Shown: positions 1 to 64,000 of the stretch, in pieces
Position numbering within the stretch: position 1 is the stretch's first letter
Layout of the letters: each line of letters opens with the position of its first letter
Source: Candidatus Nomurabacteria bacterium
GTDB taxonomy: Bacteria; Patescibacteriota; Minisyncoccia; Phycocordibacterales; UBA9973
NCBI GenBank assembly: GCA_026395915.1
Contig: JAPLXU010000011.1
Coordinates: 15,688 to 79,687, forward strand
DNA length: 64,000 nt
Reading direction: 5' to 3'
The notes under the pieces: generated by a model
The model's database searches: none
Told to the model about the DNA's origin: nothing
Seen by the model: only the letters and a program-made list of their open reading frames with translations
Made by a program: the position numbers and the translations under genes

Positions 1-257
1 CTAGTCAAATAATCCAAATCCCCTTTGAGCGTGCCTGTCTGTTTTTGTTGTTCCTTTTGCTGGTTTATTAAATCCGTTAGTTGAGCTTCTATCTGAGCAA
101 GTTCATTTTTACAATAATCTTTATCGGATTGGGCAGAAGATACCGTAAGCGTCAGACAATCAAAATCTGCCTTTGCTTTTGAGGCAAATAATGGCGAAAA
201 AACAATAAAAGTAAAATTTAATATAAAGATAAAAGCTATGACCGTCTTTCTTGTCAT
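1..257 (-). CDS. Partial CDS (N-terminal part only; the gene runs off the window start). Hypothetical secreted coiled-coil protein with a signal-peptide-like N-terminus MTRKTVIAFIFILNF...
   Basis: Minus-strand ATG at 255-257 with an open frame to position 1. The N-terminus is hydrophobic and followed by Q/E/K-rich coiled-coil-like sequence. It is not in the ORF track because it is truncated by the window edge. Confidence 0.4.
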   Translation of the reverse strand, partial: MTRKTVIAFIFILNFTFIVFSPLFASKAKADFDCLTLTVSSAQSDKDYCKNELAQIEAQLTDLINQQKEQQKQTGTLKGDLDYLT

Positions 258-291
258 AGCTTTTATTATAGCACAAAAAATAATCAGTTTT

Positions 292-984
292 CTATTTCTT
301 CTCTGCTTTCTTTTCTGTCTTTTCTTCCTTAGCTGGAGCAGCAGCTTCGGCTCCCGGCGCTCCCTCTTCTTCTTTCTTGCCTTTCTTTTCAACTTCGATA
401 GCAGACAAATCAGGAGCAACAACGACTTCCTCTTTTTCTTCAACCTGAGCAACGATAGAAGCCACAACATCTCCCCCATTTGTGATTGCGACAACTCCGG
501 TTGGCAGTTTTATATTAGAAACGAAAACCTGATTTTCGAGCGTTTCAAGCGGAGAAATATCTACTGAGAGCTTCTGCGGCAAATGAGCTGGCAAAGCTTC
601 GATTTCGATCTCATGAAGCACTTTAACAAGGTTTCCAAGACCATTTTTGACAGCATTTGAAATACCCTCGAAAATAAGAGGCACTTTGACTCGTATTTTC
701 TTCTTCATATCCAGCGCTAGAAAATCAACATGAATAGGCTCGTCAGTCACAGGGTCAACTTGCACTTCGTGAATAAGAACATCGATATCTCCGCCCGGAA
801 TTGAAACTTTCACAGCAGAAGATTCTCCGGCCTCCCTCCAGACTTTCTTGAATTCCACGTTGGAAATTGAAATAGAAGTGGTATCTTTCCCAGCTCCATA
901 AAAAACAACTGGGATTTTCCCAGATTTCCTCAAGATTCCCAATTTTGTGTCCAAATCTCTTTTTTCCGCTTTGATTATAAACAT
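292..984 (-). CDS. rplY: 50S ribosomal protein L25 / general stress protein Ctc
   Basis: 230 aa. N-terminal L25/Ctc beta-barrel motifs (RKSGKIPVVFYG, VQVDPVTDEPIHVDF) and a Lys/Glu/Ala-rich C-terminal tail typical of Ctc-form L25. Confidence 0.85.
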   Translation of the reverse strand: MFIIKAEKRDLDTKLGILRKSGKIPVVFYGAGKDTTSISISNVEFKKVWREAGESSAVKVSIPGGDIDVLIHEVQVDPVTDEPIHVDFLALDMKKKIRVKVPLIFEGISNAVKNGLGNLVKVLHEIEIEALPAHLPQKLSVDISPLETLENQVFVSNIKLPTGVVAITNGGDVVASIVAQVEEKEEVVVAPDLSAIEVEKKGKKEEEGAPGAEAAAPAKEEKTEKKAEKK

Positions 985-1156
985 AAAAATAGTATACAGA
1001 AAAAAAATAAAAAAGCAAATTGCGTTAGGTCTTATTTAGCGCAGAGGAGTCAACGTAGTAGAAGTTGATATTATATATTTATTATGTTAACTTTCATTTA
1101 TCGTGAGATGTTCTCATGACACAGCTCTGTGAGTTGTTCAACAAATAGGAGTCATT

Positions 1157-1444
1157 ATGCTAGCAAAGTTCGATGAAGTGACTGGCGCTTGTCTTGTCGG
1201 CCTGTTGTTGTTTGTACACAGCAAGAAAAACAGGTTAGTTCTTAAAAATGGTGAAGAGCATAAGGTGGTTTGTGTCAAAGCTGTAAATCCAGATAATCCG
1301 GATAACAGATCTGGAGAAACATCGTATGGTGTGACCCTTGATATTCTTGATTGGTTTCCCTACGAGGTTGGTCCTACCAGGAATCCGGTAGACCGGAAGT
1401 ACTTGACCAAAGTCCACGGAATCATCTACCCAAAACCGGCATAG
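1157..1444 (+). CDS. Hypothetical protein, 95 aa
   Basis: ORF followed directly by a strong GC-rich hairpin and T-tract terminator. Local GC is higher than surroundings. No recognisable family. Confidence 0.4.
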   Translation: MLAKFDEVTGACLVGLLLFVHSKKNRLVLKNGEEHKVVCVKAVNPDNPDNRSGETSYGVTLDILDWFPYEVGPTRNPVDRKYLTKVHGIIYPKPA

Positions 1445-1451
1445 AAACATA

Positions 1452-1500
1452 CCCACCCCGAACGGAGAAACCCTCCGTCCGCGCGGTGGGTTTCTTTTTT
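1452..1500 (+). terminator. Rho-independent terminator (nested GC hairpin plus T-tract)
   Basis: cccaccccgaACGGAGaaaccCTCCGTccgcgcggtggg followed by tttctttttttac. Confidence 0.6.
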
Positions 1501-1515
1501 TACATTAGGTCTTGC

Positions 1516-2520
1516 CTAACTTGATTTGTATTTCCCTACGCTTGCCAAACTGTTGTTTTCGGCTGATAACAGGAGAAGTCTTTGCGCTTCGGCTATATCT
1601 TCCGGATTTTTTGCCCACGCTTCCATCGCCTCGTTCTGGATTGCTCGGCCGTATGAGAACGTCAGTGGCCACGGCAATGGACCTAGATTTTTCATTTCAT
1701 TCAAATTTTTCGTCGCCTCTTCGTCCTTTTGTCCGCCAGAGAGAAAGACAATCCCGCCAATTTCATTCGGCACTTTTTCTTTGAGACATTTGATAGTGCT
1801 CTGCGCTATTTCCTGATTATAGACGGCAACTTTTGCATCATTTCCGGGAAGCACCATGCTCGTTTTCAAAATCATTCCCGGGAAAAATATATCTGCCAAC
1901 TTGAGTTCGTTAAAGACTACTTCTAAATTGCGCGCAATCGCTTGGTAACATTCTTCCATCGTATGATCACCTTCAATCAAAACTTCCGGTTCGACAATCG
2001 GCACGAGATTGTTTTTCTGGCACAACTCCGCGTATTTTGCAAAAAGCTTCGCGTTTTCTTTCATACAATCAAGACTTGGAGTTTTTTCTCCTATGGTGTA
2101 GACCGCGCGCCATTTGGCAAAAGTCGCGCCGAGTTTTTTATGTTCTTTCAGTCTATCTTCTAAACCTTCCAGCCCTTCGGTGATTTTTTCTCCTGTATGC
2201 TCGGGAAAATCGGAAAGACCACCATCAACTTTGATACCCACTTCTATGCCTTTTGATTGCAAAACAGAAATGAAACTTTTTCCATCTGCTGTAGATTGTC
2301 TAATCGTCTCGTCAAAAAGAATGTAGCCCGAAATATATTTCTCGATATCCGGCGCCGTGATGAGAAGCTCGCGATATTCTCTCCTTTTTTCTTCGGTTGT
2401 TTGTACGCCGAGTTTCTCGAAACGACTGTTGCACGTCCTTAAACTTTCATCAATAGCCAAAAGACCTTTTGGCGACACCATCAGACGTTTTATTGTTTCA
2501 ATTAAAATTTCTTCATTCAT
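1516..2520 (-). CDS. fba: Fructose-bisphosphate aldolase, class I
   Basis: 334 aa. Class I FBA-like sequence throughout (LLAIDES, IKVDGG, LEG..LKP, GGIVFLSGGQ). Confidence 0.85.
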   Translation of the reverse strand: MNEEILIETIKRLMVSPKGLLAIDESLRTCNSRFEKLGVQTTEEKRREYRELLITAPDIEKYISGYILFDETIRQSTADGKSFISVLQSKGIEVGIKVDGGLSDFPEHTGEKITEGLEGLEDRLKEHKKLGATFAKWRAVYTIGEKTPSLDCMKENAKLFAKYAELCQKNNLVPIVEPEVLIEGDHTMEECYQAIARNLEVVFNELKLADIFFPGMILKTSMVLPGNDAKVAVYNQEIAQSTIKCLKEKVPNEIGGIVFLSGGQKDEEATKNLNEMKNLGPLPWPLTFSYGRAIQNEAMEAWAKNPEDIAEAQRLLLLSAENNSLASVGKYKSS

Positions 2521-2524
2521 TTTT

Positions 2525-3997
2525 TTATTTTAACAAATCTATTAAAATTTGCTTCGTCACTGCCGGATTCGCAGAACCTTTTGTTTCTTTCATTATTTGG
2601 CCAACGAGAGACATAAGCGCCTGCTCCTTGCCACCTTTATAATCCGCAACAACTTTCGCATTCGCCTCGATAATTTTCTGCGCGATTTGTTTGAGCTCGT
2701 TTGTGTCGTTACTTTGAAGCAGTTTTTTCTCTGTCGCGATTTTGAGCGGAGAACCGTCATCAATCACAATAATCGCTAAAATATCTTTGGCAGCGCGGGA
2801 AGAAATTTTATTTTCGGCAACCAAATTTACCAACTCAGAAAAATTATTCGCAGACGGAAGCCTTGCTTCCGTTTTTGCTTTTTTTAGTCCCATAAAATCT
2901 GAGGTTGTATAGTTCGAAGCTATTTTTATTTTTTCTTTGTCTCCCAAGATTTTTGCAACATTCTCGAACCAAGCGCCCAAGAGAGGATCATTTATATAGG
3001 CCTCTATATCTTCGTCTTTGATGCCGAAATCTTTTTTGTATCTAGCGCGCTTCCCCGCTGGCAACTCTGGCAATTCTTTTTTCATCTTTTCCAAATCAAA
3101 AGCTTCGTGCAGTCTTAATTTTGGCAAATCTGGCTCTGGAAAATATCTGTAATCAGCGCTCCCCTCTTTTTTCCTCTGAGAAAAAGTTTTTTGCTTATTT
3201 TCATCCCAGCCACGCGTTTCTTGAATTATCTCCGATTCTTTACCTTCTTCAAAGAGCTGTGCCATGCGATCGAGTTCGTATTTTATGGCTCGTTCGACGC
3301 TTCTAAACGAATTTAAATTTTTCACTTCTACTTTTGTGCCAAGTTTTTTCGGATCAGTTGAAACAGAAATATTCGCCTCAACTCGCATTTCACCCTTTTC
3401 CATATTCGCCTCGGACACGCCCAAATACCAAAGTATGAGCTGAAGCTCTTTTGCAAATCTTGACGCTTTTTCTGCAGCTTCGTCGGAACTTTCCAAAGTG
3501 TGCGGTTCGGTCACAAGCTCCATCAAAGGCACACCAGAACGGTTGAAATCAATCAGAGAATATCCGTCGTTTCGGGTGTTGGACACCTGAAATTCTGGGT
3601 GTCCAACACCCGAAACATGCTTATTGTTGGCCGTATCTTCCTCTAAGTGCACACGAGTTATATCCATTCCGGCTAAATTTCCGCCGGAAACTATCGGATA
3701 TTTGTATTGCGAAATCTGATAACCTTTAGGGATGTCCGGATAAAAATAATTCTTGCGATCAAACTCAGAAAAGTCGGCAATTTTGCCATTAATAGCCAAA
3801 CCAACTTTGATCACATTCTCTATCGCTTTTTTGTTTATAACCGGCAGAGCTCCTGGATGCGCCATACAAACCGGACAGACATTCACGTTCGGCTTTTCCT
3901 CGTCAGGATCGTTCTTGCAAGCGCAAAACATCTTTGTCTGTGTAGCCAATTCAGCATGTATTTCCAAACCAATTGTCGGATAATATTTTTTACTCAT
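2525..3997 (-). CDS. gatB: Asp-tRNA(Asn)/Glu-tRNA(Gln) amidotransferase subunit B
   Basis: 490 aa. GatB N-terminal motifs (YYPTIGLEIHAEL, CPVCMAHPGALP, RVHLEEDTA) and a C-terminal GatB/YqeY domain. It carries an in-frame palindromic insert at 3569-3616. Confidence 0.95.
   Translation of the reverse strand: MSKKYYPTIGLEIHAELATQTKMFCACKNDPDEEKPNVNVCPVCMAHPGALPVINKKAIENVIKVGLAINGKIADFSEFDRKNYFYPDIPKGYQISQYKYPIVSGGNLAGMDITRVHLEEDTANNKHVSGVGHPEFQVSNTRNDGYSLIDFNRSGVPLMELVTEPHTLESSDEAAEKASRFAKELQLILWYLGVSEANMEKGEMRVEANISVSTDPKKLGTKVEVKNLNSFRSVERAIKYELDRMAQLFEEGKESEIIQETRGWDENKQKTFSQRKKEGSADYRYFPEPDLPKLRLHEAFDLEKMKKELPELPAGKRARYKKDFGIKDEDIEAYINDPLLGAWFENVAKILGDKEKIKIASNYTTSDFMGLKKAKTEARLPSANNFSELVNLVAENKISSRAAKDILAIIVIDDGSPLKIATEKKLLQSNDTNELKQIAQKIIEANAKVVADYKGGKEQALMSLVGQIMKETKGSANPAVTKQILIDLLK
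3569..3616. repeat. Perfect 48-nt palindrome (20-bp arms, 8-10 nt loop) embedded in-frame in gatB
   Basis: cgtttcgggtgttggacacc-tgaaattc-tgggtgtccaacacccgaaacg. Encodes HVSGVGHPEFQVSNTRN, an extra loop relative to typical GatB between LEEDAGK and DGYSL. Confidence 0.8.
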
Positions 3998-4059
3998 ACT
4001 TTTTATATATTACCATATTATTGAAAATACGATAAATTTTCCAGCTTTTCTACCATGTT

Positions 4060-4086
4060 GAACATATGTAAAAGATAGTAGAAAAC
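4060..4086. promoter_or_regulatory. Palindromic operator-like site (core ACATATGT), copy 1. It lies between the 3' end of the wHTH gene and the gatB start.
   Basis: gaacatatgtaaaagatagtag is near-identical to the copy at 4704-4726 and is flanked by inverted ttctac/gtagaa. Confidence 0.45.
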
Positions 4087-4093
4087 ATTAAAA

Positions 4094-4663
4094 CTAATTC
4101 TTTGATTCAAGAGTTCCATTTTTTGCAACCTCCAAGATTTCCACATAATCTATAATCCCCAGCCTATTTATATCAACGATAAACCTTTCTGGTAACGTCA
4201 CTTTGCCAACCCAAACACTTTTGTGAATCAAATTAAAACCTATCATCCGTAGCATATCTCTCAAGATATTTCTTTCTCTGTTAAAAGCCACTGGTATATC
4301 GTAACTCACGACTATCACACTTTCCCCTATCCTTTTCTTATATGCATCTTTGTTTAAGGAAAATGATTTTTTAAAATTATCTAATTTTTTCTTCCCTTTG
4401 TCACTCAAATATATTTGTTTTGAACTATTTTCCAGAATAAATCCTTGACTTTTTAATTTATATAAATATTTTCTAAATTTATCCATTTTTTGTTTGTCTA
4501 ATTGTGAATTTATTCTTTTATTTTGTATTTTAAAAAATTCATATTTTATTTTGCCTCCGGTCGCGCCATATCCAGCCTTAAGAAAAGCATTCGTAAAATC
4601 AATATAGTTGAACACTCCACTTTCCAAAGAGTTTAAAATTTTATAAAGTATTTCTCCTTTCAT
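4094..4663 (-). CDS. Putative transcriptional regulator: N-terminal winged-helix plus C-terminal PaaX-C/Cas2-VapD-like domain
   Basis: 189 aa. N-terminal HTH-like segment. The C-terminal segment SVIVVSYDIPVAFNRERNILRDMLRMIGFNLIHKSVWVG resembles PaaX C-terminal / Cas2-like fold proteins. It is flanked on both sides by ACATATGT palindromic sites. Confidence 0.5.
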   Translation of the reverse strand: MKGEILYKILNSLESGVFNYIDFTNAFLKAGYGATGGKIKYEFFKIQNKRINSQLDKQKMDKFRKYLYKLKSQGFILENSSKQIYLSDKGKKKLDNFKKSFSLNKDAYKKRIGESVIVVSYDIPVAFNRERNILRDMLRMIGFNLIHKSVWVGKVTLPERFIVDINRLGIIDYVEILEVAKNGTLESKN

Positions 4664-4691
4664 ACCATCTATTATACAACAATTTTATCTC

Positions 4692-4726
4692 GTCTACTAT
4701 ATCGAACATATGTTAAAGATAGTAGA
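4692..4726. promoter_or_regulatory. Palindromic operator-like site (core AACATATGTT inside a 9-bp inverted repeat GTCTACTAT...ATAGTAGAC), copy 2, in the promoter region of the wHTH gene
   Basis: gtctactatatcgaacatatgttaaagatagtagac. Confidence 0.45.
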
Positions 4727-4758
4727 CAAACCAAAATCTAGTTTATTACAATAAAATT

Positions 4759-5040
4759 TTAGGATAATTCTTTTATTAAAAAATCTAGCACCCTATTAGC
4801 CTTATTTATGTCTTCTTGCGTATAGAATCTTTTAGTCCCTCTTATGGAAGAGCAAAACTTAAAAAATTCTTCACATCCTTTTTTAGTTTCAGAACCATTT
4901 ATTAATTTTAATTGATTCAAACGCAAAATAACTCCTGACACTGTGTTAAAAAAATTGGTTCTACATTTGTACTTATGATAGTTTGGCATACCAGGTAGTA
5001 ATCTTTCTGAAGGAAACTCTTCTATGTAATCAAACCTCAA
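4759..5040 (-). CDS. Hypothetical protein, 93 aa
   Basis: ORF only. It lies upstream of and on the same strand as the wHTH regulator. No family recognised. Confidence 0.3.
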   Translation of the reverse strand: MRFDYIEEFPSERLLPGMPNYHKYKCRTNFFNTVSGVILRLNQLKLINGSETKKGCEEFFKFCSSIRGTKRFYTQEDINKANRVLDFLIKELS

Positions 5041-5142
5041 TTCTTTAAGAATTTTTTTATATTTCTTTTTGTACTCTAAAATTTGTTCAGGATTTAGTTT
5101 TTTTCTTTAAATTGTCTAAAATTTTCTTCCATATAAATTATT

Positions 5143-6153
5143 CTATTTCTTCGTCAAAATTTTCACCAAAGCGTCGTTGAATTTCTTTACCATTTTATCA
5201 TCATAAAGAGATAATACAAAAACATTTTTGCTGATCTTTTTAAAATCAGCGGTTTTCTTGGCAATAATTTTTGGATCATCTACCACGTCGGCTTTTGTCA
5301 AAACAATTATTTCTTCTTTATTTGAAAGGCCGTCTTCGTTCAAACCCAACATCTTGTCATATTTTGCCAATTCTTTGCGGATTTCTTTGTAGCTTTTCAT
5401 CATTCCAGTCGAGCCTTTTGACAGATTTTCAAATGAAACCAAGTGCGCGAGCATTTTTGTGCGTTTGATATGACGCAAGAATTTCACCCCGAGCCCCTTG
5501 CCTTCGGATGCGCCTTCAATAACACCGGGAATGTCGGCAACAATAAAACCAAAAAAGTCTCCGAGATTCGGATCAAGCGTAGTGAAAGGATAATCGCCAA
5601 CTTTCGCATCAGCATTTGTGAGAGCATTCAGCAAGGAAGATTTCCCCGCATTCGGAAGTCCGATAAATCCGACATCGGCAAAAAGTTCTAATTCGATTTT
5701 AAAGTCTGCCTTTTCTCCAGCGCCCCCAATATTCGATTCTTGCGGAGTCGTATTTACCGAACTTTTAAAATGTTCGTTTCCATAACCTCCATACCCGCCT
5801 TTCAAAAGCAAAATTGTTTCTCCTTCGGATGCCAACTGCCATTTTTCGTCAGTGATAAGATTGGTAATGATAGAACCGACAGGCAACTCCAAAATAAGAT
5901 CCTCTCCGTTTTTCCCGTGCAAGCTTTTGCTTCCGCCATCTTCCCCCCTGCCCGCAATAAAATCTTTTTTCGCTTTATATTTCAAAAGTATGTGAACATC
6001 ACGGACAGCTTTCACATAAAAATTCCCACCACGTCCGGCATCTCCACCAGCGGGTCCGCCCTTCGGTTCGAACTTTTGCCTATGCCAGCGCACTACGCCG
6101 TTTCCTCCTTGTCCGGCTTCCGCATGTATTTTTATTTCATCAATGAATGCCAT
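5143..6153 (-). CDS. obg: GTPase Obg/CgtA
   Basis: 336 aa. Glycine-rich Obg fold N-terminus (GGNGVV, GGDGGRGG) plus G domain (GLPNAGKSSL, DIPGVIEGA, TKAD). Confidence 0.95.
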   Translation of the reverse strand: MAFIDEIKIHAEAGQGGNGVVRWHRQKFEPKGGPAGGDAGRGGNFYVKAVRDVHILLKYKAKKDFIAGRGEDGGSKSLHGKNGEDLILELPVGSIITNLITDEKWQLASEGETILLLKGGYGGYGNEHFKSSVNTTPQESNIGGAGEKADFKIELELFADVGFIGLPNAGKSSLLNALTNADAKVGDYPFTTLDPNLGDFFGFIVADIPGVIEGASEGKGLGVKFLRHIKRTKMLAHLVSFENLSKGSTGMMKSYKEIRKELAKYDKMLGLNEDGLSNKEEIIVLTKADVVDDPKIIAKKTADFKKISKNVFVLSLYDDKMVKKFNDALVKILTKK

Positions 6154-6277
6154 ATGTGTTTAATGTAAGTTATAAAATATAATTTTTCGTAGGGGTTTCG
6201 AGGCTGTCGAGCCGAGAACTTCAGGATTTTTTAAGCTTAAAAAAATCCGTACCAAAGAAAAATTGATATTTTATAGC

Positions 6278-7189
6278 TTACCCTAATATCGCTAATTTTG
6301 CTAATTTAATTGCCCCTTCTTTTGATTTCGCAACCGCAAGAAATAAGTTTTTATGACAGAAAACTGCATCTGAAACTCCAGTTATTTTTTGCAACTCGTC
6401 TGATTTTAATCCACCCCAAGATTTGGGAAAATCTTTTCTGTTTTTAAAAATTTTTAGATCTTCTCGAAGTGCCTTCACTGACCATTTATTCTTTATCATT
6501 CTACTCGGGCAAACGACAAAAAGTGGTTCTGGATAATCTTGCAATATACTTTCATATGGATAATGCTTATCTAAAATTATTACTCTTTTATCTTCTGTTT
6601 CTTTGTAAGTCAAAATTACTACTTCTTCAGCTAAAACTAGATCTCTGGCTTGGACTATTTCTCTAGACAAAATATCCTTTGCCATCTGCACACATTTTAA
6701 AAACATTTCATCATCTGTAACATTTTCTTCCCGCCAGGTTGGACTCATTGAATAAAAAAAATGTTGAATAGAATATGTAGAAACTTCATAAATATTTGTA
6801 ACTAAATCAAAACCGTTATCATGCGCATCAACAGGAGCTACTAATTTTTTATCTATTATTTCACTAGCTTTTCCTGATCCAGAAAGTTCTTCGCCAAACT
6901 TTTTCCAAATAAGACCAAAGGATGAGTATTCTATGTTGTTGTCTCTCTTGCCTGCCCCGCCCGGTTGATGATGATCAAATCTGTTTAACTTTTCGTCATA
7001 CACGCCACCGACATCAAAAACATAATCGGCGCCGGCTATTATCTCCTCGTCTCTTGTGCGAATTATTGTGAAAGGCTTGTTGTCTTTCTCAAGTAATAGA
7101 GACAATGTCGCGCAAGCAAATATATCATCCGCGTGAAACGAACCATCATGCGTAACTAATTTTAATTTTTTAGTCTTTTTCATTATCAT
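6278..7189 (-). CDS. MYG1/GAMM1 (UPF0160) family metal-dependent hydrolase
   Basis: THDGSFHADDIFACATL and DHHQ motifs. The start is set at the internal MIMKKTKK to avoid a long overlap with the upstream DedA gene. Confidence 0.8.
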   Translation of the reverse strand: MIMKKTKKLKLVTHDGSFHADDIFACATLSLLLEKDNKPFTIIRTRDEEIIAGADYVFDVGGVYDEKLNRFDHHQPGGAGKRDNNIEYSSFGLIWKKFGEELSGSGKASEIIDKKLVAPVDAHDNGFDLVTNIYEVSTYSIQHFFYSMSPTWREENVTDDEMFLKCVQMAKDILSREIVQARDLVLAEEVVILTYKETEDKRVIILDKHYPYESILQDYPEPLFVVCPSRMIKNKWSVKALREDLKIFKNRKDFPKSWGGLKSDELQKITGVSDAVFCHKNLFLAVAKSKEGAIKLAKLAILG

Positions 7190-7778
7190 AAAATTCTTCA
7201 AAAATCTCATAAACCCAACCGATAAACTTATCAAGGATAATATACAGTATAAACAGTCCAAGAACCACCATTGAAAATCTCCCTATTTTTTGGCTGACAT
7301 GCAAAGCAGTGAAGCTGAAAAAATAACCCAAAGACAAGAGGAGTGGCGCCCAAATTATCGTCGCTGAGATTTCCGCTTTTAGATATTTTTTGTAATCGAT
7401 TTTTTCAAAACCGCAAAAAACTATAACTACATGATTTATTCCCACCAAAAACTTCGAAATAAAAATTGACCAGAAAGGCTTCGCTTTGAATCTTGGCAAA
7501 ACGCTATACACTCTCCTTTGAATATACCTGAAAAATCTATGATGATTGTACTTTTTAAACAAAAATTCTCCTAAAGCGTAACCTAAAAAAGTTTTTGACA
7601 ACGCTCCCAGTAAGACGAAAATCAGAGCTATCCAAAAATTCAAAGCGCCTAGATGAGTTAGAATTCCGGTGGAAATTAAGAAAAATTCTCCTTCAACAAT
7701 CAGTCCTAAAAAAATCACCGCGTAAACCAAAACCTGATGGTGCTCTACTAACCCAATTAAAAGATTTACGGTGTGCAT
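7170..7778 (-). CDS. DedA/SNARE-associated (VTT domain) membrane protein
   Basis: 202 aa polytopic membrane protein with a DedA-like core (VIFLGLIVEGEFFLISTG...LGYALG). Confidence 0.75.
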   Translation of the reverse strand: MHTVNLLIGLVEHHQVLVYAVIFLGLIVEGEFFLISTGILTHLGALNFWIALIFVLLGALSKTFLGYALGEFLFKKYNHHRFFRYIQRRVYSVLPRFKAKPFWSIFISKFLVGINHVVIVFCGFEKIDYKKYLKAEISATIIWAPLLLSLGYFFSFTALHVSQKIGRFSMVVLGLFILYIILDKFIGWVYEIFEEFYDNEKD

Positions 7779-7781
7779 AAA

Positions 7782-8234
7782 TTAAAATAGGCTTTCGACA
7801 ACTTCTTTGACCAGAGCTCCGTCGGCTTTGCCTTTTAAATCTTTCATCAAAGCAGACATCAACATGCCTTTTTTTGTGGCGTCGGTGATTTTTAATTCTT
7901 CTTTTTTTGCACGAGCGATTTTTATAACCTCGTTTTTGTCCATCATTTTTGGTAAATAAGTTTCAAGTATTGTGAGCTCTGCTTGTTCTTCTTTCACCAA
8001 GTCTTCCCTGTTTCCTTTTTTGAACTGTTCTATTGAATCTTTGCGTTGTTTTGCGAGTCGAGTAATAACAGCAATAGCCTCCGCGTCAGTAAGCATTTCT
8101 TGAGGTTTCCTGTTTTTTGCGACAAGTTCATTTGTAAAAGCGGAGGACATAGCTCGAAACGCCTTCAAACGTAAGGCATCGTGCGCCAGCATAGCTTCTT
8201 TTATTCCATTTTTGACTTGTTCGTATAGTGACAT
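7782..8234 (-). CDS. GatB/YqeY domain protein
   Basis: About 150 aa. YqeY-like sequence (LRLK..RAM, LTDAEAIAVI, KQRKDSIEQF, LSAL). The start is taken at the internal Met MSLYEQVK. Confidence 0.75.
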   Translation of the reverse strand: MSLYEQVKNGIKEAMLAHDALRLKAFRAMSSAFTNELVAKNRKPQEMLTDAEAIAVITRLAKQRKDSIEQFKKGNREDLVKEEQAELTILETYLPKMMDKNEVIKIARAKKEELKITDATKKGMLMSALMKDLKGKADGALVKEVVESLF

Positions 8235-8412
8235 AAGACATAGAAAAATTATTTTATAAAGCAATCTATCTGGCGAAGCTTCGCCAGCGAACTTCTCGTC
8301 GCTCAAGAAAATAATATTCGGATTACCTCATTTATTTTCTAAGCTCCTGCGAAAGGCTTTCTAAAACAACATTTCTATGTCTAGTATACCAAAACTGTGC
8401 TAAAATAGCACT

Positions 8413-9129
8413 ATGTCTAAAATTATATTTTTCGATACGGAAACTACCGGTAACACAGAAAAGGATTTCTTGTGCCAGATTGCTTACAAAACGGGTGGCG
8501 AAAGTTTCACCGGCCTCTACAAGCCTCCGATAAGAATCCCGCCGGAAGCTTCCGCTGTGCATCACATCACAAACAAAATGGTTGCTGAAAAACCAACTTT
8601 TTATCAAAGTGGCGATTTACAAAAAATAAAAAAACTTTTCGAAGACAAAAACTCCATAGTCGTTGCCCACAACGCTCCTTTTGACCTGGCAATAATAAAA
8701 AAGGAAGGCATTACGCCCGCAAATTTTATCTGCACGCTTCGATTGGCAAGATATTTAGATAAAGAAGAAAAAATCGAGAGGTTCAATCTGCAATATCTGC
8801 GTTATTTGCTTGAAATAGAGGTAAACGCTACGGCCCACGACGCGTTGGGAGACGTCTTGGTGTTGGAAAAACTTTTTGAAAGATTGAAAGACAAAATGAA
8901 AAAAGAAGATAAGTTAAGCGACGAAGAAATATTAAAAAAAATGGTAGAAATATCTTCTCATCCATCGCTCTTGAGAACATTCGGTTTTGGTAAATACAAT
9001 GGCAAAAAAATCGAAGAGGTGGCAAAAATAGACAAAGGTTACCTAGATTGGCTTCTAACGCAGAAACTCGCAAGTGACCAAATAGACGAAGATTGGATTT
9101 ACACTTTGAAGCACTATTTGGGGAAATAA
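8413..9129 (+). CDS. DnaQ-like 3'-5' exonuclease with C-terminal ExoX-like (DUF3820) domain
   Basis: Exo motifs FFDTETTG, VAHNAPFDL, HDALGDV. The C-terminal GKYNGKKIEEV..DKGYLDWL matches the ExoX C-terminal domain. Confidence 0.85.
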   Translation: MSKIIFFDTETTGNTEKDFLCQIAYKTGGESFTGLYKPPIRIPPEASAVHHITNKMVAEKPTFYQSGDLQKIKKLFEDKNSIVVAHNAPFDLAIIKKEGITPANFICTLRLARYLDKEEKIERFNLQYLRYLLEIEVNATAHDALGDVLVLEKLFERLKDKMKKEDKLSDEEILKKMVEISSHPSLLRTFGFGKYNGKKIEEVAKIDKGYLDWLLTQKLASDQIDEDWIYTLKHYLGK

Positions 9130-9245
9130 ATTACCACCTCGCTCTGACTAAAAAGTCAGAGCACTCCTCCTTATCAAGGAGGAGATTCCTAGAAACTCCC
9201 CTCCTTGTGGAGGAGGGGGTTGGGGGTGGTGATTATTTTTTGCAA
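9130..9245. repeat. Array of three G/C-rich hairpins plus T-tract (terminator of the exonuclease gene), containing direct repeat GGAGGGGGTTGGGGGTGGTGATT
   Basis: CTCTGACT-aaaa-AGTCAGAG, CTCCTCCTT-atc-AAGGAGGAG and CCCCTCC-ttgt-GGAGGAGGGG, followed by the G-run and T-tract. Confidence 0.7.
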
Positions 9246-9569
9246 AACTCCATCTATATTTGTATTTATTTCTGTATTAGTAAAACGTAAAACTTTTATG
9301 CTAAGACCTTCAAAAAATTTAGTACGTATCTCGTCATATTTCTGGCTATCTTTTGTAAAATGTTGAGAGCCATCAATTTCTATTGCTAATTTTTTTGTGG
9401 GACAATAAAAGTCTATAATATATCCTCCAATACTATGCTGGCGTCTAAACTTTAGACCTATCTGAGAATTTTTCAGTTTCAACCACAATAAAATTTCTTG
9501 AGGCGTGCTATTGTTTCTTAATTCTTTTCTTCTTGGAAACAATTTTTTGATATTGTTGATTGTTTTCAT
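9189..9569 (-). CDS. DUF559 (Vsr-like) endonuclease domain protein
   Basis: Internal start MKTINNIKK. DUF559 motifs (TPQEILLWLKL, IDFYCP..LAIEIDGSQH, R..FLE-like tail). The ORF-track N-terminal extension is only translation of the G-rich hairpins. Confidence 0.75.
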   Translation of the reverse strand: MKTINNIKKLFPRRKELRNNSTPQEILLWLKLKNSQIGLKFRRQHSIGGYIIDFYCPTKKLAIEIDGSQHFTKDSQKYDEIRTKFFEGLSIKVLRFTNTEINTNIDGVLQKIITTPNPLLHKEGSF

Positions 9570-9574
9570 TGTCT

Positions 9575-9690
9575 TACCCCCCTCCTTAGTTAAGGAGGGG
9601 GCTGGGGGTGGTAATTCCGAATTCGGATCACCACCCCGCCCTTCAGGCACCCCTCCTTTCACAAGGAGGGGTTGTTCATTTAAGCATAAT
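9575..9690. repeat. Second hairpin array upstream of the DUF559 gene, containing direct repeat GGAGGGGGCTGGGGGTGGTAATT
   Basis: CCCCCTCCTT-agtt-AAGGAGGGGG, GGGGTGGTaaTTCCGAATTCGGAtcACCACCCC and CCCCTCCTT-tcac-AAGGAGGGG. Confidence 0.7.
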
Positions 9691-9748
9691 GCTTGATAAT
9701 AATAACATACATATGTTAAAATCTTCTTAAGCGAAAGGACAAAAAAAT

Positions 9749-9913
9749 ATGATTGTACAAATTAGTCTTGGGAGATTCTCAAGGAGCGGAAATTATCAAT
9801 TCTTTCCAAACCAAGGGTTCAAGTTTTCCGAAGAAGCTTCGAACGAGCTATGGCGTCGTCTAAAAAAGATTTGGGATGAACGCAAATGGCCAAAGCGAAA
9901 GCGGAAGCCATAG
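9749..9913 (+). CDS. Small hypothetical basic protein, 54 aa
   Basis: ATG preceded by aaagga. Ends at a strong terminator (AAGAAGCCG...CGGCTTCTT plus T-run at about 9935-9975). An ACATATGTTAAA motif sits at 9709-9720 upstream. Confidence 0.3.
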   Translation: MIVQISLGRFSRSGNYQFFPNQGFKFSEEASNELWRRLKKIWDERKWPKRKRKP

Positions 9914-10029
9914 ACGTGTGGAGCGCGCATCGCCGTCTGTAAGAAGCCGAGCTTCTACAGGCGGCTTCTTATTTTTACTGTACATTTTTATCATTGTTAT
10001 TTTTTAACTTAAAATGTTAAAATAAATGC

Positions 10030-11082
10030 ATGAATAATATGATCTGGATAATTTTGGGAATAATTGTAGGAGGTATAATTACATATCTCGTTTTGAATAA
10101 AAAAAAGGAAGAAAAAAAGGACGACCAAAAAGATGTAGGCCTTAATCTTATTTTGACCCAGATAAACGAACTCTCGCGAACAGTCGATAATAAAATTGGC
10201 GAATCTCATAAACAGGTCAATGAAAGTTTGAAATTTCATTCGAGCGAATCGAATAAAATTATTCGAGATGTGACTGAACGACTCACAAGGCTCGATGAAA
10301 CAAACAAGCAAGTCATTTCTTTCGCAGATCAATTGCAAAGCTTGGAAAACATTTTGAAAAATCCAAAACAACGCGGAATTTTGGGAGAATATTATTTAGA
10401 AACTGTCTTGAAAAATGTCTTGCCTCCTGGGAGCTACCAGATGCAATATGAATTCCCTGATAAAACCATAGTAGACGCTGTCGTTTTTGTAAAAGATAAA
10501 ATTATTCCGATAGACTCGAAATTCTCACTGGAGAATTACAATAAAATGGCTGAGGAACGAGACGGAACAGAGAAAAAAAGATTGGAGACAGTTTTCATAA
10601 ACGACTTAAAAAATAGAATTACCGAGACAGCAAAATATATTCAGCCGACACAAGGCACTACGGATTTCGCTTTCATGTTCATCCCTCATGAAGCTATTTA
10701 TTATGATCTGCTTACAAATAAAGTCGGAGCTGGAGATGAAAATGAAAATCTGATTCAGCGAGCGGCGGGAAAATATAAAGTCATCATCACCTCTCCCACT
10801 TCATTTTTGGCATATTTGCAAACCGTCTTGCAAGGTTTGAAGGCCTTGAAAATCGAAGAATCTGCTAAAGAAATAATAAAAAAAGTTGAGGATCTCGGTA
10901 GACATTTAAAATCTTATGACGAATATCACAACAAATTAGGAAACGCGCTTAGCACTGTCGTGAACCATTACAACGCTTCTAATAAAGAATTAAAAAAGAT
11001 TGACAAAGATGTGCTCAAAATTGCCGGTTCTTCGCCGGAACTTTCTCTTTTGGAAATTGAAAAACCAAAAACTGAAGAATAA
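10030..11082 (+). CDS. rmuC: DNA recombination protein RmuC
   Basis: 350 aa. N-terminal TM, long coiled-coil, C-terminal RmuC core (FMFIPHEAIYYDLL). Confidence 0.8.
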   Translation: MNNMIWIILGIIVGGIITYLVLNKKKEEKKDDQKDVGLNLILTQINELSRTVDNKIGESHKQVNESLKFHSSESNKIIRDVTERLTRLDETNKQVISFADQLQSLENILKNPKQRGILGEYYLETVLKNVLPPGSYQMQYEFPDKTIVDAVVFVKDKIIPIDSKFSLENYNKMAEERDGTEKKRLETVFINDLKNRITETAKYIQPTQGTTDFAFMFIPHEAIYYDLLTNKVGAGDENENLIQRAAGKYKVIITSPTSFLAYLQTVLQGLKALKIEESAKEIIKKVEDLGRHLKSYDEYHNKLGNALSTVVNHYNASNKELKKIDKDVLKIAGSSPELSLLEIEKPKTEE

Positions 11083-11183
11083 ATTTGTTATCATAACTTC
11101 TTCATTAAGTCTTCATCAAAAAAGGACATAGTTTAAAAGCAACATAAAAAGGTCGATTTTTTAAAATTAATAAATTAAAAAAC

Positions 11184-11618
11184 ATGATAAATAAAATTAG
11201 ATTCATTTTTCCAGTTTTAGCTCTTGGTCTTGCGTTAAGTCCCGTGGCTTTTGCCCAGACGACAACAACATCAGCCGCAACAACTGCTGCTATTATTTGC
11301 GTTGGAACAGCAGTCAACGCGAGAGAAACTGCTTTGGGTTCTGCTATCAGCACCCAAGCTCAAGCTGTGGCAGCGGCATATACCGCGAGAGCAACTGCGT
11401 TGCAACAAGCTTACGCTCTCACTACGAGAACAGACGTAAGAGCATCCGTGAAAACAGCTTGGACGACTTTCAACACCGCTGTTAAAACAGCGAACAAAGC
11501 TTGGAAAACTGCAAAAAATAGCGCGTGGTCTCAATTTAGAACCGCTTCGAAGGCATGCAAGGCTCCCTCTGGCATCAGCGACTCTGGAAATTCCGGTTCG
11601 GAAATAATCGGAGAATAA
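11184..11618 (+). CDS. Secreted Ala/Thr-rich hypothetical protein
   Basis: Signal peptide (FPVLALGLALSPVAFAQ) followed by low-complexity A/T/K-rich sequence. Confidence 0.5.
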   Translation: MINKIRFIFPVLALGLALSPVAFAQTTTTSAATTAAIICVGTAVNARETALGSAISTQAQAVAAAYTARATALQQAYALTTRTDVRASVKTAWTTFNTAVKTANKAWKTAKNSAWSQFRTASKACKAPSGISDSGNSGSEIIGE

Positions 11619-11631
11619 AATTTAATAACGC

Positions 11632-11668
11632 CCAAAAAAACGGAAGCCTTGCTTCCGTTTTTTTGTAT
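11632..11668 (+). terminator. Rho-independent terminator, CGGAAGCCTTGCTTCCG hairpin plus T-tract
   Basis: aaaaaaacggaagccttgcttccgtttttttg. The same 23-nt hairpin sequence also occurs at 2854-2876 inside gatB. Confidence 0.7.
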
Positions 11669-11672
11669 TTTT

Positions 11673-12860
11673 TTACTGCAAAACAACTGTCTTCGAATTC
11701 CAAGGTTTGAGATAAATGAAAACTGCCATTGCTATGAATGCCACAATTGCAGAAAAAATAAAAGCGTATGACGGATTAAAAACCCAGAGTGCGCCGGCTA
11801 TCACAGAAGCTAGAAGGTAAACCAAGCCTGTGACAAAATTGTACATACCAATCGCTGTAGCTCGCCTTTCTTTTTCTAGGTCGGCGATGAACGCTTTACT
11901 CTGTGCTTCATCGATACTGTAAAAAATTCCGAACAATAGGAACAAAATAATTATTTCCCATTTTTCCGTGGCAAAAATGAAACCCAAAGACATTATGATA
12001 TAAATCAAATATCCCAAAATAATTATATATTTTCGCCCGATCAAGTCGCCCAACTTCCCTACTGGTATTGATATCGCAACGAATGAGACATTAAAAAGAG
12101 CGTAGAGCAACACAACATCTTTTATCGCAAAACCGATGGCGTATGCTTTGAGTAAGAGAAAACCGAAACTGAAATACGCTAAAGAAAAAATCCCCGCAGG
12201 AATCAAATATTTTTTGAAATTTGGATTCAAAACGCCCCAAGCTTTGAAAATATTTTCCCTTTCGTGCGGAATTCCTGGACGATCTTTCATCAAAGCGAGA
12301 ACCACAACGGACAACGCAGCCGTCACTAATGCTATTATAAAAATAACTCGAAAAGTGCCAAGTCCTTGACCAAGATAAAGAAGCAAAAAATACGCGACTA
12401 TTGGTCCCAAGACAGCTCCCGCCTTGTCCATCGCTTTGTGCACGCCGAAGGCGTATCCTATGTTGGATTCTTGCGCTATCGATGCGAGCCAAGCATCGCG
12501 AGGCGGACCACGGAAACTTTTCCCTAGTCGCTCAATGATTCGAAAAGAACCAAGCGCAAAGACAGACGTCCCGAGCAAGAGCATTATTTTTGCCAATGTG
12601 GAAAAACCATAACCGATCAAAGCGAGAGGTTTTCTCTTCCCTATCCTGTCCGACATCCAGCCGGCAAAATAATCGAGAGAGGAAGCGGAAAAATCCGAAA
12701 AGCCCTCGATCAAGCCGAGAAGTGATGCCGAAGCTCCAGCAATCACAGTAAAAAATATAGAGAACACAGAAAAAATAGCTTCAGAGCTGATGTCCGTCAA
12801 AAAGCTCACAAGACCTAAACGCAAAACATCAGGATGTATGTCCAAAAATCTTTTTTTCAT
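11673..12860 (-). CDS. MFS transporter
   Basis: 395 aa with 12 predicted TM segments and MFS-like loop motifs (GWMSDRIGKRKP). Confidence 0.85.
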   Translation of the reverse strand: MKKRFLDIHPDVLRLGLVSFLTDISSEAIFSVFSIFFTVIAGASASLLGLIEGFSDFSASSLDYFAGWMSDRIGKRKPLALIGYGFSTLAKIMLLLGTSVFALGSFRIIERLGKSFRGPPRDAWLASIAQESNIGYAFGVHKAMDKAGAVLGPIVAYFLLLYLGQGLGTFRVIFIIALVTAALSVVVLALMKDRPGIPHERENIFKAWGVLNPNFKKYLIPAGIFSLAYFSFGFLLLKAYAIGFAIKDVVLLYALFNVSFVAISIPVGKLGDLIGRKYIIILGYLIYIIMSLGFIFATEKWEIIILFLLFGIFYSIDEAQSKAFIADLEKERRATAIGMYNFVTGLVYLLASVIAGALWVFNPSYAFIFSAIVAFIAMAVFIYLKPWNSKTVVLQ

Positions 12861-12882
12861 AGGATGTGTTAATTATATATGA

Positions 12883-13896
12883 TTGAGATTTTGTTTACAA
12901 TCGAAAGAATTATCCGTTTTTGGCACAACCATATATTGTGATATAATTCACGGTATGAAATTTGGATCTGAAAGACTGAATCCGATAATGAAAACGGCAA
13001 TACATGAAAGCCATTTTAAAGGAACCAGAGAACTTTTGAATGGCTCTTTATTTTCAGAATCTGACAAAGGGTTACTACTTTTGCTTAAAGATTCTCTCGC
13101 AGACGCTGGACGAAGAAAAAAACTTTTAGATATGTTGAGCTATCGTCACGAAGACCCCGTGCCTCTTTCGCAAATAATACAAGTTTTTGATAAATTCAGT
13201 GATTTACAAGCCAACGTTGAACTTACTCCCGAAGATATAAAGTTAGTTAATTTTGCGATTAAATATTTTGAAAATTGGTTTTATGATGGAGCATGGGCAA
13301 AGATTTCTCACAAACAAAACGAAAATCCAAACGCTTATGCCTACCTTTCCGTCCCAGCTGGTATCATCAATCTTCTTACCAAACTAAAAGATTCTGCGAA
13401 ATCTGCTGACGAAATTGTCGGTTTTGATCCGCATAGGCTAGTTGAACTTCAAAAAGAAGTGAGGGGCTTTGCTGATGCATATTTGTTATCGGAAAGACTT
13501 CGAGCAATTTTGAAAGAAAAATTAAATCCAGAAAAGAAAGAAAAGACAGAATTCATACTTGAGAATCACGAAGCAATGTTGAGAACTTTCCATGAATCAG
13601 AGCGATCGGTGCAAAGTGAATTAGTGAGTGGCTCAGGAAGTTCGCATTCCAAAGCGCCAGAACTTTATTTAGTAAAAACTGCCTTAATCGCTCGTGAAAA
13701 AATGAGAAGAGAGCAAGCAGGCTCTGATCATTGGGTCTTTGTTCCAGATGTAAAAATAGACATAGACAGAGGCAGATACCAACTATTTGATTTTAGCGAG
13801 GGTCAAGATGGACATAGTTCTATGCATTATCCAAAAGATAGAATTCCCTATGCTCGATTTTTAGTCGAGTATCTAAGAACTAGAAAAGGGAAATAA
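12883..13896 (+). CDS. Hypothetical protein (start uncertain; could be at MKFGSERL)
   Basis: 337-aa ORF with no recognisable domain. Confidence 0.45.
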   Translation: MRFCLQSKELSVFGTTIYCDIIHGMKFGSERLNPIMKTAIHESHFKGTRELLNGSLFSESDKGLLLLLKDSLADAGRRKKLLDMLSYRHEDPVPLSQIIQVFDKFSDLQANVELTPEDIKLVNFAIKYFENWFYDGAWAKISHKQNENPNAYAYLSVPAGIINLLTKLKDSAKSADEIVGFDPHRLVELQKEVRGFADAYLLSERLRAILKEKLNPEKKEKTEFILENHEAMLRTFHESERSVQSELVSGSGSSHSKAPELYLVKTALIAREKMRREQAGSDHWVFVPDVKIDIDRGRYQLFDFSEGQDGHSSMHYPKDRIPYARFLVEYLRTRKGK

Positions 13897-13992
13897 AATC
13901 GTCGTCTTTTTGAGTTATCCACAGGTTTGACTTGTGTAATATATTTTTTACGTATAGAATATATTACATTAATAGTTAATTAAAAAAATTAT

Positions 13993-14424
13993 ATGATAGG
14001 AAAACCACATTGGTTTAAAAGAAGGAAGTATACTGGCTGGGGATTTACCCCTGCCACTTGGGAGGGCTGGCTATACATAATCGTTGCCATACTGCCCTTT
14101 GTTTTGCTTATGGGCGTCTCGCCGATTAATCAAACCAGAATGATACTCATTATCATTTGGGCTTTGATCGTGTGCGTTGATTTCGTGGACATCGTGATTC
14201 ATTTGCCGAAAGACGAACGCGACCGCATACATGAAGCCATCGCGGAACGAAACGCTTTATGGATCATCGTAGCCGTTCTCGGCATAGGAATAGCTTTTCA
14301 GGCTGCTTCCGGAGCCGTCTCTCACGCTCTCATTCCGCAAGTCGATCCGTTTCTACTTGTTGCTCTTTTTGCCGGGCTTCTGGCGAAAATAATCTCCAAT
14401 ATTTACCTCGATAAGAAAGATTAA
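13993..14424 (+). CDS. DUF2178-like small membrane protein
   Basis: 143 aa, four TM helices, tightly coupled (4-nt spacer) to a downstream XRE HTH regulator, which is the usual DUF2178/HTH pairing. Confidence 0.5.
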
Positions 14425-14428
14425 AAAT

Positions 14429-14629
14429 ATGGAAACAAAAATCGCATATTATCGAAATAAACTTTCTATGACGCAAGAAGAACTCGCGAAGATTGTCGGC
14501 GTCACAAGACAAACCATCATCTCGCTAGAACAAAATCGCTATAACCCTTCCCTGCTCTTGGCTTACAAAATAACCAGGGCGTTAAAAATGAAATATGTCG
14601 AAGAAGTTTTCGGCTTGAGTGTCGCGTAA
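14429..14629 (+). CDS. XRE-family HTH transcriptional regulator
   Basis: 66 aa, classic Cro/C1 HTH ([29 protein letters not shown]). Confidence 0.85.
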
Positions 14630-14639
14630 TCTTTTGAGA

Positions 14640-15161
14640 CTATCTCGGAAGACTGACTCGCCATTTTAGCACTCCCAAAACTGGGCAATCAAGACTTGAA
14701 TTTTCATTTTCATCCACGATGCTTGCATAAGTCATAATTTTTCGTTCGAAAATATCTTGATAAGAAACATTCAAGACATCAGAAAATTTGGTCTTCCTTT
14801 CCATTTCTTCTATTTGTTCCTTGGAAATTTCTCTTGTTGCGTGCTTTTCGGATTTTGGTTCAACATTTCCAAAATCAATAGTTTCATTGGTATTGAAAAT
14901 AGAACTAAGTTTGACATCAAGCGCGAGACCATAGCCGATATTTTCCACGCTGTACATTATGCATTGTTTTGGGAGCTTGAAATTTATCGGCCCTCTGATT
15001 TTTAATTTGATTATCGGAAGACGTGTGTCTTTTCGCGTGTCTTGGGCTTCCTTGATACTGCGGGCGGTAATAATAACGAGCACAATAGTCGCCACAGCCT
15101 GAATAATTCCATTGTGAGCATCAAACCAACCTAAAAAGTCTAACATGGGATTATTATACAC
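14640..15161 (-). CDS. Hypothetical protein with N-terminal TM segment
   Basis: 173-aa ORF, no recognisable family. Confidence 0.4.
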   Translation of the reverse strand: MYNNPMLDFLGWFDAHNGIIQAVATIVLVIITARSIKEAQDTRKDTRLPIIKLKIRGPINFKLPKQCIMYSVENIGYGLALDVKLSSIFNTNETIDFGNVEPKSEKHATREISKEQIEEMERKTKFSDVLNVSYQDIFERKIMTYASIVDENENSSLDCPVLGVLKWRVSLPR

Positions 15162-15291
15162 CAGAATTGGGAAATTGAAATCTTAGTAGTAACAAAAAAT
15201 GCATTGTTGACAAATCTTCTTGAAGTTGTAAATTGAGTCATGATAGTCCTAAACAATATGTTCTTTTGGGCATGAAAGGAAGCCCATAAAA

Positions 15292-15588
15292 ATGAATCCA
15301 TCACAACAAGAGCAAAGAATGCGAGAAGATTATCCCTTTATGTTCTCGCACCCCGGTTGCAAACCTGGTGAGGTTTGGATTGGCGATCAAATGTTGGAAT
15401 TTGCTTGTATAAACGTTCAGATATACAAAAGGGCGGGGTGTCCAAGCGCCAGACTTGGAGAAGATGAAGTCATGGTGACTGTTCAACTCAGGAACAGGAA
15501 GGAACTGTTTCCGGGTCGTTCGGTGTTTGTGAACCTGAAGGAACTCATCGCCTATGGAGAAAAACAGGAAAAGGCACAAATGGGTTGA
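15292..15588 (+). CDS. Hypothetical Cys-containing small protein
   Basis: 98-aa ORF followed by a 14-bp stem terminator (gacagccagtacac...gtgcactggctgtc) plus T-rich tail. GC is higher than the genome background. Confidence 0.4.
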   Translation: MNPSQQEQRMREDYPFMFSHPGCKPGEVWIGDQMLEFACINVQIYKRAGCPSARLGEDEVMVTVQLRNRKELFPGRSVFVNLKELIAYGEKQEKAQMG

Positions 15589-15703
15589 GAGTCTCATACT
15601 CTCGTGACAGCCAGTACACACCGAAAGGAGTAAAAGTGCACTGGCTGTCTTAGTTTTCAATTTGTTTTTAATTTTTCAAGAAAAATGCTATATTTTTGTG
15701 AAT

Positions 15704-15778
15704 GGCCCTATCGTCTAACGGTTAGGACAGAGCCTTCTCAAGGCTTAAATCGCGGTTCGATTCCGCGTAGGGTCACCA
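15704..15778 (+). tRNA. tRNA-Glu (anticodon CTC)
   Basis: 75 nt, cloverleaf GGCCCTA/TAGGGTC acceptor, anticodon loop TTCTCAA, T-arm CGCGG-TTCGATT-CCGCG, encoded CCA. Confidence 0.85.
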
Positions 15779-15806
15779 AGCACTGGAATATGCTACACTA
15801 TGAAAT

Positions 15807-16085
15807 ATGATTGCTGAATGGGCTGTAAGAAAAAAATTATTTAGAAATGTAAACCATGCAATTTGGTTCATTATGAGCATGTGGCTATTGATTGTAACAG
15901 TGGCTTATAATCTGTTTCCTAATTTAGGAATTATCATATTTATTCCGATTGGTATGCATCTTATAGTTTTCCTCCAAGCCATACATGAATTTTACTTTCC
16001 AAGTAAAGAAAACGAGGTAATAAGTAAAGATTGTATCTGGTTCAATTTATTAATGGTTTTTATATATTTATTAATTTTTTTCTAA
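15807..16085 (+). CDS. Hypothetical small membrane protein
   Basis: 92 aa, three hydrophobic segments. Confidence 0.3.
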   Translation: MIAEWAVRKKLFRNVNHAIWFIMSMWLLIVTVAYNLFPNLGIIIFIPIGMHLIVFLQAIHEFYFPSKENEVISKDCIWFNLLMVFIYLLIFF

Positions 16086-16149
16086 TACTCACAAATGCTC
16101 GCATACTCGCAAGAATCTTTTTTTGTAAAAATTTTGTTATAATACCCCC

Positions 16150-16401
16150 ATGCCTAGCAAAAAAAATTCAACCGGCGTTGTGCATAAAATTCCTTCGGAT
16201 TTTAAGAGGGCTCTTGTTGCTGACCCTAAGGCTTTTGCGACTTGGGAGGACATCACGCCACTCGCTCGCAACGAATGGATCTGTTGGGTTATTTCTCCAA
16301 AGCAACCAGAAACGCGGATTCGCCGAATCAAGGTAGGACTATCAAAACTAAGAGGCGGAATGAGAAGACCATGTTGTTGGGCTGGTTGTACTCATCGCTG
16401 A
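16150..16401 (+). CDS. YdeI/OmpD-associated (bacteriocin-protection) family protein
   Basis: Motifs P.DF..AL..DP.A...W..ITPLARNEWICWV...KQPETRIRRI match the PF13376 pattern. Confidence 0.65.
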   Translation: MPSKKNSTGVVHKIPSDFKRALVADPKAFATWEDITPLARNEWICWVISPKQPETRIRRIKVGLSKLRGGMRRPCCWAGCTHR

Positions 16402-16536
16402 AATAATCCGAATCCCCCATAAACTAAGAGAACCACCGAAGAGGTGCGTCCTCTTAGTGGTTCTTTCTCACGATTATTTTTCAACAGGCGACTTCATGAG
16501 AGTTTAGGTCGTCTGTTGTCCGGCACTCGACCGGAC

Positions 16537-16845
16537 CTAGCAAGTCTGGATTTCCTCTGCCTTTTGGGGAGGAAGCACCAACAAGCGTGCCACCAGTGGC
16601 ATCTCCGGTTCTGATTGCGAAGACTCCTCGACCGCAAAGAACATAGGTTCTCCTCCTTGCTTGGGAACAAAGCTAAAGGCTAAAAAGCCAGTCCTGTTCA
16701 TTTCCCTCTTTGGAGTTAATGTCCCAACATTTTGGTCACTATAGGCTGATTTCCACTCTGCGAAAGTAGGAAACCCACCATTCAATGGGCCTTCCATTAC
16801 TTCTCCTGTTGCTGATAATTTCAGCACAAAGATGTTTCTTGGCAT
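16537..16845 (-). CDS. Hypothetical protein (GC-rich relative to genome)
   Basis: 102-aa ORF. A GTCCGG-cactcga-CCGGAC hairpin lies just downstream. Confidence 0.35.
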   Translation of the reverse strand: MPRNIFVLKLSATGEVMEGPLNGGFPTFAEWKSAYSDQNVGTLTPKREMNRTGFLAFSFVPKQGGEPMFFAVEESSQSEPEMPLVARLLVLPPQKAEEIQTC

Positions 16846-16940
16846 ATTTCAGGGGCTCCTTTCATTGCCCCGAAGAACTAACTTTGCTTGACTATTTAAC
16901 TTAATCTACAACTTTTTCAAAAATCTGTCAACTGCAATTT

Positions 16941-18284
16941 TTATTTCTTCTTCAGCCACTCGTCGTCTTGACGAACCAACAGTTTATTTTTATTTTCTTT
17001 ATCAAAGAGTATTGCTTCCACGACGCGTTCCATGCGCATGCCTTGCGAACCTTTCACGAGGACCAAGTCCCCTTTTTGTATAAAAGTTTTCATAAACTCG
17101 CCGGCTTGCGATGAATCTAGGAATTCAAAAAAGCTCGCCTCGTTCATTCCTGTTTCGAGCGCGCCTTCTTTGATGGCTTTCGCTCTCGGTCCGACAACGA
17201 CAAGCGCGTCGCATTTTTCTTTCGCCATCCTGCCGATATTTTTGTGGGCTTCCACGGTGTGCTTTCCTAATTCGAGCATGTCCCCTAGCACAGCAATTTT
17301 CCTTTCGCCAAATTTTACTTCTCTTAAAGTTTCAAGCGCAGATTCACATGCAAAAGGTGAAGAATTGTAAGTGTCATCAATAATCATTGAATCATTTATT
17401 CCTTTGAGGAGTCGCATCCGTCCGCTCGGAACATCGTAATTTTTCAAAGCATCTATCGCCTCCAACATATTCAATTTCAAAACCGAAGAGAGCGCGAGCG
17501 CTGCCATAGACGCATAGACATGATTCCTGCCAAAAACTCCTTCAATAATGACAGGCAAACTTTTACCATCTGAGTCCACTCTGAAAATAATTCCTGTCGG
17601 CTCGCTGGTAGTGGCATACAAAATATCTACGCCAGAACCCAAGATATCCGCGCCTTCTTTGAAGCCGTAAGTTATGATGCGAGATTTGCTGAGATTTTTC
17701 ATTTTCGACACATCTTCATCATCGGCGTTCAATATTAAAAAACCGCCCCCGCCTGCATCAGCTATGCTGGAAGCATTGCGGGCAGGTTTTTTTAAAGTTT
17801 TGATGAGTTTACTTTTTTCTTCAATCAAATGTTTACGCGAAGTAAAAAATTCTATATGAGCAGGAGTCTCGCCAATGGCCGTAATGATGACCACATCCGT
17901 CTTGAGCCAAGAAGCAGTCCGACGCATATCGCCCGGATGTCCCACACCGACTTCAAGAACCAGCCACTTTGGATATTGAGAAGATTTGAACGGATTTATA
18001 AAAAGCCAAAGACCTTTAAGAACATTCAAGAGCCAAATAAAAGGATTATTCCAGCCATTCGGAATACCTAAAATAGTAAGAGGCAAACCTATTTCGCTAT
18101 TGTAATTTTTGTTTGCCTTGCGGACGTGAGACACTTTTGAAAGAACCGCATAAACCGCGTCTTTTGTAGAAGTCTTGCCGACGCTTCCAGTGATAGCAAT
18201 GATTTTCGGCTTGTATCTGAAAAGCACCAGGCGCGATTCTATCTGTAAAATATAAGCTATTATTTTTTTGAAAATTGTTTTCAT
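16941..18284 (-). CDS. murF: UDP-N-acetylmuramoyl-tripeptide--D-alanyl-D-alanine ligase
   Basis: 447 aa. Mur ligase P-loop ITGSVGKTSTKD, central and C-terminal Mur domains. It contains the in-frame 38-nt PARNASSIADAGG element at 17749-17786. Confidence 0.9.
   Translation of the reverse strand: MKTIFKKIIAYILQIESRLVLFRYKPKIIAITGSVGKTSTKDAVYAVLSKVSHVRKANKNYNSEIGLPLTILGIPNGWNNPFIWLLNVLKGLWLFINPFKSSQYPKWLVLEVGVGHPGDMRRTASWLKTDVVIITAIGETPAHIEFFTSRKHLIEEKSKLIKTLKKPARNASSIADAGGGGFLILNADDEDVSKMKNLSKSRIITYGFKEGADILGSGVDILYATTSEPTGIIFRVDSDGKSLPVIIEGVFGRNHVYASMAALALSSVLKLNMLEAIDALKNYDVPSGRMRLLKGINDSMIIDDTYNSSPFACESALETLREVKFGERKIAVLGDMLELGKHTVEAHKNIGRMAKEKCDALVVVGPRAKAIKEGALETGMNEASFFEFLDSSQAGEFMKTFIQKGDLVLVKGSQGMRMERVVEAILFDKENKNKLLVRQDDEWLKKK
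17749..17786. repeat. In-frame palindromic element, copy 1 (in murF)
   Basis: ccgcctgcatcagctatgctggaagcattgcgggcagg. Read on the gene strand it encodes PARNASSIADAGG. Confidence 0.85.
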
Positions 18285-18336
18285 GACTTCATATTAAGAT
18301 TTCCTTGCAAATGATTTTGAGAAAAGTGGGTTCCTC

Positions 18337-18383
18337 AGATAGCGCCTAAAGCCCTATTTTAGATAGGGCTTTAGGCGCTATCT
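18337..18383. repeat. Perfect 21-bp stem / 5-nt loop hairpin at the ftsI 3' end, between ftsI and murF
   Basis: AGATAGCGCCTAAAGCCCTAT-tttag-ATAGGGCTTTAGGCGCTATCT. Confidence 0.75.
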
Positions 18384-20087
18384 ATCGGGCGGAACGTTAT
18401 AATAATTCAGCAAAAATTTTGTAATATCCAAAAACGGATCGCTCCAAGTGGTCGCGGCATATTGCACACCTTTCGGATTTACAGCATAAAGAAAAACTAT
18501 AAATTTCGGGTCATAAGCTGGAAAGTAACCGACAAAGGAATGCGTATGCCTGTCTTCATAATATCCTCCGTTTGCGCTGTCCGCAACTTGCGCCGTGCCA
18601 GTTTTTACTGCCACACTAAAATGGTCCAGCTTTCCCAATCCTCCTTTAATTGCTTTATCCATGACGCCGACGAGCATTCGCGTTATTTCTTCGCTAGTTT
18701 GCTTTGTTATTTTTGTCCGTGTAACTGGGTAAGATATTTTTTTGGAAATGCCAGTATCATATTTTATTTCTTCTACAACATGTGGCACTACAAGATTCCC
18801 ACCGTTACCAAGTGAAGCCAGCGCTCGAATCATTTCGATTGGAGTTAAAGCTATACCCTGGCCGAAAGAAGCGTTGGCATATTCGATTTCTCGCGGACTA
18901 TTCAAATTGGAAACCAACCCGCTCGTTTCATTCGGCAAATCAATGCCGGTTTTATCTTTGATACCATAAGCGAGGAGATAATCTTTTAATCTTGCTTTGC
19001 CTAATTGCTGTTCAACAAAGACCATTCCAGTATTAAGAGACTGATTGAGAACATCCTGCATCGTCGTGCCCGGACCCCTGCCTTTCTTATCAAAATTGAA
19101 TATCTCTTTTTTTTCAATCACGACAGAACCTTTGTCATCATATGTAGTATTCGCCGTCACAACTCCAGCATCCAAAGCTCCCGCCATCACCAATGGCTTC
19201 ACGACCGATCCGAATTCAAAAACATTTTCAACTAGTGGATTTGAAAAAACAGAATTATTTTTTTCCTGAGCAAACGTATTCGGATTGAAGTCCGGCTTGG
19301 CGCTCATTGCGTAGATAGAGCCGTTTTGCGGATTCATGATTATGCCTCCGATCGAATCGACTTGATATTTGTTTTTTACTTCTTCTAATTTTTTTTCCAA
19401 AAAATTCTGCACTGTCGGCTCGATCGTGGTGATCACATCCCCTTCTAATACTTCATGCTTAAACAAAGTTTTATTTATATTTGAGAAAACTTCCGCAAAA
19501 AAATTAACATAAGGATCATTATTTCTCAAAAGCTCGGAATTATACTGTCTCTCAAGTCCATAACGTCCTGCAAGCTCGTCACCTTTGTATCCGACAAAGC
19601 CGACAAGGTGTGAAGCAAGAGTTCCTCCGGGATAAAAACGCCATTTTTCTTTAAAAATATTCAAGCCCGTAATTTTAAGAGCAGAGACAGCATCAGCCTG
19701 TACTTTTGTGAGACGATCCGCCACTTCTTCATAAGGGTCATTAGTTTTCGACGCCTTCGCGATAAAATCGTCGTGATTCAAAGTTATTATCTTTGACAAT
19801 TTTTTATAAATAGATTCTTTATCGACAATTTTGCCAGGATCTATCGCCATCTTGAATCCTGAAGCTTGAGTCGCGGCAGCAATGAACTGTCCATCTTTGC
19901 TTTGAAAGAAAATTGCTCCGCGCTCGTAGATGTTGCTACCCGGCGTGGAATATTGCCTGTCAGCAGACTCCGAATAAACGTCGTTTTGCATAACTTGTAC
20001 AAAAAAGATCTTGGCTATAAGGACAAAAGAGAAAGATAGGACAAAAAAAAGAACGACCCTAGATCTAAAAATGAAACTATATGTCAT
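18378..20087 (-). CDS. ftsI: Peptidoglycan D,D-transpeptidase FtsI (PBP2/3 class)
   Basis: 569 aa. N-terminal TM, PBP dimerisation domain, transpeptidase motifs SVVKP, SxN-like and KTGTAQ. Confidence 0.85.
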   Translation of the reverse strand: MTYSFIFRSRVVLFFVLSFSFVLIAKIFFVQVMQNDVYSESADRQYSTPGSNIYERGAIFFQSKDGQFIAAATQASGFKMAIDPGKIVDKESIYKKLSKIITLNHDDFIAKASKTNDPYEEVADRLTKVQADAVSALKITGLNIFKEKWRFYPGGTLASHLVGFVGYKGDELAGRYGLERQYNSELLRNNDPYVNFFAEVFSNINKTLFKHEVLEGDVITTIEPTVQNFLEKKLEEVKNKYQVDSIGGIIMNPQNGSIYAMSAKPDFNPNTFAQEKNNSVFSNPLVENVFEFGSVVKPLVMAGALDAGVVTANTTYDDKGSVVIEKKEIFNFDKKGRGPGTTMQDVLNQSLNTGMVFVEQQLGKARLKDYLLAYGIKDKTGIDLPNETSGLVSNLNSPREIEYANASFGQGIALTPIEMIRALASLGNGGNLVVPHVVEEIKYDTGISKKISYPVTRTKITKQTSEEITRMLVGVMDKAIKGGLGKLDHFSVAVKTGTAQVADSANGGYYEDRHTHSFVGYFPAYDPKFIVFLYAVNPKGVQYAATTWSDPFLDITKFLLNYYNVPPDR

Positions 20088-20466
20088 TTTGAACTATTTT
20101 TATGTTGCCAAAAGGCACGCTCGTAGAATTAAAGCCGAGTGCCTTGCGATTCGCAAAAGTTGCCTTCACTTCCTTAAATCCGAGAGAATTTGAAAGAGTG
20201 AGATCAACATTATTAGACAAAGACAAATATGTAACCTCTAAATTTTGAACCTCATTTGAAAGAGAACGAGCTTGTGTTTCGAGACCTTGACGTTGCACGA
20301 TATTCTTAACCATGTTTCCTAAAAATATAATATAAAAAAGTGCAAGTGCTCCAAAAGACCAAAGAATAAAGTTGAAAATAAACTTTTCGATGTTGTTGTT
20401 CACAACACTGACGCCCTTCACATACGTATTAAATTTTAAGGTCATTTGTTTCATATTTTTTCTCAC
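20077..20466 (-). CDS. ftsL: Cell division protein FtsL-like
   Basis: 129 aa, single TM plus coiled-coil, sitting in the canonical rsmH-ftsL-ftsI position. Confidence 0.55.
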   Translation of the reverse strand: MRKNMKQMTLKFNTYVKGVSVVNNNIEKFIFNFILWSFGALALFYIIFLGNMVKNIVQRQGLETQARSLSNEVQNLEVTYLSLSNNVDLTLSNSLGFKEVKATFANRKALGFNSTSVPFGNIKIVQNDI

Positions 20467-20485
20467 CGCCTTCGACGGGATCCCG

Positions 20486-21385
20486 CTATAAGCGGGATAA
20501 AATCCTCAACTTCGCGCTTCTCGATCTCGGATTATTTTTAATTTCTTCTGCTTTCGCTATGATCGGTTTTTTGTTTACTAATTTTGCTAAATTTTCTTCG
20601 GCTAATTTTTTATAAAATCTTTTCACTATTCTGTCTTCCAAACTATGGAAAGAAATTACCGACATCCTCCCGCCAACTTTTAACGATTCGAATCCTTTCT
20701 CGAGTCCCTCGGAAAGCGCTCCTAATTCATCGTTGACCGCTATCCTTATCGCTTGAAAAGTTTTTGTGGCAAAGTGTATTTTCCATTTTCGAAACTTTGC
20801 CGGAATTGCGTCCTCTATTATTTTTACCAAGTCGAAAGTGGTTTCAATCTTTTTCTCTTTCCTAAAATCCACTATCGCTTTGGCTATCCTGCGAGCTTGC
20901 TTTTCCTCGCCGTAACCGTAAATAATATCTGCTAAACTCTTCTCCTCCCAGGTGTTCACGACATCTAGCGCCGTGACATCTTCTGGAAGAGGATTTTCTT
21001 TCATAGTCATGGAGAGTGGTTCATCTCTCATGAAAGAAAATCCTCGTCCAGAATTCTCTAATTGATCCGAACTCAAACCTAAATCAAAAATAATTCCGTC
21101 AACTTTTCCGACACCTTCCTTTCCCAAAACCTTATCTATATTCCTGAAATTTTCATTTGCGAAAGAAATGTCGCAATCCAAATCCTTGAACTTCTCTTTT
21201 GCTTTTTCGAAAGCACCTTGGTCTTGATCGAGGGCAATAATTTTCACATCCGGAAATCTTTTGCAAATTTCTAGACTGTGTCCCCCTCCGCCAAATGTGC
21301 AATCAATCACCAAAGATTTTGGTTTTAAATCGAGACCCTCTATTGTTTCTTGTAAAAGAACTGTCTTGTGTGCGCTTGTCATCAT
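20486..21385 (-). CDS. rsmH: 16S rRNA (cytosine1402-N4)-methyltransferase RsmH (MraW)
   Basis: 299 aa. HKTVLL, DCTFGGGGHS and ALDQD motifs. Confidence 0.95.
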   Translation of the reverse strand: MMTSAHKTVLLQETIEGLDLKPKSLVIDCTFGGGGHSLEICKRFPDVKIIALDQDQGAFEKAKEKFKDLDCDISFANENFRNIDKVLGKEGVGKVDGIIFDLGLSSDQLENSGRGFSFMRDEPLSMTMKENPLPEDVTALDVVNTWEEKSLADIIYGYGEEKQARRIAKAIVDFRKEKKIETTFDLVKIIEDAIPAKFRKWKIHFATKTFQAIRIAVNDELGALSEGLEKGFESLKVGGRMSVISFHSLEDRIVKRFYKKLAEENLAKLVNKKPIIAKAEEIKNNPRSRSAKLRILSRL

Positions 21386-21397
21386 ATTTTGGAAATT

Positions 21398-21853
21398 CTA
21401 TGTTTTCAAAGAATTTCCCTCGCTTCCAAGCTTCTCCGCCAATTGTTCAGCCTGCTTTTCCACGATTGCCTTTTGCTCCGACCATGCGCTTTCGCTCCAA
21501 ACTTCCACTCTGTCTTTGACTCCGACAATCACCGCTGAATTTTTCAAACCGATTCTTTCTTTCAAAAAATCCGGAACGAGTATTCTCCCGATCGAATCTA
21601 TTTCCACTTCCGCCGCTCGCCCAAACATATATCTATTGAAACTTCTCTGATCTGCTTTTAAAAATGACAACTCGGAATCCGAATCAGAAAGTTTTTTGGA
21701 AACTTTTTCCCATTCTTTGTTTGTAAAAATGAACAAGCACTGTCCGAGTCCGGGAGTAATAATAATTTTCTTGCCGAGTTCTTTGCGAAACTTTGCCGGC
21801 ATTGAAACTCGATTCTTTTCATCTATTGTGTGTATGTATTCGCCGATGAGCAT
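21398..21853 (-). CDS. mraZ: Transcriptional regulator MraZ
   Basis: Start at MLIGEYIHTIDEKNRVSMPAKFR (canonical MraZ N-terminus). Two MraZ repeats. Confidence 0.85.
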   Translation of the reverse strand: MLIGEYIHTIDEKNRVSMPAKFRKELGKKIIITPGLGQCLFIFTNKEWEKVSKKLSDSDSELSFLKADQRSFNRYMFGRAAEVEIDSIGRILVPDFLKERIGLKNSAVIVGVKDRVEVWSESAWSEQKAIVEKQAEQLAEKLGSEGNSLKT

Positions 21854-22147
21854 AAAATTATTTTTTCCCACTTTTTCCCACTTGATACATATATTGTATT
21901 CCATATAAAAAATAACACCAAGCCCAAACTGTGGATAACTTTTTGACTTTCATTTTTTATTTTTATAAACTTAAATTTGTTAGTGCCAACAGAACCCTAG
22001 CTCCCCTTCACCTAGCAACCCAAAACGGCACATTGTTGTGCGCGCGAGGGGTGGAGGGGAGCGAGTTTGTTCCAAAATCGGCGCCTAAAAACGCCAAAAA
22101 GACGCCTCGGGACCTATGGTTACTGAGGCATCACTATTTATGGGAGG

Positions 22148-23635
22148 TTATTTTATTGGTTTCATTAACGGAAAAAGTTGTGTCTCGCGAATTGGTTTAT
22201 CCATAAGGAAACTAAAGAGTCTTTCAGAAACACCAAAACCAAAGGCTGGAGGCATAGCGTATTCAAGAGCTTCAACGAATTCCATATCCGCCATTTGGGC
22301 TTCATCATCTCCAGCATCACGAAGCTGTTGTTGGTCAATAAATCTTGCACGTTGATCAACTGGATCATTTAACTCACTAAAACCTTTGCCTACTTCACTT
22401 CCAGCAAGCATAACTTGAAATCTTTCTACTGTCTTTGGATTATTTCTATTTATTTTTGCAAGTGGTTCTAAATACACTGGAACATTTATTAAAAATCCTG
22501 GACCACCTATTTCTTTTCTTATAACTTTCCAGAGACTATCAACAGTCCGTGCGAGATTGGCTTTAGATTCAAATTCTATGCCAGCCTTTTTACATATTTC
22601 TTCTAAATCTTTCTTTGTAGCTTTCTTTCCTGTCTTTGAATAGACTTCAGTAATAGGATCCAATCCAAACTTCTCTTGAACCATTTTACAGAAATCATAT
22701 GTTTTCCATTCGTCATTCAAATCAACATCAAAATCTTTTATTTTAAATTTTGTAGTGCTAAAAACTTTCTTAGCAATTAATCTGTAAAGCTCTTTTGTCA
22801 TTTCCATTCCTTCATTATAATCTGCATAAGCCATGTAGTACTCAACTTGAGTATAATCTTGTGAGTGCTCAGGCGAAATACCCTCATTTCTAAAAATACG
22901 CCCAATCTCAAATGTGCGAGGAAAGCCCGCAACCAAAAGTTTCTTTTGCCACAATTCCCCAGCGGAAATTCTCATATAGACATCAATATCAAGAGCATTA
23001 TGATGTGTCTTAAATGGACGCGCGTCAGCGCCTCCAGTAGTATTTTCGATAGCCGGAGTTTCTACTTCAAGAAAATTTTTAGAAATTAAATATTCACGAA
23101 TAGTATTCCAAAACTTTGCCTTCTTTTTAAAAAGTTCTTTTAACTCTGGATTCATTAAAATATCCAGATACCTCTTTCGAAATCTTTCTTCAACGTCTTG
23201 CAAGCCGTGCCACTTTTCCGGTAGTGGTCTCAAACTCTTAGAAAGCATGCGCCAATCTTTCACTTCGAGCGTTTTCTCCCCTCTCTTGGTCGTAAAAAAA
23301 GTTCCATCAATTTCTATGAAGTCTCCAATGTCTGCAACTTCTCCGAAAAAATTGAATTTGTCATCACCCAAAACATCTTTTTTGAGCAGACCTTGAAAAG
23401 CTCCTGTGCCGTCATTTAAAGTTATAAAAACAATAGCGCCTTGCCCGCGGATAGACATAACCCTACCCGCAATCCACTTCGTTTCTTTGCTTTTTTCAAA
23501 TTTATCAAAATTTTCTACCGCTTCCTTCAAAGAAATTTCTCTTTTGGAATCTGCTGGATACGAATCCATGCCCTTGTTTTTCAAGAGCTCGAGCTTTTTT
23601 ATTCTGGCTTCCCTGATTTCGTCAATTGAGGACAT
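22148..23635 (-). CDS. lysS: Lysine--tRNA ligase (class II)
   Basis: 495 aa. Anticodon-binding OB fold plus class II motifs (FEIGRIFRNEG, GGADARPF, LAGSEVGKGFSELNDP). Confidence 0.95.
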   Translation of the reverse strand: MSSIDEIREARIKKLELLKNKGMDSYPADSKREISLKEAVENFDKFEKSKETKWIAGRVMSIRGQGAIVFITLNDGTGAFQGLLKKDVLGDDKFNFFGEVADIGDFIEIDGTFFTTKRGEKTLEVKDWRMLSKSLRPLPEKWHGLQDVEERFRKRYLDILMNPELKELFKKKAKFWNTIREYLISKNFLEVETPAIENTTGGADARPFKTHHNALDIDVYMRISAGELWQKKLLVAGFPRTFEIGRIFRNEGISPEHSQDYTQVEYYMAYADYNEGMEMTKELYRLIAKKVFSTTKFKIKDFDVDLNDEWKTYDFCKMVQEKFGLDPITEVYSKTGKKATKKDLEEICKKAGIEFESKANLARTVDSLWKVIRKEIGGPGFLINVPVYLEPLAKINRNNPKTVERFQVMLAGSEVGKGFSELNDPVDQRARFIDQQQLRDAGDDEAQMADMEFVEALEYAMPPAFGFGVSERLFSFLMDKPIRETQLFPLMKPIK

Positions 23636-23674
23636 TTTTTTCCGCTAAAGGCGGATCCGCGCAAGGCGGAAATT

Positions 23675-24142
23675 TTACGAAACACTAATAATTTTGTAAT
23701 TTGTTGCTCCGTTTGGAGTTTTAAAAGAAACACTTTCGCCTTTCTTTTTACCAAGAAGCGCTTCGCCGAAAGGAGACCTGTTTGATATTTTTCCTTGCAA
23801 CATATCCGCTTCCTCGGATCCGACAATGTGATATGTCTTTTCTTCCCTCGCGTCTTCTTTTTTCACAACCACACTGGAGCCGATTTCAACTATATCCCCC
23901 TTTTTGTGAGAAACCGTTTCCGAAGATTGCAAAACTTGCTCTATCTTTGTGATGCGTTCTTCGAGTTTACCTTGCTCTTCGCGAGTTTGGTGATATTCCG
24001 CATTTTCAGACAAGTCGCCAAGCGATTTTGCATACTCCAAAGAAGCTAAAATTTCTTGTCTTTTTGGTCCCTTCAAATCTGCCAACTCGGTTAAGAGTTC
24101 TTTTCTTTTTTCTTCGGTTATGTAGTCAGTTGTCTTTTGCAT
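23675..24142 (-). CDS. greA: Transcription elongation factor GreA
   Basis: 155 aa. GreA coiled-coil N-terminus (GDLSENAEY) and FKBP-like C-terminus. Confidence 0.9.
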   Translation of the reverse strand: MQKTTDYITEEKRKELLTELADLKGPKRQEILASLEYAKSLGDLSENAEYHQTREEQGKLEERITKIEQVLQSSETVSHKKGDIVEIGSSVVVKKEDAREEKTYHIVGSEEADMLQGKISNRSPFGEALLGKKKGESVSFKTPNGATNYKIISVS

Positions 24143-24228
24143 TTAACTAATTTATCTCTTTTTTACAAAAAAGTCAATTCTATTTCGAGAAATTTGCAAA
24201 AAATCGTTTATATGGTAATCTGTCTTAT

Positions 24229-24462
24229 ATGGCAAAAACAGTAATAGAGGTTAATAAGAATCCAAACGAAAATAATTCGAGCATTTTGCGTCGCTTTTCT
24301 CGCAGGATTCAGGAGTCTGGAATAGTCCGCAAGGTCAAAGGCGCTCGTTACAATGTCCGAAAAGAATCCAAATTGAAAATAAAAAAGAGCGCGCTCAAAA
24401 GAATGGCTCGCAGAAAAGAAATAGAATACTTGAAGAAACTTGGCAAGATGGTGACGAAGTAA
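24229..24462 (+). CDS. rpsU: 30S ribosomal protein S21
   Basis: 77 aa, basic, S21-like (LRRFSRRIQESGIV...KSALKRMARRKE). Confidence 0.75.
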   Translation: MAKTVIEVNKNPNENNSSILRRFSRRIQESGIVRKVKGARYNVRKESKLKIKKSALKRMARRKEIEYLKKLGKMVTK

Positions 24463-24465
24463 ACT

Positions 24466-24918
24466 ATGCAAGAGAACTTTTCTCTAATAAACAAAACTAG
24501 AAGCAAGCTTCCCCGCTTGCCTTTTCTCGACATTAAAGATGATATTTTGGGTAAAAAATATTTCCTGTCACTTGCCTTTGTCGATAAAAAAAAATCAAAA
24601 GAAATAAACAAGACTTATCGAAATAAAGACAAACCCACAAATATACTATCCTTTTCTTTGCGTAAAAATGAAGGCGAGATCGTTTTGTGTCCGGCTGTTA
24701 TAAAGCGCGAAGCAAAAAATTTTGGGAAAACTTTTGAGCAATTTTTGGGCTTTTTAGTTATCCACGGAATGCTTCATTTGAAAGGTTTCGAACATAGTAG
24801 TACAATGGAGGTAGCAGAAAATAAATATGATCAGAAATATCTCAGTGGGAATAGACTTAGGCTCAGGGATGACGAGGGTCATCGTGGGAGAGTTTTTCAA
24901 AGGAGAAAAAAATCCTAA
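24466..24918 (+). CDS. ybeY: rRNA maturation endoribonuclease YbeY
   Basis: HGMLHLKGFEH zinc-binding motif. The 3' end overlaps the ftsA start by about 90 nt, so the true stop and start may differ. Confidence 0.75.
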   Translation: MQENFSLINKTRSKLPRLPFLDIKDDILGKKYFLSLAFVDKKKSKEINKTYRNKDKPTNILSFSLRKNEGEIVLCPAVIKREAKNFGKTFEQFLGFLVIHGMLHLKGFEHSSTMEVAENKYDQKYLSGNRLRLRDDEGHRGRVFQRRKKS

Positions 24919-25990
24919 AATTATTGGCGTGGGTGAAAGTGAGACGCTCGGCATGCAACATGGATACGTTGTTGATCCTGTTGAAACAACTGTTTCCGTA
25001 AAAAATGCTATAAGCATGGCAGAAAAATCTTCGGGAGTAAAAATAAAACGCGCGTTCGTTTCAGTTGGTGGCATAAGTCTCCGCGGAGAGACGAGTTCCG
25101 GTTCAGCAATCATCTCCAAAGCTGATGGCGAAGTAACAAGTTTGGATATAAATAAAGCTCTGCAGGATTGCGAGGATAATTTGAATTTAAATAACAAAAA
25201 AATCATTCAGACATTCCATATTTCTTCCCGTTTGGATGGAAAAGAAGTGCGGGGTCGTCTCGAAGGCATGCGCGGAACTAAGCTTGAAATAAAAGCCTTT
25301 TTTCTTACTTATTCCATTCAGCACTTAGAAGATCTGATAGAAGTTATCGCCAAAGCGGAAGTGGAAACTATAGACGTCATAGCTTCCCCTATCGTCCTTG
25401 GCCAGATCGCCTTATCTGAAAGACAAAAAATAGTCGGCGTGGCGCTCGTCAACATAGGACAAGAAACGACATCACTTTCTGTCTTTGAAAACGGATTGCC
25501 GATTTTAGTTCACACTTTTTCCATCGGCGGGGCAGATATCACAAACGACATCGCGCTTGGATTCAAGATTCCACTCAATGTGGCAGCACGTTTCAAACAA
25601 GATGGAGTTGAAGAAAACTTTTCTAAAAAGAAATTAGATGAAATCATCGAGGCGCGACTCTCAGATATTTTTGAATTGATAGAAAATCATTTAAAAAAAA
25701 TAAAACGAAACGGACTCTTGCCGGCGGGCATTGTGTTCACAGGCGGAGGAGCAAATGTCGGAGGATTACTCGAACTTTCAAAATCAGTTCTCAAACTCCC
25801 AGCGGGCTATGGATCAACAGAAATTTTTGGCAATTCAAAAACAAAACTTCGTGACTCGGCGTGGTTCACTTCACTCGGATTGGTGGTTTCTGGCAGAGAC
25901 AATGACAGCTATTCCGGAAATTCATTAAAAAATCTTTTTAAAGATCTAAAAAATACAGTAAAATCAAGCATAAAACAGCTGATGCCATAA
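24827..25990 (+). CDS. ftsA: Cell division protein FtsA
   Basis: 387 aa. Actin-like ATPase motifs (VGIDLGSGMTRVIVGE, FTGGGANVGGL). Confidence 0.85.
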   Translation: MIRNISVGIDLGSGMTRVIVGEFFKGEKNPKIIGVGESETLGMQHGYVVDPVETTVSVKNAISMAEKSSGVKIKRAFVSVGGISLRGETSSGSAIISKADGEVTSLDINKALQDCEDNLNLNNKKIIQTFHISSRLDGKEVRGRLEGMRGTKLEIKAFFLTYSIQHLEDLIEVIAKAEVETIDVIASPIVLGQIALSERQKIVGVALVNIGQETTSLSVFENGLPILVHTFSIGGADITNDIALGFKIPLNVAARFKQDGVEENFSKKKLDEIIEARLSDIFELIENHLKKIKRNGLLPAGIVFTGGGANVGGLLELSKSVLKLPAGYGSTEIFGNSKTKLRDSAWFTSLGLVVSGRDNDSYSGNSLKNLFKDLKNTVKSSIKQLMP

Positions 25991-25991
25991 G

Positions 25992-26017
25992 CCACTTGGA
26001 GGCTTTGCCTCCAAGTG
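25992..26017. repeat. REP-like hairpin, copy 1 (cacTTGGAGGCtttGCCTCCAAgtg)
   Basis: 9-bp stem, 3-nt loop, immediately upstream of the RAYT gene. Confidence 0.75.
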
Positions 26018-26030
26018 CTATACTTGAGTT

Positions 26031-26678
26031 ATGTCATTAAGAAAAACCAATTTTGTAGAAGGTGAATATTATCATATCTACAATAGAGGCGTTGATAAGC
26101 GAGAAATTTTTTCCGATAAATTTGACTTAGAAAGATTCTTACAAAGTATGGAAAGTTTCAATACTAAGGATCCTATCGGGAGTTTATATGAAAATAGTTT
26201 TATAAAAAAGAAAGCACTTGGAGGCAAAGCCTCCAAATTGGTTAATTTTGTGGCTTATTGTTTGAACCCTAATCATTATCATTTTATTATTACTCCCCTC
26301 GTAGAAAAAGGAATCGAAAAATTCATGCAACGACTTGGAACAGGCTATACCATGTACTTCAATGAGAAAAATAAAAGATCTGGTTCGCTTTTTCAAGGGA
26401 AATTTAAAAGTAAACACTTAAATTCAAATGAATATTTACTTCAAGCAAGCTCCTATGTAAATTTAAACAACTATGATAAAAATGGGGTAATCAAAAAATC
26501 TTTAAACTCGTCAAGTTGGATTGAATATACTCAACCAACTAATAATGTTGAGTTTTGTGAAAAATCGATAGTGCTTGGTCAATTTGAATCCAAAAAAGAA
26601 TATGAAAAATTCGCACTGGAAACTTGGAGAAATACATGCGAAAGAAAAGAAGAAATAGAAAATCTTGAATTTATTTAA
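26031..26678 (+). CDS. IS200/IS605-like Y1 transposase, REP-associated tyrosine transposase (RAYT)-like
   Basis: 215 aa. YHIYNRGVDKREIF and NPNHYHFII (HuH) motifs. Associated with three REP-like hairpins, one of them inside its own CDS. Confidence 0.7.
   Translation: MSLRKTNFVEGEYYHIYNRGVDKREIFSDKFDLERFLQSMESFNTKDPIGSLYENSFIKKKALGGKASKLVNFVAYCLNPNHYHFIITPLVEKGIEKFMQRLGTGYTMYFNEKNKRSGSLFQGKFKSKHLNSNEYLLQASSYVNLNNYDKNGVIKKSLNSSSWIEYTQPTNNVEFCEKSIVLGQFESKKEYEKFALETWRNTCERKEEIENLEFI
26215..26238. repeat. REP-like hairpin, copy 2 (inverted orientation), in-frame inside the RAYT CDS
   Basis: cacTTGGAGGCaaaGCCTCCAAattg encodes ALGGKASKL. Confidence 0.7.
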
Positions 26679-26706
26679 CTTAGATGTCCTACCTTTTAAT
26701 CTTCAA

Positions 26707-27402
26707 CTAGCTATTTACAGACCGAAGCTGTGAATATCTGTAAGGTATTGTAAATAATACGATAACAACGGCAAAAATAACACTATTCATACTCAATAAG
26801 CCAAAGTAATTCATAATCAAAGAGATTGCTATAATAAGAACAGTCAGCAATGTTTCTGCTTTGATTCTTTTTTCAACTGCCTGCTTACGTAACACTGGAT
26901 CATTAATAAACTGAAAAGGATATTTGACAAACTCATTGGCAGAAATATTTTTTACACCTGAAAAATAAAATAAGGTACTCAATAACATAAATAATCCTCC
27001 ATAAAAAAGAATGGGAACTATTATCGAAATTGCATTATCAGAAAAAATTTCATATTTACTTAGTGGAAAAAATATTAAAGGAGAAATAAGTATAAAAAAT
27101 GATGTCCAAATTAGATTTCTATACTTTTCTACTTTCTTTTTAAAATTTTCATCATAAATAATTTCTTGTGACATAGATGATTCACTATCAGACCAAATTC
27201 TTCTTGAAAGATAAACTGAAAAAATATTCCAAAAAATAATTATCAGCAACAAAATTATGATAGAAGTTGTTTGTCCAAAATTAATAAATCCTTTAAGAAA
27301 TACAGACAAAATGGCACCCGCAAAGAAACTTAAGAAAACATTAATAATTATAAAAGATACTCGATACGGTCGTTTTGAATTAGTTAAATTTATGTTTTTC
27401 AT
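26707..27402 (-). CDS. Hypothetical polytopic membrane protein
   Basis: Start at internal MKNINLT. Upstream ORF-track residues are translation of the REP hairpin. Six or more TM helices. Confidence 0.5.
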   Translation of the reverse strand: MKNINLTNSKRPYRVSFIIINVFLSFFAGAILSVFLKGFINFGQTTSIIILLLIIIFWNIFSVYLSRRIWSDSESSMSQEIIYDENFKKKVEKYRNLIWTSFFILISPLIFFPLSKYEIFSDNAISIIVPILFYGGLFMLLSTLFYFSGVKNISANEFVKYPFQFINDPVLRKQAVEKRIKAETLLTVLIIAISLIMNYFGLLSMNSVIFAVVIVLFTIPYRYSQLRSVNS

Positions 27403-27440
27403 GTTTGAATTATAGTTTAATAAAAATAAAAACTCAACAC

Positions 27441-27467
27441 TACTTGGAGGTCTTGCCTCCAAGTGGG
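27441..27467. repeat. REP-like hairpin, copy 3 (taCTTGGAGGtcttGCCTCCAAGtggg)
   Basis: Together with copy 1 it brackets the 1.45-kb RAYT-plus-membrane-gene insert between ftsA and ftsZ. Confidence 0.75.
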
Positions 27468-27544
27468 CTTGTTTTTGGAGTTGCTTTTTTTTGCTTGAGT
27501 GATAGTATGCCTTTATACAAGTTAATTATTAATAACTATATTTT

Positions 27545-28765
27545 ATGCCAAAAATAAATCAAGAAATACAAAGTTTCGCTCGCATCATGGTCATCGGAAT
27601 AGGAGGGTCTGGAAAGAACGCCGTCAACCACATGATAAATTCTAAAGTCAAAGGAGTCTCTTTTATTTGCATGAACACTGACACGCAAGATTTGCATAAC
27701 TCACTCGCTGAGAAAAAAATTCATATTGGAAAAAATCTGACGAAAGGTCTCGGCGCCGGCATGGATCCGGAAGTCGGAAAGAAAGCCGCTGAAGAAACAA
27801 AATCTGAAATTCAAGATGTCATCAAAGGAGCAGACATGATCTTCATCGCTTGCGGAATGGGCGGAGGCACAGGCACAGGCGCAGCTCCGATCGTCGCTCG
27901 CGCGGCGAGAGAACAAGGCATCTTGACTGTGGCTGTCACGACCAAGCCTTTCTTTTTTGAAGGCAATCACCGAATGAAAATCGCCGAAAAAGGAATCGAA
28001 GAATTATCAAAGGAAGTTGATGCGATTATTATAATTCCAAACGACAAATTGCTCCAGCTAGCCGACAAAAACACCAATTTTAAAGACGCTTTCAGTAATT
28101 GCGACAATGTCCTCCGTCAAGCTGTTGAAGGCATTTCGGACCTTATCACTACCCCCGGCATCATCAATGTTGACTTCGCAGATATCAAAGCCGTAATGCG
28201 AGACGCAGGTAGCGCTCTCATGGGCATCGGAATATCATCAGGTGAAAAGCGAGCAGAAAAAGCTGCTCTCGCCGCGATCAATTCTCCGCTCTTGGAAATT
28301 TCTATTCACGGCGCAAAAGGAGTGCTCTTTGCCATTTCCGGCGGAGACGATTTGACCATTCATGAAATCCAAGAAGCTGCAAAAATAATCACGGAGTCCA
28401 TCGACAAAGACGCCAAAGTGATCTTCGGCACAATTCGTGATGAGAAATTAAAGAAAGGTGAATTGAAAGTCACAGTCATCGCCACGAACTTCCCTGCCGA
28501 CATGCCTCGCAAGAACCTTTTCAGCGGAACAGGAGCGGTAAATCAAACATTACTCAAAGAAGACAATGCTAATTTGGCTAAAAAAGAGATAAATAACAGC
28601 ATCAATAGCGTAAAAAATGTAAGTACAAATAGCAACATCAGCAGTAATGATTTTATAAAAAAGATGGACAACAACAAGAAACCAGAGCCGATAAAGGACA
28701 TAATTATAGAGGATGACACAGATGACTGGAGCGCTGTTCCAGCATTTCTACGACGCAAGAAATAA
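27545..28765 (+). CDS. ftsZ: Cell division protein FtsZ
   Basis: 406 aa. [10 protein letters not shown], tubulin signature [11 protein letters not shown]-terminal conserved peptide [13 protein letters not shown]. Confidence 0.95.
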
Positions 28766-28772
28766 GAATTAG

Positions 28773-29738
28773 GTGTATAATAGAGAAATGATCTACGATT
28801 TAATAATAATCGGAGGCGGACCTGCTGGCACGGCGGCAGCTGTTTACGCTTCTCGTAAAAGACTGCAGACGCTTTTTATAACGTCTGAATGGGGCGGGCA
28901 ATCTATTGTGTCTGAGAAAATTTACAACTGGATCGGGACGAATTCCCTCTCCGGCAACGAACTCGCGGAAAATTTTAAAAAACATGTGCTCGCAAACTCC
29001 GCGAACGCGGAAAATACAAATTCCACTTTAGAAATAAAAGAGGGAGAAAAAGTCGTCTCTTTATCAAGGACTCCTCTTGATAAATCTTTCAATGTCAAGA
29101 CGGAATCCGATGAAGAGTTTTCAGCAAAAACGATTTTGATAGCGAGTGGTAGTGGAAGAAGAAAACTTGAAGCAAAAAACGCCGACAAACTTGAACATAA
29201 AGGACTCACCTATTGCGCCTCTTGTGACGGACCTCTCTTTGAAAGCATGGACGTCGCCGTCATTGGTGGAGGCAATGCTGCCTTTGAAAGCGCCGCTCAA
29301 CTCCTAGCTTATTGCAAATCTGTAACACTCATTCATCGCAGTGACACTTTCCGCGCCGACGAAATCACAGTGGAAAAAATTTTGGCAAACCCAAAAATGA
29401 AAGCTGTCAAAAACGCGGAAATCCTAGAAGTGCAAGGCGAAAAATTTGTGGAAGGAATAGTTTATAAAGACAAAATTTCCGGAAAAGAAATAGAACTCAA
29501 AGTCTCTGGCATTTTTGTAGAAATAGGTCAGATTCCGAACACCAGTTTCGCAAAAGACCTTGTTCCGCTTGATGAAATAGGAAGAATAAAAATCGACGCT
29601 TGGACGCAAAAAACGGAAATTCCTGGCATTTGGGCAGCTGGAGATTGCACTAACGTTCTCTATCATCAGAACAACATAGCTGCCGGCGATGCTGTCCGCG
29701 CTCTTGAGGATATTTATTTGCACATACACACAAAATAA
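28773..29738 (+). CDS. trxB: Thioredoxin-disulfide reductase
   Basis: 321 aa. FAD motif IIGGGPAGTAA, redox CASCDG, NADPH motif GGGNAA. Confidence 0.9.
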   Translation: MYNREMIYDLIIIGGGPAGTAAAVYASRKRLQTLFITSEWGGQSIVSEKIYNWIGTNSLSGNELAENFKKHVLANSANAENTNSTLEIKEGEKVVSLSRTPLDKSFNVKTESDEEFSAKTILIASGSGRRKLEAKNADKLEHKGLTYCASCDGPLFESMDVAVIGGGNAAFESAAQLLAYCKSVTLIHRSDTFRADEITVEKILANPKMKAVKNAEILEVQGEKFVEGIVYKDKISGKEIELKVSGIFVEIGQIPNTSFAKDLVPLDEIGRIKIDAWTQKTEIPGIWAAGDCTNVLYHQNNIAAGDAVRALEDIYLHIHTK

Positions 29739-29970
29739 ATACTTTTCAAAATCAAACTTTTGAACTTGCAACTATTTTTGAATTAGAATATAATTTTAAT
29801 ACTGTTAAATGTTGGAAATGAGGTTAGATTCCTCTACTGTGCCGCAACGGTAAACTTTTGTGCCGCCTTCGCCCTATGGGCTTCGACGGCCGAAGTAGTC
29901 CGGTCTTCATTTAGCAGAGCTTCCGAGCAGAAGATTTTTTCATAGAATTTTATGATATCTTCCCGCTCAA

Positions 29971-30420
29971 TTGATGGAGGATTTTTTTATGAAAAAACGA
30001 CAAAGAAAATTACATATCAATCTTTCCATTTCCATATTTTTCGTTATTTTACTTTTTTTAATTTTTTATTTAGTTCAAACCACCTATTCCATACCAAAAA
30101 TCGGAACGCCCATAGTTAATCAAGAAGCGAGCAAAGATGATAACACTGCCACTATTTTAATTGGTAATTCTAAAACTAATCTATTATTTTCTGTTGGTAC
30201 ATCTCTTTATAACGCTCTAACACAACAAAAAAATGCTGGAAAAATAACGTTTTCCGGAAAAAACTACCCTAGCTTAGGCTTTTTTGTGACAGATATAGGT
30301 ACACTTCACGCAAACAATGGAAAAAATCTTATTTATTATATTAATGGGAAAGAAGCATCTGTCGGCGTTTCTTCCTACATGCTCAAAGATGGAGACATCA
30401 TTGAGTGGAAATTAGAGTAG
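29971..30420 (+). CDS. DUF4430 (transcobalamin beta-domain-like) protein, membrane-anchored or secreted
   Basis: N-terminal TM/signal. The C-terminal about 90 aa match the DUF4430 pattern (TFSGKNYPSLGFFVTDIG...YYINGKEASVGVSSYMLKDGDIIEWK). Confidence 0.7.
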   Translation: MMEDFFMKKRQRKLHINLSISIFFVILLFLIFYLVQTTYSIPKIGTPIVNQEASKDDNTATILIGNSKTNLLFSVGTSLYNALTQQKNAGKITFSGKNYPSLGFFVTDIGTLHANNGKNLIYYINGKEASVGVSSYMLKDGDIIEWKLE

Positions 30421-30428
30421 TTTTATTT

Positions 30429-33041
30429 ATGAAAAAAATACTTAGTTTCGGGTTTCTGTTTGTGTTAGCTTTTGGTTTTGGAAGCTTTACAAATTTATAT
30501 GCAGAGAATGATACAACTCCGCCGATAGGAACAATATTAATAAATGGTGGAGCATTATACACAAATACTCGAAATGTAATACTGACTCTTTCTGCAACAG
30601 ACGATCTTTCTGCCGTTACTGAAATGAAAATTGCGAACTATACTTCTTATCATGATCTAGAACCATATGTAACATCAAAAAACTGGGAACTAACCAACGG
30701 AGACGGATTAAAAACTGTGAGGGTTAAATTTAAAGACCAGGCAGGAAATGAAACTGCCACCGGAATTTCTGCAACCATAACCTTAGACACTATTGCCCCA
30801 GTTATAAATTTAACTGGTCTAAGCACTATCAATTTAAATGTTGGTGGTACTTATACAGAACTCGGAGCAACAGTAATTGATGCAGATACTTCTGTTTCTA
30901 TTATAATCACCGGTCCAGTTGACACAACAACTGCTGGAACTTATACAATTCGTTACAATGCTTCTGACACAGCAGGAAATAAAGCAACAGAAGTTACTAG
31001 AACGATTAATGTCACTGCAATGCCGACACCAGTTCCAATCCATCTTGATATTGAAGCATCTGACGGTCCAATCTATAATCAAGATATTACAGTGGCTCCT
31101 TGCAATAGTGATGGCAATGGAATTATGAAAATAACTGCATATTGCGCGCTTGCACAATCTAACATTCCAAGCATTTGGTCTGGACTATGGATTGATTCAA
31201 TTGGTGGAAAAGTGAACAATGATAATAACAATGGAGCATTCTGGATGTGGCTTGTAAATCTAAATATAAATAATCCTTATTCTGATTCTATATGCCACCA
31301 AGATTCTCCTTTTAGTTGTTCAGCCAAAGAATATATTTTAAATCCGAACGAAAAAATATTATTTTACTACAACACAAATCCCTTAAAAATCTCTGACATC
31401 AATCTTAACCCTGCTGTTGGAAGTAACATCACGATAAGCGTAAAAAAACTGGGTTTAGACGGCTGGAATTCAGTTTGGAATCCCGCAGTTGGCGGAAAAA
31501 TTGTTATAGGAACAAATACTTTTGATCTTGACGACAATGGCTCATACACTTTCACAATTCTCAATACAGATGCGTTTACAATAAAAGGTCAATTGACTGG
31601 TTTCATTGACACACCTCAAATAATAGTCACTCCGACTACTTCTCCTGACACTACTCCTCCCGTTATTTCCATTAACGGTATCAGCCCCATAGATGTCATA
31701 AAAGACACAGTTTATACAGACGCCGGGGCGACAGCAAATGATGCAGTAGATGGTGTACGTACAGTCACCACAACAGGCAATGTCGATGCGACAATTATCG
31801 GCACATATACAATAACTTATACTGCAAGTGATACCTCAAACAATGTTTCAACACTGATGCGCACAGTAAATGTTATAAATCCGCAAGGCAATAGTGGCAG
31901 TATGGCAACAGGCGGGGGTGGAATATATGTAACACCAACTTTCAATATTCAAAATGCCCTAGCTTATCTGAAAGGCGTCCAGAGTTCGGACGGATCTTTC
32001 GGCGGTTCACTTATGTACACAGATTGGGTGGCAATCGCTTTCGGAGCTTCGAGCATCACTGACAGTTCACGCGACAAGATTCTCGCATACTTCAGCTCCA
32101 ACAACACATTAAGTTCCCTTCTAACTGACAATGAGAGACACACTATGGCGCTCCTCGCGCTCGGACAAAATCCATATTCTTTCAACGGCATAAATTATAT
32201 AGGCGCAATCATAAGCAGTTTTGACGGCGTACAATTCGGTGACGCAAATCTTATTAATGACGACGTTTTCGCTCTCATTCCTCTCGCAAATTCTGGCTAC
32301 ACCGCAAACGATGACATTATTGCAAAAGACGTTGCTTTTATAATTTCAAAACAAAAAACCGACGGCTCATGGGAAGAAAGCGTTGACATCACATCGGCAA
32401 CGGTACAAGCTCTGAAGCCTTTTTCTTCGATTGCTAACGTTCCAAGCGCGCTCACGAAAGCCACCGATTATCTCACAAACAAACAAAATAACGATGGTGG
32501 TTTTGGTGATAATAATTTGAGTTCCGTTTATTCGACAAGCTGGGCAATGCAAGAAATGAACGCCCTTTCCGCGTCTTGGACAAAAGGCGGACATACACCT
32601 ATGGATTATTTCGGCGGAAAGCAAGCACTAGATGGCGCAATTCTCCCCTTCTCTGAAATTCCGCAGAATAGAATTTGGGCAACCAGTTATGCGATTCCGG
32701 CTGTTCTCAATAAACCTTGGAGCGCGATTATGCAAAATGTTTCCAAGCCGGGAGTTCAAAATAACGCGAGCACTTCCGTAAACTCAGAACTAGTAGTAGT
32801 TCCAGCACCTGAGACTGTAAAAAAAATAGACACAACTCCAAAAACTAAAATACTAACAGAGGCAGTCTCACAAGATGTAGCGACAGAACCAAATACATCA
32901 GAAATAAATTCTGACACACTAGGAGCGACAGCGGTCAATGCCTTGCCGTCAAAAACTTCCAGCAACGCAATTCCAATAGCTTTAGGTGTCGGCCTTGGTA
33001 TTGCCTTCCTCTACTTCGCCGCAAAAAATATAGCTAAATAA
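30429..33041 (+). CDS. Large cell-surface protein: signal peptide, two DUF5011/Ig-like domains, C-terminal terpenoid-cyclase/prenyltransferase-like alpha-alpha toroid repeats, C-terminal TM anchor
   Basis: Signal peptide MKKILSFGFLFVLAFG. Two TIAPVI/TPPVI...GTYTI.Y.ASDT.GN...R.V.V repeats (DUF5011). Repeated QxxDGSW/GGFG toroid repeats. Ends GVGLGIAFLYFAAKNIAK. Confidence 0.75.
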   Translation: MKKILSFGFLFVLAFGFGSFTNLYAENDTTPPIGTILINGGALYTNTRNVILTLSATDDLSAVTEMKIANYTSYHDLEPYVTSKNWELTNGDGLKTVRVKFKDQAGNETATGISATITLDTIAPVINLTGLSTINLNVGGTYTELGATVIDADTSVSIIITGPVDTTTAGTYTIRYNASDTAGNKATEVTRTINVTAMPTPVPIHLDIEASDGPIYNQDITVAPCNSDGNGIMKITAYCALAQSNIPSIWSGLWIDSIGGKVNNDNNNGAFWMWLVNLNINNPYSDSICHQDSPFSCSAKEYILNPNEKILFYYNTNPLKISDINLNPAVGSNITISVKKLGLDGWNSVWNPAVGGKIVIGTNTFDLDDNGSYTFTILNTDAFTIKGQLTGFIDTPQIIVTPTTSPDTTPPVISINGISPIDVIKDTVYTDAGATANDAVDGVRTVTTTGNVDATIIGTYTITYTASDTSNNVSTLMRTVNVINPQGNSGSMATGGGGIYVTPTFNIQNALAYLKGVQSSDGSFGGSLMYTDWVAIAFGASSITDSSRDKILAYFSSNNTLSSLLTDNERHTMALLALGQNPYSFNGINYIGAIISSFDGVQFGDANLINDDVFALIPLANSGYTANDDIIAKDVAFIISKQKTDGSWEESVDITSATVQALKPFSSIANVPSALTKATDYLTNKQNNDGGFGDNNLSSVYSTSWAMQEMNALSASWTKGGHTPMDYFGGKQALDGAILPFSEIPQNRIWATSYAIPAVLNKPWSAIMQNVSKPGVQNNASTSVNSELVVVPAPETVKKIDTTPKTKILTEAVSQDVATEPNTSEINSDTLGATAVNALPSKTSSNAIPIALGVGLGIAFLYFAAKNIAK

Positions 33042-33059
33042 ATGGCGGAAGGCATGGCG

Positions 33060-33182
33060 CGAAGTTAAAACTTTCATCTTTCGCAAGAACTCTTTCGCAA
33101 GAACGGTTCTTGCGAAAACTCAAGAACGGTTCTTGCGAAAACTGCGAAAACTTGCGAAAACTCTTGCGAAAACTTACTCCGT
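33060..33182. repeat. Tandem/inverted repeat array of TTGCGAAAACT units (bidirectional terminator region)
   Basis: tttcgcaagaac..ggttcttgcgaaaact x2, then gcgaaaact x3. It lies between the surface-protein stop and the tRNA-Ser 3' end. Confidence 0.7.
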
Positions 33183-33187
33183 ACGAA

Positions 33188-33271
33188 GGCGGAGGGTACA
33201 GGACTTGAACCTGTAAGGGATTTCTCCCGCTGGTTTTCGAAACCAGTGCCATACCATTAGGCGAACCCTCC
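33188..33271 (-). tRNA. tRNA-Ser (anticodon CGA)
   Basis: GGAGGGT/ACCCTCC acceptor, 3-bp D stem, anticodon loop TTCGAAA, long variable arm, T-arm ACAGG-TTCAAGT-CCTGT. CCA only partly encoded. Confidence 0.75.
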
Positions 33272-33352
33272 ACTTTTGCACGGGGCCAACCAGTGTCTTT
33301 AATCTAGCATTTTTTGAGATTTTTTCAATTTAGAATTCGAATACACCTTTTT

Positions 33353-33751
33353 TTATTCCGTGGTAACACCGTCAAATTCAGGTCCGTTCGATTCCGCTTC
33401 TTTTTTTGTGGCTCGAACTATGCCGTCTTTGTGATGAGCAGGCGAATAAATGGTGTAGAGTTTCAAATCTTCCGTCGCGGAAGTATTTATAATATTGTGT
33501 TGCGCTCCGGATGGAACGATAATCACCGATCCGTCACCCAAAATATATTCGTTACCGTCGATCACGCACTTCCCTTGCCCGCTTTCGAATCGAAAAAATT
33601 GATCGTTGTCGGTGTGAACTTCCATGCCAATTTCTTCTTTCGGCTTCAAGCACATGAGAACCAACTGACTGTGCTTTCCCGTATAAAGCACCTTGCGGAA
33701 ATTCTTATTTTCTAATGTATCTTTCTCTATGTTTGTGTTAAATCCTTTCAT
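33353..33751 (-). CDS. Cupin domain protein
   Basis: 132 aa. Cupin_2 motifs (G.EVHTDNDQFF...G.G.......Y.L.DGSVIIVPSGAQHNI.N). Confidence 0.7.
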   Translation of the reverse strand: MKGFNTNIEKDTLENKNFRKVLYTGKHSQLVLMCLKPKEEIGMEVHTDNDQFFRFESGQGKCVIDGNEYILGDGSVIIVPSGAQHNIINTSATEDLKLYTIYSPAHHKDGIVRATKKEAESNGPEFDGVTTE

Positions 33752-33786
33752 AATAAATATATTTTAACATTAATAAAATGCGAAAG

Positions 33787-34218
33787 CTAGATAACCGACT
33801 GTTGTCTAGCCTTTAAATACCAAACAGAAAAAACAAAAATAATAATGTAAAAAATAAGCCCGTAAGCGCATGTCGGTAAAACGAGAGTGTAAGCCTTATG
33901 AATTCCAGCGAAAAGGTTCCCTATTTCTGGAATCACAAAATGTCCAGCAAAAAGAATACCCAGAGCAGATACTGTTGTAATAATTATTGATACAATTTTT
34001 TCAGAAGAATTCTTAAAGAGACCAAACAAGGCAAAAGAAAAAATCACGAGAAACATTCCGAAACCGAACCAGCAAGCGGGATATCCGAGAAAATACTGGC
34101 AGGGTTCGTTGAAGGCACAAGCGGAAGTAAAAAGTTTTACAGCGCTTAAATATCCAGAAAACAATAGTCCCGCAAGACCAAGGAAAAACATTGTTTTTAT
34201 ATATGTTGAAGTTTTCAT
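33787..34218 (-). CDS. Hypothetical membrane protein with four TM helices and conserved Cys (possible VKOR/DsbB-like thiol-oxidoreductase)
   Basis: Internal start MKTSTYIK. Cys residues in the first periplasmic-like loop (CAFNEPC, PACW). Confidence 0.4.
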   Translation of the reverse strand: MKTSTYIKTMFFLGLAGLLFSGYLSAVKLFTSACAFNEPCQYFLGYPACWFGFGMFLVIFSFALFGLFKNSSEKIVSIIITTVSALGILFAGHFVIPEIGNLFAGIHKAYTLVLPTCAYGLIFYIIIFVFSVWYLKARQQSVI

Positions 34219-34266
34219 TTTGTTTGTAAAATGATAATGAATAATAGGTTTATTATACCACAAAAC

Positions 34267-34341
34267 TGGTAGCCCTACCGGGAATCGAACCCGGATTAAC
34301 GGATTGAAAACCCGTTGTCCTAACCGTTAGACGATAGGGCC
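34267..34341 (-). tRNA. tRNA-Glu (anticodon TTC)
   Basis: 75 nt. 5' half identical to the tRNA-Glu(CTC) at 15704. Anticodon loop TTTTCAA, T-arm CCGGG-TTCGATT-CCCGG, CCA encoded. Confidence 0.85.
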
Positions 34342-34447
34342 TAATAAAAATATAATAACATTTTTAAAGATAATTGCAAAAACAGACTACCATATTTCCG
34401 CGTTTTGTCCATTGAAAAAATCTCACGACCGAGTATAATCCTTAGAC

Positions 34448-35200
34448 ATGCACGACAAATTAAAAATAATAATTTTGGCGGCCGGCAAAGGCACAAGGAT
34501 GAAAATGGATGAACCAAAAGCCTTGGCAATGTTCAAAGGCAAACCTTTCATAGAGCACATCCTTGAAACGATTAAAAAATTGGATCCAAAAATCAAACCA
34601 ATCATCGTCATAGGTTACAAGAAAGAACAAATCAAAAAAGTATTGGGCGATGAACATATCTACGCAGAACAAACTGAACAACTCGGTACGGGACACGCAG
34701 TTATGTCCGCAAAAAACGTGGTTGGCGAAGATCACGAAATAGTTCTTGTCATTTCTGTAGATCAACCATTAGTTTCAAAAGAAACCCTCAAGCGAATTAT
34801 CACAGTACATACCAAAGAGAAACCGACAATCACACTTGCAACGGTAACAGTTCCAGATTTTGAAGAATGGAGAGTCGGATTAAATCATTTTGGTAGAATA
34901 GTCCGTGGAGGAAATGGACTTATAAAAGGCATTGTAGAGTTCAAAGACGCGAATGTCGAAGAAAGGAAAATCAAAGAATTAAACCCCGCTTTATACGCAT
35001 TCGACGCAAAATGGCTCTGGGACAATATTAAAAAAATAAAAAATGAAAATACACAAGCAGAATATTATCTGACTGACCTGATAAAAATCGCCACAGAACA
35101 AAAAAAGAAAATCGAAACTGTACAAATGGAAAATATTATCGAAGCGCTCCAGCCAAATTGCAAAGAAGAACTGGAGATACTAACAAAAATTGTCTCTTAA
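34448..35200 (+). CDS. Sugar-phosphate nucleotidyltransferase (GlmU N-terminal-domain-like)
   Basis: LAAGKGTRMK and PKAL motifs. 250 aa, pyrophosphorylase domain only. Confidence 0.7.
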   Translation: MHDKLKIIILAAGKGTRMKMDEPKALAMFKGKPFIEHILETIKKLDPKIKPIIVIGYKKEQIKKVLGDEHIYAEQTEQLGTGHAVMSAKNVVGEDHEIVLVISVDQPLVSKETLKRIITVHTKEKPTITLATVTVPDFEEWRVGLNHFGRIVRGGNGLIKGIVEFKDANVEERKIKELNPALYAFDAKWLWDNIKKIKNENTQAEYYLTDLIKIATEQKKKIETVQMENIIEALQPNCKEELEILTKIVS

Positions 35201-35247
35201 TGTAACTTCATTATTAATTCACGTCGTAATAATATAGTGAACAAATT

Positions 35248-36468
35248 ATGCAAAACCCATATCAAAATGCAATGAAGCAGTTAGACAAAGTCGCTAAAGT
35301 TAAAAACTTCAATGATAGTTTCATCGCTCGTTTGAGACAACCTGACAGAGACATCAGAATCTCAATCCCAGTCCAAATGGATGATAAATCTTTAAAAATT
35401 TTTGAAGGATACCGTGTGGAATACAACAACGCGCTCGGACCTTACAAAGGCGGAATCAGATATCACCACGACACTGAAATCAACGAGGTGAAAGCTCTTG
35501 CTTTTTGGATGACGCTCAAATGCGCTGTTGCAAATATTCCTATGGGCGGGGGCAAGGGCGGGATAACAGTTGAGCCGAGAAATTTATCAAAGGGAGAATT
35601 GGAAAGACTTTCTCGTGAATGGGTGCGTAGCCTCTCTGATATTTTGGGACCGCGTAAAGATGTTCCTGCGCCGGATGTGAACACAACGCCGGAAATAATG
35701 ACTTGGATGACGGACGAATACGCAAAAATAACTGGTGACAAAACTAGGGCAACTTTTACCGGCAAACCGATAGAAAAAGGTGGTTCGGAAGGACGCGGGC
35801 CAGCGACTGGCTTGGGTGGATTTTATGTTTTTAACGCGCTTCGCAAAGACCTCAAACTTCCGGAAAAATGTAAAGTTGCGATTCAGGGCTTCGGAAATGT
35901 CGGAAGCAATGCGGCGGAAATTTTTGCTGAACATGGGCATAAAATAATAGCAGTTTCAGATTCGAAAAGCGCGATATTCAACAAAGACGGTCTTGATTTG
36001 AAAAAAGTTCAAGCTCACAAAAAAAGCACGGGCGCTCTGAAAGATTTTCCGGACGCGAAAAATATTACAAATGAAGAATTGCTCGAACTCCCCTGCGACC
36101 TCCTTGTACCTGCTGCTTTTGAAAATGTTATAACCGAACAAAATGCCCGAAAAATAAAAGTCAAAGCCATTCTGGAACTTGCGAATGGTCCCGTGACACC
36201 AGAAGCAGATGAAATCTTGTTTAAAAAAGGCATTCCAGTAATACCGGATGTTTTGGCAAATTCTGGCGGGGTTACTGTGTCATATTTCGAATGGGAACAA
36301 AATCTAAAAAACGAACATTGGACTGAAAAAGAAGTTTTCAAAAAATTAAAACCAATGATGGAAGACGCATCAAAAAAAATATTTGAAGAATCAAAAAAAT
36401 CAAGAACTTCATTGCGTATGGGAGCCTTCATTTTGGCACTTGAAAGAATACAGAAAAAAATGCTATAA
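35248..36468 (+). CDS. gdh: Glutamate dehydrogenase (Glu/Leu/Phe/Val dehydrogenase family)
   Basis: 406 aa. GPYKGGIRYH, active-site GGGKGG, Rossmann GFGNVGS. Confidence 0.9.
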   Translation: MQNPYQNAMKQLDKVAKVKNFNDSFIARLRQPDRDIRISIPVQMDDKSLKIFEGYRVEYNNALGPYKGGIRYHHDTEINEVKALAFWMTLKCAVANIPMGGGKGGITVEPRNLSKGELERLSREWVRSLSDILGPRKDVPAPDVNTTPEIMTWMTDEYAKITGDKTRATFTGKPIEKGGSEGRGPATGLGGFYVFNALRKDLKLPEKCKVAIQGFGNVGSNAAEIFAEHGHKIIAVSDSKSAIFNKDGLDLKKVQAHKKSTGALKDFPDAKNITNEELLELPCDLLVPAAFENVITEQNARKIKVKAILELANGPVTPEADEILFKKGIPVIPDVLANSGGVTVSYFEWEQNLKNEHWTEKEVFKKLKPMMEDASKKIFEESKKSRTSLRMGAFILALERIQKKML

Positions 36469-36480
36469 ATATAAGCATTG

Positions 36481-36552
36481 GCGCGCTTAGCTCAGTGGTA
36501 GAGCGACTTTTTGACGTAAAGTAGGCCGGGGGTTCAATCCCCTCAGCGCGCA
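36481..36552 (+). tRNA. tRNA-Val (anticodon GAC)
   Basis: GCGCGCT/AGCGCGC acceptor, D-arm GCTC-AGTGGTA-GAGC, anticodon loop TTGACGT, T-arm GGGGG-TTCAATC-CCCTC. tsaD begins 2 nt downstream. Confidence 0.8.
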
Positions 36553-36553
36553 C

Positions 36554-37732
36554 ATGAAAATCCTTTCGATCGAAACGTCTTGCGACGATACAGGCATCAG
36601 TATAATGGAAGCAAAAAGAAGCGTCACAGGCGCTTCTTTTCGAGTGTTGGCAAATAATTCAAATTCGCAAATAAATGTCCATATCCCCTACGGAGGAGTC
36701 TATCCTGTGCTTGCTAAACGAGAACACAAAAAAAACTTACCGACCGTTCTCGAAGCAAGTCTGAAAGAAGCGAAGTTAGATAAAGAAAAGAAACCTGTAG
36801 ACGCTATAGCTGTCACTTATGGCCCGGGCTTGGAAATGTGCCTTTGGGAAGGTATCACTTTTGCAAAAGAATTAGCCGAAAAATGGAAAGTGCCTTTGAT
36901 ACCTGTGAATCACATGGAGGGACATATTTTTTCGGTATTTGGAAAAAATAAGGGAAAATTCTCAATACCAAAAATAAAATTTCCAGCTTTATCGCTTTTG
37001 GTTTCTGGTGGACACACGCAACTGGTGCTCATGAAAAAGTTGATGGATTACGAAATAATCGGTGAAACTTTAGACGACGCAGTCGGCGAAGCTTTTGATA
37101 AGGTCGCGAGAATGCTCGAACTCCCCTATCCCGGCGGACCGCAAATCTCAAAATTAGCAGAGGGGTGCAGAGTTAAAGAAAAACAATCTTTGCGGGGTGT
37201 CTCGCAGGCCGACGGGCCGAGAGGCAGCGCTGGGTCAGCAGACCCAGACAGCGACCCCGAAAAGATTAGTTTTTCTTTCACTCTGCCAAGACCCATGCTT
37301 CATAGCAAAGATTTCAATTTCTCTTATGCAGGATTGAAAACCGCGGTGCTTTATTTGATTCGCGATTTGCAAAAAAAAGATTCAAACATTTTACAAAATG
37401 ATAAAATAAAAAAAGCCATAGCATTGGAATTCGAAAACGCCGCAATTGAGTGTCTTGTCAAAAAGACACGAAAGGCCGTAGAAAAATATGGCATAAAAAC
37501 TCTCATCGTGGCTGGTGGGGTGGCATGCAATACGCATCTGCAAAGAGAAATGTCCGCCATAAACGAATCCGCCCCTCGAGGAAAAAAAATCAAAATCTTT
37601 TTTCCGCCGAAAGGTCTCTCGGGAGATAATTCAATAATGATAGGCATAGCAGGATACTTGAATTACATAAAAAATAAGAAAAAAGTCCCGAAACCAAACA
37701 GCATAAAAGCCGTCGGCAACCTGAGACTTTGA
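36554..37732 (+). CDS. tsaD: tRNA N6-adenosine threonylcarbamoyltransferase TsaD
   Basis: MKILSIETSCDDTG, HMEGH and GGVACN motifs. It carries a roughly 30-aa GC-rich in-frame insert (37193-37259). Confidence 0.9.
   Translation: MKILSIETSCDDTGISIMEAKRSVTGASFRVLANNSNSQINVHIPYGGVYPVLAKREHKKNLPTVLEASLKEAKLDKEKKPVDAIAVTYGPGLEMCLWEGITFAKELAEKWKVPLIPVNHMEGHIFSVFGKNKGKFSIPKIKFPALSLLVSGGHTQLVLMKKLMDYEIIGETLDDAVGEAFDKVARMLELPYPGGPQISKLAEGCRVKEKQSLRGVSQADGPRGSAGSADPDSDPEKISFSFTLPRPMLHSKDFNFSYAGLKTAVLYLIRDLQKKDSNILQNDKIKKAIALEFENAAIECLVKKTRKAVEKYGIKTLIVAGGVACNTHLQREMSAINESAPRGKKIKIFFPPKGLSGDNSIMIGIAGYLNYIKNKKKVPKPNSIKAVGNLRL
37193..37259. repeat. GC-rich multi-hairpin palindromic element inserted in-frame in tsaD
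   Basis: CGGGGT-[TCTCG..GGCC-gacg-GGCC..CGAGA]-[CTGGGTC-agca-GACCCAG]-ACCCCG. About 65% GC against a background of about 36%. Encodes SLRGVSQADGPRGSAGSADPDSDP. Confidence 0.75.
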
Positions 37733-37854
37733 GGTTGACCTAAAACTCTTTTAGAGCTAGTGTTAAATCAAATAGTAACCAAGAGCCTAATCAAGGGCTT
37801 GAGGTATGACAAAAGAATAGCGTACTAAACACAGATAACAAACGAAAAAGAAAT

Positions 37855-38844
37855 ATGATAAACATCCCGAACTTCACTGACCGTTGCATAAAAGCGATCA
37901 GAGAAAAACAGACCGTGCTCATATGCGGTCTAGATCCTCAACTGCGGTTCATGCCACCTTGTCTTATAAAGGCGGCAGTGACAAGGTTTCAAAGGAGCTA
38001 TCGAGCTATCAGCGAGCTCTTCTTTTCATTCAACCGTCAAATCATCGATGCGGTGGAACCTTTCATCTTTGCTGTCAAACCTCAAATGGCCTTTTACGAA
38101 GCCTATGGCCACTGGGGAATGCATGCGTTTGAACGAACTGTTGCCTACGCACACAGCAAAGGTTTAATCGTCATCGAAGACGCAAAACGTGGCGACGGAG
38201 GCGACACAGCAGATGCCTACGCAAGCGGACACATTGGCAAGGTGGATTTCTTCGGAGAAGGAGACAACCTTTGTGCATTTACTCAGCAATTCTCGCCGGT
38301 TCACGTAGATTGCTTGACAGTCCAGCCAGGCATCGGCGAAGACTGCGTCGGCCGTTTTGTGAAAGCAGTCAAACAACACGGTACTGGAATTTTCGTCGTC
38401 ACCAAATCATCGTTCCGTCCTAACTCAAAAGTCGAGCAACTCGAAACAAAAGCGGGCAGAAAAGTATGGGAGGAAATCGCCAGCATGGTCAGCGAGTGGG
38501 GCCAAGATACTGAAGGCAAAGAAGGCTATCGTAACGTCGGAGTCGTGATGGGCGCAACCTTTCCAGGAGATGCACCAACGATGCGCAAAATCCTTCCAAG
38601 GGCATGGTTCCTCATCCCCGGCTACGGCGGGCAGGGAGGCACTGCAGACGAAGCCGTCGTCGGGATCAACGAAGATGGCTTCGGTGGTGGTGTCAATTCC
38701 TCACGGGCCCTTATTTACGCATTTCTTAAGGGTCAATTTGTCTCAGTGCCGGAGAACTTTGCAAATGCAGCTGAGAAAGCTGCGCGGTTCTCACGCAACG
38801 AGTTGAACGACGCTCTCAGACGGGCAAACAAGTTCAACTACTAA
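37855..38844 (+). CDS. pyrF: Orotidine 5'-phosphate decarboxylase, type 2
   Basis: 329 aa. Catalytic D-x-K-x-x-D (IEDAKRGD). Marked GC elevation (about 50%) across the gene. Confidence 0.75.
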   Translation: MINIPNFTDRCIKAIREKQTVLICGLDPQLRFMPPCLIKAAVTRFQRSYRAISELFFSFNRQIIDAVEPFIFAVKPQMAFYEAYGHWGMHAFERTVAYAHSKGLIVIEDAKRGDGGDTADAYASGHIGKVDFFGEGDNLCAFTQQFSPVHVDCLTVQPGIGEDCVGRFVKAVKQHGTGIFVVTKSSFRPNSKVEQLETKAGRKVWEEIASMVSEWGQDTEGKEGYRNVGVVMGATFPGDAPTMRKILPRAWFLIPGYGGQGGTADEAVVGINEDGFGGGVNSSRALIYAFLKGQFVSVPENFANAAEKAARFSRNELNDALRRANKFNY

Positions 38845-38934
38845 AGTTTCGACCAATATCAATCACCGGCCCCAGCAACTTCATTGTTGCGGGGCTGTAT
38901 TTTTTTTCCTTATATTTTATGATATTATCTAAAC

Positions 38935-41169
38935 ATGGATTCCAAACTGCCTGAGAAGCTACTTAAACCTTTTAACCCAAAAGAAACCGAAGAAAGAATA
39001 TACAAGCTATGGGAAGATAGCGGTTTTTTTGCGCCTGAAGTACACCCTACTTGGGTGGATGATTCTTCCTTAAACGAGAATTTTGGGAAACCTTTTACTT
39101 TGATAATGCCACCAACAAATGCCAACGGGTCTCTCCATGCTGGGCATGGCTTGGTCATGACTATCGAAGACATAATGGTGCGTTATAAGAGAATGCGAGG
39201 CTTCAAAACGCTTTGGCTCCCGGGATTGGATCATGCCGGTTTCGAGACGCAGGTGGTGTATGAAAAAAAACTGGAAAAAGAAGGACGAACGAGATTTGAA
39301 ATTGAACCCAAAAAACTGTATGAAGAAATTCTTGATTTCACTCTAACTAATTCAAAAAACATAAAATCTCAAGTTAGAAAAATGGGGGCGTCTTGCGATT
39401 GGTCTCGTGAGAAATTCACGTTGGATCCCGACATTGTGAAAATTGTTTATCAAACATTCAAAAAATTGTCCGACGACAATTTGGTGTACAGAGGAAACAG
39501 AATCGTGAGCTGGTGCTCGAAACATCAAACCTCTTTTTCTGATTTAGAAATACTAGACGAAGAACGAATAGATAATTTTTATTATTTGAAATATGGACCG
39601 TTTGTAATAGGCACTTCACGACCGGAAACAAAATTTGGCGACAAATACGTCGTGATGAATCCAAATGATGAAAGATATAAAGACTACAAAGATGGCCAAA
39701 AAATAAAGCTGGAATGGATAAATGGCCCGATAGAAGCCACTATCGTGAAGGACGAGGCAGTAGATATGGAATTTGGCACGGGCGTAATGACCATCACGCC
39801 TTGGCATGACACCGCGGACTTTGAAATCGCTGAAAGACACAAACTTGATAAAGAACAGATCATCGACGAGAATGGAAAATTGCTTCCTATCGCAGGAGAA
39901 TTTGCTGGACAGCATATCAAAAAAGCCAGAGCCTTGATCATAGAAAAACTGCAGAAAAAAGGTTTGGTGGAAAAAATTAATGAAAAATATAAACATGTCG
40001 TGAGGACATGTTACAAATGTGGGACAGTGATAGAACCGCAAATAAAAAATCAATGGTTTGTAAAAATGAAACCCTTAGCAGAGAAAGCTTTGGAAAAAAT
40101 AAATAACGGAGAAATAAAATACATCCCTGATCATTACAAAAAAGTTAGCATTCACTGGCTCTCGAATATTATGGATTGGAATATTTCCAGACAAATAGTC
40201 TGGGGCATACCGATACCGGCAAAAATTTGCGTAAAATGTGGAGCCGGCATGGTAGATCTAGATAATAAAATAAAAAAATGCGCTTCTTGTGGTGGTGAAG
40301 TCGCGCAAGACAAGGACACTTTTGATACTTGGTTCTCTTCCGGCCAATGGCCTTTTGCCACACTTGGCTATCCGGATGGAAAGGATTTTAAAACATTTTA
40401 TCCGACAGACGTCATGGAAACAGCCGGAGAAATTATATTTTTCTGGGTATCTAGAATGATAATGCTTGGCTTGTATGTTACCGGAGAAATTCCATTCAAA
40501 AATGTGTATCTGCATGGTTTGGTTTTAGACGCCAAGGGTCTCAAAATGAGCAAAAGCAAAGGAAACGTTATTGATCCGTTGATACTTACAGGAAAATATG
40601 GCACAGACGCATTTAGAATAGGTATGGTGATTGGCAACACTCCGGGCACTTCGCTGGCTCTTGCGGAAGAAAGGATCCGCGGTTATGGAAAATTTGCCAA
40701 CAAAATCTGGAATGCCACAAGATTCGTGCTTGATAATACAAAAGACTTCAACAATAGTAACACTGAAATAAAATATGATGAAGAAGATAAAAAATCAGAT
40801 GAAGAATTAAAAAAACTAGTAGAAGAAATAACAAAAGAGATGGACGAATATAAGTTCTACATCGTGGCGGAAAAAATCTACCATTATTTTTGGCATACTT
40901 TTGCGGACATCATTATTGAGCGATCAAAAAAGAAAATTCTAGAAAACAAAAATGCAGACTCGGCAAAAGCACTTGTTTATTCACAACTCGTCACCCTTCT
41001 CAAGGTTCTCCATCCTTTTATGCCTTTTGTTACGGAAGAAATTTGGCAAATATTATTACCCCGACGTAAAGTCGGGGAGCCGACTGAAATGTCGGCTTTA
41101 ATGGTTGAAAAATGGCCTGCCCGCAATGCTTCCAGCATAGCTGATGCAGGCGGGCCCGAATCCAAATGA
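38935..41169 (+). CDS. valS: Valine--tRNA ligase
   Basis: 744 aa. HAGHG (HIGH) and KMSKS present, CP1 editing domain, Zn-knuckle cysteines. No C-terminal coiled coil. Carries the PARNASSIADAGG element near its C-terminus. Confidence 0.95.
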   Translation: MDSKLPEKLLKPFNPKETEERIYKLWEDSGFFAPEVHPTWVDDSSLNENFGKPFTLIMPPTNANGSLHAGHGLVMTIEDIMVRYKRMRGFKTLWLPGLDHAGFETQVVYEKKLEKEGRTRFEIEPKKLYEEILDFTLTNSKNIKSQVRKMGASCDWSREKFTLDPDIVKIVYQTFKKLSDDNLVYRGNRIVSWCSKHQTSFSDLEILDEERIDNFYYLKYGPFVIGTSRPETKFGDKYVVMNPNDERYKDYKDGQKIKLEWINGPIEATIVKDEAVDMEFGTGVMTITPWHDTADFEIAERHKLDKEQIIDENGKLLPIAGEFAGQHIKKARALIIEKLQKKGLVEKINEKYKHVVRTCYKCGTVIEPQIKNQWFVKMKPLAEKALEKINNGEIKYIPDHYKKVSIHWLSNIMDWNISRQIVWGIPIPAKICVKCGAGMVDLDNKIKKCASCGGEVAQDKDTFDTWFSSGQWPFATLGYPDGKDFKTFYPTDVMETAGEIIFFWVSRMIMLGLYVTGEIPFKNVYLHGLVLDAKGLKMSKSKGNVIDPLILTGKYGTDAFRIGMVIGNTPGTSLALAEERIRGYGKFANKIWNATRFVLDNTKDFNNSNTEIKYDEEDKKSDEELKKLVEEITKEMDEYKFYIVAEKIYHYFWHTFADIIIERSKKKILENKNADSAKALVYSQLVTLLKVLHPFMPFVTEEIWQILLPRRKVGEPTEMSALMVEKWPARNASSIADAGGPESK
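41116..41153. repeat. In-frame palindromic element, copy 2 (in valS), identical 38/38 to copy 1
   Basis: cctgcccgcaatgcttccagcatagctgatgcaggcgg, encoding PARNASSIADAGG. Confidence 0.85.
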
Positions 41170-41849
41170 CAAATGACCCTAAAATTTTAGCTTTAGCTTT
41201 CCTTGGCGGAATAATTCCGTCTCTTCTGTGGCTTTGGTTTTGGATAAAAGAAGAAGAAAAAAAACCCGAACCGAAAGGAATTCTTACAATCATCTTTATA
41301 GTGGGTATGCTAGCTGTCGTTCTCGTTCTACCGATTGAAAGACTTATTCAAGCGAATATCAGCTCGAATGGTTGGCAACTCGTTCTCTGGGCATCTGCCG
41401 AAGAAATAATTAAATATCTAGCGGTTATAGCAATATTATATCGAACGAATTGCATAAAAGAGGCCGTAGACTGGCCAATATATCTAATCACTGTCGCTCT
41501 TGGTTTTGCTGCTTTTGAAAATACTTTATTTTTGATAAAACCTATAAGGGATGGCGAAACTATTGTAGGCTTACTCACAGGACAACTCAGATTTTTGGGA
41601 TCTACTCTCCTACACGCAGTTTCCAGTGGAATTGTCGGCGTTGCGCTCGGAATCTCAATGCACTTCCATGGATTAAAGAGAAAATGGTATATCCTTGCGG
41701 GTCTCCTCTTGGCCATTGCCTTGCATAGTGTTTTCAATTTCTTTATAATAAAGAGTAGTGGAAATGATTTTTTAAATGTGTTCGCTTTTTTATGGGTCGT
41801 GACTATTATCTTAATGTTACTTTTTGAAAAAGTGCGAAGAATAAATTGA
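41166..41849 (+). CDS. prsW: PrsW-family intramembrane metalloprotease
   Basis: 227 aa polytopic. EEIIKY, FAAFEN and HxxxS motifs typical of PrsW. Confidence 0.7.
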   Translation: MTNDPKILALAFLGGIIPSLLWLWFWIKEEEKKPEPKGILTIIFIVGMLAVVLVLPIERLIQANISSNGWQLVLWASAEEIIKYLAVIAILYRTNCIKEAVDWPIYLITVALGFAAFENTLFLIKPIRDGETIVGLLTGQLRFLGSTLLHAVSSGIVGVALGISMHFHGLKRKWYILAGLLLAIALHSVFNFFIIKSSGNDFLNVFAFLWVVTIILMLLFEKVRRIN

Positions 41850-41871
41850 TTATCAATTAAATTATAGAATT

Positions 41872-42360
41872 ATGAAAAACAAAAAAAGAAGTATTTGGGA
41901 AAGGTTAACTGGAAGCGTTAATATTGATGAAGAAGAAAATGAAGAATCAAGAAAAGATTCAATGGCTGGAAATAATGGTGGGAAGAAAGACAGAAAGCAA
42001 GATAATAATTGGATTGAAGAAGAAAATGAGGAAGCGGAATTAGCCGTTGATGTCTACCAGACCCCGACAGACATCATCGTGCAGACTATGGTTGCCGGAG
42101 TAAAGCCTGAAGACTTGGAGTTATCAATCGCTCGCGACATAGTTACCATTTCTGGTGTCCGTGAAGAACATAGAAATATTGACGAAGGAAATTATTTTAC
42201 CAAAGAACTTTACTGGGGAAAATTCTCCCGCACTCTTTCCCTCCCCCAAGAAGTGGAACCAGAAGAAGTTGAAGCGACAGAAAAACACGGACTTCTCACT
42301 ATACGCCTTCGAAAAGTAGACAAAGACAAAACCAATAACGTAAAAGTTAAATCTATTTAG
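41872..42360 (+). CDS. Hsp20/alpha-crystallin small heat shock protein
   Basis: 162 aa. ACD core (VDVYQT...ISG.REE......E...GKFSR...LP..V....V.A....GLL.I.L). Confidence 0.85.
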   Translation: MKNKKRSIWERLTGSVNIDEEENEESRKDSMAGNNGGKKDRKQDNNWIEEENEEAELAVDVYQTPTDIIVQTMVAGVKPEDLELSIARDIVTISGVREEHRNIDEGNYFTKELYWGKFSRTLSLPQEVEPEEVEATEKHGLLTIRLRKVDKDKTNNVKVKSI

Positions 42361-42375
42361 CGAGCGAGTTATTGT

Positions 42376-42451
42376 TGGTGCCGAGGGGCGGGCTCGAACC
42401 GCCGACATCTTCCTCTTCAGGGAAGCGCTACTACCACTGAGCTACCTCGGC
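42376..42451 (-). tRNA. tRNA-Phe (anticodon GAA)
   Basis: GCCGAGG/CCTCGGC acceptor, anticodon stem-loop CTTCC-CTGAAGA-GGAAG, T-arm GGCGG-TTCGAGC-CCGCC, CCA encoded. Confidence 0.8.
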
Positions 42452-42469
42452 ATATTTCTTTTTCAACTC

Positions 42470-42727
42470 TTATTTCTTGATATTTTGAAGCATTGTGCTC
42501 AGACTGCCAAGGTTGCTCTGAGCTTCATTATATATCTTCATTATTTGGTCAGTATACGGCTGAATATAATAATACGCGCCGAATGCGGAGCCGATAATGA
42601 TAATCCAATACAAAGCTCTCATGATGCTTGCCATGCGCATTGAACGCCTCATGGAATGCAACATCCCGTTGTTTTCCTCGGCGAGACTCAAACTCCTTCT
42701 TAAAAGCTCTTTTTCTTCTGGAGACAT
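42470..42727 (-). CDS. Hypothetical small membrane protein
   Basis: 85 aa with one TM segment. Confidence 0.35.
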   Translation of the reverse strand: MSPEEKELLRRSLSLAEENNGMLHSMRRSMRMASIMRALYWIIIIGSAFGAYYYIQPYTDQIMKIYNEAQSNLGSLSTMLQNIKK

Positions 42728-42790
42728 ATATAAATACTAGCAAAAATAGATAAAAAAATCAAAATTGCTACTTTCTAAACATGTAGATAG

Positions 42791-43504
42791 TTATTCTTCA
42801 ACGCATCTTTTGTGTATATCAAATACAATTACTTTTTTTGTATTAAGACAATATATCATATTATGAGCACTCACATCTTTAAATTCTACAAAAAGCTTTT
42901 TTATTATTTCGTTGCGAATTTTTCTAATCCTTTCATATTCATGATCAGCGATAAGAGAAATTTCAGTGTTTCCTGCTTTACTAGACGTTGTGGGCAAAAG
43001 TCTTTCAAGATATTTTTCTAACAATTCCCCTTCCTCCCATTTCGAAACAAAATATGTCGCGTCCTTTTTGTCTTGATATCCAAATTGAAAATCTACAACT
43101 TCAACATTATCTAAATCTTTCAATAATTCTTTCGCTCTTTGCATAGACGCAAACTCTGATACTCCACGACCTTGTTTAAAATATCCAGGAATACGTTTAA
43201 CAAAGAAGATCTCACCTCCAGCTTGAACTTTAAAATATGCATTTAGCGGTCCGGATTGTCCTTCTGACGAACCTGTCGAATCTATTGCAGTAATCTTATA
43301 GTCTTTTTCTTCAAATGTACCATTAACAAAAACTCCGTTTTCTTTCACTTTACTTTCTATCTCTTTCTCTATTTTTTTGAATGATAATATTAAATGAGGA
43401 TGAGTCGAAACAAACTTTTTAAAACTCTCAACATAAGCTAACTGCCTATGTGGTGTTTTTTTTAAAGTAAAATTTTCTTCTGAAGATTCTATGTTCATAA
43501 TCAT
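42791..43504 (-). CDS. Hypothetical protein with protein-kinase-like fold features (Kdo/WaaP/RIO-like)
   Basis: Start at internal MIMNIESS. FFVKRIPGY..G, HNMIY and IVFDI spacing resembles small kinase-like proteins. Confidence 0.4.
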   Translation of the reverse strand: MIMNIESSEENFTLKKTPHRQLAYVESFKKFVSTHPHLILSFKKIEKEIESKVKENGVFVNGTFEEKDYKITAIDSTGSSEGQSGPLNAYFKVQAGGEIFFVKRIPGYFKQGRGVSEFASMQRAKELLKDLDNVEVVDFQFGYQDKKDATYFVSKWEEGELLEKYLERLLPTTSSKAGNTEISLIADHEYERIRKIRNEIIKKLFVEFKDVSAHNMIYCLNTKKVIVFDIHKRCVEE

Positions 43505-43507
43505 CTG

Positions 43508-43579
43508 TGTCCTCGCCGGGAGTCGAACCTGGATCAGCTCGTTAGGAGTGAGCCGTTCTATCCATTGAACTACGAGGAC
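43508..43579 (-). tRNA. tRNA-Arg (anticodon CCT)
   Basis: GTCCTCG/CGAGGAC acceptor, D-arm GTTC-AATGGATA-GAAC, anticodon loop CTCCTAA, T-arm CCAGG-TTCGACT-CCCGG. CCA not encoded. Confidence 0.75.
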
Positions 43580-44208
43580 TTGCACATATCCTGCCTAATT
43601 AAATCTATCATACTCATGATTAATTTGAAATATCTTCCACCTTTCTTTATTCTTAGCCTACACATACCATATTCTAGCTTGCCCACCTTATTTCCTTTTA
43701 TCACATCAATTTTTTGTATAGTATTTCTGGGTAACGACAAGATATGCGTCCAAAATGAAATTGCTTTTTTCTTATCAATATTCTCAAACAGCCTAAGACT
43801 TATTTTTAATTCACTATTCTGCACGTTTAAACTTTTCAAACAAAAAATAACGACTTTTATCATAGAAGGATCGCTATTTATTAGATCAAAACTTGTTTTA
43901 TTGCCTTCTCCCCAATATAAACAAGAAAGTGTTATCATTTTTTCCTTAAAATCAAAACGTTTAATAATCTTAGAGGCTTTCTTTTGAGCTTCTTTCCAAT
44001 CTCTCTCAGACCTTGCCTTGCTTCCACCTCTCTTGATCTTCCAAATTTCTTGATACTCCGGCAAAATTGACACCCCTTGTATGTACTTCCAAATTGTTCC
44101 ATTGGATTTTCTTTTTGTAAGATTTTTTATTTCATACAAAGTATGCCCCGTCTTTCTTAGATTTCTGATTTTAGCTATTTCTTCTGGCGATAGACTTGGC
44201 TTAGGCAT
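43570..44208 (-). CDS. Hypothetical protein with N-terminal resolvase-type HTH, possible degenerate LAGLIDADG-like core
   Basis: 212 aa. EIAKIRNLRKTGHTLYEIKNLT is HTH-like. LYWGEGNKTSF is weakly LAGLIDADG-like. The stop overlaps the tRNA-Arg 5' end by about 10 nt. Confidence 0.4.
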   Translation of the reverse strand: MPKPSLSPEEIAKIRNLRKTGHTLYEIKNLTKRKSNGTIWKYIQGVSILPEYQEIWKIKRGGSKARSERDWKEAQKKASKIIKRFDFKEKMITLSCLYWGEGNKTSFDLINSDPSMIKVVIFCLKSLNVQNSELKISLRLFENIDKKKAISFWTHILSLPRNTIQKIDVIKGNKVGKLEYGMCRLRIKKGGRYFKLIMSMIDLIRQDMCKSS

Positions 44209-44262
44209 ATGTATATTGTACCATAAACCATAACTAGGAACAAAACACTTTATCTGAATAGA

Positions 44263-44496
44263 TTAAAGTCCAAGCATTTGAGCTATCTTTGGTTTATTGA
44301 AACCCACGGTAAGTTCGTCGCCAATAATGATTACCGGCACGCCCATTTGCCCGCTTTTTGCTACCATTTCTTTTCTCTTTTCAAGATCGCTCGCCACATT
44401 GTATTCTGTATAAAGCACGTTATTTTCTTTGAAAAAATCTTTTGCCATATGACAGAAATGACAAGTGGGAGTTGAATAAATTGTTACGTTTTTCAT
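44263..44496 (-). CDS. Glutaredoxin-like protein (NrdH/YruB type)
   Basis: 77 aa, CHFC redox motif, thioredoxin-fold spacing. Confidence 0.8.
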   Translation of the reverse strand: MKNVTIYSTPTCHFCHMAKDFFKENNVLYTEYNVASDLEKRKEMVAKSGQMGVPVIIIGDELTVGFNKPKIAQMLGL

Positions 44497-44580
44497 AATG
44501 TTTTTTTGATTAAATTAATAATGAGTTTGCATTATAGCATACTTGCGGCGAAGTCAAAATGACGGTAAGATCTTCTTACA

Positions 44581-44651
44581 AGCGAGTATGGTTTAGTGGT
44601 AGAATGAGTCCTTCCCAAGGATTAGACGGGGGTTCGATTCCCCCTACTCGC
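44581..44651 (+). tRNA. tRNA-Gly (anticodon CCC)
   Basis: GCGAGTA/TACTCGC acceptor, anticodon loop TTCCCAA, T-arm GGGGG-TTCGATT-CCCCC. Confidence 0.8.
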
Positions 44652-44671
44652 ACAAAAATATTTTAATTTTT

Positions 44672-47092
44672 CTATTTGCCAGCCAATGCCATAATTATCT
44701 TTATAACCGTATCGGGATTGAGAGACATGCTTTCTATTCCTTCTTCCACAAGAAACTTGGCAAATTCTGGATAATCAGACGGCGCTTGACCGCAAATGCC
44801 TATGTACTTCCCTTTTTCTTTGCACTTGTGAATGATTTGCGCGACAAGTTTTTTCACGGCAGGATTATTTTCATTCGCAATATGAGTGACTATTCCGGAG
44901 TCGCGATCAAGTCCGAGTGTAAGCTGAGTCAAGTCATTGGAACCGATGGACATGCCGTCAAAAATTTCAAGATACTCGTCAGCCAAAAGAATGTTCGAAG
45001 GAATCTCGCACATCACATAAATATGCAAATTCTTGTCATTCTCGCGATTCAAGCCATATTCTTTCATCACCTCTACCACTTGTTTGCCTTCCTCTGGCGT
45101 TCGACAAAACGGAATCATCGGAACCACGTTAGTCAGACCCATATCTCCTCGCACACGCTTCATGGCAACACATTCAAGACCGAAAGCATCTTTGAATTTT
45201 GGATCATAATAACGAGACGCTCCACGCCAGCCGATCATTGGATTTTCTTCGTGTGGTTCATACATGTCTCCGCCGAGCAAAGTGCGGTATTCGTTTGTCT
45301 TGAAATCTGAAAAACGAATGATAACTTTGTTTGGATAAAATGCCGCGCCTATTTTTGCAATTCCTAAAGCTAGATTGTCCACATAATATTGCGCTTTGTC
45401 GTCGTCCCTGTAGAGAGGCGTCAGTTCATCAATTTTCTTTAGGATTTTTTTCAGTTCCGGAGTTTTCTTTCCGGCTTTTAATTTTTTGTAATCAATCAGA
45501 ACATTTGGGTGAACACCGATATGTTCGGCAATAATAAATTCCAATCTGCCCAAACCGACTCCTTCCGTGGGAAGATTATAATTTTTGAAAGCTTCATCAG
45601 GTGAACCGATGTTCACCATTATTTTCGTCTCCACTTTAGGTATCTTATCCAAATGGTGTTCTATGATTTCAAAAGGAAGAATACCGTCATAAACGTTACC
45701 AACATTGCCAGAAGAACAATCTATAGTCACATCCCGCCCGTTTTTGAGCGCTTTTGTGGCGTTGCCGGAGCCGACAATACAAGGAATACCAAGCTCACGC
45801 GACACGATAGCAGCATGAGAAGTGCGTCCACCTTCATCCGTGACAATGGCGCTCGCGATTTTCATAATAGGCTCCCAATCTGGATCGGTGATTTCCGTCA
45901 CCAACACCTCGCCTTTTTTAAACGCGTTGATATTTTTTGCATTGTGCAAAACACGGACTTTCCCTGCTCCGATTTTTGATCCGACTGCAATACCCTTCAC
46001 GAGTTTATTGCTTGTACCTTTCAGTCGATATTCTTTCAGAACATTTTTGTCTTCTGCTGAAGCGACTGTCTCCGGACGAGCTTGAACAATGTATAACTCC
46101 CCTGTCTTTCCGTCTTTTGCCCATTCGATATCCATCGGCTCGTAATGTCCATTTCTCTTGGAGAAATATTTTTCTATCTGATAGCACCACTTTGCAAGCT
46201 TCAAAACTTCTTCGTCTGTAAGACTGAATTTCTGTTGATCTTTTAAGGCGACTTTTTCTTCTTTTGTGCCGTTTTTCGCGTAGACAAGTTTAATATTCTT
46301 CTTACCGAGATTTTTGGTAATTATGGGATACTTGCTACCGTTATCGAGTGTCGTTTTGAAAATTATAAATTCGTCGGGAATAACTTTGCCTTGCACGATA
46401 AATTCGCCCAGTCCATAAATGCCAGTTATCACGATCACTTTGTCAAAACCAGTTTCAGTATCAATCGTAAACGCCACTCCGGAGACAGCCAAGTCCGATC
46501 GCACCATGCATTGAATACCGACAGAAAGCGCGACGTCAAAATGCGAGAAACCTTTGTCTGCGCGATAAGAAATAGCTCGGTCAGTAAAAAGCGAAGCGAT
46601 ACATTTTTTTGTCGCCACCAATACGTTTTCTATGCCGTGAACATTCAGATAAGTCTCTTGTTGGCCAGCAAATGAAGCACCAGGTAGGTCTTCGGCTGTG
46701 GCAGAAGAACGGACAGCAACATCAGAATTTTCACCATATTTTTTCCCCAACTCCGCGTACTCTCTCGTAATTGCGTCCTGAAGATCTTGAGGCAGAGTTG
46801 ATTTTAATATCTCTTCGCGAACTTTTTTGCCACGAACTTGAAGATTGCGAATGTCTTTTGTGTTAAGGTCGACGAGAATTCCTTTTATTTTTTCGTCCAA
46901 ACCGGTATCTTTAAAAAAATGGCGATAAGCGTCTGCTGTCAGAGCAAAACCATCCGGCACTTTGACGCCAAGCGGTGTAAGATTGGAATACATTTCTCCG
47001 AGAGCGGCGTTTTTCCCGCCCACTGAAGAAACATCATCAATGCCAACATTGCTGAACCACTTTATAAATTTTTCTGTTTTTTCTTCTACCAT
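44672..47092 (-). CDS. ppsA: Phosphoenolpyruvate synthase (pyruvate, water dikinase)
   Basis: 806 aa. ATP-grasp N-terminus, phosphohistidine domain (GGRTSHAAIVSRELGIP), PEP-utilising C-terminus. Confidence 0.95.
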   Translation of the reverse strand: MVEEKTEKFIKWFSNVGIDDVSSVGGKNAALGEMYSNLTPLGVKVPDGFALTADAYRHFFKDTGLDEKIKGILVDLNTKDIRNLQVRGKKVREEILKSTLPQDLQDAITREYAELGKKYGENSDVAVRSSATAEDLPGASFAGQQETYLNVHGIENVLVATKKCIASLFTDRAISYRADKGFSHFDVALSVGIQCMVRSDLAVSGVAFTIDTETGFDKVIVITGIYGLGEFIVQGKVIPDEFIIFKTTLDNGSKYPIITKNLGKKNIKLVYAKNGTKEEKVALKDQQKFSLTDEEVLKLAKWCYQIEKYFSKRNGHYEPMDIEWAKDGKTGELYIVQARPETVASAEDKNVLKEYRLKGTSNKLVKGIAVGSKIGAGKVRVLHNAKNINAFKKGEVLVTEITDPDWEPIMKIASAIVTDEGGRTSHAAIVSRELGIPCIVGSGNATKALKNGRDVTIDCSSGNVGNVYDGILPFEIIEHHLDKIPKVETKIMVNIGSPDEAFKNYNLPTEGVGLGRLEFIIAEHIGVHPNVLIDYKKLKAGKKTPELKKILKKIDELTPLYRDDDKAQYYVDNLALGIAKIGAAFYPNKVIIRFSDFKTNEYRTLLGGDMYEPHEENPMIGWRGASRYYDPKFKDAFGLECVAMKRVRGDMGLTNVVPMIPFCRTPEEGKQVVEVMKEYGLNRENDKNLHIYVMCEIPSNILLADEYLEIFDGMSIGSNDLTQLTLGLDRDSGIVTHIANENNPAVKKLVAQIIHKCKEKGKYIGICGQAPSDYPEFAKFLVEEGIESMSLNPDTVIKIIMALAGK

Positions 47093-47160
47093 AAATAATT
47101 TGTTTTACATTAATAATAATTTGTTAAAATATGTAGATATTGTAGCATATTTTTATATTC

Positions 47161-47778
47161 TCAACCTAATTTAACTTCCTCTCCATCACCCATAAAAGTA
47201 TATTCACCATCTTCAACCAATATCCCTTGCCCGTCTCTCAGGATTTTAACTGGATATTCTATGATTTGCAATTTTTCTTTGTATTCTTTTTCTTGCTCAT
47301 CTTTATAATGACATTTTATTAAAAACGGTACAAAATTTAGACTTATTAATTTGTTTTCGGAAGTATTATCTGGAACATGTGAACTAAACCCAATTGTCGG
47401 TCCCATAATTGACGAACCAGCACTCGTGCCAATATACACCTTACCTTCACTAAGTAATTCATTAATAATTTTATCAAAACCAGTTTCTTTAATTGCTTTC
47501 AATAAATAAAAAGTATTACCACCCTCCATGTGAATAACATTTTTATCTTTAAAAAATTCTTTTAATTCTTTCTTTGTTTTATTTTCTATATCAATTTCTT
47601 CTAGATTATAACCGTCCTCTTCTATTTGTTTTTTGAAGATTTTTATATAATCTGTATTGGAAACACCTTTAGAAGCAGTAGTAACATAACCAATTTTCAT
47701 TTGGCCTTTTGGAATACCAGTTAAGTCATAACCGTATTTTAATAAAAAACTTAAATCTGAAGCAAGAATTAATTTCAT
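47161..47778 (-). CDS. Peptidase E-like (S51 family, class I glutamine amidotransferase-like)
   Basis: 205 aa. S51 core (IHMEGGNTFYL, GTSAGSSIMGP). Confidence 0.7.
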   Translation of the reverse strand: MKLILASDLSFLLKYGYDLTGIPKGQMKIGYVTTASKGVSNTDYIKIFKKQIEEDGYNLEEIDIENKTKKELKEFFKDKNVIHMEGGNTFYLLKAIKETGFDKIINELLSEGKVYIGTSAGSSIMGPTIGFSSHVPDNTSENKLISLNFVPFLIKCHYKDEQEKEYKEKLQIIEYPVKILRDGQGILVEDGEYTFMGDGEEVKLG

Positions 47779-47861
47779 ATGTTTACCATTATACTAGTAA
47801 TACAAAAGATATCCACCGTTTATATCTTGCGCAGACAACTCTTTTATGTTATATTCTCTGT

Positions 47862-47918
47862 ATGCCTGTGGGCGCAAGCCCCGTTCAGCTAAGGTATTCC
47901 TAAGCTGAAGCCAGGCAT
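47862..47918. ncRNA. Candidate structured RNA element (three-way junction with GNRA-capped hairpin), followed by an A-tract/hairpin/T-tract terminator at about 47921-47955
   Basis: ATGCCTG...CAGGCAT enclosing GGGC-gcaa-GCCC and CAGCTAAGG-tatt-CCTAAGCTG. Intergenic between two minus-strand genes. Confidence 0.3.
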
Positions 47919-47954
47919 AATAAAAAACACCTCGTATTTGAGGCGTTTTTTATT

Positions 47955-48238
47955 TTAATCTTCTTCAATCCCTTCTATAAACATTTTTTGTTCTCCATTC
48001 CTTATTTTTGAATAAGGCATAACGCTCCAAAAAATAACATTGCCATCTCCAACTCTTCGTAATATAGTTTTTATCTTTCTTGATTTTTCCCCAACAATTG
48101 CAACAAGTCCCCAAAACTCAACTTCTTTCATTTTTACAAATCCGTCTTGTTTTGATTTTTTACCAATAGGCATTAATATTTTTCTATATTCTTGAATGGT
48201 TCCCGACTTCTCTATTATCTCTAATGCAAGTGGCATGA
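47955..48238 (-). CDS. Hypothetical small protein, 94 aa
   Basis: C-terminal part of ORF-track entry 47955..48581. The N-terminal half of that ORF is antisense to the IS30 5' region and is judged spurious. Confidence 0.3.
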
Positions 48239-48351
48239 GACGAAATTTTAGAAACTGTTCATTTTTATTTCTTTCTCTACGACTTGAAAATTGCAAATGA
48301 TGAAAACCCGAGTTCAATAAATAATTGCAACACTTCAAGTAAAATTGAAGC

Positions 48352-49401
48352 ATGCGAAAACAATCAAAACAGAAAAGAGTATTTGAACGAATCAGTTTCA
48401 AGGAACGAGTGATCATTGAAAACAGATATTGTGTAGACAAAAAGATGATAACGGATATCGCTAAAGAGTTAGATCGTCCAAAATCAGCCATCAGTCGGGA
48501 AATTGGAGGCAAACCACGTATCGGCAGAGGAAAGTATTCGGCTGATGCGAGACAAGCCGAAGTGGAGAAAAAGAGAAGCAATCAAGGCAGAAGAAGCAGA
48601 TTGGACTATGCGCCTCTTCGAGACTATGTTGTGACAAAACTGAAACTTGGTTGGTCTCCAGAACAAATTGAAGTCAGACTACCGATAGAGTATCCAGAAG
48701 ACAAAATGATGCGAATATCGGATGAAGCGATCTATCAGTATGTTTACTCGCAGATACGCAGAAATGGAAATGGGAAAGTTAAGCCGGGATGTGAAGATTT
48801 AAGAATATATCTGCCTAGAAGGCATACCCGAAGAGCTAAGAAAGGCTTTAGAAAAGCTCAGAAACTAGAGAGAATTGAGAGTCTGCCCTCTATTGAAAAC
48901 AGACCGAGGGAAGCGGAGAAAAGAAAAATAGTTGGACACTAGGAAGATGATTGCATCGTTTCCAGACAGAGCAAGGAGAGAATCAAATCAATCAATGAAA
49001 GAGCAAGCGGAATTGTATTTCTTGGAAAAATGAAAGACGGAACAAGTGAAGAATCAACTCGAGTGGTTTGTGAAAAGTTAAATGCGATACCATCGCCGTA
49101 TTTGAAAACACTTACTCGAGACAGAGGAACAGAAAATATGAGTTGGCAGAGAATACAAACAGAACTTGGGATAGATATTTACTTTGCTCACGCATACGCT
49201 TCTTACGAGAGAGGTTCCAATGAAAATCTGAACGGTTTAGTTAGACGATTTTTTCCAAAGAAAACAGATTTTAGCAAAATTTCTGATGAGGAAATTCACA
49301 GAGTCGAATATCTGCTGAATACTCGCCCGAGAAAGAGATTTGGAGGAAAGACCCCGCTTGAGGTATTATTAGAACTTACTGGTGTTGCGTTAGAATATTG
49401 A
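48352..49401 (+). pseudogene. IS30-family transposase, disrupted by in-frame TGG>TAG (GHWEGD > GH*EDD) and split into N-terminal HTH and C-terminal DDE ORFs
   Basis: The N-terminal ORF has IS30 HTH and LGWSPEQI. The stop is at 48940-48942. The sequence reads straight through in the same frame to the DDE-domain ORF (TLTRDRGTE...YFAHAYASYERGSNENLNGLVRRFFPKK...RPRKRFGGKTP). Confidence 0.75.
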
Positions 49402-49536
49402 ATGTACCAAACCATCTGAATTTAAAATAATTCTTTTTTGAAAATATGGACAATAAATTTCTTTTTTATCCAAATACAACTTTTCGGTTTTTTCTTTTAT
49501 CTTAATGAACGATTCATGATTTATATCCATAAAAAA

Positions 49537-50802
49537 TCATTCCTGCGATATCTTAATCAACCTTTGATATTTTACCATTCTTTCTGGTTTTATGGGAGAA
49601 CCGGCTTTGAGACCAAAACAACAGAAAGCATAGGCAAGATCGGCGATAAAATCATCGTCTGTCTCCCCGCTTCTGTGGCTGACAATAAGCTCAACGTCAT
49701 TTTCTCTCGCGAGTTGCATCGTTTCAAGCGTTTCTGTCAGAGTGCCAATCTGATTCGGCTTTATAATCATAGCATTTATACTTCTCTCTTCGATTGCTTT
49801 TTTGAGAAGAATTTTATTTGAGACAGTTAGATCATCTCCAACTACTAATAAATTCTTGTTTTCTTCTCTTAATTTTCTAAAATCCTCAAAATCTTCTTCA
49901 TCAAAAGAATCCTCAACGGAAAATAGATTAAATTCTTTTATCAAAGAATCATAAATTTTCATCAGATCTTCTTTGGTGATTTTTTTCCCATCAATTTCAT
50001 ACAACCCGTCCTTATAAAAAGACGACGAAGCCACATCGAGAGCCAACCTTGTCTTGTTTTCAAAATTATTTTCTTTAATAGCTTCAACCAAAAATTCAAG
50101 CGGTTTTCGTATGTCGGTTGTTTTCGGGGCAAAGCCTCCTTCGTCCCCCAACGCTAAAGATTCTTCGCCAAGTTCGCGAGTAATAATTTTTTTCAAACTA
50201 TCTTGAACCTTCAATCCAATTTCGCAAGCTTCCTTTGCATCGTCAATCATAGAAACAACATGGTATTCTTGAAAAGCTAAATTGTTTTTAGCATGTTTGC
50301 CGCCATTTATCAGATTCATGTAAAGATGAGGCGCTTTTCTTGCTTGCCCTGAACCTTGTTGAAGGGAAGGTTTTATTTTTGTTGATGCTTGCCCTGAGTC
50401 TAGTCGAATGGTTCGCAAATATTCAAAAACTTCCATACCGGAAACTTTTGCAGCAACTTTCGCCACGGCAATGCTGACACCAATCATGGAATTAGCTCCT
50501 AAATTGTCTTTATTGGAGGTGCCATCTAACTCAATCATTATTCCGTCGATTTCTTCTTGTTCCAAAACATTCTGACCAATCAAAAGTGGAGCAATCATAT
50601 TATTCACTTTCAAAATCGCATCTTTTACACCTTTTCCATCCTTATCTCGCAACTCATGCGCCTCATGAATACCTGTGCTTGCGCCGGATGGCACGGAAAA
50701 ACTGCCTGATTTGTCGCCGACAAAAACCGTCACTTTGATTGTCGGATTTCCTCGTGAATCTTTTATCTCTTCTGCTATTATTTTTGTAATATTATTTTGC
50801 AT
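49537..50802 (-). CDS. eno: Enolase (phosphopyruvate hydratase)
   Basis: 421 aa. Enolase signature (SHRSGETDD, MIKPNQIGT) with a lineage-specific loop insert of about 20 aa before LYMNLINGG. Confidence 0.95.
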   Translation of the reverse strand: MQNNITKIIAEEIKDSRGNPTIKVTVFVGDKSGSFSVPSGASTGIHEAHELRDKDGKGVKDAILKVNNMIAPLLIGQNVLEQEEIDGIMIELDGTSNKDNLGANSMIGVSIAVAKVAAKVSGMEVFEYLRTIRLDSGQASTKIKPSLQQGSGQARKAPHLYMNLINGGKHAKNNLAFQEYHVVSMIDDAKEACEIGLKVQDSLKKIITRELGEESLALGDEGGFAPKTTDIRKPLEFLVEAIKENNFENKTRLALDVASSSFYKDGLYEIDGKKITKEDLMKIYDSLIKEFNLFSVEDSFDEEDFEDFRKLREENKNLLVVGDDLTVSNKILLKKAIEERSINAMIIKPNQIGTLTETLETMQLARENDVELIVSHRSGETDDDFIADLAYAFCCFGLKAGSPIKPERMVKYQRLIKISQE

Positions 50803-50812
50803 TCTTTCTATT

Positions 50813-51601
50813 TTACCATATTTTTGAAAGATTTACCCACATAGATTCAAATAGAAAATGAACAATCTCAAACATTAATTTATCTTCAATGAGCACAATC
50901 TTAATTGTGTTGTTGTCTTTTGAAATTAAACAGATATTATTCCCAAATAATGCCAAAACAGCAGGAATATTAAAGTCTTTGTCTAAGAAACGAAAATACC
51001 TCTGCTCCCCAATCATCTGACTAAATTTATTATATTGAAGAATCCTTTTATCAGTGATTGCATATGTAGTTGTTCCTTGTTTTAATCTTTTGACAGTGAG
51101 AAGTCGATAAAGGTTCTTTTCTCCAATTATAGACAAAAGAGTTTCTATCGATCCTATCCAATAAATATCTTTTTTGACTTCCAGTATTTTGTCTATTACG
51201 AATTTAGAACCTTCTTCTCCTTCGTAATTATAAACTTTAGAATTGGTACCGTTCTTTTCAATCATATTCCCAAGTTTAAACACTAATTCTCTAACTATTT
51301 CTTCTTCTTGATTTATCTTTTCTTTTTTCTTTTGAATATATCTCTTTAGGGATTGTTTGGGTGATAATGCCGTTATGTATTTTTTTGATTTCTTAACTTC
51401 GTAAGCTATCAGACCTTTTTGTTTTAATTTTTCCAAATAAAAATATATCGTGGCTCTTTTAAGTCCCGTATGTTTAACTAAACTTGTTGGTGTATTTAAT
51501 TCCTCTTGTAGGCAAGCAAGGTAAACGTTTATTTCCTTTTCTTCAAATCCTAATTCTTTTAGCTGTTTTTCCATATTAATGTCGACATTTATTGACACCA
51601 T
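50813..51601 (-). CDS. TrmB-family (sugar-specific) transcriptional regulator
   Basis: N-terminal TrmB wHTH (LKELGFEEKEINVYLACLQ) plus C-terminal effector-like domain. Confidence 0.65.
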   Translation of the reverse strand: MVSINVDINMEKQLKELGFEEKEINVYLACLQEELNTPTSLVKHTGLKRATIYFYLEKLKQKGLIAYEVKKSKKYITALSPKQSLKRYIQKKKEKINQEEEIVRELVFKLGNMIEKNGTNSKVYNYEGEEGSKFVIDKILEVKKDIYWIGSIETLLSIIGEKNLYRLLTVKRLKQGTTTYAITDKRILQYNKFSQMIGEQRYFRFLDKDFNIPAVLALFGNNICLISKDNNTIKIVLIEDKLMFEIVHFLFESMWVNLSKIW

Positions 51602-51712
51602 TAGTATATACTAAAACCTATATTTTGCAAGTGTAAATATAGATAATGAAACAAATTAAACATTTCTGTAAAAATATCTTTGACACTATGTTGCTATAAG
51701 CATTAAATAATA

Positions 51713-52165
51713 ATGAAGTTCCAAAATAGTGAAAAAAATATGAAAACAGTTCTTGTTTGTGATCGGCAAGTCCAAATGCCATCACCCGTATACATTATTC
51801 CTGAAACGATGCAAATCTCGGAAGAGACTAACACCATTTCGGGAAAATGCTTGTTCCCATCATCTGATCCGTCGGTCGGCGACCGCAAGGATCATGCAAA
51901 CGTCTGCCATGAAATGTTCACAGTTTGGAACTGTGCTTACGTCTGGGCAGAAAGAAAGGGCTGGGGTCGGCTCTTTGTCATTGAATCACATCAAAGCATC
52001 AGGAGGATGACACCCCCTGACACGGAAATTGACTTCGTGGTTAAGTTGAAGAAGGCGACAAAACGAGGCAACCGTGTCATCGGTTCCGCCGAGGCTAAAT
52101 TCAGCCTCAAAGGAATGACCCTATCCCTGATCGTTGTTGACAAGTTCGCCAATAAGAAGGTCTGA
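51713..52165 (+). CDS. Hypothetical protein (GC-rich relative to genome)
   Basis: 150-aa ORF followed by a long imperfect hairpin terminator (ccccttacctctggtcgg-tttc-cgaccaagtaggggg). Confidence 0.35.
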   Translation: MKFQNSEKNMKTVLVCDRQVQMPSPVYIIPETMQISEETNTISGKCLFPSSDPSVGDRKDHANVCHEMFTVWNCAYVWAERKGWGRLFVIESHQSIRRMTPPDTEIDFVVKLKKATKRGNRVIGSAEAKFSLKGMTLSLIVVDKFANKKV

Positions 52166-52238
52166 AGTTATCTCATCGCACCCCTTACCTCTGGTCGGTT
52201 TCCGACCAAGTAGGGGGTTTAAGTTTTATATGCAAATA

Positions 52239-53525
52239 TTATTTCTTCGTCAATAAAATCATCAAGTCGGAAACGTTCGCGCCAGTCGGACCTGTCATAA
52301 TCAAATCGCCTGTCTTTTGGAAAAAATTATACGAATCAAATCTCGCCAAATAATCATCTGCATTTAAATTCAGTTTCTCAGCTTTTTCAAGTGTACTTAT
52401 ATCCACAACTGCTCCAGCAACATCGCTATTGTCCATGCCATCGCTCGCAAGCGATATAAATACTGAATCTTGAAAATCTTTTTTATTAATCGTCAACATT
52501 TTGATTGCCTGAAGCCCCATGTGAAGATTCCTGCCTCCCTTCCCGCCTTTAACACTGACATGAATAGATGGTTCGCCAGCAGCTAAGATAACAGAATTTT
52601 CTTTTTTCTCAGAAAATATTTTTTTGACCGCGCTACTAATTTCATCATACAGATCGGTCGAAATAATATCAGTTTTTAAGCCTAATTCTTTCGCTTTTTT
52701 ATCCATTGCCTCCACGGCTGTTATGTTTGAAACAAGCGCAAAATTATGGACTTTCTCAAAATATTTGTCTTCTTTAATGGTTTCCAGCAAATCAAATCTC
52801 CCCAGTCCGCTTTCATTAATAATCTTTTCCGCGTCCAAAACAGTGCTTCGATCCTTGTAAGTTGGTCCAGACGAAACATCTTCAAAATGATTCCCGGGGA
52901 TATCGGAAAAAACAAGTCCAATTACTGTCGCTGGAAAAGCTATTTTCGCAAGACCTCCGCCTTTCAAAATAGACAGATGTTTACGAACGGTATTCAATTC
53001 TTCTATGGTCTTCCCGGCTTTTAGGAATTCATCATAAAATTTTATGCCTTGCGCGCATTCTTCATCCGAGTAACACAAGAGAGCCGAACCTCCACCGGAA
53101 ACAAGAACGATAACCAAATCTTCTTCACTTGAATTTTCAACTATTTCATAGATTTTTTTCCCGGCAATCACGTTTGCGTGACTAGGTTTCGGATGAGTGC
53201 CTTCAAAAGTCTCTATATATTTGAGATTCGTTTTATGAAGCCCGATCACGGCGCCCTCTGTTATTTTTGAACCTAAAATTTCTTCGAGAGCGCGAGCTGC
53301 GTCAATAGACGCCTTGCCAAAACCGACAACTTTTATTTTTTTGAATTTAGACAAGTCAAAACTTTCTCCGAGAACGCTCAAAATGTTATCTTGCAGTTTG
53401 ACAGAATTTATAATCACGTTTTCGGTATTAATAGCAACCAGCCCAGCTTCGGCTATAGACAAAGCTAATTTGCGATTCTCTGTCGTTGCTAATTTATCAA
53501 AATTCTTAATCAGATTTTCCATCAT
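52239..53525 (-). CDS. Glycerate kinase (MOFRL/glycerate 2-kinase family)
   Basis: 428 aa. DUF4147-like N-terminus (VVGFGKAS) and MOFRL C-terminus (LASDGMDNSD, GPTGANVSD). Confidence 0.8.
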   Translation of the reverse strand: MMENLIKNFDKLATTENRKLALSIAEAGLVAINTENVIINSVKLQDNILSVLGESFDLSKFKKIKVVGFGKASIDAARALEEILGSKITEGAVIGLHKTNLKYIETFEGTHPKPSHANVIAGKKIYEIVENSSEEDLVIVLVSGGGSALLCYSDEECAQGIKFYDEFLKAGKTIEELNTVRKHLSILKGGGLAKIAFPATVIGLVFSDIPGNHFEDVSSGPTYKDRSTVLDAEKIINESGLGRFDLLETIKEDKYFEKVHNFALVSNITAVEAMDKKAKELGLKTDIISTDLYDEISSAVKKIFSEKKENSVILAAGEPSIHVSVKGGKGGRNLHMGLQAIKMLTINKKDFQDSVFISLASDGMDNSDVAGAVVDISTLEKAEKLNLNADDYLARFDSYNFFQKTGDLIMTGPTGANVSDLMILLTKK

Positions 53526-53527
53526 TA

Positions 53528-54541
53528 TTACTTTACAAGATTAATAGGATTATTATCAATAAAACCTTTTATGTTAGCAATCGTCGTCTTGAATATTTCA
53601 GAAACTGCTTCACGAGTATAGAAAGCGATATGAGGAGTAATGATGACATTAGGCATTTCCATAAGGACATGATCCTCGAGCATGGTTTTGTAATCATTCG
53701 TCCTAGCCAATCTAGAAGAAGAAGTGAGAAGCTCCATCTCGTCTTTTAATTCATTCTCGCCTTCTAAAACATCAAGACCAGCTCCAGCTATAATGCCCTC
53801 TTTCAAGCCCCAAACTAGAGCATCGGTATCAATAAGTTCTCCACGAGCAGTATTTACCAGAAGAACTCCTTTTTTCATCGTAGAAATATTATTTTTGTTT
53901 ATTAAATGAACATTTTCTTTTGTTGAAGGGGCATGAAGGGTTATTATGTCAGATTGCGAAATAACTTCTTCAAAAGTTTTATATTGAAAATTATTTTCTT
54001 TAGCAAAAACTAAATCTGGATATAGATCGTAAGCTATTACATTTATTCCAAAACCTTTGGCAATTTTCAAAACATTCTTTCCGATCTTTCCTGTTCCAAT
54101 AATTCCTAATGTTTTATCTACCAAATCAAAACCCTCCATTTCCAGAAAATAATTGAAATCAGATTTTTCTTTTATATAATTATTTGCTTTTAAAATATTT
54201 CTTGAAAGATTCAAGATAAGCCCAAAAGCGAATTCTGCCACTGTATGAGAACCATAAGCTGGCACATTTGAAACTTTTATGCCTTTGGTTTGCGCATACT
54301 CGCAATCAATATTGTTGTACCCTGTGGCGCGCGTAGCAATAAACTTTAGATTTGGCAAGGCATCGATAACTTTTTTATTTACTACAGAATTAACGAAGAC
54401 ACAAACGACATCAGAATCTTTCGCTTTTTCTGTATTGTTTTCGTCTAATTTTCCCTCAATAAAAGAAATATCTGCACCATTAAAAGACTGAGAAAAAAAT
54501 GACTGATCTACTTTTTCTACTCCAAAAAATGTTATTTTCAT
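53528..54541 (-). CDS. D-isomer-specific 2-hydroxyacid dehydrogenase (hydroxypyruvate/glycerate dehydrogenase-like)
   Basis: 337 aa. NAD motif GIIGTGKIGK and catalytic R/E/H arrangement typical of 2-Hacid_dh. Confidence 0.85.
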   Translation of the reverse strand: MKITFFGVEKVDQSFFSQSFNGADISFIEGKLDENNTEKAKDSDVVCVFVNSVVNKKVIDALPNLKFIATRATGYNNIDCEYAQTKGIKVSNVPAYGSHTVAEFAFGLILNLSRNILKANNYIKEKSDFNYFLEMEGFDLVDKTLGIIGTGKIGKNVLKIAKGFGINVIAYDLYPDLVFAKENNFQYKTFEEVISQSDIITLHAPSTKENVHLINKNNISTMKKGVLLVNTARGELIDTDALVWGLKEGIIAGAGLDVLEGENELKDEMELLTSSSRLARTNDYKTMLEDHVLMEMPNVIITPHIAFYTREAVSEIFKTTIANIKGFIDNNPINLVK

Positions 54542-54558
54542 AACCTCATTGTATCATA

Positions 54559-54966
54559 TTACTTAAAAAAATTCCTCAAAAAAGAAAAGAAACCTCCTGA
54601 TTCTTGTTTTGGAACTGCGGGCGGGGTTTTGTCATCAACTATCACGATCACATTTTCCCCTTCTTTTGCCACCGGAAATTTCTCACGAATGCTTTCCTCC
54701 ACACCATTTTCCGTCTTTAATTTTGAAATATCTGTTGAAAGTTTTTCTTTCTCTTTCTCTAATTCAGTAACTTTGTTTTCCGCGATCTTTCTATTTTCTG
54801 TCGTTATCTGCATTTTCCCCATAAACCGGACTACTCCATAAGCAAAAACGAACAGTAAAATGACTAACAACGTCAAAAATGGCCTCGAATGCAAAATATT
54901 CCTAAATCCCCTTTTTTGTTGAAAACTTTTCATAGTATGATATGATAAGTATATGCTTTTCAACAA
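54559..54966 (-). CDS. Septum formation initiator (FtsB/DivIC-like)
   Basis: 135 aa, single TM plus coiled-coil (ENKVTELEKEKEKLSTDISKLK). Confidence 0.55.
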   Translation of the reverse strand: MLKSIYLSYHTMKSFQQKRGFRNILHSRPFLTLLVILLFVFAYGVVRFMGKMQITTENRKIAENKVTELEKEKEKLSTDISKLKTENGVEESIREKFPVAKEGENVIVIVDDKTPPAVPKQESGGFFSFLRNFFK

Positions 54967-55239
54967 AAAACATCAAAAGAAAATACAAGTAGCGTGGGCG
55001 ATTGTCAGCGTTCTCATTATCATCAGCATGATCTTGCTCTATTCGCCGATTTTTAGACTGAAATAAAATAAATTAAGATTTTTTATTTTCTACCATCTTT
55101 TACATATGTTCGAGATAGTAGACATGAACTTTTTATTAAAAATGATAAAGCCCGCTTCTATGTTGAAAACGGGCCTTTACGATACGCGACAATTTTTTAT
55201 AGAGGAAGTCGCGACGATTCCTATGACGATAGCAAGAGA

Positions 55240-55845
55240 CTACTCCTCCTTCACAAGCAAAAGAAGCAACTCTTCCTCACTCAACTTTTTTAGGTGGGCA
55301 TAAAGAATACTCCTCAGAATAGGTCGTGCCCATATAGGGATGCCAGACTCATCACCCGTTGCCCGTTGCTCAAGGAGTCTTAGCCGACAAGCTTTTTCCA
55401 GAGCAGGACCAGAGATAGATGTGAGTTTCGCAAGGTAGTTTGAAAGCGTACCAAGCTCCGATTCGGGAAGTACTGGAAGTTTCATTCTATTTTTCTCAAA
55501 TAGCAAACTTGCAATTGTCGTGTAAACACATTCCGGAACATAGACATCCGTACCAACCGAGACAGCGATCAAGAGTCCCACGACTACTGCCTGGATACTT
55601 TCCGTTTGGGTGAAACGGTCGTCTTGTAGAGCTTCCTTTAGACTCCTAAGAATTTCTGGGATAGCTAAGGGGCAAGCAAGAACGGAGAGTGCCACATCTG
55701 TTCTTATTTCTTCGCAACCCTCACTGTAAATCCTGCGAGAGACAAGTGCCCATTTTTTCATATCTCCTTGATCACTCGCGAAAAACGCAATTACATCAAG
55801 AGATTTTGTAACCAGACCCATCTGCTTTATTTCTTTTTCAGTCAT
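55240..55845 (-). CDS. Hypothetical protein (GC-rich relative to genome)
   Basis: 201-aa ORF preceded by an unusual repeated-hairpin leader at 55849-55950. Confidence 0.4.
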   Translation of the reverse strand: MTEKEIKQMGLVTKSLDVIAFFASDQGDMKKWALVSRRIYSEGCEEIRTDVALSVLACPLAIPEILRSLKEALQDDRFTQTESIQAVVVGLLIAVSVGTDVYVPECVYTTIASLLFEKNRMKLPVLPESELGTLSNYLAKLTSISGPALEKACRLRLLEQRATGDESGIPIWARPILRSILYAHLKKLSEEELLLLLVKEE

Positions 55846-55848
55846 GAC

Positions 55849-55950
55849 AAACCCTTTCAGGTTTTACTTCCCTTTCAGGAAGAATTTTTCAAGGTTCAAT
55901 ACAGTTGTTGAGCATCCCCTTTCAGGTAGCCTGCCCTTTGAGGCAAAGAT
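55849..55950 (-). promoter_or_regulatory. Leader region with three to four consecutive stem-loops sharing loop CCTGAAAGGG and co-varying stems
   Basis: On the minus strand: gCCTCAAAGGGCagg, taCCTGAAAGGGga, cTTCC-TGAAAG-GGAAg, aAACC-TGAAAG-GGTTTgtcATG. Confidence 0.45.
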
Positions 55951-56029
55951 CATCGTGAACCGTTTCAACAATCTACTTGTAAATATAACATTTTGTTAAC
56001 TTGTTGTAAAGTACACCGTAATATTAATT

Positions 56030-57886
56030 CTATTTCTCCCCACTACGCATCATTTTCAGGAATACATCTTGCGGGATGTTTACTTTGCCTCTTTCTTTCA
56101 TTTTCTTCTTGCCCTTTTTTTGTTTTTCCCTGAGTTTCATCTTTCGAGTGATGTCACCTCCATACATGTGCGCAGTGACGTCTTTTTTCATGCCGGAAAG
56201 CGTACGGGAAGAAATAATTCTTCCAAAAGCTTTGCCTTGGATTTTCAGAGTAAACATTTGTCTTGGCAAAAGACTCTCGAGTTTCAAAACGGATTGTTCC
56301 GCCTCAATCTCCGCTCTTTTTTTGGAAACAACTTTAGAAAAAGCCGGCACAGGTTCGTCTGCAACAAGAACGTCTAATCGTGTGACATTCGCTTCGCGAT
56401 TTTCGGCTATTTCATAAGATATTGATCCATAACCAGACGTCGCGCTTTTTAGTTCATCAAAAAAATTACGCATAAGCTCGCGGAGAGGCATTCGAACAGA
56501 CAAAGATGATCTATTATCTCCAAAATTTTCCGTGTCCCCCACTTCCCCTTCGTGATCAAAAAGGATTTGCATAATATTGCCTAGATAATTCGATGGCGAG
56601 ATTATTTTCGCGTTCACCCATGGCTCAAAAACTGTCTTGATATTGCCATCGTCAGGAAAAAAATATGGAGAATAAACTTTTTCCCCGCCTGCAACGCTTT
56701 GCGTAGCATTGCGGGCAGGTCTTTTGTCATCATTGTAAAACACTTCATAGACGATAGAAGGCGTAGTTATGACCAAATTCAAATTAAATTCCCGCTTCAG
56801 TCTTTCTGTGATAATTTCTAAATGAAGCATGCCAAGAAAACCACAGCGGAATCCTCTGCCGAGAGATCCAGACGATTCTTCTTCAAAAGAAAAAGATGAA
56901 TCAGAAAGCTTTAATTTGCCCAAGGCTAGCTTGAGAAGAGCAAAATCGTCAGCATCTTCTGGAAAAACACTAGCCCAAACCACAGGCATAGGTTGCATAT
57001 ATCCTGAAAGCGCCTCTAAGGGAAATTCTGCTTTTGTGATAGTGTCTCCGACGGAAGCAATACCCGGCTTCTTGATGCCAGTGACAATATAGCCAATCTC
57101 TCCAGAAGAAAGAGACTCATGCGCATTTTCTTCAGGCGAAAATATGCCAACCTCCAAAGCGGTGAATTTTTCGTTTGACACAGCAAAAATCAAATCATCA
57201 CCTTTTTTCACATGACCATCAAGAATGCGTACAAAAACTATCACCCCACGATGATTTGAATACTTGAAATCAAAAACAAGAGCACGCAAAATATTCGGCT
57301 CACTTTCATTTTGAGAAGTTTTCGGCGCCGGGACACGTTTAATAATTTCTTGTAAAAGATTTTCCACTCCCTCTCCCGTCCTGCCAGACACTTGCAGAAT
57401 TTCTTCTTTTTTGCAATTTAAAAGTTTTACAACTTCGTCCTCTACTTCCGATATCCTTGCGAGTGGTGAATCAATTTTTGTGATAACCGGAATAATTTTT
57501 TTGATCATTTTTGAATCTTCTCCTTTAGCCATCGCAAGGGTAGTGAGAGTCTGCGCTTGGACTCCTTGAGTAGAATCAACCAATAAAATTGAACCTTCGA
57601 CAGCTTTCAAGGCGCGCGAAACTTCATAAGAAAAATCCACGTGACCCGGAGTATCAATAAGATTTAATATGTACTTTTCTTTATTGAAAGTATATTCCAT
57701 CCTAACAGGTTGCATTTTGATAGTGATCCCCCGTTCACGTTCGAGTTCCATTGAGTCGAGCACTTGGTCGCGCATCAAACGTTCTGGAACAGTGTGCGTA
57801 ATCTCAAGCATCCTGTCTGCCAAAGTGCTTTTGCCGTGGTCAATATGCGCAATTATTGAGAAATTTCTAATGTGTTTTAAATCCAT
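56030..57886 (-). CDS. lepA: Elongation factor 4 (LepA)
   Basis: 618 aa. G domain (AHIDHGKSTL, DTPGH, TKID) and LepA C-terminal domain. Carries a divergent 35-nt copy of the palindromic element (PARNATQSVAGG). Confidence 0.95.
   Translation of the reverse strand: MDLKHIRNFSIIAHIDHGKSTLADRMLEITHTVPERLMRDQVLDSMELERERGITIKMQPVRMEYTFNKEKYILNLIDTPGHVDFSYEVSRALKAVEGSILLVDSTQGVQAQTLTTLAMAKGEDSKMIKKIIPVITKIDSPLARISEVEDEVVKLLNCKKEEILQVSGRTGEGVENLLQEIIKRVPAPKTSQNESEPNILRALVFDFKYSNHRGVIVFVRILDGHVKKGDDLIFAVSNEKFTALEVGIFSPEENAHESLSSGEIGYIVTGIKKPGIASVGDTITKAEFPLEALSGYMQPMPVVWASVFPEDADDFALLKLALGKLKLSDSSFSFEEESSGSLGRGFRCGFLGMLHLEIITERLKREFNLNLVITTPSIVYEVFYNDDKRPARNATQSVAGGEKVYSPYFFPDDGNIKTVFEPWVNAKIISPSNYLGNIMQILFDHEGEVGDTENFGDNRSSLSVRMPLRELMRNFFDELKSATSGYGSISYEIAENREANVTRLDVLVADEPVPAFSKVVSKKRAEIEAEQSVLKLESLLPRQMFTLKIQGKAFGRIISSRTLSGMKKDVTAHMYGGDITRKMKLREKQKKGKKKMKERGKVNIPQDVFLKMMRSGEK
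56685..56719. repeat. In-frame palindromic element, copy 3 (in lepA, divergent centre, 3 nt shorter)
   Basis: ccgcctgca-ACGCtttGCGT-agcattgcgggcagg. The frame is preserved. Confidence 0.8.
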
Positions 57887-57889
57887 AAA

Positions 57890-59665
57890 TTAAATTACAT
57901 TTCTAAATCCTCCAGCCTGGAGATCCCAGAATTTTTTATACAATCCGCTTTCTTTTTTCACAAGCTCATCATGTATTCCATCTTCAATAATTTTCCCTTT
58001 TTCAATCACAATTATTCTATCCATTTCTCGGATAGTGGAGAGTCTATGAGCGATAACAATCGTCGTCTTTCCTCTGATAAGCGTGTGAAGCGCGTCTTGG
58101 ATTAAAGATTCGGAATGTGAATCGAGAGAACTCGTCGCCTCGTCTAAAACAAGAATTGGCGCGTCTTTGAGAATGGCTCTCGCGATAGCGACACGTTGGC
58201 GTTCACCACCTGAAAGTTTTACTCCCCTTTCGCCGACATAAGTTTCATAACCATTTGGCAGAGCGTCGATAAATTCGTCGCAGTGCGCGAGATGTGCCGC
58301 AATTAAAACTTCTTCGTCAGTCGCGTCGCGTTTGCCATAACGTATATTTTCTAAAAGAGAACGATGGAAAAGCACAGGATCTTGAGGCACAAAAGAAATT
58401 TTTTCTCGTAGATTTTTTTGAGAAACTTTAGAAATATCAATTCCATCAATCATGATTTTTCCTGAATTGAGATTGAACAATCTGAGAAGCAAACGAACAA
58501 AAGTGGTTTTCCCAGCTCCAGAAGAGCCGACAATCGCTATTTTTTGTCCAGCTGGAATTGTCAGAGAAAAATCATCCAGCACTTTTGAAGTATTATTTTC
58601 ATAAACATATTGCACGTTTTCAAACATAACTTCCCCTTTTATTTTATCCATCTCTTGCGCAGGATCATCTACAATTTCATACGGAGTGCTCAAGATGACA
58701 GCCATTTCTTCAGCGTCGGCAAAACTTTCATAGTAAGCGCGGACAATGCCACCAAAGCTCCACAGATTTTCAATCAAACGAATCAGATAATTTTGCAGGA
58801 GGACAATAACCGGCAAAGTTATCAAACCGAGTTTCCAATCGCCAATAACAACCCAGAAAATAATAAATTCGATAGCGAGCGAATAAAAACTTTCTATTGA
58901 ACCGAGTCCTTCCCAAAGATACCAATTAAAAACCATTTTCTTTTCTTGTTCTCGTATAACTCCACCGACGCGTTCTCTTTCATAATTCTGGCCAGTAAAT
59001 AATTGAATTGAAGAATGATTGCCGATTGAATCAGACAGGGCGCCTGTGGTTTTTGAATCAGCCTCGGCAACAATAACATCATATTTCAACTTGAGGCGGA
59101 TATATATAAAAGCTGTTAATAAAAACACTACACAAAAAACCGTCAGAATATAAGAATATTTCGGAGACAAACTATAAATCGCAATAACAGTGCCGACGCT
59201 ACGAACAATAAGAGGCAGACCATCAGCCATCATCCTGTCAGTGATTTTTTCAAACGCTCTTGCGTATCTGTTTATTCTCTGAGCTAGTGAACCGCTAAAA
59301 TTATTCACAAAAAATGAATGTGAATGCTCAATCATATATGAGAAGGCTTGCTTACGAAGACCAGCAATAGTTTCCGCTTCAAAGTACGCTAGAGAAAATC
59401 CTGAAATTCTGCGAAGTATCCAACGGAAAAAGTTTAAAAACAAAACGAGAAGAATGATGGATTGAGCCACTTTCACAACCGTAAAGTCGTTTGCAGTTAA
59501 AACATTCCAGAGTCTTAAATATTGAAGCGGAATAAAAACATCAAGCGCCGAACTAGCCACAGTTAGAATCACCACTGAAAAAAGAGAGACCTTGAATTGT
59601 CTCATTATCTGCCAGAAATATTTAAGCACCAAACCACGGTGCAAATTTGAATAATCTTTTTCCAT
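57890..59665 (-). CDS. ABC transporter, fused permease/ATP-binding (MsbA-like exporter)
   Basis: Start at internal MEKDYSNL. Six TM plus NBD (GSSGAGKTT, LSGGERQR, LVLDEATSSLD). Confidence 0.85.
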   Translation of the reverse strand: MEKDYSNLHRGLVLKYFWQIMRQFKVSLFSVVILTVASSALDVFIPLQYLRLWNVLTANDFTVVKVAQSIILLVLFLNFFRWILRRISGFSLAYFEAETIAGLRKQAFSYMIEHSHSFFVNNFSGSLAQRINRYARAFEKITDRMMADGLPLIVRSVGTVIAIYSLSPKYSYILTVFCVVFLLTAFIYIRLKLKYDVIVAEADSKTTGALSDSIGNHSSIQLFTGQNYERERVGGVIREQEKKMVFNWYLWEGLGSIESFYSLAIEFIIFWVVIGDWKLGLITLPVIVLLQNYLIRLIENLWSFGGIVRAYYESFADAEEMAVILSTPYEIVDDPAQEMDKIKGEVMFENVQYVYENNTSKVLDDFSLTIPAGQKIAIVGSSGAGKTTFVRLLLRLFNLNSGKIMIDGIDISKVSQKNLREKISFVPQDPVLFHRSLLENIRYGKRDATDEEVLIAAHLAHCDEFIDALPNGYETYVGERGVKLSGGERQRVAIARAILKDAPILVLDEATSSLDSHSESLIQDALHTLIRGKTTIVIAHRLSTIREMDRIIVIEKGKIIEDGIHDELVKKESGLYKKFWDLQAGGFRNVI

Positions 59666-59732
59666 ATAAGGACAGTCCTTAAGAGAGTTTCCCCAAGGAC
59701 TGTCCTTAATTCTAGCAGAAAAAACCTTTATT

Positions 59733-61412
59733 TCAAAGCTCTTCCTGAGACGGAGCAATAATCCCGCCACGCCAGAATTTGGTTTTGAGAGCTTTTGTAA
59801 CATCTTTCAACTCTTCATTTTTCAAAAGATATAGCACCAAAATAGCTGTCGCAATGCCGAGAATCCCGGAAATAAACCCTTGGAAAAACACTCCGAGAAA
59901 AGTAGTTGTGCCAAAAATCGGCGAGAAAATATTCAAACTGATGTAGGTGACAATACCCAAAAAAAATGACGCACCCAGACTTTGGAAAAAAGTCTTCATT
60001 ATGAAAGGTTCTTTTGGCATAAAATCTCTTTTCACAAAAATCCAATGTAAAATAAAATTTAAAACGGTGCCGACAGAATAAGCGAGCGGAAGCATCAACA
60101 CTTCCGTGCCAGAAATGCCGTTCACCTTGAGCAAGGACTCTATGAAAAAACGAAAGACTAAAACATTTTCAAAAAGATGGATAAAAACATAAGACAAAAT
60201 TATAATCAGAATAGAGCAGGAAAAATTGACTATGAGGGGACGTTTGGTGTTGCCGTTCGCATAATACGACCTCGACAAAAGAGCAATCATTCCTTGCGCA
60301 AGAACGGAAACGGAAAAGATCGCAAGTGATGCCGCCACTAGACGAGTATTGTCCCAGGAAAAAGATCCGGAACCGAGTATCACTCGCACAATCTGCGCGC
60401 GAAGCACGATAAAAAGAAAAGTAACCGGCAAAGACCAGAAAATTATCGCCCGAGCGGCGGATCGGAGATGATTTTTAAATTCGTCCATTTTTCCAAAAGA
60501 AATGGACTTCGCCAAGGTTGGAAAAGCGGCAACTGCGTAAGAAATGCCGATAATGTTGAGAGGTACTGATTGAAGATTAAAAGCAAAATTAAATACCGAG
60601 ATGGAACCGCTCTTTAAAAATGAAGCGAAAGCGATGATAGAAATGAGGGCAATATTGTTAAAAGCAAGACCCAAAGTTCTCGGAAGTGACGTGAAGGCAA
60701 CTCTTTTGATATCTTCAAAATTGATAGCGAAAGAAAATCTTGGAGTAAACCCACAGGACTTCGCTGAAATAGCTTGAATAAGAAAATGCATGAATGCGCC
60801 TAAGGCGACGCCGAGAGCTAGCCCATAAATTCCAAAAATCGGGTAGAAAAATACGACGCCGACAATGATGCCTAAATTATAAAAAATCGGACTTAAGGCG
60901 TAAATAAAAAATCGACGAAAAAGTTGAGTGACCGTACCAAAAAGATTTGAAAGTCCCATCAAGATCGGAGAAAGCAACATTATACGAGAAAGTGTTACTA
61001 GTCTCGCTTGGAAAAGTGGAGCAAAACCTGGAGCTATAAAAGGTACAAGAAGAGGGAGAAGAAAAAAAGCTATGAGAGAAATAAAAACTATCACCGCAAA
61101 AAAGACAGTGAAAACATCATTCAAATATTTTCGCGCTTCGTCCGTCACTTTGTCTCCATCCATTTTTTTTGTAATGAACGGAATTAGCACAGTAATGGAA
61201 GCAAGAGAAGCAATGCAAATAAAAATGAGATCAGGCACTCGGAAAGCTGCGTAATAGGCATCTAGAGACGGCGAAGGCCCGATGAAGTGAGCTATTGAGC
61301 GATCGCGAAAGAGAGCCAAGACTTGCGAAAGCAAAGTGAAAAAACCCAATAAAAGCGCCGCTTGATTGATATTTACAGATTCTTTACTGAAAAGTCTAAA
61401 AATTTTCTCCAT
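59733..61412 (-). CDS. murJ: Lipid II flippase MurJ (MviN)
   Basis: 559 aa, 14 TM, MurJ-like N-terminal region (AALLLGFFTLLSQVLALFRDR). Confidence 0.8.
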   Translation of the reverse strand: MEKIFRLFSKESVNINQAALLLGFFTLLSQVLALFRDRSIAHFIGPSPSLDAYYAAFRVPDLIFICIASLASITVLIPFITKKMDGDKVTDEARKYLNDVFTVFFAVIVFISLIAFFLLPLLVPFIAPGFAPLFQARLVTLSRIMLLSPILMGLSNLFGTVTQLFRRFFIYALSPIFYNLGIIVGVVFFYPIFGIYGLALGVALGAFMHFLIQAISAKSCGFTPRFSFAINFEDIKRVAFTSLPRTLGLAFNNIALISIIAFASFLKSGSISVFNFAFNLQSVPLNIIGISYAVAAFPTLAKSISFGKMDEFKNHLRSAARAIIFWSLPVTFLFIVLRAQIVRVILGSGSFSWDNTRLVAASLAIFSVSVLAQGMIALLSRSYYANGNTKRPLIVNFSCSILIIILSYVFIHLFENVLVFRFFIESLLKVNGISGTEVLMLPLAYSVGTVLNFILHWIFVKRDFMPKEPFIMKTFFQSLGASFFLGIVTYISLNIFSPIFGTTTFLGVFFQGFISGILGIATAILVLYLLKNEELKDVTKALKTKFWRGGIIAPSQEEL

Positions 61413-61422
61413 TTATCTTTCT

Positions 61423-63543
61423 TTATGGCTTTTTTGTGGTTGTTTTTGTAGATGGTTTCGTTGTTGCAGGAGTCAAAGTTTTTAGAGAATCAACATATTT
61501 TATCAAATTTGCATCAGTTGGAGTGATAGAAAGAGCTTCCTCTCCATAACTAAGGGCGTTTGCATTGTTGCCTTCGCTTTTTGCTATTTGAGAAAGGGTG
61601 ACTAGCGCGTCAACATAATCCGGCTTGAGAGCGAGAGCGGAATTCGCGTAATCTCTCGCCTCTTTGATTTTTCCGTCTAGAAACGACGCAGTCGCCATGG
61701 AAAGTTTGAGACCCGGATTGAGCGGATTCAAATTGGAAGCGCTTTGATAAGCGACGACGGCCTCGCTATAAGCATTCTTTACCCCGAGCGAACCCACTGC
61801 TTGATAGACCGAACCGAGCAATTGAAAATTTACATAATTTGACGGATCATATCCTGTCGCCAACTGCGCGCTTTTTACAGCTTGATCAAAACTTGCTTGC
61901 AAATCTGTCTTGTCGCTATCAGACAAGGCCGAACCTTTACCCACTATAGAATTTAATTTTCCAAGATACACCTGCGAATAAGTGCGTAGATATAAATCAC
62001 TCGTGAAAAGAGAAAGGGCTTTGCTTATGGAACTTTCGGCGACTGCTTCTGTTTGCGCTGACAACGCTTTTCCAAAATATGGAACTGAAGATACTCGCTC
62101 GAAATACTTAAACGCAAGCGCGATAGAAATAATTATCAGGAAAATAAGGAAAAGCATCGAAAAGAAACTTTTTCTGTGATCACTCAAGAACGATATGGAT
62201 ACTTCTCTATCTGAATTGGAGTTAACTAAACCAACAAACACTCCTGTGAAAGCGAGAGATAACAAAAACATCACGACTCCAGTCGAATAAAAGAAAGAGG
62301 AAACGAACAAATAAAGAGATAAAATGAAAAACGCCATCATCTCCCAATTCGTTCCTTTCTTGATACTCAAAAACACCGACTTAACACCAATAATCAAAAA
62401 CAGAATAAAAAAAGTAAGCCAAGCGAGAATGTTTAGAATTCCGGCTGTGGCAGTTAAAGTTGGTAGCAATCCTGAGCCAAAATCAAAAGAAGTGTCCCAA
62501 AATTGGGTGCCATTTATAGCCTGTGGCTTGTACATTGACCACGCTTCTTTGAATCTGTTTGGGCCAACTCCAAAAATAGGATGAGCAAAAAGCACTCCTT
62601 TTGTTATAGACATAGTCGATCCAAGAGAAGGGCTGACTTCGGAATTTGATATCTGCAAATAATTTGGAATAATGCTCCCGATAGAACTCCCCGACATAAA
62701 GAACAAGAGAGAAATCATCACAACAACAAAAGGAATTACTGGGAAATGCTTTCTCCCGCCTGCATCAGCTATGCTGAAAGCATTGCGGGCAGGCTCGTCC
62801 ATTTCCCCTCCACCTTTCTCATAAGTAGTCGAGGCCTTGTAGACAAAAATGACCAAGCTGGAGATTCCGAGAATTATCCAAACCAATGGAGAATTTACTG
62901 CCGCCGCTACCAATATTCCGAGCAAAATAAATATTTGAAGCAAGATTTTTTCCACTTTGGAAATAGGAAAAAATTCAATAACCAAAAGAAACATCAGACA
63001 AGAAAATCCGGCAAAAAGGCCGAGCGCGTTCCACGAACCCAAAATATTGGAAGTCTTATCAGCTAAAATTTTCATTGATGTAGCAACTGGGAAAAATACG
63101 TGAACGCTTTGGAAAATTAGAACCAGAACCGAAGACAATATCGCCCCGAGCAGAACGATCTTCGCCCGTTTAGGTGTCTTGAAGATAATAGAAGACATCA
63201 GCATCAAAACAAAAGCGGAAAAAATAAACCAAAAAGATCCTATGTCAAACATTGTGCCGAACCATGACACTTGCGAGTTGCCAGAAAAAAGAACAGAGAG
63301 AAGTAAAACCAAAACTATGCCGAAACCGGACACTAATAGCCATGATTTCGGAAAAATTATTTTGCCGTCAAAAAATCGAGCAATTGCCCAAAAAATAATA
63401 GAGAGAGTAAGTCCTAAAACCAAGAGCAGACCTTTGGAAGTCTCAATCGGAATGTTTGTAAAAGGCAAACAGAAGAAAGGCAACAAAACAACGACCAAGA
63501 ATAATGACAAGAACGAAAGCCTCTCAAATATATTTTTTTGCAT
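61423..63543 (-). CDS. O-antigen ligase (Wzy_C)-like polytopic membrane protein with C-terminal TPR repeats
   Basis: 706 aa. At least 10 TM, a GVGPNRF loop and C-terminal TPR-like repeats. Carries copy 4 of the palindromic element (PARNAFSIADAGG). Confidence 0.55.
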   Translation of the reverse strand: MQKNIFERLSFLSLFLVVVLLPFFCLPFTNIPIETSKGLLLVLGLTLSIIFWAIARFFDGKIIFPKSWLLVSGFGIVLVLLLSVLFSGNSQVSWFGTMFDIGSFWFIFSAFVLMLMSSIIFKTPKRAKIVLLGAILSSVLVLIFQSVHVFFPVATSMKILADKTSNILGSWNALGLFAGFSCLMFLLVIEFFPISKVEKILLQIFILLGILVAAAVNSPLVWIILGISSLVIFVYKASTTYEKGGGEMDEPARNAFSIADAGGRKHFPVIPFVVVMISLLFFMSGSSIGSIIPNYLQISNSEVSPSLGSTMSITKGVLFAHPIFGVGPNRFKEAWSMYKPQAINGTQFWDTSFDFGSGLLPTLTATAGILNILAWLTFFILFLIIGVKSVFLSIKKGTNWEMMAFFILSLYLFVSSFFYSTGVVMFLLSLAFTGVFVGLVNSNSDREVSISFLSDHRKSFFSMLFLIFLIIISIALAFKYFERVSSVPYFGKALSAQTEAVAESSISKALSLFTSDLYLRTYSQVYLGKLNSIVGKGSALSDSDKTDLQASFDQAVKSAQLATGYDPSNYVNFQLLGSVYQAVGSLGVKNAYSEAVVAYQSASNLNPLNPGLKLSMATASFLDGKIKEARDYANSALALKPDYVDALVTLSQIAKSEGNNANALSYGEEALSITPTDANLIKYVDSLKTLTPATTKPSTKTTTKKP
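62756..62793. repeat. In-frame palindromic element, copy 4 (1 nt different from copy 1)
   Basis: ccgcctgcatcagctatgctgaaagcattgcgggcagg. Confidence 0.85.
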
Positions 63544-63582
63544 AAGCCCAATTATATTATATTTTAACTAATAAAAAAAACT

Positions 63583-63786
63583 TCATTTTGCGTTCAATTC
63601 CAATAATTTTTTTTCTTCTTCATCTAATAATTTATGCTTCTTTAAAAAATCTAATATGGGCTTTCCACATTTTGAACAAAAATCATTAAAAATAACATAA
63701 CCGACACCAGCTTTTACAGGCTTATCCTTTAACTTCTTCCCACAAATATCGCACTTTGTAAGATTCATATGTTTACATTGTATCAA
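63583..63786 (-). CDS. Small zinc-ribbon-like hypothetical protein
   Basis: 67 aa with CxxC...CxxC. Confidence 0.35.
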   Translation of the reverse strand: MIQCKHMNLTKCDICGKKLKDKPVKAGVGYVIFNDFCSKCGKPILDFLKKHKLLDEEEKKLLELNAK

Positions 63787-64000
63787 GTGTTATTTTTTAT
63801 GCAAATTTATTCCCCTCTTGAGGGGTGGATTTTGTAATCAAAAGACGGGGTGGATTGCATTTTTTCCTCACTTTTTTAGCTTGACATTGGTTTTGGGTTT
63901 GCTATACTTCCAGTACAAGTGCCTTCGGGCTCGCCCTTCGAAAGAAGGGAGACAAGTCAAAAAACACATTAGAAAAAACTTCTGATGTGTTTTTGTATTC

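Follow-up and report, generated by a model that had tools for sequence, protein, structure and literature searches.

The question raised by this locus is what a Y1 transposase gene and its hairpins are doing between ftsA and ftsZ, a pair which an earlier note on the same DNA described as split by a RAYT-like transposase with cognate REP hairpins. The window analysed here is the whole stretch of 64 kb from a Candidatus Nomurabacteria genome, and the answer that we consider likely is that it holds a resident locus of a REP/RAYT-type system of the Patescibacteria (CPR). The features of the locus are as follows.

24827-25990, plus strand: ftsA (Pfam FtsA, 66.5 bits, and SHS2_FTSA).
25993-26017, no strand: hp1, the upstream hairpin, CACTTGGAGGC-TTT-GCCTCCAAGTG, with an 11-bp stem.
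26019-26024, plus strand: putative -10 box of the Y1 gene, TATACT, proposed from a geometry conserved across loci.
26031-26678, plus strand: HUH/Y1 (RAYT-like) gene, 215 aa, assigned by Pfam Y1_Tnp, fold match and invariant catalytic residues.
26216-26238, no strand: hp2, the internal hairpin, at the canonical site 'internal-1', in frame in the Y1 ORF.
26679-26693, no strand: hp3, remnant of a stop-codon hairpin, probably decayed, CTTAGATGTCCTACC.
26707-27402, minus strand: cargo gene, locus tag NTZ87_01245, for a 231-aa polytopic membrane protein, a near-orphan for which neither Pfam nor NCBIfam returned a family.
27409-27437, minus strand: promoter of the cargo gene, TTGAGT-17-TATAAT, matching at 10 of 12 positions, the -10 lying 6 nt before the ATG.
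27440-27466, no strand: hp4, the distal hairpin, CTACTTGGAGGT-CTT-GCCTCCAAGTGG, with one G.T pair.
27545-28765, plus strand: ftsZ (Pfam Tubulin at 167 bits, FtsZ_C at 107 bits).

The product of the Y1 gene, 215 aa long, belongs to the TnpA(Y1) superfamily as an HUH/Y1 single-stranded DNA nuclease-ligase with its catalytic residues intact, its activity being predicted. The HMM check suggested in the earlier note was passed, since PF01797 (Y1_Tnp) matched at 29.5 bits against a gathering cut-off of 23 and covered residues 67-144. The HuH motif NHYH was located at residues 81-84 (nt 26271-26282) and the catalytic Tyr142 within YVNLNN (nt 26454-26456). Residues H82, H84, Y142, N144 and N146 are invariant in 95 homologous sequences, and the C-terminal tail is conserved. 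Foldseek comparison of an AF2 model (pLDDT 83, pTM 0.82) gave as best PDB match 4er8_A, the E. coli TnpAREP with its REP hairpin (E 5.4e-4, probability 1.0), followed by the TnpA proteins of IS608, ISDra2 and IS200, and the top 23 matches were all Y1 transposases. The description of the protein as a RAYT-like Y1 enzyme was upheld. A profile search of PDB sequences with the Y1 protein found no match, fold comparison alone having worked, and NCBIfam REP_Tyr_transpos (NF047646) scored 27.7 bits, below its cut-off of 80; the family is therefore distant from the characterised RAYTs. The class-2 Y motif Y---NP is absent, the family having YVNLN[ND], and no HTH domain was found in the protein by Pfam. 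Homologues in Patescibacteria number more than 5000, nearly all of them with a precomputed PF01797 annotation.

Three copies of ACTTGGAGG-N5-CCTCCAAGT were found in the 64-kb window, at 25993-26017, 26216-26238 and 27440-27466, where 0.01 would be expected by chance, which confirms the three copies previously described around and in the transposase gene. Matches to TTGGAGGCNNNGCCTCCAA with up to 2 mismatches were likewise three (25996-26014, 26218-26236 and 27444-27462), and none of 100 shuffled windows contained three such matches. Folding as single-stranded DNA gave -12.9 kcal/mol for hp1 (z -6.3), -9.5 for hp2 (z -3.9) and -9.7 for hp4 (z -4.4). The hp2 hairpin is inverted relative to hp1, its AAA loop being the reverse complement of the TTT loop of hp1, and it is translated in frame within the ORF 26031-26678 as ALGGKASKL, just as had been noted from the sequence, LGGKASK being residues 63-69. 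A counterpart of hp4 was found in loci L001, L004, L112 and L127. In all close relatives an intact hairpin begins at the Y1 stop codon. The remnant stretch hp3 matches the stop-codon hairpin of L112 at 15 of 25 positions (manual count) and has no fold, and this hairpin has probably decayed in the window. Zero further hairpin copies were found in the window outside the locus, so that dispersal is demonstrable solely in related genomes.

The arrangement of hairpins in the family was determined from 95 Y1 genes with their surrounding hairpins. Relative to the start codon, hairpins cluster at -29 to -56, +178 to +208, +445 to +481 and +620 to +700, corresponding to four fixed sites: the promoter, two in-frame internal sites and the stop codon. 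Most of these homologues have a hairpin directly upstream and another at the stop codon, and the family-wide unit consists of hairpin, Y1 gene and stop-codon hairpin, about 0.72 kb in all. The outer hairpins do flank the 1.45-kb segment that they had been said to bracket, but the true unit is the shorter one and the membrane gene belongs to a separate slot. Similarly, the single REP reported inside the transposase gene is present and can now be placed at one of two canonical in-frame sites, found family-wide, which lie before the HuH motif (residues 63-69) and past the Y motif (about residues 150-157). At any one internal site, a perfect hairpin is missing from approximately 40% of the homologues, and this counts against a REP/RAYT-type reading.

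The outer stem ACTTGG/CCAAGT is constant family-wide, often extended to CCAC...GTGG or CCAA...TTGG, and the inner stem and loop are genome-specific, with compensatory changes, and identical at all positions within one locus. Among 200 instances anchored solely on CTTGG-N11-CCAAG, all four inner pairs were Watson-Crick in 146, and 15 different inner stems were seen. In 105 distinct 23-mers, 96.2% of cells were paired and the inner pairs showed 34, 42, 21 and 38 double-sided changes; the covariation score of 0.341, compared with 0.134 in shuffles, was equalled by 0 of 500 shuffles. The orientation of hairpin centres also flips at the same site between relatives. These data bear directly on the idea that a conserved protein motif, LGGxASKL, gives rise to the in-gene hairpin incidentally, the likeness of that hairpin to the flanking palindromes being secondary. 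In the first alignment LGGxxSKL was indeed common to most close homologues; however, the internal peptide follows the hairpin variant of its locus (LGSEASK, LGGSTAK, LGHPMSK, LGNLVSK, LGCGAPK, LRRPTSK and others) and does not differ between the two internal sites of one protein, the pairing is kept through compensatory changes, and non-coding copies at the same locus have the same variant. Moreover, residues 63-65, encoded by hp2, have a pLDDT below 50 in the AF2 model, indicating a loop. Since the stems are genome-specific and change in a compensatory manner, it is the DNA that is conserved and not the peptide LGGKASK; the protein-motif explanation is refuted by the covariation and the variant-dependent peptides, and we consider it hardly credible.

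The position of the locus between ftsA, whose stop codon lies 2 nt before hp1, and ftsZ was confirmed by Pfam, but the separation of the two genes proved to be an old state, inherited in this clade, and not a fresh insertion. The upstream neighbour is ftsA also in L001-L006, L061, L112, L127, L130 and L131, and comparison of the ftsA-ftsZ junction in relatives, as recommended in the earlier note, revealed the order ftsA-Y1-ftsZ in 8 sampled lineages; most sampled Nomurabacteria relatives keep it. The dN of Y1 (0.07-0.21) lay between those of FtsZ (0.06-0.14) and FtsA (0.12-0.32), and the Y1 gene is under strong purifying selection. A recent insertion-sequence event as the main reading was rejected by the synteny and the dN values. 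Phage origin was also rejected, as there were no PHROG matches and both Y1 relatives and the hairpin were absent from 2.9 million viral contigs. The exception to the synteny, which counts against a REP/RAYT-type reading, is L128 and L129, where a close Y1 relative is located between a DEAD-box helicase gene and dedA, amounting to one relocation. In other CPR lineages the Y1 gene is found in different genomic contexts.

IS200/IS605 TnpA acts by recognising DNA hairpins beside the gene ends, and elements of this type are present in near-identical multiple copies, with a Y---Q motif, distinct left and right subterminal hairpins and often tnpB. An autonomous IS of this kind (hairpin-tnpA-hairpin, perhaps with a membrane passenger), still a selfish mobile unit between ftsA and ftsZ, would account for the HUH/Y1 fold held in common, for hairpins at both ends, for a segment GC lower than that of its neighbours (26.4% in the cargo gene against a window mean of 38.6%), for the varied contexts in other CPR lineages and, at L128/L129, within the clade, and for the two Y1 copies, L135 and L138, found on one contig. 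Unlike such elements, however, the Y1 gene is single in the window and vertically inherited in a conserved neighbourhood, its position being kept in 8 diverged lineages with a dN between those of FtsZ and FtsA, and the two genes that share a contig, L135 and L138, have diverged and differ in their hairpin variant. Both ends carry the same palindrome, N stands at Y+4 in place of the Q, the protein has 215 aa with a conserved C-terminal tail, tnpB is missing from the neighbourhood, the nearest structure is TnpAREP and not IS608 TnpA, and viral contigs lack the element. We therefore judge an autonomous IS to be quite improbable and keep to a resident REP/RAYT-type locus.

The membrane gene is cargo in a second slot, which is hairpin-bounded and variable and is closed by hp4. 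Elsewhere the slot contains a PRK kinase, DUF6899, an HTH protein, a 203-aa unknown or nothing, and lineages with unrelated slot contents have Y1 proteins that are just 77-85% identical. Only three database matches were obtained for the 231-aa protein, two of them non-self and in a different context, beside an NYN gene and a RelB/YafQ pair, without the hairpin; with such neighbours, the proposal that the membrane cargo is part of a conserved mobile module was rejected. The cargo promoter (27437-27409, minus strand) sits between hp4 and the ATG at 27402, and the TTG-start extension of the membrane ORF (MEARPPSS...) is translated hairpin, as had been proposed. In L001 and L112 the cargo ORF terminates within the hairpin. 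The outer hairpins of L004 are perfect 27-nt inverted repeats, and the hp4 centres of L004 and of the 64-kb window have opposite orientations next to an unchanged ftsZ-side flank.

A hairpin scan of genome contigs returned at least 120 loci, overwhelmingly from Patescibacteria, and most of the loci listed were without a Y1 gene within 8 kb. When separate contigs of the same genome were compared, their hairpin centres were identical in 16 of 25 pairs, against 4.95% between genomes, and the scattered copies on other contigs usually have the variant of the locus. Truly scattered exact copies amounted to about 7 in about 500 kb (flanks of homologous loci). In-frame singlets of 23 bp and inverted doublets of 44 bp were found inside PurL, LeuRS, RNase R, PurD, PheT and RsmH. 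The RsmH doublet in L001 substitutes for a stretch of nearly equal length, and is thus a replacement and not a simple insertion, so that no target site can be read from it. The reading of the earlier note survived the refuting conditions set there, since Y1 models match the protein and copies are scattered in related Patescibacteria genomes.

The hairpins also coincide with transcription signals. The left arm of hp1 (TTGGAG) is located 17 nt 5' of TATACT and its right arm gives the TG of an extended -10. This hairpin-then-extended -10 geometry is found in most of 86 homologous loci, where the hairpin adjoins TG-n-TATAAT, with a commonest spacing of 13 nt to the ATG. In the window the Y1 ATG follows TATACT by 6 nt, so that the mRNA would be leaderless or nearly so. 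The Y1 promoter was not called by a simple promoter scan because of its weak -35, which matches at 3 of 6 positions. Past hp4 on the plus strand comes a T-run, followed by the ftsZ promoter region, the arrangement of hairpin and T-run being terminator-like.

Such signals raise the possibility that the palindromes are regulatory or transcript elements (operators, terminators or mRNA stem-loops), that the Y1-like protein is a domesticated, non-cutting binder and that the scattered copies represent a regulon or terminators. E. coli REPs act on mRNA stability and termination, the hairpin copies are few, the Y1 gene is conserved like a housekeeping gene, and the overlap of hp1 with the Y1 promoter in most loci and the T-run after hp4 fit this view. 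In contrast, none of the 95 homologues departs from the catalytic HuH and Tyr, although binding alone would not need them, the in-frame inverted doublets in PurL, LeuRS, RNase R, PurD and PheT are hard to fit, and hairpin centres flip at the same site between relatives. G.T mismatches were nearly equal in the sense (23) and antisense (21) strands, giving no sign of selection on sense RNA alone; with this lack of G.U versus A.C asymmetry, sense-RNA structure was rejected as the selected entity. Rfam detected no known RNA family in 25500-28000 at E up to 1. A purely regulatory role is on balance unlikely, and a REP/RAYT-type system remains our preferred reading.

Among known systems, the best structural match is the E. 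coli TnpAREP (RayT/YafM) REPtron (TnpAY1 subclass 2.2, PDB 4ER8), with which the locus shares the HUH/Y1 fold, the low copy number of a chromosomal gene with cognate palindromes on its flanks in both orientations, scattered palindrome copies, seen here in relatives, and co-variation of enzyme and palindrome between genomes. Classical REPs number hundreds per genome, as in E. coli, whereas the Patescibacteria hairpin occurs at about 1 copy per tens of kb. Unlike the E. coli system, its copies are found inside coding sequences and its host genome is ultra-small; the family also differs from TnpAREP in escaping the HMM search of PDB sequences and in its sub-threshold NCBIfam score (27.7 vs 80 bits). 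The hairpin has a perfect stem of 9-11 bp with a loop of 3-5 nt and, unlike E. coli REPs, no 5' GTAG foot; canonical REPs have a 5' GT[AG]G guide at the hairpin foot (PMC6006769), which is absent from the hairpins of this family. The low copy number, the missing GT[AG]G foot, the non-class-2 Y motif and the weak -35 all count against a REP/RAYT-type reading.

The nearest published motif pattern, by comparison of motif tables only, is that of TnpAY1 subclass 2.1/TIRYT (Bertels group 1; NH[YF]H, FQ, Y[IV]HLNP), which likewise has a longer protein with an 'SS' motif in its tail. This subclass is reported without REPs and with a C-terminal HTH, whereas the Patescibacteria family has conspicuous hairpins and no Pfam HTH. 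In-frame palindrome copies inside the enzyme's own gene are shared with subclass 2.4 (Quentin et al. 2018) of Cyanobacteria and Bacteroidetes, in which REPs are inserted within tnpAREP with its reading frame preserved, are 'double-foot' palindromes and are peripheral in the protein model (PMC6006769). The two groups belong to different phyla and differ in their motifs, with NH[IFV]H, WQ and YIxNNP in subclass 2.4 against NHYH, FQ and YVNLN[ND] here. They differ as well in the placing of the in-gene copies, for which the Patescibacteria family has one site ahead of HuH and one past the Y motif. The view that REP/RAYT systems are described mostly in Proteobacteria therefore needs widening, as they are documented also in Cyanobacteria and Bacteroidetes (PMC6006769). 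Low copy number, vertical inheritance and housekeeping-like evolution are traits of RAYTs (Bertels et al. 2017, PMC5581495), and the Y1 gene has all three, with one copy in 64 kb, synteny in 8 lineages and an intermediate dN. As in a REPtron, the gene is flanked by cognate palindromes, in most of 95 homologues and in the window (hp1, hp4 and the decayed hp3), with hp2 in frame inside, and the REPtron-like arrangement proposed earlier stands. In Rickettsia, palindromic elements reportedly described by Ogata et al. in 2000 are in-frame palindromic repeats in the housekeeping genes of a reduced genome; they measure about 100-150 bp, as against units of 23 bp and 44 bp with a candidate cognate Y1 enzyme here, and we know of no cognate enzyme for the Rickettsia elements.

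The conclusion that a RAYT-like gene is accompanied by cognate REP-like hairpins holds, and enzymatic mobilisation of the hairpins we infer from their pattern alone. The Y1 enzyme would recognise hairpins in single-stranded DNA, nick beside them via Tyr142 and rejoin the strands. Copying, flipping and homogenising of hairpins by the enzyme at low frequency would lead to concerted evolution and to a pile-up of copies around and inside the Y1 gene, where in-frame copies may be tolerated at two surface loops alone. The hp1 hairpin may carry the promoter of the Y1 gene, with the -35 in its left arm and the TG of the extended -10 in its right arm, and protein binding or hairpin extrusion at hp1 could then autoregulate Y1 expression. 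The stop-codon hairpin and the second inverted copy would bound a slot acting as an insertion hotspot for foreign DNA; in this Nomurabacteria genome the slot may have been filled by an orphan membrane gene with its own promoter, and the stop-codon hairpin may later have decayed. A bolder proposal is that of a phylum-wide, vertically kept HUH-Y1/hairpin system of Patescibacteria which edits genomic single-stranded DNA, with concertedly evolving hairpins (at two in-frame sites of its own gene and in essential genes), a hairpin-built promoter and an adjacent slot that captures foreign genes, forming an integron-like platform in which the Y1 enzyme replaces the integrase. We put this forward as a speculation that is rather doubtful in its full extent.

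A search for literature linking RAYT, REPIN or palindromes to CPR, Patescibacteria or Parcubacteria found nothing relevant, and a known kind of system is extended here to a group and a gene layout that seem not to have been described before; in-frame REPs in RAYT genes have already been published for another subclass (PMC6006769). REP/RAYT systems, known in detail chiefly from Proteobacteria, Cyanobacteria and Bacteroidetes and reported to be commoner in large genomes (PMC6006769), would now be seen to follow the same logic among free-standing bacteria with the smallest genomes. The family comprises more than 5000 proteins, and its slow evolution, near the rate of FtsZ, argues that the enzyme is useful to its host or inescapable by it. 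The system is easily read, with few copies, perfect stems and one inner-stem variant per genome, and where copies fall within coding sequences, DNA-level and protein-level constraints can be seen in conflict. It may thus provide a clean setting for the reading of hairpins by Y1 enzymes, the homogenisation of hairpin families and the capture of genes by hairpin pairs. For the annotation of CPR genomes, it accounts for the recurrent LGGxxSK, LEAxPPS and TWRxxLQV peptide insertions, for false N- and C-terminal ORF extensions, and for the variable gene between ftsA and ftsZ.

The 215-residue protein encoded by the open reading frame at 26031-26678, hereafter Y1, matched the Pfam Y1_Tnp model with 29.5 bits (cut-off 23), and so passed the HMM check proposed in the earlier note; its score on the corresponding NCBIfam equivalog, that of REP-associated tyrosine transposases, was 27.7 bits, below the cut-off of 80. 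More than 5000 homologues were present in the databases (identity 46-91%, length about 205-235 aa), nearly all from Patescibacteria (CPR), among them Nomurabacteria, Paceibacterota, Minisyncoccia and Zambryskibacteria. A profile search of PDB sequences gave no match. The AlphaFold model (pLDDT 83.3, pTM 0.82) was closest to 4er8_A, a complex of the REP-associated tyrosine transposase of E. coli with a REP hairpin (E 5.4e-4, probability 1.0), followed by the IS608, ISDra2 and IS200 transposases. For comparison, 95 Y1 genes were taken from the window, the loci listed from genomes (at least 120) and 80 metagenome loci listed. Residues H82 and H84 of the HuH motif (NHYH), Y142, N144 and N146 were invariant across these 95 sequences and, judged by sequence, the protein is a catalytically intact and strongly constrained HUH/Y1 enzyme.

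The pattern TTGGAGGC-NNN-GCCTCCAA, with up to two mismatches, had three occurrences in the 64 kb of the window, all inside 1.5 kb, against a chance expectation of 0.01 from dinucleotide shuffles; no copy of the locus hairpin was found elsewhere in the window. The three copies described previously around and in the transposase gene were thereby confirmed.

Hairpins of the Y1 locus and the membrane-protein gene (energies for folding as single-stranded DNA)
25993-26017, upstream hairpin, CACTTGGAGGC-TTT-GCCTCCAAGTG, -12.9 kcal/mol, z -6.3
26216-26238, in-gene hairpin (internal-1), ACTTGGAGGC-AAA-GCCTCCAAAT, -9.5 kcal/mol, z -3.9
26679-26693, probable remnant of the stop-codon hairpin, CTTAGATGTCCTACC, 15/25 positions, folding lost
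26707-27402, - strand, gene for a 231-aa membrane protein
27440-27466, distal hairpin, CTACTTGGAGGT-CTT-GCCTCCAAGTGG, -9.7 kcal/mol, z -4.4

The in-gene hairpin encodes LGGKASK in frame, and in the AlphaFold model the residues 63-65 that it encodes (pLDDT <50) belong to a loop joining helix 52-61 to the strand before the HuH motif. Across the 95 Y1 genes the hairpins fall at four fixed positions.

Hairpin sites relative to the Y1 start codon (95 Y1 genes)
-29 to -56, upstream site
+178 to +208, internal-1 site
+445 to +481, internal-2 site, 3' of the catalytic Tyr codon
+620 to +700, stop-codon site

When the internal sites were extracted by protein alignment, without reliance on searching for hairpins, 49 of 86 unique genes had a perfect stem of 8 bp or more at internal-1, and 42 of 86 had one at internal-2. 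The window's clade has lost the internal-2 copy, and the window itself has probably lost the stop-codon copy as well.

Comparison of loci revealed that the outer stem ACTTGG/CCAAGT is near-invariant, and that the four inner pairs, like the loop, vary among loci while being uniform at all positions of one locus, coding or non-coding. The inner stem is AGGC/GCCT in the window and AAGC/GCTT, CGGT/ACCG, ACAC/GTGT, ACAT/ATGT, GGGT/ACCC, AAAC/GTTT or GTGC/GCAC at other loci. Among 200 instances chosen by the anchors CTTGG-N11-CCAAG alone, all four inner pairs were Watson-Crick in 146, and 15 different inner stems were used. The evolution of the stem is compensatory: in 105 distinct 23-mers 96.2% of cells were paired, double-sided changes numbered 34, 42, 21 and 38 at the four inner pairs, and the covariation score was 0.341 versus 0.134 for shuffled data (0/500 shuffles as high), with pairing falling to 44-51% when the partner was shifted by one column. 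The peptide at the internal sites tracks the hairpin variant (LGGKASK, LGSEASK, LGGSTAK, LGHPMSK, LGNLVSK, LGCGAPK and others), and both internal sites of one protein encode the same peptide. From these alignments, the conserved entity is the nucleic-acid hairpin; G.T mismatches were about equally frequent on the sense (23) and antisense (21) strands, and therefore nothing singles out the sense RNA as the selected molecule.

At most loci a -10 box, TG-n-TATAAT, follows immediately on the upstream hairpin's right arm (...CCAAGTG), with the ATG 5-8 nt after the box and a commonest hairpin-end-to-ATG distance of 13 nt. In the window, the left-arm TTGGAG lies 17 nt 5' of TATACT (26019-26024), and the ATG 6 nt beyond it. 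Based on this geometry, conserved across loci, we infer that the Y1 mRNA is leaderless and its promoter made from the hairpin. A simple promoter scan of the window did not call this putative promoter because its -35 matches only 3/6 positions. The apparent TTG-start N-terminal extension of the membrane-protein gene is hairpin translation, as suggested earlier. This gene has a candidate sigma-70 promoter on the - strand, TTGAGT-17-TATAAT (10/12 match), with the hairpin on one side and the ATG (27402) on the other.

The neighbours of the Y1/hairpin segment are FtsA and FtsZ, and the segment is AT-rich, with a GC content of 29.6% for the Y1 gene and 26.4% for the membrane gene compared with 41.0% for ftsA and 43.7% for ftsZ. 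That the segment splits ftsA from ftsZ, as first noticed, was correct as to position, and examination of the junction in relatives identified an old inherited state: the order ftsA-Y1-ftsZ is present in eight diverged lineages (the window and loci L001-3, L004-6, L061, L112, L127, L130 and L131), whose Y1 proteins are 66-85% identical to that of the window. For the same genome pairs, Nei-Gojobori dN was 0.07-0.21 for Y1, 0.06-0.14 for FtsZ and 0.12-0.32 for FtsA; dN/dS of Y1 was roughly 0.05-0.13, with dS close to saturation. From the shared order and a dN between those of FtsZ and FtsA, Y1 is a long-standing resident kept by purifying selection and not a fresh insertion. This residence has exceptions: in L128/L129 the Y1 gene (77% identical to the window's, 83% to that of L112) has dedA on one side and a DEAD-box helicase gene on the other. 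Neighbours also differ in other CPR classes, and one contig carries two divergent copies (L135, L138). No second Y1 gene was found in the 64-kb window, and neither the Y1 gene nor the hairpin in 2.9 million viral contigs. On the 3' side of the last hairpin (window 27467-27544, L001 11327-11486, L004 11090-11188), a T-run and a conserved TTGCTT...TG-n-TAGTAT precede ftsZ, which suggests that ftsZ has a promoter of its own and is insulated from the Y1/cargo insert.

In relatives, a slot between the intact stop-codon hairpin and a further inverted copy differs in content in every lineage.

Content of the slot
L001, PRK-type kinase
L004, DUF6899 protein
L112, HTH protein
L127, 203-aa unknown protein
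L061, L130 and L131, empty
Window, near-orphan membrane protein

Apart from itself, the membrane protein of the window had only two homologues among 5.8 billion proteins, both in another context. Two loci with Y1 outside ftsA/ftsZ, L129 and L132, have an extra hairpin past the stop-codon copy that likewise encloses a gene, DedA-like in the former and prepilin-like in the latter. The cargo reading frame ends within the hairpin in L001 and L112 (...LEEEPPS* and ...LEARPPS*), and in L004 the outermost hairpins form inverted repeats of 27 nt without a mismatch. Between L004 and the window, the distal hairpin has its asymmetric centre inverted, with the ftsZ-side flank unchanged.

A scan for CTTGGAGG-N5-CCTCCAAG, with one genome per species, gave at least 120 loci; among those listed, the great majority were from Patescibacteria, including Saccharibacteria, Moranbacteria, Kaiserbacteria and Vogelbacteria, and most had no Y1 gene within 8 kb. 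Hairpins are largely homogeneous within genomes, with identical centres in 16/25 same-genome contig pairs versus 4.95% between genomes; the Minisyncoccia MAG JBAPNK01, for instance, has the TTCTT variant at its Y1 locus (L002) and, on a different contig, within a doublet (L046). Many of the copies stand in frame in housekeeping genes, as singlets or as 44-nt inverted doublets (X-AAGT-revcomp X); among these genes are those for PurL, LeuRS, RNase R, PurD, PheT, a methyltransferase and RsmH. The hairpin is sparse overall: ~13 exact-core copies were counted in flanks totalling roughly 500 kb, and six of these are the copy behind the cargo slot; with 3-5 copies in ~0.75 kb at the locus versus ~1 per 70 kb of flank, we estimate a local enrichment of roughly 300-fold. 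The further REP copies looked for following the earlier note thus exist scattered in related genomes, but not outside the locus in the window.

Several other repeats were observed. In RsmH of L001, the hairpin doublet (5332-5369) stands in place of a loop of nearly equal length, and rsmH of L004 (3328-4254; window counterpart 20489-21382) carries a different small palindrome, TCCGCCAGCCGGCGGA, read in frame as SPPAGGS. Such small in-frame palindromes may be a feature of housekeeping genes throughout these genomes. The LeuRS of L089 (Zambryskibacteria MAG) has an unexpected insertion domain: immediately behind the part that matches the editing-domain model (residues 1-59), residues 74-206 match Pfam Aminoglyc_resit (aminoglycoside-2''-adenylyltransferase, 42.9 bits). 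A distinct 31-nt palindrome, GAACCCTTGGAGGCAAAACCTCCAAGGGTTC, recurs in Verrucomicrobia/Akkermansia (L032, L034, L041, L063, L078, L111, L113, L123); it has the GGAGG/CCTCC core in common with the CPR hairpin but different flanks, and is probably an unrelated family caught by chance through the search pattern. Within the window, a DUF559 endonuclease-like frame (9189-9662, - strand; Pfam DUF559 106.6 bits) lies in 9141-9672 between other G+C-rich palindromes, CTCCTCCTT-ATC-AAGGAGGAG at 9164 and CCCCTCCTT..AAGGAGGGG at 9198, 9578 and 9649, each followed by GGGGGTGGT, and looks like another small hairpin-flanked element. The remaining window repeats are as follows.

17748-17793, 41109-41154 (inverted), 62755-62794 and, weakly, 56681-56719: 39-46-nt repeat CCCGCCTGCATCAGCTATGCTGGAAGCATTGCGGGCAGG, 3-4 copies, 93-98% identity, T-run after the first copy; perhaps another dispersed family of this genome, palindromic or terminator-like
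4038-4099, 4682-4743 and 55076-55124 (inverted): ~47-nt palindromic repeat TCTAC(C/T)AT..GAACATATGT..AAGATAGTAGA(C/A), three copies, 77-85% identity
18337-18383: perfect 21-bp-stem hairpin AGATAGCGCCTAAAGCCCTAT-TTTAG-ATAGGGCTTTAGGCGCTATCT, the longest perfect palindrome of the window

Canonical REPs are defined by a 5' GT[AG]G foot, and REPtrons, RAYT genes flanked by cognate REP palindromes, have been described for five TnpAY1 subclasses (Quentin et al. 2018, PMC6006769). The same paper reports REPs inserted into unrelated genes, and non-IS tnpAY1 genes as commoner in large genomes; Parcubacteria, Patescibacteria and Saccharibacteria are absent from its text. Full-text literature searches found no paper connecting RAYTs, REPINs or palindromes to CPR bacteria. 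The CPR family has the same logic as the published TnpAY1/REP systems but another foot sequence, a Y motif of YVNLN[ND] instead of Y---NP, and a hairpin-embedded promoter, and differs in the positions of in-gene copies, copy number and host group. By motifs (NH[YF]H, FQ, SS tail in the published table) it most resembles subclass 2.1, which is reported to lack REPs (PMC6006769).

By analogy with IS608 TnpA and E. coli TnpAREP, the Y1 enzyme would recognise the hairpin in single-stranded DNA and nick and rejoin alongside it, copying, flipping and converting hairpins at a low rate. It would act preferentially close to its own gene, which would explain the local enrichment, and its binding at the promoter hairpin may restrain its own expression. 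Foreign DNA could enter via breaks or strand exchanges at the paired downstream hairpins. Both the enzymatic mobilisation of hairpins and gene capture are put forward as hypotheses. The RAYT-like interpretation offered at first is supported, with old residence, a family-wide architecture and a variable cargo slot as refinements, and the locus represents a REP/RAYT-type system of Patescibacteria, whose hairpins are non-canonical and partly intragenic.

Follow-up and report, generated by a model that had tools for sequence, protein, structure and literature searches.

A palindromic element in the tsaD gene of a Patescibacteria genome probably belongs to an RPE-like, protein-coding repeat family

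Patescibacteria (CPR) have small and streamlined genomes, in which mobile DNA is considered scarce. Among the short palindromic elements, the families RPE-1 to RPE-10 were reportedly described by Ogata et al. in 2000 and 2002, and coding palindromes of Wolbachia are said to be related to them; RPE copies are described as old and are recognised largely by their peptides, and the activity of R. conorii guanylate kinase was reportedly compared with and without its insert. REP repeats form short hairpins, presumably processed in the form of folded single strands by a HUH/Y1 transposase whose gene is flanked by cognate hairpins, and the hairpins of REPINs reach a length of about 100 nt. PATEs, which derive from IS200/IS605, carry two subterminal hairpins on one strand, have a strand-specific single-strand biology and do not need terminal inverted repeats. 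Finally, the byps of Magnusiomyces capitatus mitochondria and the yeast mitochondrial GC clusters are GC-rich palindromic insertions in AT-rich protein-coding genes.

RPEs are stem-loops of 105-146 bp that either lie between genes or are fused in frame to conserved ones (PMC2229807, PMC10969869). Bacterial MITEs (Correia/NEMIS, ERIC, RUP, BOX) are non-autonomous, shorter than 200 bp, possess inverted termini and give transcripts with stable stem-loops; they are occasionally fused in frame with genes (PMC2229807). REPs are extragenic sequences of 20-40 nt, with a high copy number and GTAG or CGTC at one end (PMC3733652). In the literature searched, we found no description of RPE-like elements in CPR, Patescibacteria or Parcubacteria. 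Here, we analyzed a hairpin located in the tsaD gene of a 64-kb stretch of Candidatus Nomurabacteria DNA, hereafter called the window. We propose that this hairpin is probably a copy of an RPE-like, protein-coding palindromic repeat family of Patescibacteria, that is, a non-autonomous element of about 120 nt termed F1.

The tsaD hairpin and the loop it encodes

A sequence-only reading of the window had drawn attention to a GC-rich palindromic segment of 67 nt in tsaD. The three inverted repeats it reported (CGGGGT/ACCCCG, GGCC-GACG-GGCC and CTGGGTC-AGCA-GACCCAG) all lie where it had placed them, and a sliding-window calculation of the kind it had suggested gave 37193-37259 as the 67-nt window with the highest GC content of the whole 64 kb. 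The GC contrast is real, but its figures had to be revised, to 74.6% instead of about 65% for the segment and to 42% instead of about 36% for the gene (41% without the hairpin). As for the palindrome, it is present far beyond chance, but its size was underestimated: the segment is the core of a larger hairpin of 120 nt (37167-37286; inverted repeats I1 and I2), in which AT-rich arms lengthen the palindrome. This element lies in frame between the LAEG and LPRPM motifs, where it takes up the entire variable linker.

The RNA minimum free energy of the 151-nt context is -78.6 kcal/mol (z = -10.3), a stability reached by none of 200 shuffles, and the 96 nt around the segment fold at -49.2 kcal/mol (z = -6.4). 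In a fold scan, the tsaD hairpin came out as the most stable 130-nt window of the 64-kb sequence. Its overall shape is that of an outer stem of about 30 bp enclosing a three-way junction (Table 1). In hairpin P2, an apical stem of 4 bp carries a conserved NNCG loop, and one U.G pair is invariant; the apex of P3 is made of a variable 5-bp stem (GGGTC/GACCC in the window copy) closed by a conserved AGCA loop. Searching Rfam 15 with the window and five related loci returned tRNAs only at the gathering threshold; at E <= 10, the best match in region 37100-37350 scored 15 bits versus a cut-off of 80, and no Rfam ribozyme or intron matched the element. With its 40 codons, the element is below intein size.

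Table 1. Location of the F1 copies of the window and of the parts of the tsaD element
Feature	Position	Strand	Description
tsaD (tRNA t6A37 threonylcarbamoyltransferase subunit), host gene	36554..37732	+	ORF, 392 aa
Complete palindromic element, family F1 subtype A	37167..37286	+	120-nt hairpin with three-way junction; codes for residues 205-244, approximately
Outer stem P1, 5' arm	37169..37198	+	Sequence copy-specific apart from inner TTNCGGGGT
Outer stem P1, 3' arm	37254..37284	+	Enters the Leu-Pro codons of the conserved LPRPM motif
Conserved 59-nt core	37197..37255	+	GTGTCTCGCAGGCCGACGGGCCGAGAGGCAGCGCT-N5-AGCA-N5-AGACAGCGAC; 71% GC; essentially the GC-rich segment of the sequence-only reading
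Hairpin P2	37199..37225	+	GTCTC-GCA-GGCC-GACG-GGCC-GA-GAGGC
Hairpin P3	37227..37252	+	Invariant lower stem, two bulged A
Second F1 copy, other subtype	6164..6280	+	Intergenic; own AT-rich outer stem of about 28 bp

In NCBI, the product of the host gene has a 100% match that is annotated as TsaD and carries PF00814, and TsaD homologues from the PDB match it with E values of 1e-67 to 1e-63. These solved structures align to residues 1-203 of the query, then from about residues 233-242 onward. The position at the domain boundary is constant, and the linker measures 1-6 residues in the solved TsaDs versus about 38 in the query, in agreement with the in-frame Gly/Ser/Asp/Pro-rich loop announced by the sequence-only reading. 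Its proposal to check loop exposure on a model was also followed: AlphaFold gave residues 210-239 as disordered, with pLDDT below 50 and no secondary structure, the remaining protein being well modelled. According to this model, the insert adds to the TsaD inter-domain linker a disordered loop of roughly 28-38 residues, rich in Gly, Ser, Asp, Pro and Arg, and the encoded peptide would lie at the protein surface in a manner compatible with the fold. Predicted tryptic peptides spanning the insert include ...GVSQADGPR / GSAGSADPDSDPEK...

The reading frame is open through the linker in 81 out of 81 tsaD genes. Linkers of at least 30 aa are found in 48 of them, 40 of these 48 being strongly structured, and the short linkers (<= 16 aa) are unstructured (median z = 0.1). 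A short and unstructured linker is taken as the ancestral state, a point in support of the RPE-like reading. The frame is also kept in every F1 copy located inside a gene, including six other host genes, and this conservation suggests that the insert is translated.

Conservation, dispersal and turnover of family F1

Every F1 copy is composed of a sequence-conserved core of about 60 nt, which forms the three-way junction, and of an outer stem of about 28-30 bp that is paired but varies from copy to copy. MAFFT and RNAalifold applied to mixed subtypes found no helix other than the 4-bp stem of P2, P3 being put out of register by indels, and were replaced by gap-free subtype-A and covariance-model alignments, which established the structure together with its covariation. 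In the 26 gap-free copies of subtype A, taken from different genes and genomes, 91.4% of the cells are paired and 31 of the 47 pairs have changed on both sides; none of 500 shuffles was as good, and slid controls reached 41-48%. The covariance-model alignment of 30 copies from all subtypes gave 93.7% of pairing, with double changes in 44 of 47 pairs. Both sides have changed in 25 of the 28 pairs of the outer stem (helix 1) across the 26 copies, and the outer arms are near-perfect in almost all F1 copies. The apical stem of P3 exists in at least 10 distinct sequences, every one of them paired.

In the core, 40 columns are invariant among the 26 copies, and the P2 motif CAGG..(GACG)..CCGAG is invariant or almost so in all subtypes. 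Unpaired nucleotides, the U.G pair and the two bulged A are kept without change across genomes of 31-58% GC. Because the core is 91-95% identical between genomes when the flanking tsaD third codon positions are 50-52% identical, the F1 core in tsaD does not appear to be a decaying relic, which also supports the RPE-like reading. This conservation operates at the level of nucleotides and structure, not of the peptide. Compensatory changes in the stem rewrite the latter (GSAGSADPDSD, GSAPRARGDSD, GSAVRARTDSD). A peptide shared by many TsaDs had been named in advance as evidence against a foreign element, and superficially there is one, GVSQADGPRGSA..DSDPEKI being recurrent in many Parcubacteria TsaDs. 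The idea nevertheless survives because other TsaDs read the reverse orientation of the same DNA, as GSLSPRARGALPL, because compensatory stem substitutions alter the peptide, and because nearly identical TsaDs carry unrelated cassettes.

By nhmmer and a pattern scan of a genome collection, at least 126 F1 copies were listed in 1.48 Mb of sequence, in a census biased by the choice of 80 loci for tsaD and by the restriction of the genome scan to a pattern, the copies being the matches listed. Among these listed copies, 35 lie in the tsaD linker, to which L012a and L034 should be added although they were tallied under other ORFs; about 14 are in frame in ORFs different from tsaD, and 75 in intergenic DNA or short ORFs. 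The genes that host F1 in frame are tsaD, tgt, fmt, uvrB, uvrD, recG and an aminotransferase gene (Aminotran_5); besides TsaD, Pfam confirmed the host proteins as TGT, Formyl_trans, UvrD, RecG, UvrB and Aminotran_5. Subtype A, to which the tsaD copy of the window belongs, is found in uvrB (L152), uvrD (L112, L165, L168), tgt (L086) and intergenic DNA, and in L042 an F1 copy occupies a second site within tsaD. Several MAGs possess F1 copies on different contigs. The tsaD linker of many Parcubacteria contains the core, the listed copies being in the same orientation in 26 cases and in the opposite one in 9, and one uvrD site was found with F1 in both orientations. The claim of a foreign in-frame element is supported by this occurrence of the core beyond tsaD, within genes or between them, and in either direction. 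Judging from these matches, F1 is dispersed in Patescibacteria, mainly in Parcubacteria/Paceibacteria, and is most often intergenic. Its copy number is low and its locations are scattered.

The window itself contains two F1 copies. With the covariance model, the tsaD element scored 130.6 bits (E = 2e-31) and the intergenic copy, whose fold was computed, 54.5 bits (E = 1e-11; nhmmer E = 3e-4); the core of the latter is near-identical to that of L007 at 405-521. At other loci, the copies measure 107-122 nt, the total length being constant at about 116-122 nt (about 118 nt). The 18-mer CTGGGTCAGCAGACCCAG, proposed earlier as a probe for further copies, occurs only once in the window, as expected since it comes from the apical stem, which varies among family members.

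The tsaD linker looks like a hot spot, since in other genomes this site is taken by hairpin families unrelated to F1. The peptides encoded there are of at least six unrelated types, in addition to the reverse-complement reading. A family named F2 is found in the linker of L029 and L036 (75-80% identical to 9578-9669 of the window), other hairpins belong to an SGPRF-type family and to a AAGGTCGGACCT hairpin family, and simple palindromes devoid of the core are present in L059, L026 and L063. A TsaD and its nearest neighbour share their cassette type in only 33% of cases, versus 24% by chance. P0008 and P0064, whose TsaDs are 97% identical outside the linker, contain different elements inside it, and their DNA is 100% identical except in the hairpin, the last 25 nt or so upstream of it and the first 70 nt or so downstream. 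Cassettes are rapidly replaced between nearly identical tsaD alleles, via mosaic tracts resembling those of recombination, and part of the turnover is explained by homologous recombination between tsaD alleles, not by transposition. We considered the "empty" sites of the close relatives P0095, P0098 and P0115 as pre-insertion sites; remnants of the outer stem (AAAGAAAAAC...TTTTTCTTT) persist there and secondary deletions are more likely. The comparison of L020 with L013 is compatible with in-situ inversion as well as with re-insertion, the genes being only about 78-80% identical in DNA.

Spread of F1 and competing explanations

We propose that F1 is a selfish element, not useful to its host, that would move or have moved as a folded single strand, the + strand folding better than the - strand. 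Copies would survive and get translated where they have landed in frame and the housekeeping protein tolerates them in a surface loop, and the arms could stay paired through selection on the hairpin or through arm-to-arm correction. One could also imagine that F1 is mobilised in trans, by a HUH/Y1 (RAYT/IS200-like) transposase specific for hairpins and similar to the one encoded at 26031..26678 in the window. The + strand folds more stably in 116 of the 126 listed F1 copies (G.U pairs, 269 versus 142), in a test where related copies count as independent. The Y1_Tnp/RAYT-like gene of the window (PF01797, 29.5 bits versus a cut-off of 23) is flanked by its own hairpins, as are the similar genes of L133 and L177. 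However, the hairpins adjoining these three genes are other sequences than F1, so that the link between F1 and a Y1 transposase is circumstantial. The enrichment of F1 near RAYT-like genes, at 2 of about 60 loci, is indistinguishable from chance.

No transposition event, cognate autonomous element or parent IS was identified for F1. The flanks of 28 F1 copies revealed no general target-site duplication, and only the copies of one GC-richer sub-lineage (L110, L126, L134, L140, L172, L173) are bordered by direct repeats, with the sequence GCGAG. DUF559 was examined as a mobiliser, F2 flanking the DUF559 gene of the window, and was rejected on a comparison of two genes in total, the second one having no flanking F2. 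The viral contigs provided no evidence for a phage vector: the sole match to the F1 pattern in them lies in a 65% GC contig lacking the F1 architecture and is thus attributed to chance.

The conserved core at orthologous tsaD sites and the near-perfect arms are unlike a purely neutral dead insertion, and would also fit a selected function. On this basis, one may tentatively consider, without making it our first choice, that F1 is not mere junk and represents a new class of hairpin-borne mobile element, a domesticated nucleic-acid signal, or both. As a mobile element, F1 would use its three-way-junction core as the recognition module of a single-strand-specific enzyme, leaving the arms of about 30 bp free, and would imply an undescribed chemistry of transposition or insertion. 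As a signal, it would be selected inside essential genes, and the tsaD linker would be dual-coding, its DNA or RNA structure being more constrained than the protein. What leaves room for these two possibilities is that the core is conserved above synonymous sites, the length constant at about 118 nt and the arms near-perfect.

A rather improbable explanation is that F1 is a module selected by the host, each copy being maintained by selection and the core being an RNA or single-stranded DNA site where a conserved cellular factor binds or acts in processing; the stem could then be an RNase III substrate, an mRNA stabiliser, a pause site or a recombination/replication signal. A core 91-95% identical next to saturated synonymous sites argues for it, as do the unpaired nucleotides, U.G pair and bulged A that stay invariant whatever the GC content between 31 and 58%, the constant total length with arms that are near-perfect almost throughout, the better folding of the + strand, and an outer stem that forms in the mRNA in either orientation of the element. 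However, closely related tsaD genes lack the element or have unrelated hairpins at the same place, so that tsaD needs no particular core. The copies are also few, scattered and in either orientation relative to the host gene, and no Rfam family matches them. As for the conservation, it could equally come from young copies, from allele exchange or from the propagation needs of the element itself.

We regard as very unlikely that the insert is an untranslated intervening sequence, either excised (for instance by RNase III cuts followed by ligation) or bypassed by the ribosome. A long perfect stem is a formidable obstacle for ribosomes and a textbook RNase III substrate, and the present one has roughly 30 bp and -78 kcal/mol. 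Moreover, bypassing has precedents in the Magnusiomyces byp hairpins and in gene 60 of phage T4, and a GC-rich hairpin in an AT-rich gene is reminiscent of byps. However, without translation about two thirds of the inserts would be out of frame, whereas the 48 linkers of at least 30 aa, from all families and both orientations, keep the frame and have no stops (48/48), as do the copies in the six other host genes.

That the palindrome was made locally, by template switching or inverted duplication of the linker, its resemblance to other copies being convergent, is a highly improbable alternative. This genome does produce palindromes from native sequence, as illustrated by rsmH (20981-21053), where the codons of the conserved GRGFSFM motif recur, inverted, as the right arm, and the core-less palindromes in the tsaD linker of L059, L026 and L063 point in the same direction. 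Nevertheless, the sequence of the 59-nt core recurs almost to the base in copies from other genes and genomes, which convergence cannot explain; a local origin is refuted for the core, but local duplication may contribute to the arms. Finally, there is next to no chance that the insert is a lineage-specific functional extension of TsaD (such as a CPR partner-binding segment) under protein-level selection, with an incidental hairpin, as the recurrence of GVSQADGPRGSA..DSDPEKI in Parcubacteria and the constant domain-boundary position might suggest: this is already contradicted by the six or more unrelated peptide types and the reverse-complement reading at this site, by compensatory stem changes that rewrite the peptide, by the same DNA in other proteins and non-coding DNA, by the disorder of the modelled loop, and by a nucleotide conservation that is not codon-like.

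Structured palindromic elements that colonise essential genes would alter the picture of Patescibacteria/CPR as poor in mobile DNA, and elements of the F1 type could account for many odd low-complexity inserts in CPR proteins. For annotation, inserts and length variation in TsaD, Tgt, Fmt, UvrB and UvrD may thus be nucleic-acid-driven and not adaptive protein features. The hypervariable tsaD cassette could serve as a strain marker and as a natural experiment on recombination in uncultured populations. The conserved core with free arms offers a substrate for testing the movers of hairpin elements, for which RAYT-like Y1 transposases are candidates, and the tsaD mRNA would be a test case for the ribosome and RNase III facing a 30-bp stem in an essential mRNA.

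F1 and the known palindromic repeats

With byps, F1 shares the insertion of a GC-rich palindrome inside an AT-rich protein-coding gene; byps, however, break the frame and are bypassed by the ribosome, whereas F1 copies always keep it. The hairpins P2 and P3 and the strand asymmetry fit PATEs loosely, but PATEs have no long enclosing stem and insert beside a fixed tetra- or pentanucleotide, and no fixed target of this type was found for F1. In MITEs, the terminal inverted repeats are conserved in the family and match those of an IS, and the target is usually duplicated (TA or another sequence). In contrast, the F1 termini are variable (25 of 28 pairs vary on both sides), its centre is conserved and it lacks a general target duplication.

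The resemblance to REP/REPIN-RAYT systems lies in the hairpin repeats and in the hairpin-flanked HUH/Y1 gene that the window has in common with two related loci. F1 differs by its low copy number, its often intragenic location and its branched core, as well as by the fact that the hairpins at RAYT-like genes are not F1. The terminal tetranucleotide of REPs (GTAG/CGTC) is absent, the F1 ends being variable; the complement of CGTC, GACG, is conserved but belongs to the loop of P2.

The closest likeness is with RPEs. Like these, F1 is a long stem-loop in the range of 105-150 bp, with intergenic copies and copies in frame in housekeeping genes of a reduced genome, the insert, presumably translated, being tolerated at the protein surface, and with no known transposase (PMC2229807, PMC10969869). 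It presents the features of the RPE kind, namely a stem-loop of about 100-150 bp, both intergenic and genic copies, in-frame insertion in unrelated housekeeping genes and a peptide predicted at the protein surface. On the other hand, the core of F1 forms a three-way junction whose loop and bulge nucleotides are invariant, and is better conserved than the neighbouring synonymous sites, while the arms of roughly 30 bp are copy-specific but paired; F1 occurs in both orientations at one site, and several unrelated families share the same hot spot. As it comes from a different phylum and the comparison is one of kind, not of sequence, F1 is not filed as a member of RPE-1 to RPE-10. By analogy, F1 would be the counterpart of RPEs in behaviour, from a new phylum and structurally more elaborate.

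The tsaD insert

From sequence alone, a GC-rich multi-hairpin insertion of about 67 nt had been claimed at 37193-37259, inside tsaD, with about 65% GC in a gene of about 36%. The three nested inverted repeats are indeed all present there and the contrast holds with other figures: the segment has 74.6% GC, against 42% for tsaD and 38.6% for the window, and a sliding analysis ranks it above every other 67-nt stretch of the window. Its limits had been drawn too narrowly, AT-rich inverted repeats (arms GCAGAGTTAAAGAAAAACAATCTTTGCGGGGT and ACCCCGAAAAGATTAGTTTTTCTTTCACTCTGC) extending outward as far as 37167 and 37286. A 151-nt context folds as a single hairpin containing a three-way junction, at -78.6 kcal/mol (z = -10.3) for the + strand and -74.0 kcal/mol for the - strand; no other 130-nt window of the 64 kb is as stable. 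The complete element is in frame with tsaD and codes for about residues 205-244. In 36481-36554, a tRNA-Val (GAC) gene ends at 36553 and the tsaD ATG begins at 36554, which leaves no spacer beyond the tRNA gene for a ribosome-binding site; a tRNA gene likewise lies upstream of the tsaD match in the metagenomic loci L007 and L067, and in L028 it ends (4927-4999) just before a match starting at 5001.

The alignment with solved TsaD structures covers query residues 1-203 and resumes at about 233-242, with 1-6 residues between. In the AlphaFold model (42 homologues, mean pLDDT 78.7), residues 210-239 follow a helix (194-208) and have no secondary structure. Because of this alignment gap and of a pLDDT below 50 over the same residues, the insert is predicted to be a disordered loop where the two halves of the fold meet, tolerated as such with the frame preserved.

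Hairpin elements and associated genes of the window
Feature	Position	Strand	Description
gatB-like palindrome	3569-3616		ORF 2525..3997 (-); perfect 19 bp, 10-nt loop, in frame
Second F1 copy, different subtype	6164-6280	+	in the spacer, with ORFs 5143..6153 and 6278..7261 on either side; separate AT-rich outer stem of ~28 bp
Intergenic element of F1-like architecture	8236-8382	-	AT-rich ~27-bp outer stem around two inner hairpins; -54 kcal/mol, z = -7
Two F2 multi-hairpin elements	9115-9250 and 9571-9700		flank and reach into the ends of DUF559 endonuclease-like ORF 9189..9662 (-)
rsmH/mraW-like inverted repeat	20981-21053		ORF 20486..21385 (-); 24-nt arms, 96% complementary
Y1_Tnp (IS200-like)/RAYT-like transposase homologue	26031..26678	+	PF01797 29.5 bits, above cut-off; weak REP-associated tyrosine transposase match
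CTTGCGAAAAC-like repeat run, nested hairpins	33060-33200		downstream of ORF 30405..33041; includes 20-bp inverted repeat 33093-33140
tsaD	36554..37732	+	392-codon ORF; identical to NCBI MAG protein named TsaD
F1 hairpin in tsaD (subtype A)	37167-37286	+	120 nt; inverted repeats and fold
valS-like 3' end	41041-41170		ORF 38935..41169 (+); last ~34 codons (PRRKVGEPTEMSALMVEKWPARNASSIADAGGPE) are three consecutive hairpins

A dispersed hairpin family

The 120 best TsaD homologues range from 359 to 440 aa, and alignment places this variation in the linker that holds the insert. Across 80 metagenomic tsaD loci and the window, strong structure (z < -4) was found in 1 of 19 linkers of at most 16 aa (median z 0.1, median dG -3.6 kcal/mol), 6 of 14 linkers of 17-29 aa (-3.5; -12.7 kcal/mol), all six being simple perfect palindromes, and 40 of 48 linkers of at least 30 aa (-5.9; -52.5 kcal/mol). 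Distant relatives have short linkers without structure, a state that looks ancestral. The long linkers encode several peptide types unrelated at the protein level, and many have a common DNA architecture, with an outer stem enclosing the inner hairpins P2 (consensus CAGG-NN-GACG-NN-CCGAG) and P3 (AGCA loop). Certain types are reverse-complement readings of others: GSLSPRARGALPL... is the reverse of ...GSAPRARGDSD, and GRNFSAEKF..SSGRRPAES of the ..RRPTGR..SKNSAEF type. Exactly the same site is occupied in L029 and L036 by hairpins of a second, unrelated family, F2 (CCCCTCCTT/AAGGAGGGG); an SGPRF-type family, in both orientations, and a AAGGTCGGACCT family are also found there.

A profile built from 25 copies of the ~120-nt family, F1, retrieved matches beyond the linker: in frame elsewhere in tsaD (L042), in DNA without coding function (L077), beside tRNA genes (L017, L028, L067), and in the window itself at 6164-6280. 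This second copy of the window has a core near-identical to that of L007 405-521, upstream of an FAD-oxidoreductase-like start. Scanning 185,579 species-representative genomes for GCAGGCYNNCGRGCCGAG-N12-20-AGCA matched at least 118 stretches; among those listed, the AT-rich ones belong to Nomura-, Kaiser-, Zambryski- and Harrisonbacteria, Paceibacterota, Minisyncoccia and similar MAGs, the remainder being chance matches from high-GC genomes. The 1.48 Mb examined, a sample skewed to tsaD loci and to one sequence pattern, hold 126 copies, which are phylogenetically related and not independent events: 35 lie in tsaD linkers by script (2 more, L012a and L034, were counted under other ORFs), about 14 in frame within other long ORFs, and 75 in intergenic DNA or short ORFs. 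Pfam identifies the host proteins as Tgt, Fmt, UvrD, RecG, UvrB and a class-V aminotransferase. Judged from flanking protein sequence, Tgt and Fmt each have one insertion site shared by two genomes, and a single UvrD site is used in three genomes, with copies of either orientation. Subtype A itself recurs in uvrB, uvrD, tgt and intergenic DNA. On these sequence comparisons, F1 is a dispersed family rather than a tsaD feature, and the foreign in-frame element suggested by the sequence-only reading finds support in the same core occurring in other genes, intergenic DNA and other genomes.

A second insertion hot spot of TsaD lies after LLEKVLK and before the (V/L)D(A/L)IAVT(Y/S)GPG motif; it holds an in-frame F1 copy in L042 (3214-3327) and a AAGGTCGGACCT-type hairpin in L058 (~2892-2940). 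The latter family also occurs in frame in an aminotransferase gene of L154 (peptide RSDLKNLERSDLG).

Alignment of 26 subtype-A copies (A2) is gapless across 118 nt. Columns 31-89, the core (37197-37255 in the window), are near-invariant, with a U.G pair that never changes and two bulged A. In P3, at least 10 different sequences fill the five apical pairs, every one complementary, and the 28-bp outer stem is completely different between copies, yet paired. In A2, 91.4% of cells are paired and 31 of 47 pairs changed on both sides (slid controls 41-48%); in A4 (30 copies, all subtypes), an alignment itself fitted to the model's structure, the values are 93.7% and 44 of 47 (slid controls 37-56%). 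None of 500 shuffles did as well in either. Total hairpin length is 116-122 nt in tsaD, uvrB, uvrD and one intergenic copy, which suggests that the arms are part of the unit and not accidental extensions. Compensatory changes alter the peptide, GSAGSADPDSD in the window vs GSAPRARGDSD, GSAVRARTDSD and GSAGLASPDSD elsewhere; as far as sequences tell, the conserved property is pairing, not protein.

A direct repeat, (A)GCGAG(Y)/CGAGCG, flanks the hairpin on both sides in GC-richer Patescibacteria (L110, L126, L134, L140, L172, L173) and was not seen around AT-rich copies. In this sub-lineage it could represent either a favoured target that becomes duplicated or one more motif at the ends of the element.

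Conservation, turnover and competing readings

In 14 tsaD loci with subtype A, the 60 linker-flanking codons, among the most conserved of TsaD, have 50-52% identical third positions, and the F1 core is 91% identical (95% without the apical P3 stem). F1, by this comparison, is not a decaying relic, its core being conserved beyond neutral expectation. When TsaD neighbours are judged without the linker, the nearest one shares the cassette type in 33% of cases vs 24% by permutation. P0008 and P0064, 97% identical outside the linker, carry subtype A and a different subtype with separate arms; their genes are 100% identical in DNA over hundreds of bases, diverge from ~25 nt before to ~70 nt after the hairpin, and show further mosaic blocks elsewhere. 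This pattern points to allele exchange via homologous recombination, the codons for the conserved PYPGGP and LPRPM...FSGLKTA stretches being the probable homology arms. The loci of these two proteins (L203 and L204), from two assemblies, have kilobases of 100% identical DNA; what interrupts them are short, strongly diverging stretches, namely the linker of tsaD, an indel of 21 nt close to the 3' end of that gene, and parts of valS. Such a mosaic is typical of frequent homologous exchange in a population or of a strain-mixed assembly. P0095, P0098 and P0115, close relatives that keep outer-stem remnants without the core, look like secondary deletions. The tsaD linker is a hot spot common to several hairpin families, where cassettes are replaced often and quickly.

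A host-selected RNA or DNA signal is a less probable explanation. The conserved core, the unvarying length and the perfection of the arms agree with it; against it, the element is dispensable and interchangeable at the tsaD site, and it occurs in either orientation. A purely local origin of the palindrome is contradicted for the core, which is near-identical to copies in other genes. Conservation of the insert as protein in many unrelated TsaDs had been named by the sequence-only reading as the finding that would speak against it. A ..DSDPEKI peptide does recur in many Parcubacteria TsaDs, which resembles such conservation only on the surface: peptides vary by compensatory change, the DNA also occurs in reverse readings, and nearly identical TsaDs carry unrelated cassettes. 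The reverse readings and peptide changes, the disorder of the loop and the copies that lie in non-coding DNA contradict a protein-level function of the loop. Removal from mRNA or ribosomal bypass is contradicted by the frame being kept, without stop codons, in 48/48 long linkers and in other hosts; F1 inserts within genes are evidently translated.

Other hairpins, mobilisation and known systems

The F2 elements of the window combine CCCCTCCTT-loop-AAGGAGGGG with GGGGGTGGT...ACCACCCC, and the more upstream of the two shows 75-80% identity with the L029/L036 linker inserts; in the few loci compared, a general DUF559-F2 association is unsupported. In the rsmH-like repeat, one arm together with the loop codes for GRGFSFMRDEPLSM, a conserved native motif. 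The right arm (MKENPLPE) repeats the codons of the conserved GRGFSFM motif in inverted form and takes the place of a variable segment. The palindrome is derived from native coding sequence, and it suggests template-switch or inverted-duplication mutagenesis in this genome. The gatB-like palindrome encodes VSGVGHPEFQVSNTRN, an apparent 14-16-residue insertion between the conserved HLEED...H and DGYSL(I/V)DFNR motifs, and a half-copy of its arm is present in L007. The last valS-like hairpin is similar to a portion of an F1 subtype in reverse orientation (GAAGCATTGCGGGCAGGCC), and this C-terminal tail may be built of hairpin elements. The element at 8236-8382 has a core different from that of F1 (weak covariance-model match, 24.8 bits), and the run at 33060-33200 could act as a terminator or belong to a further repeat family.

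We infer from sequence the translation and the mobility of F1 and any function it may have, and propose that it is a selfish and non-autonomous element, comparable in kind to the Rickettsia palindromic elements (RPEs). Two results hint at a single-stranded intermediate, possibly handled by an HUH/Y1 enzyme. The F1 + strand folds better than its complement in 116/126 copies (269 vs 142 G.U pairs), which is only suggestive of single-strand handling because the copies are related. The Y1_Tnp/RAYT-like ORF is preceded by a REP-like hairpin (CACTTGGAGGC-TTT-GCCTCCAAGTG, 25988-26019) and interrupted in frame by a second one (26213-26244; peptide KALGGKASKLVN), and its homologues in L133 and L177 have their own palindromes on their flanks. 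None of these hairpins is F1, so a link between F1 and this protein, whose enzyme class is a candidate for the movement of hairpin elements, counts as a lead only. The perfection of the arms could come from selection on pairing, arm-to-arm correction or young age.

F1 matches no Rfam family, and we found no description of such elements in full-text searches for CPR, Patescibacteria and Parcubacteria, whose incomplete coverage makes this absence of evidence only. Unlike MITEs, F1 has no family-wide terminal repeats. A target duplication is not general among its copies. Unlike REPs, it has no terminal GTAG or CGTC tag. RPEs, stem-loops of 105-146 bp, occur between genes and also as in-frame fusions within conserved ones (PMC2229807, PMC10969869). 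F1 resembles them in behaviour, a likeness of kind rather than of established descent, and we class it among the protein-coding palindromic repeats, here in a phylum new to them. It is set apart by a conserved three-way-junction core, copy-specific arms, occurrence in both orientations, a hot spot that several families share within an essential gene, and conservation above that of synonymous sites.
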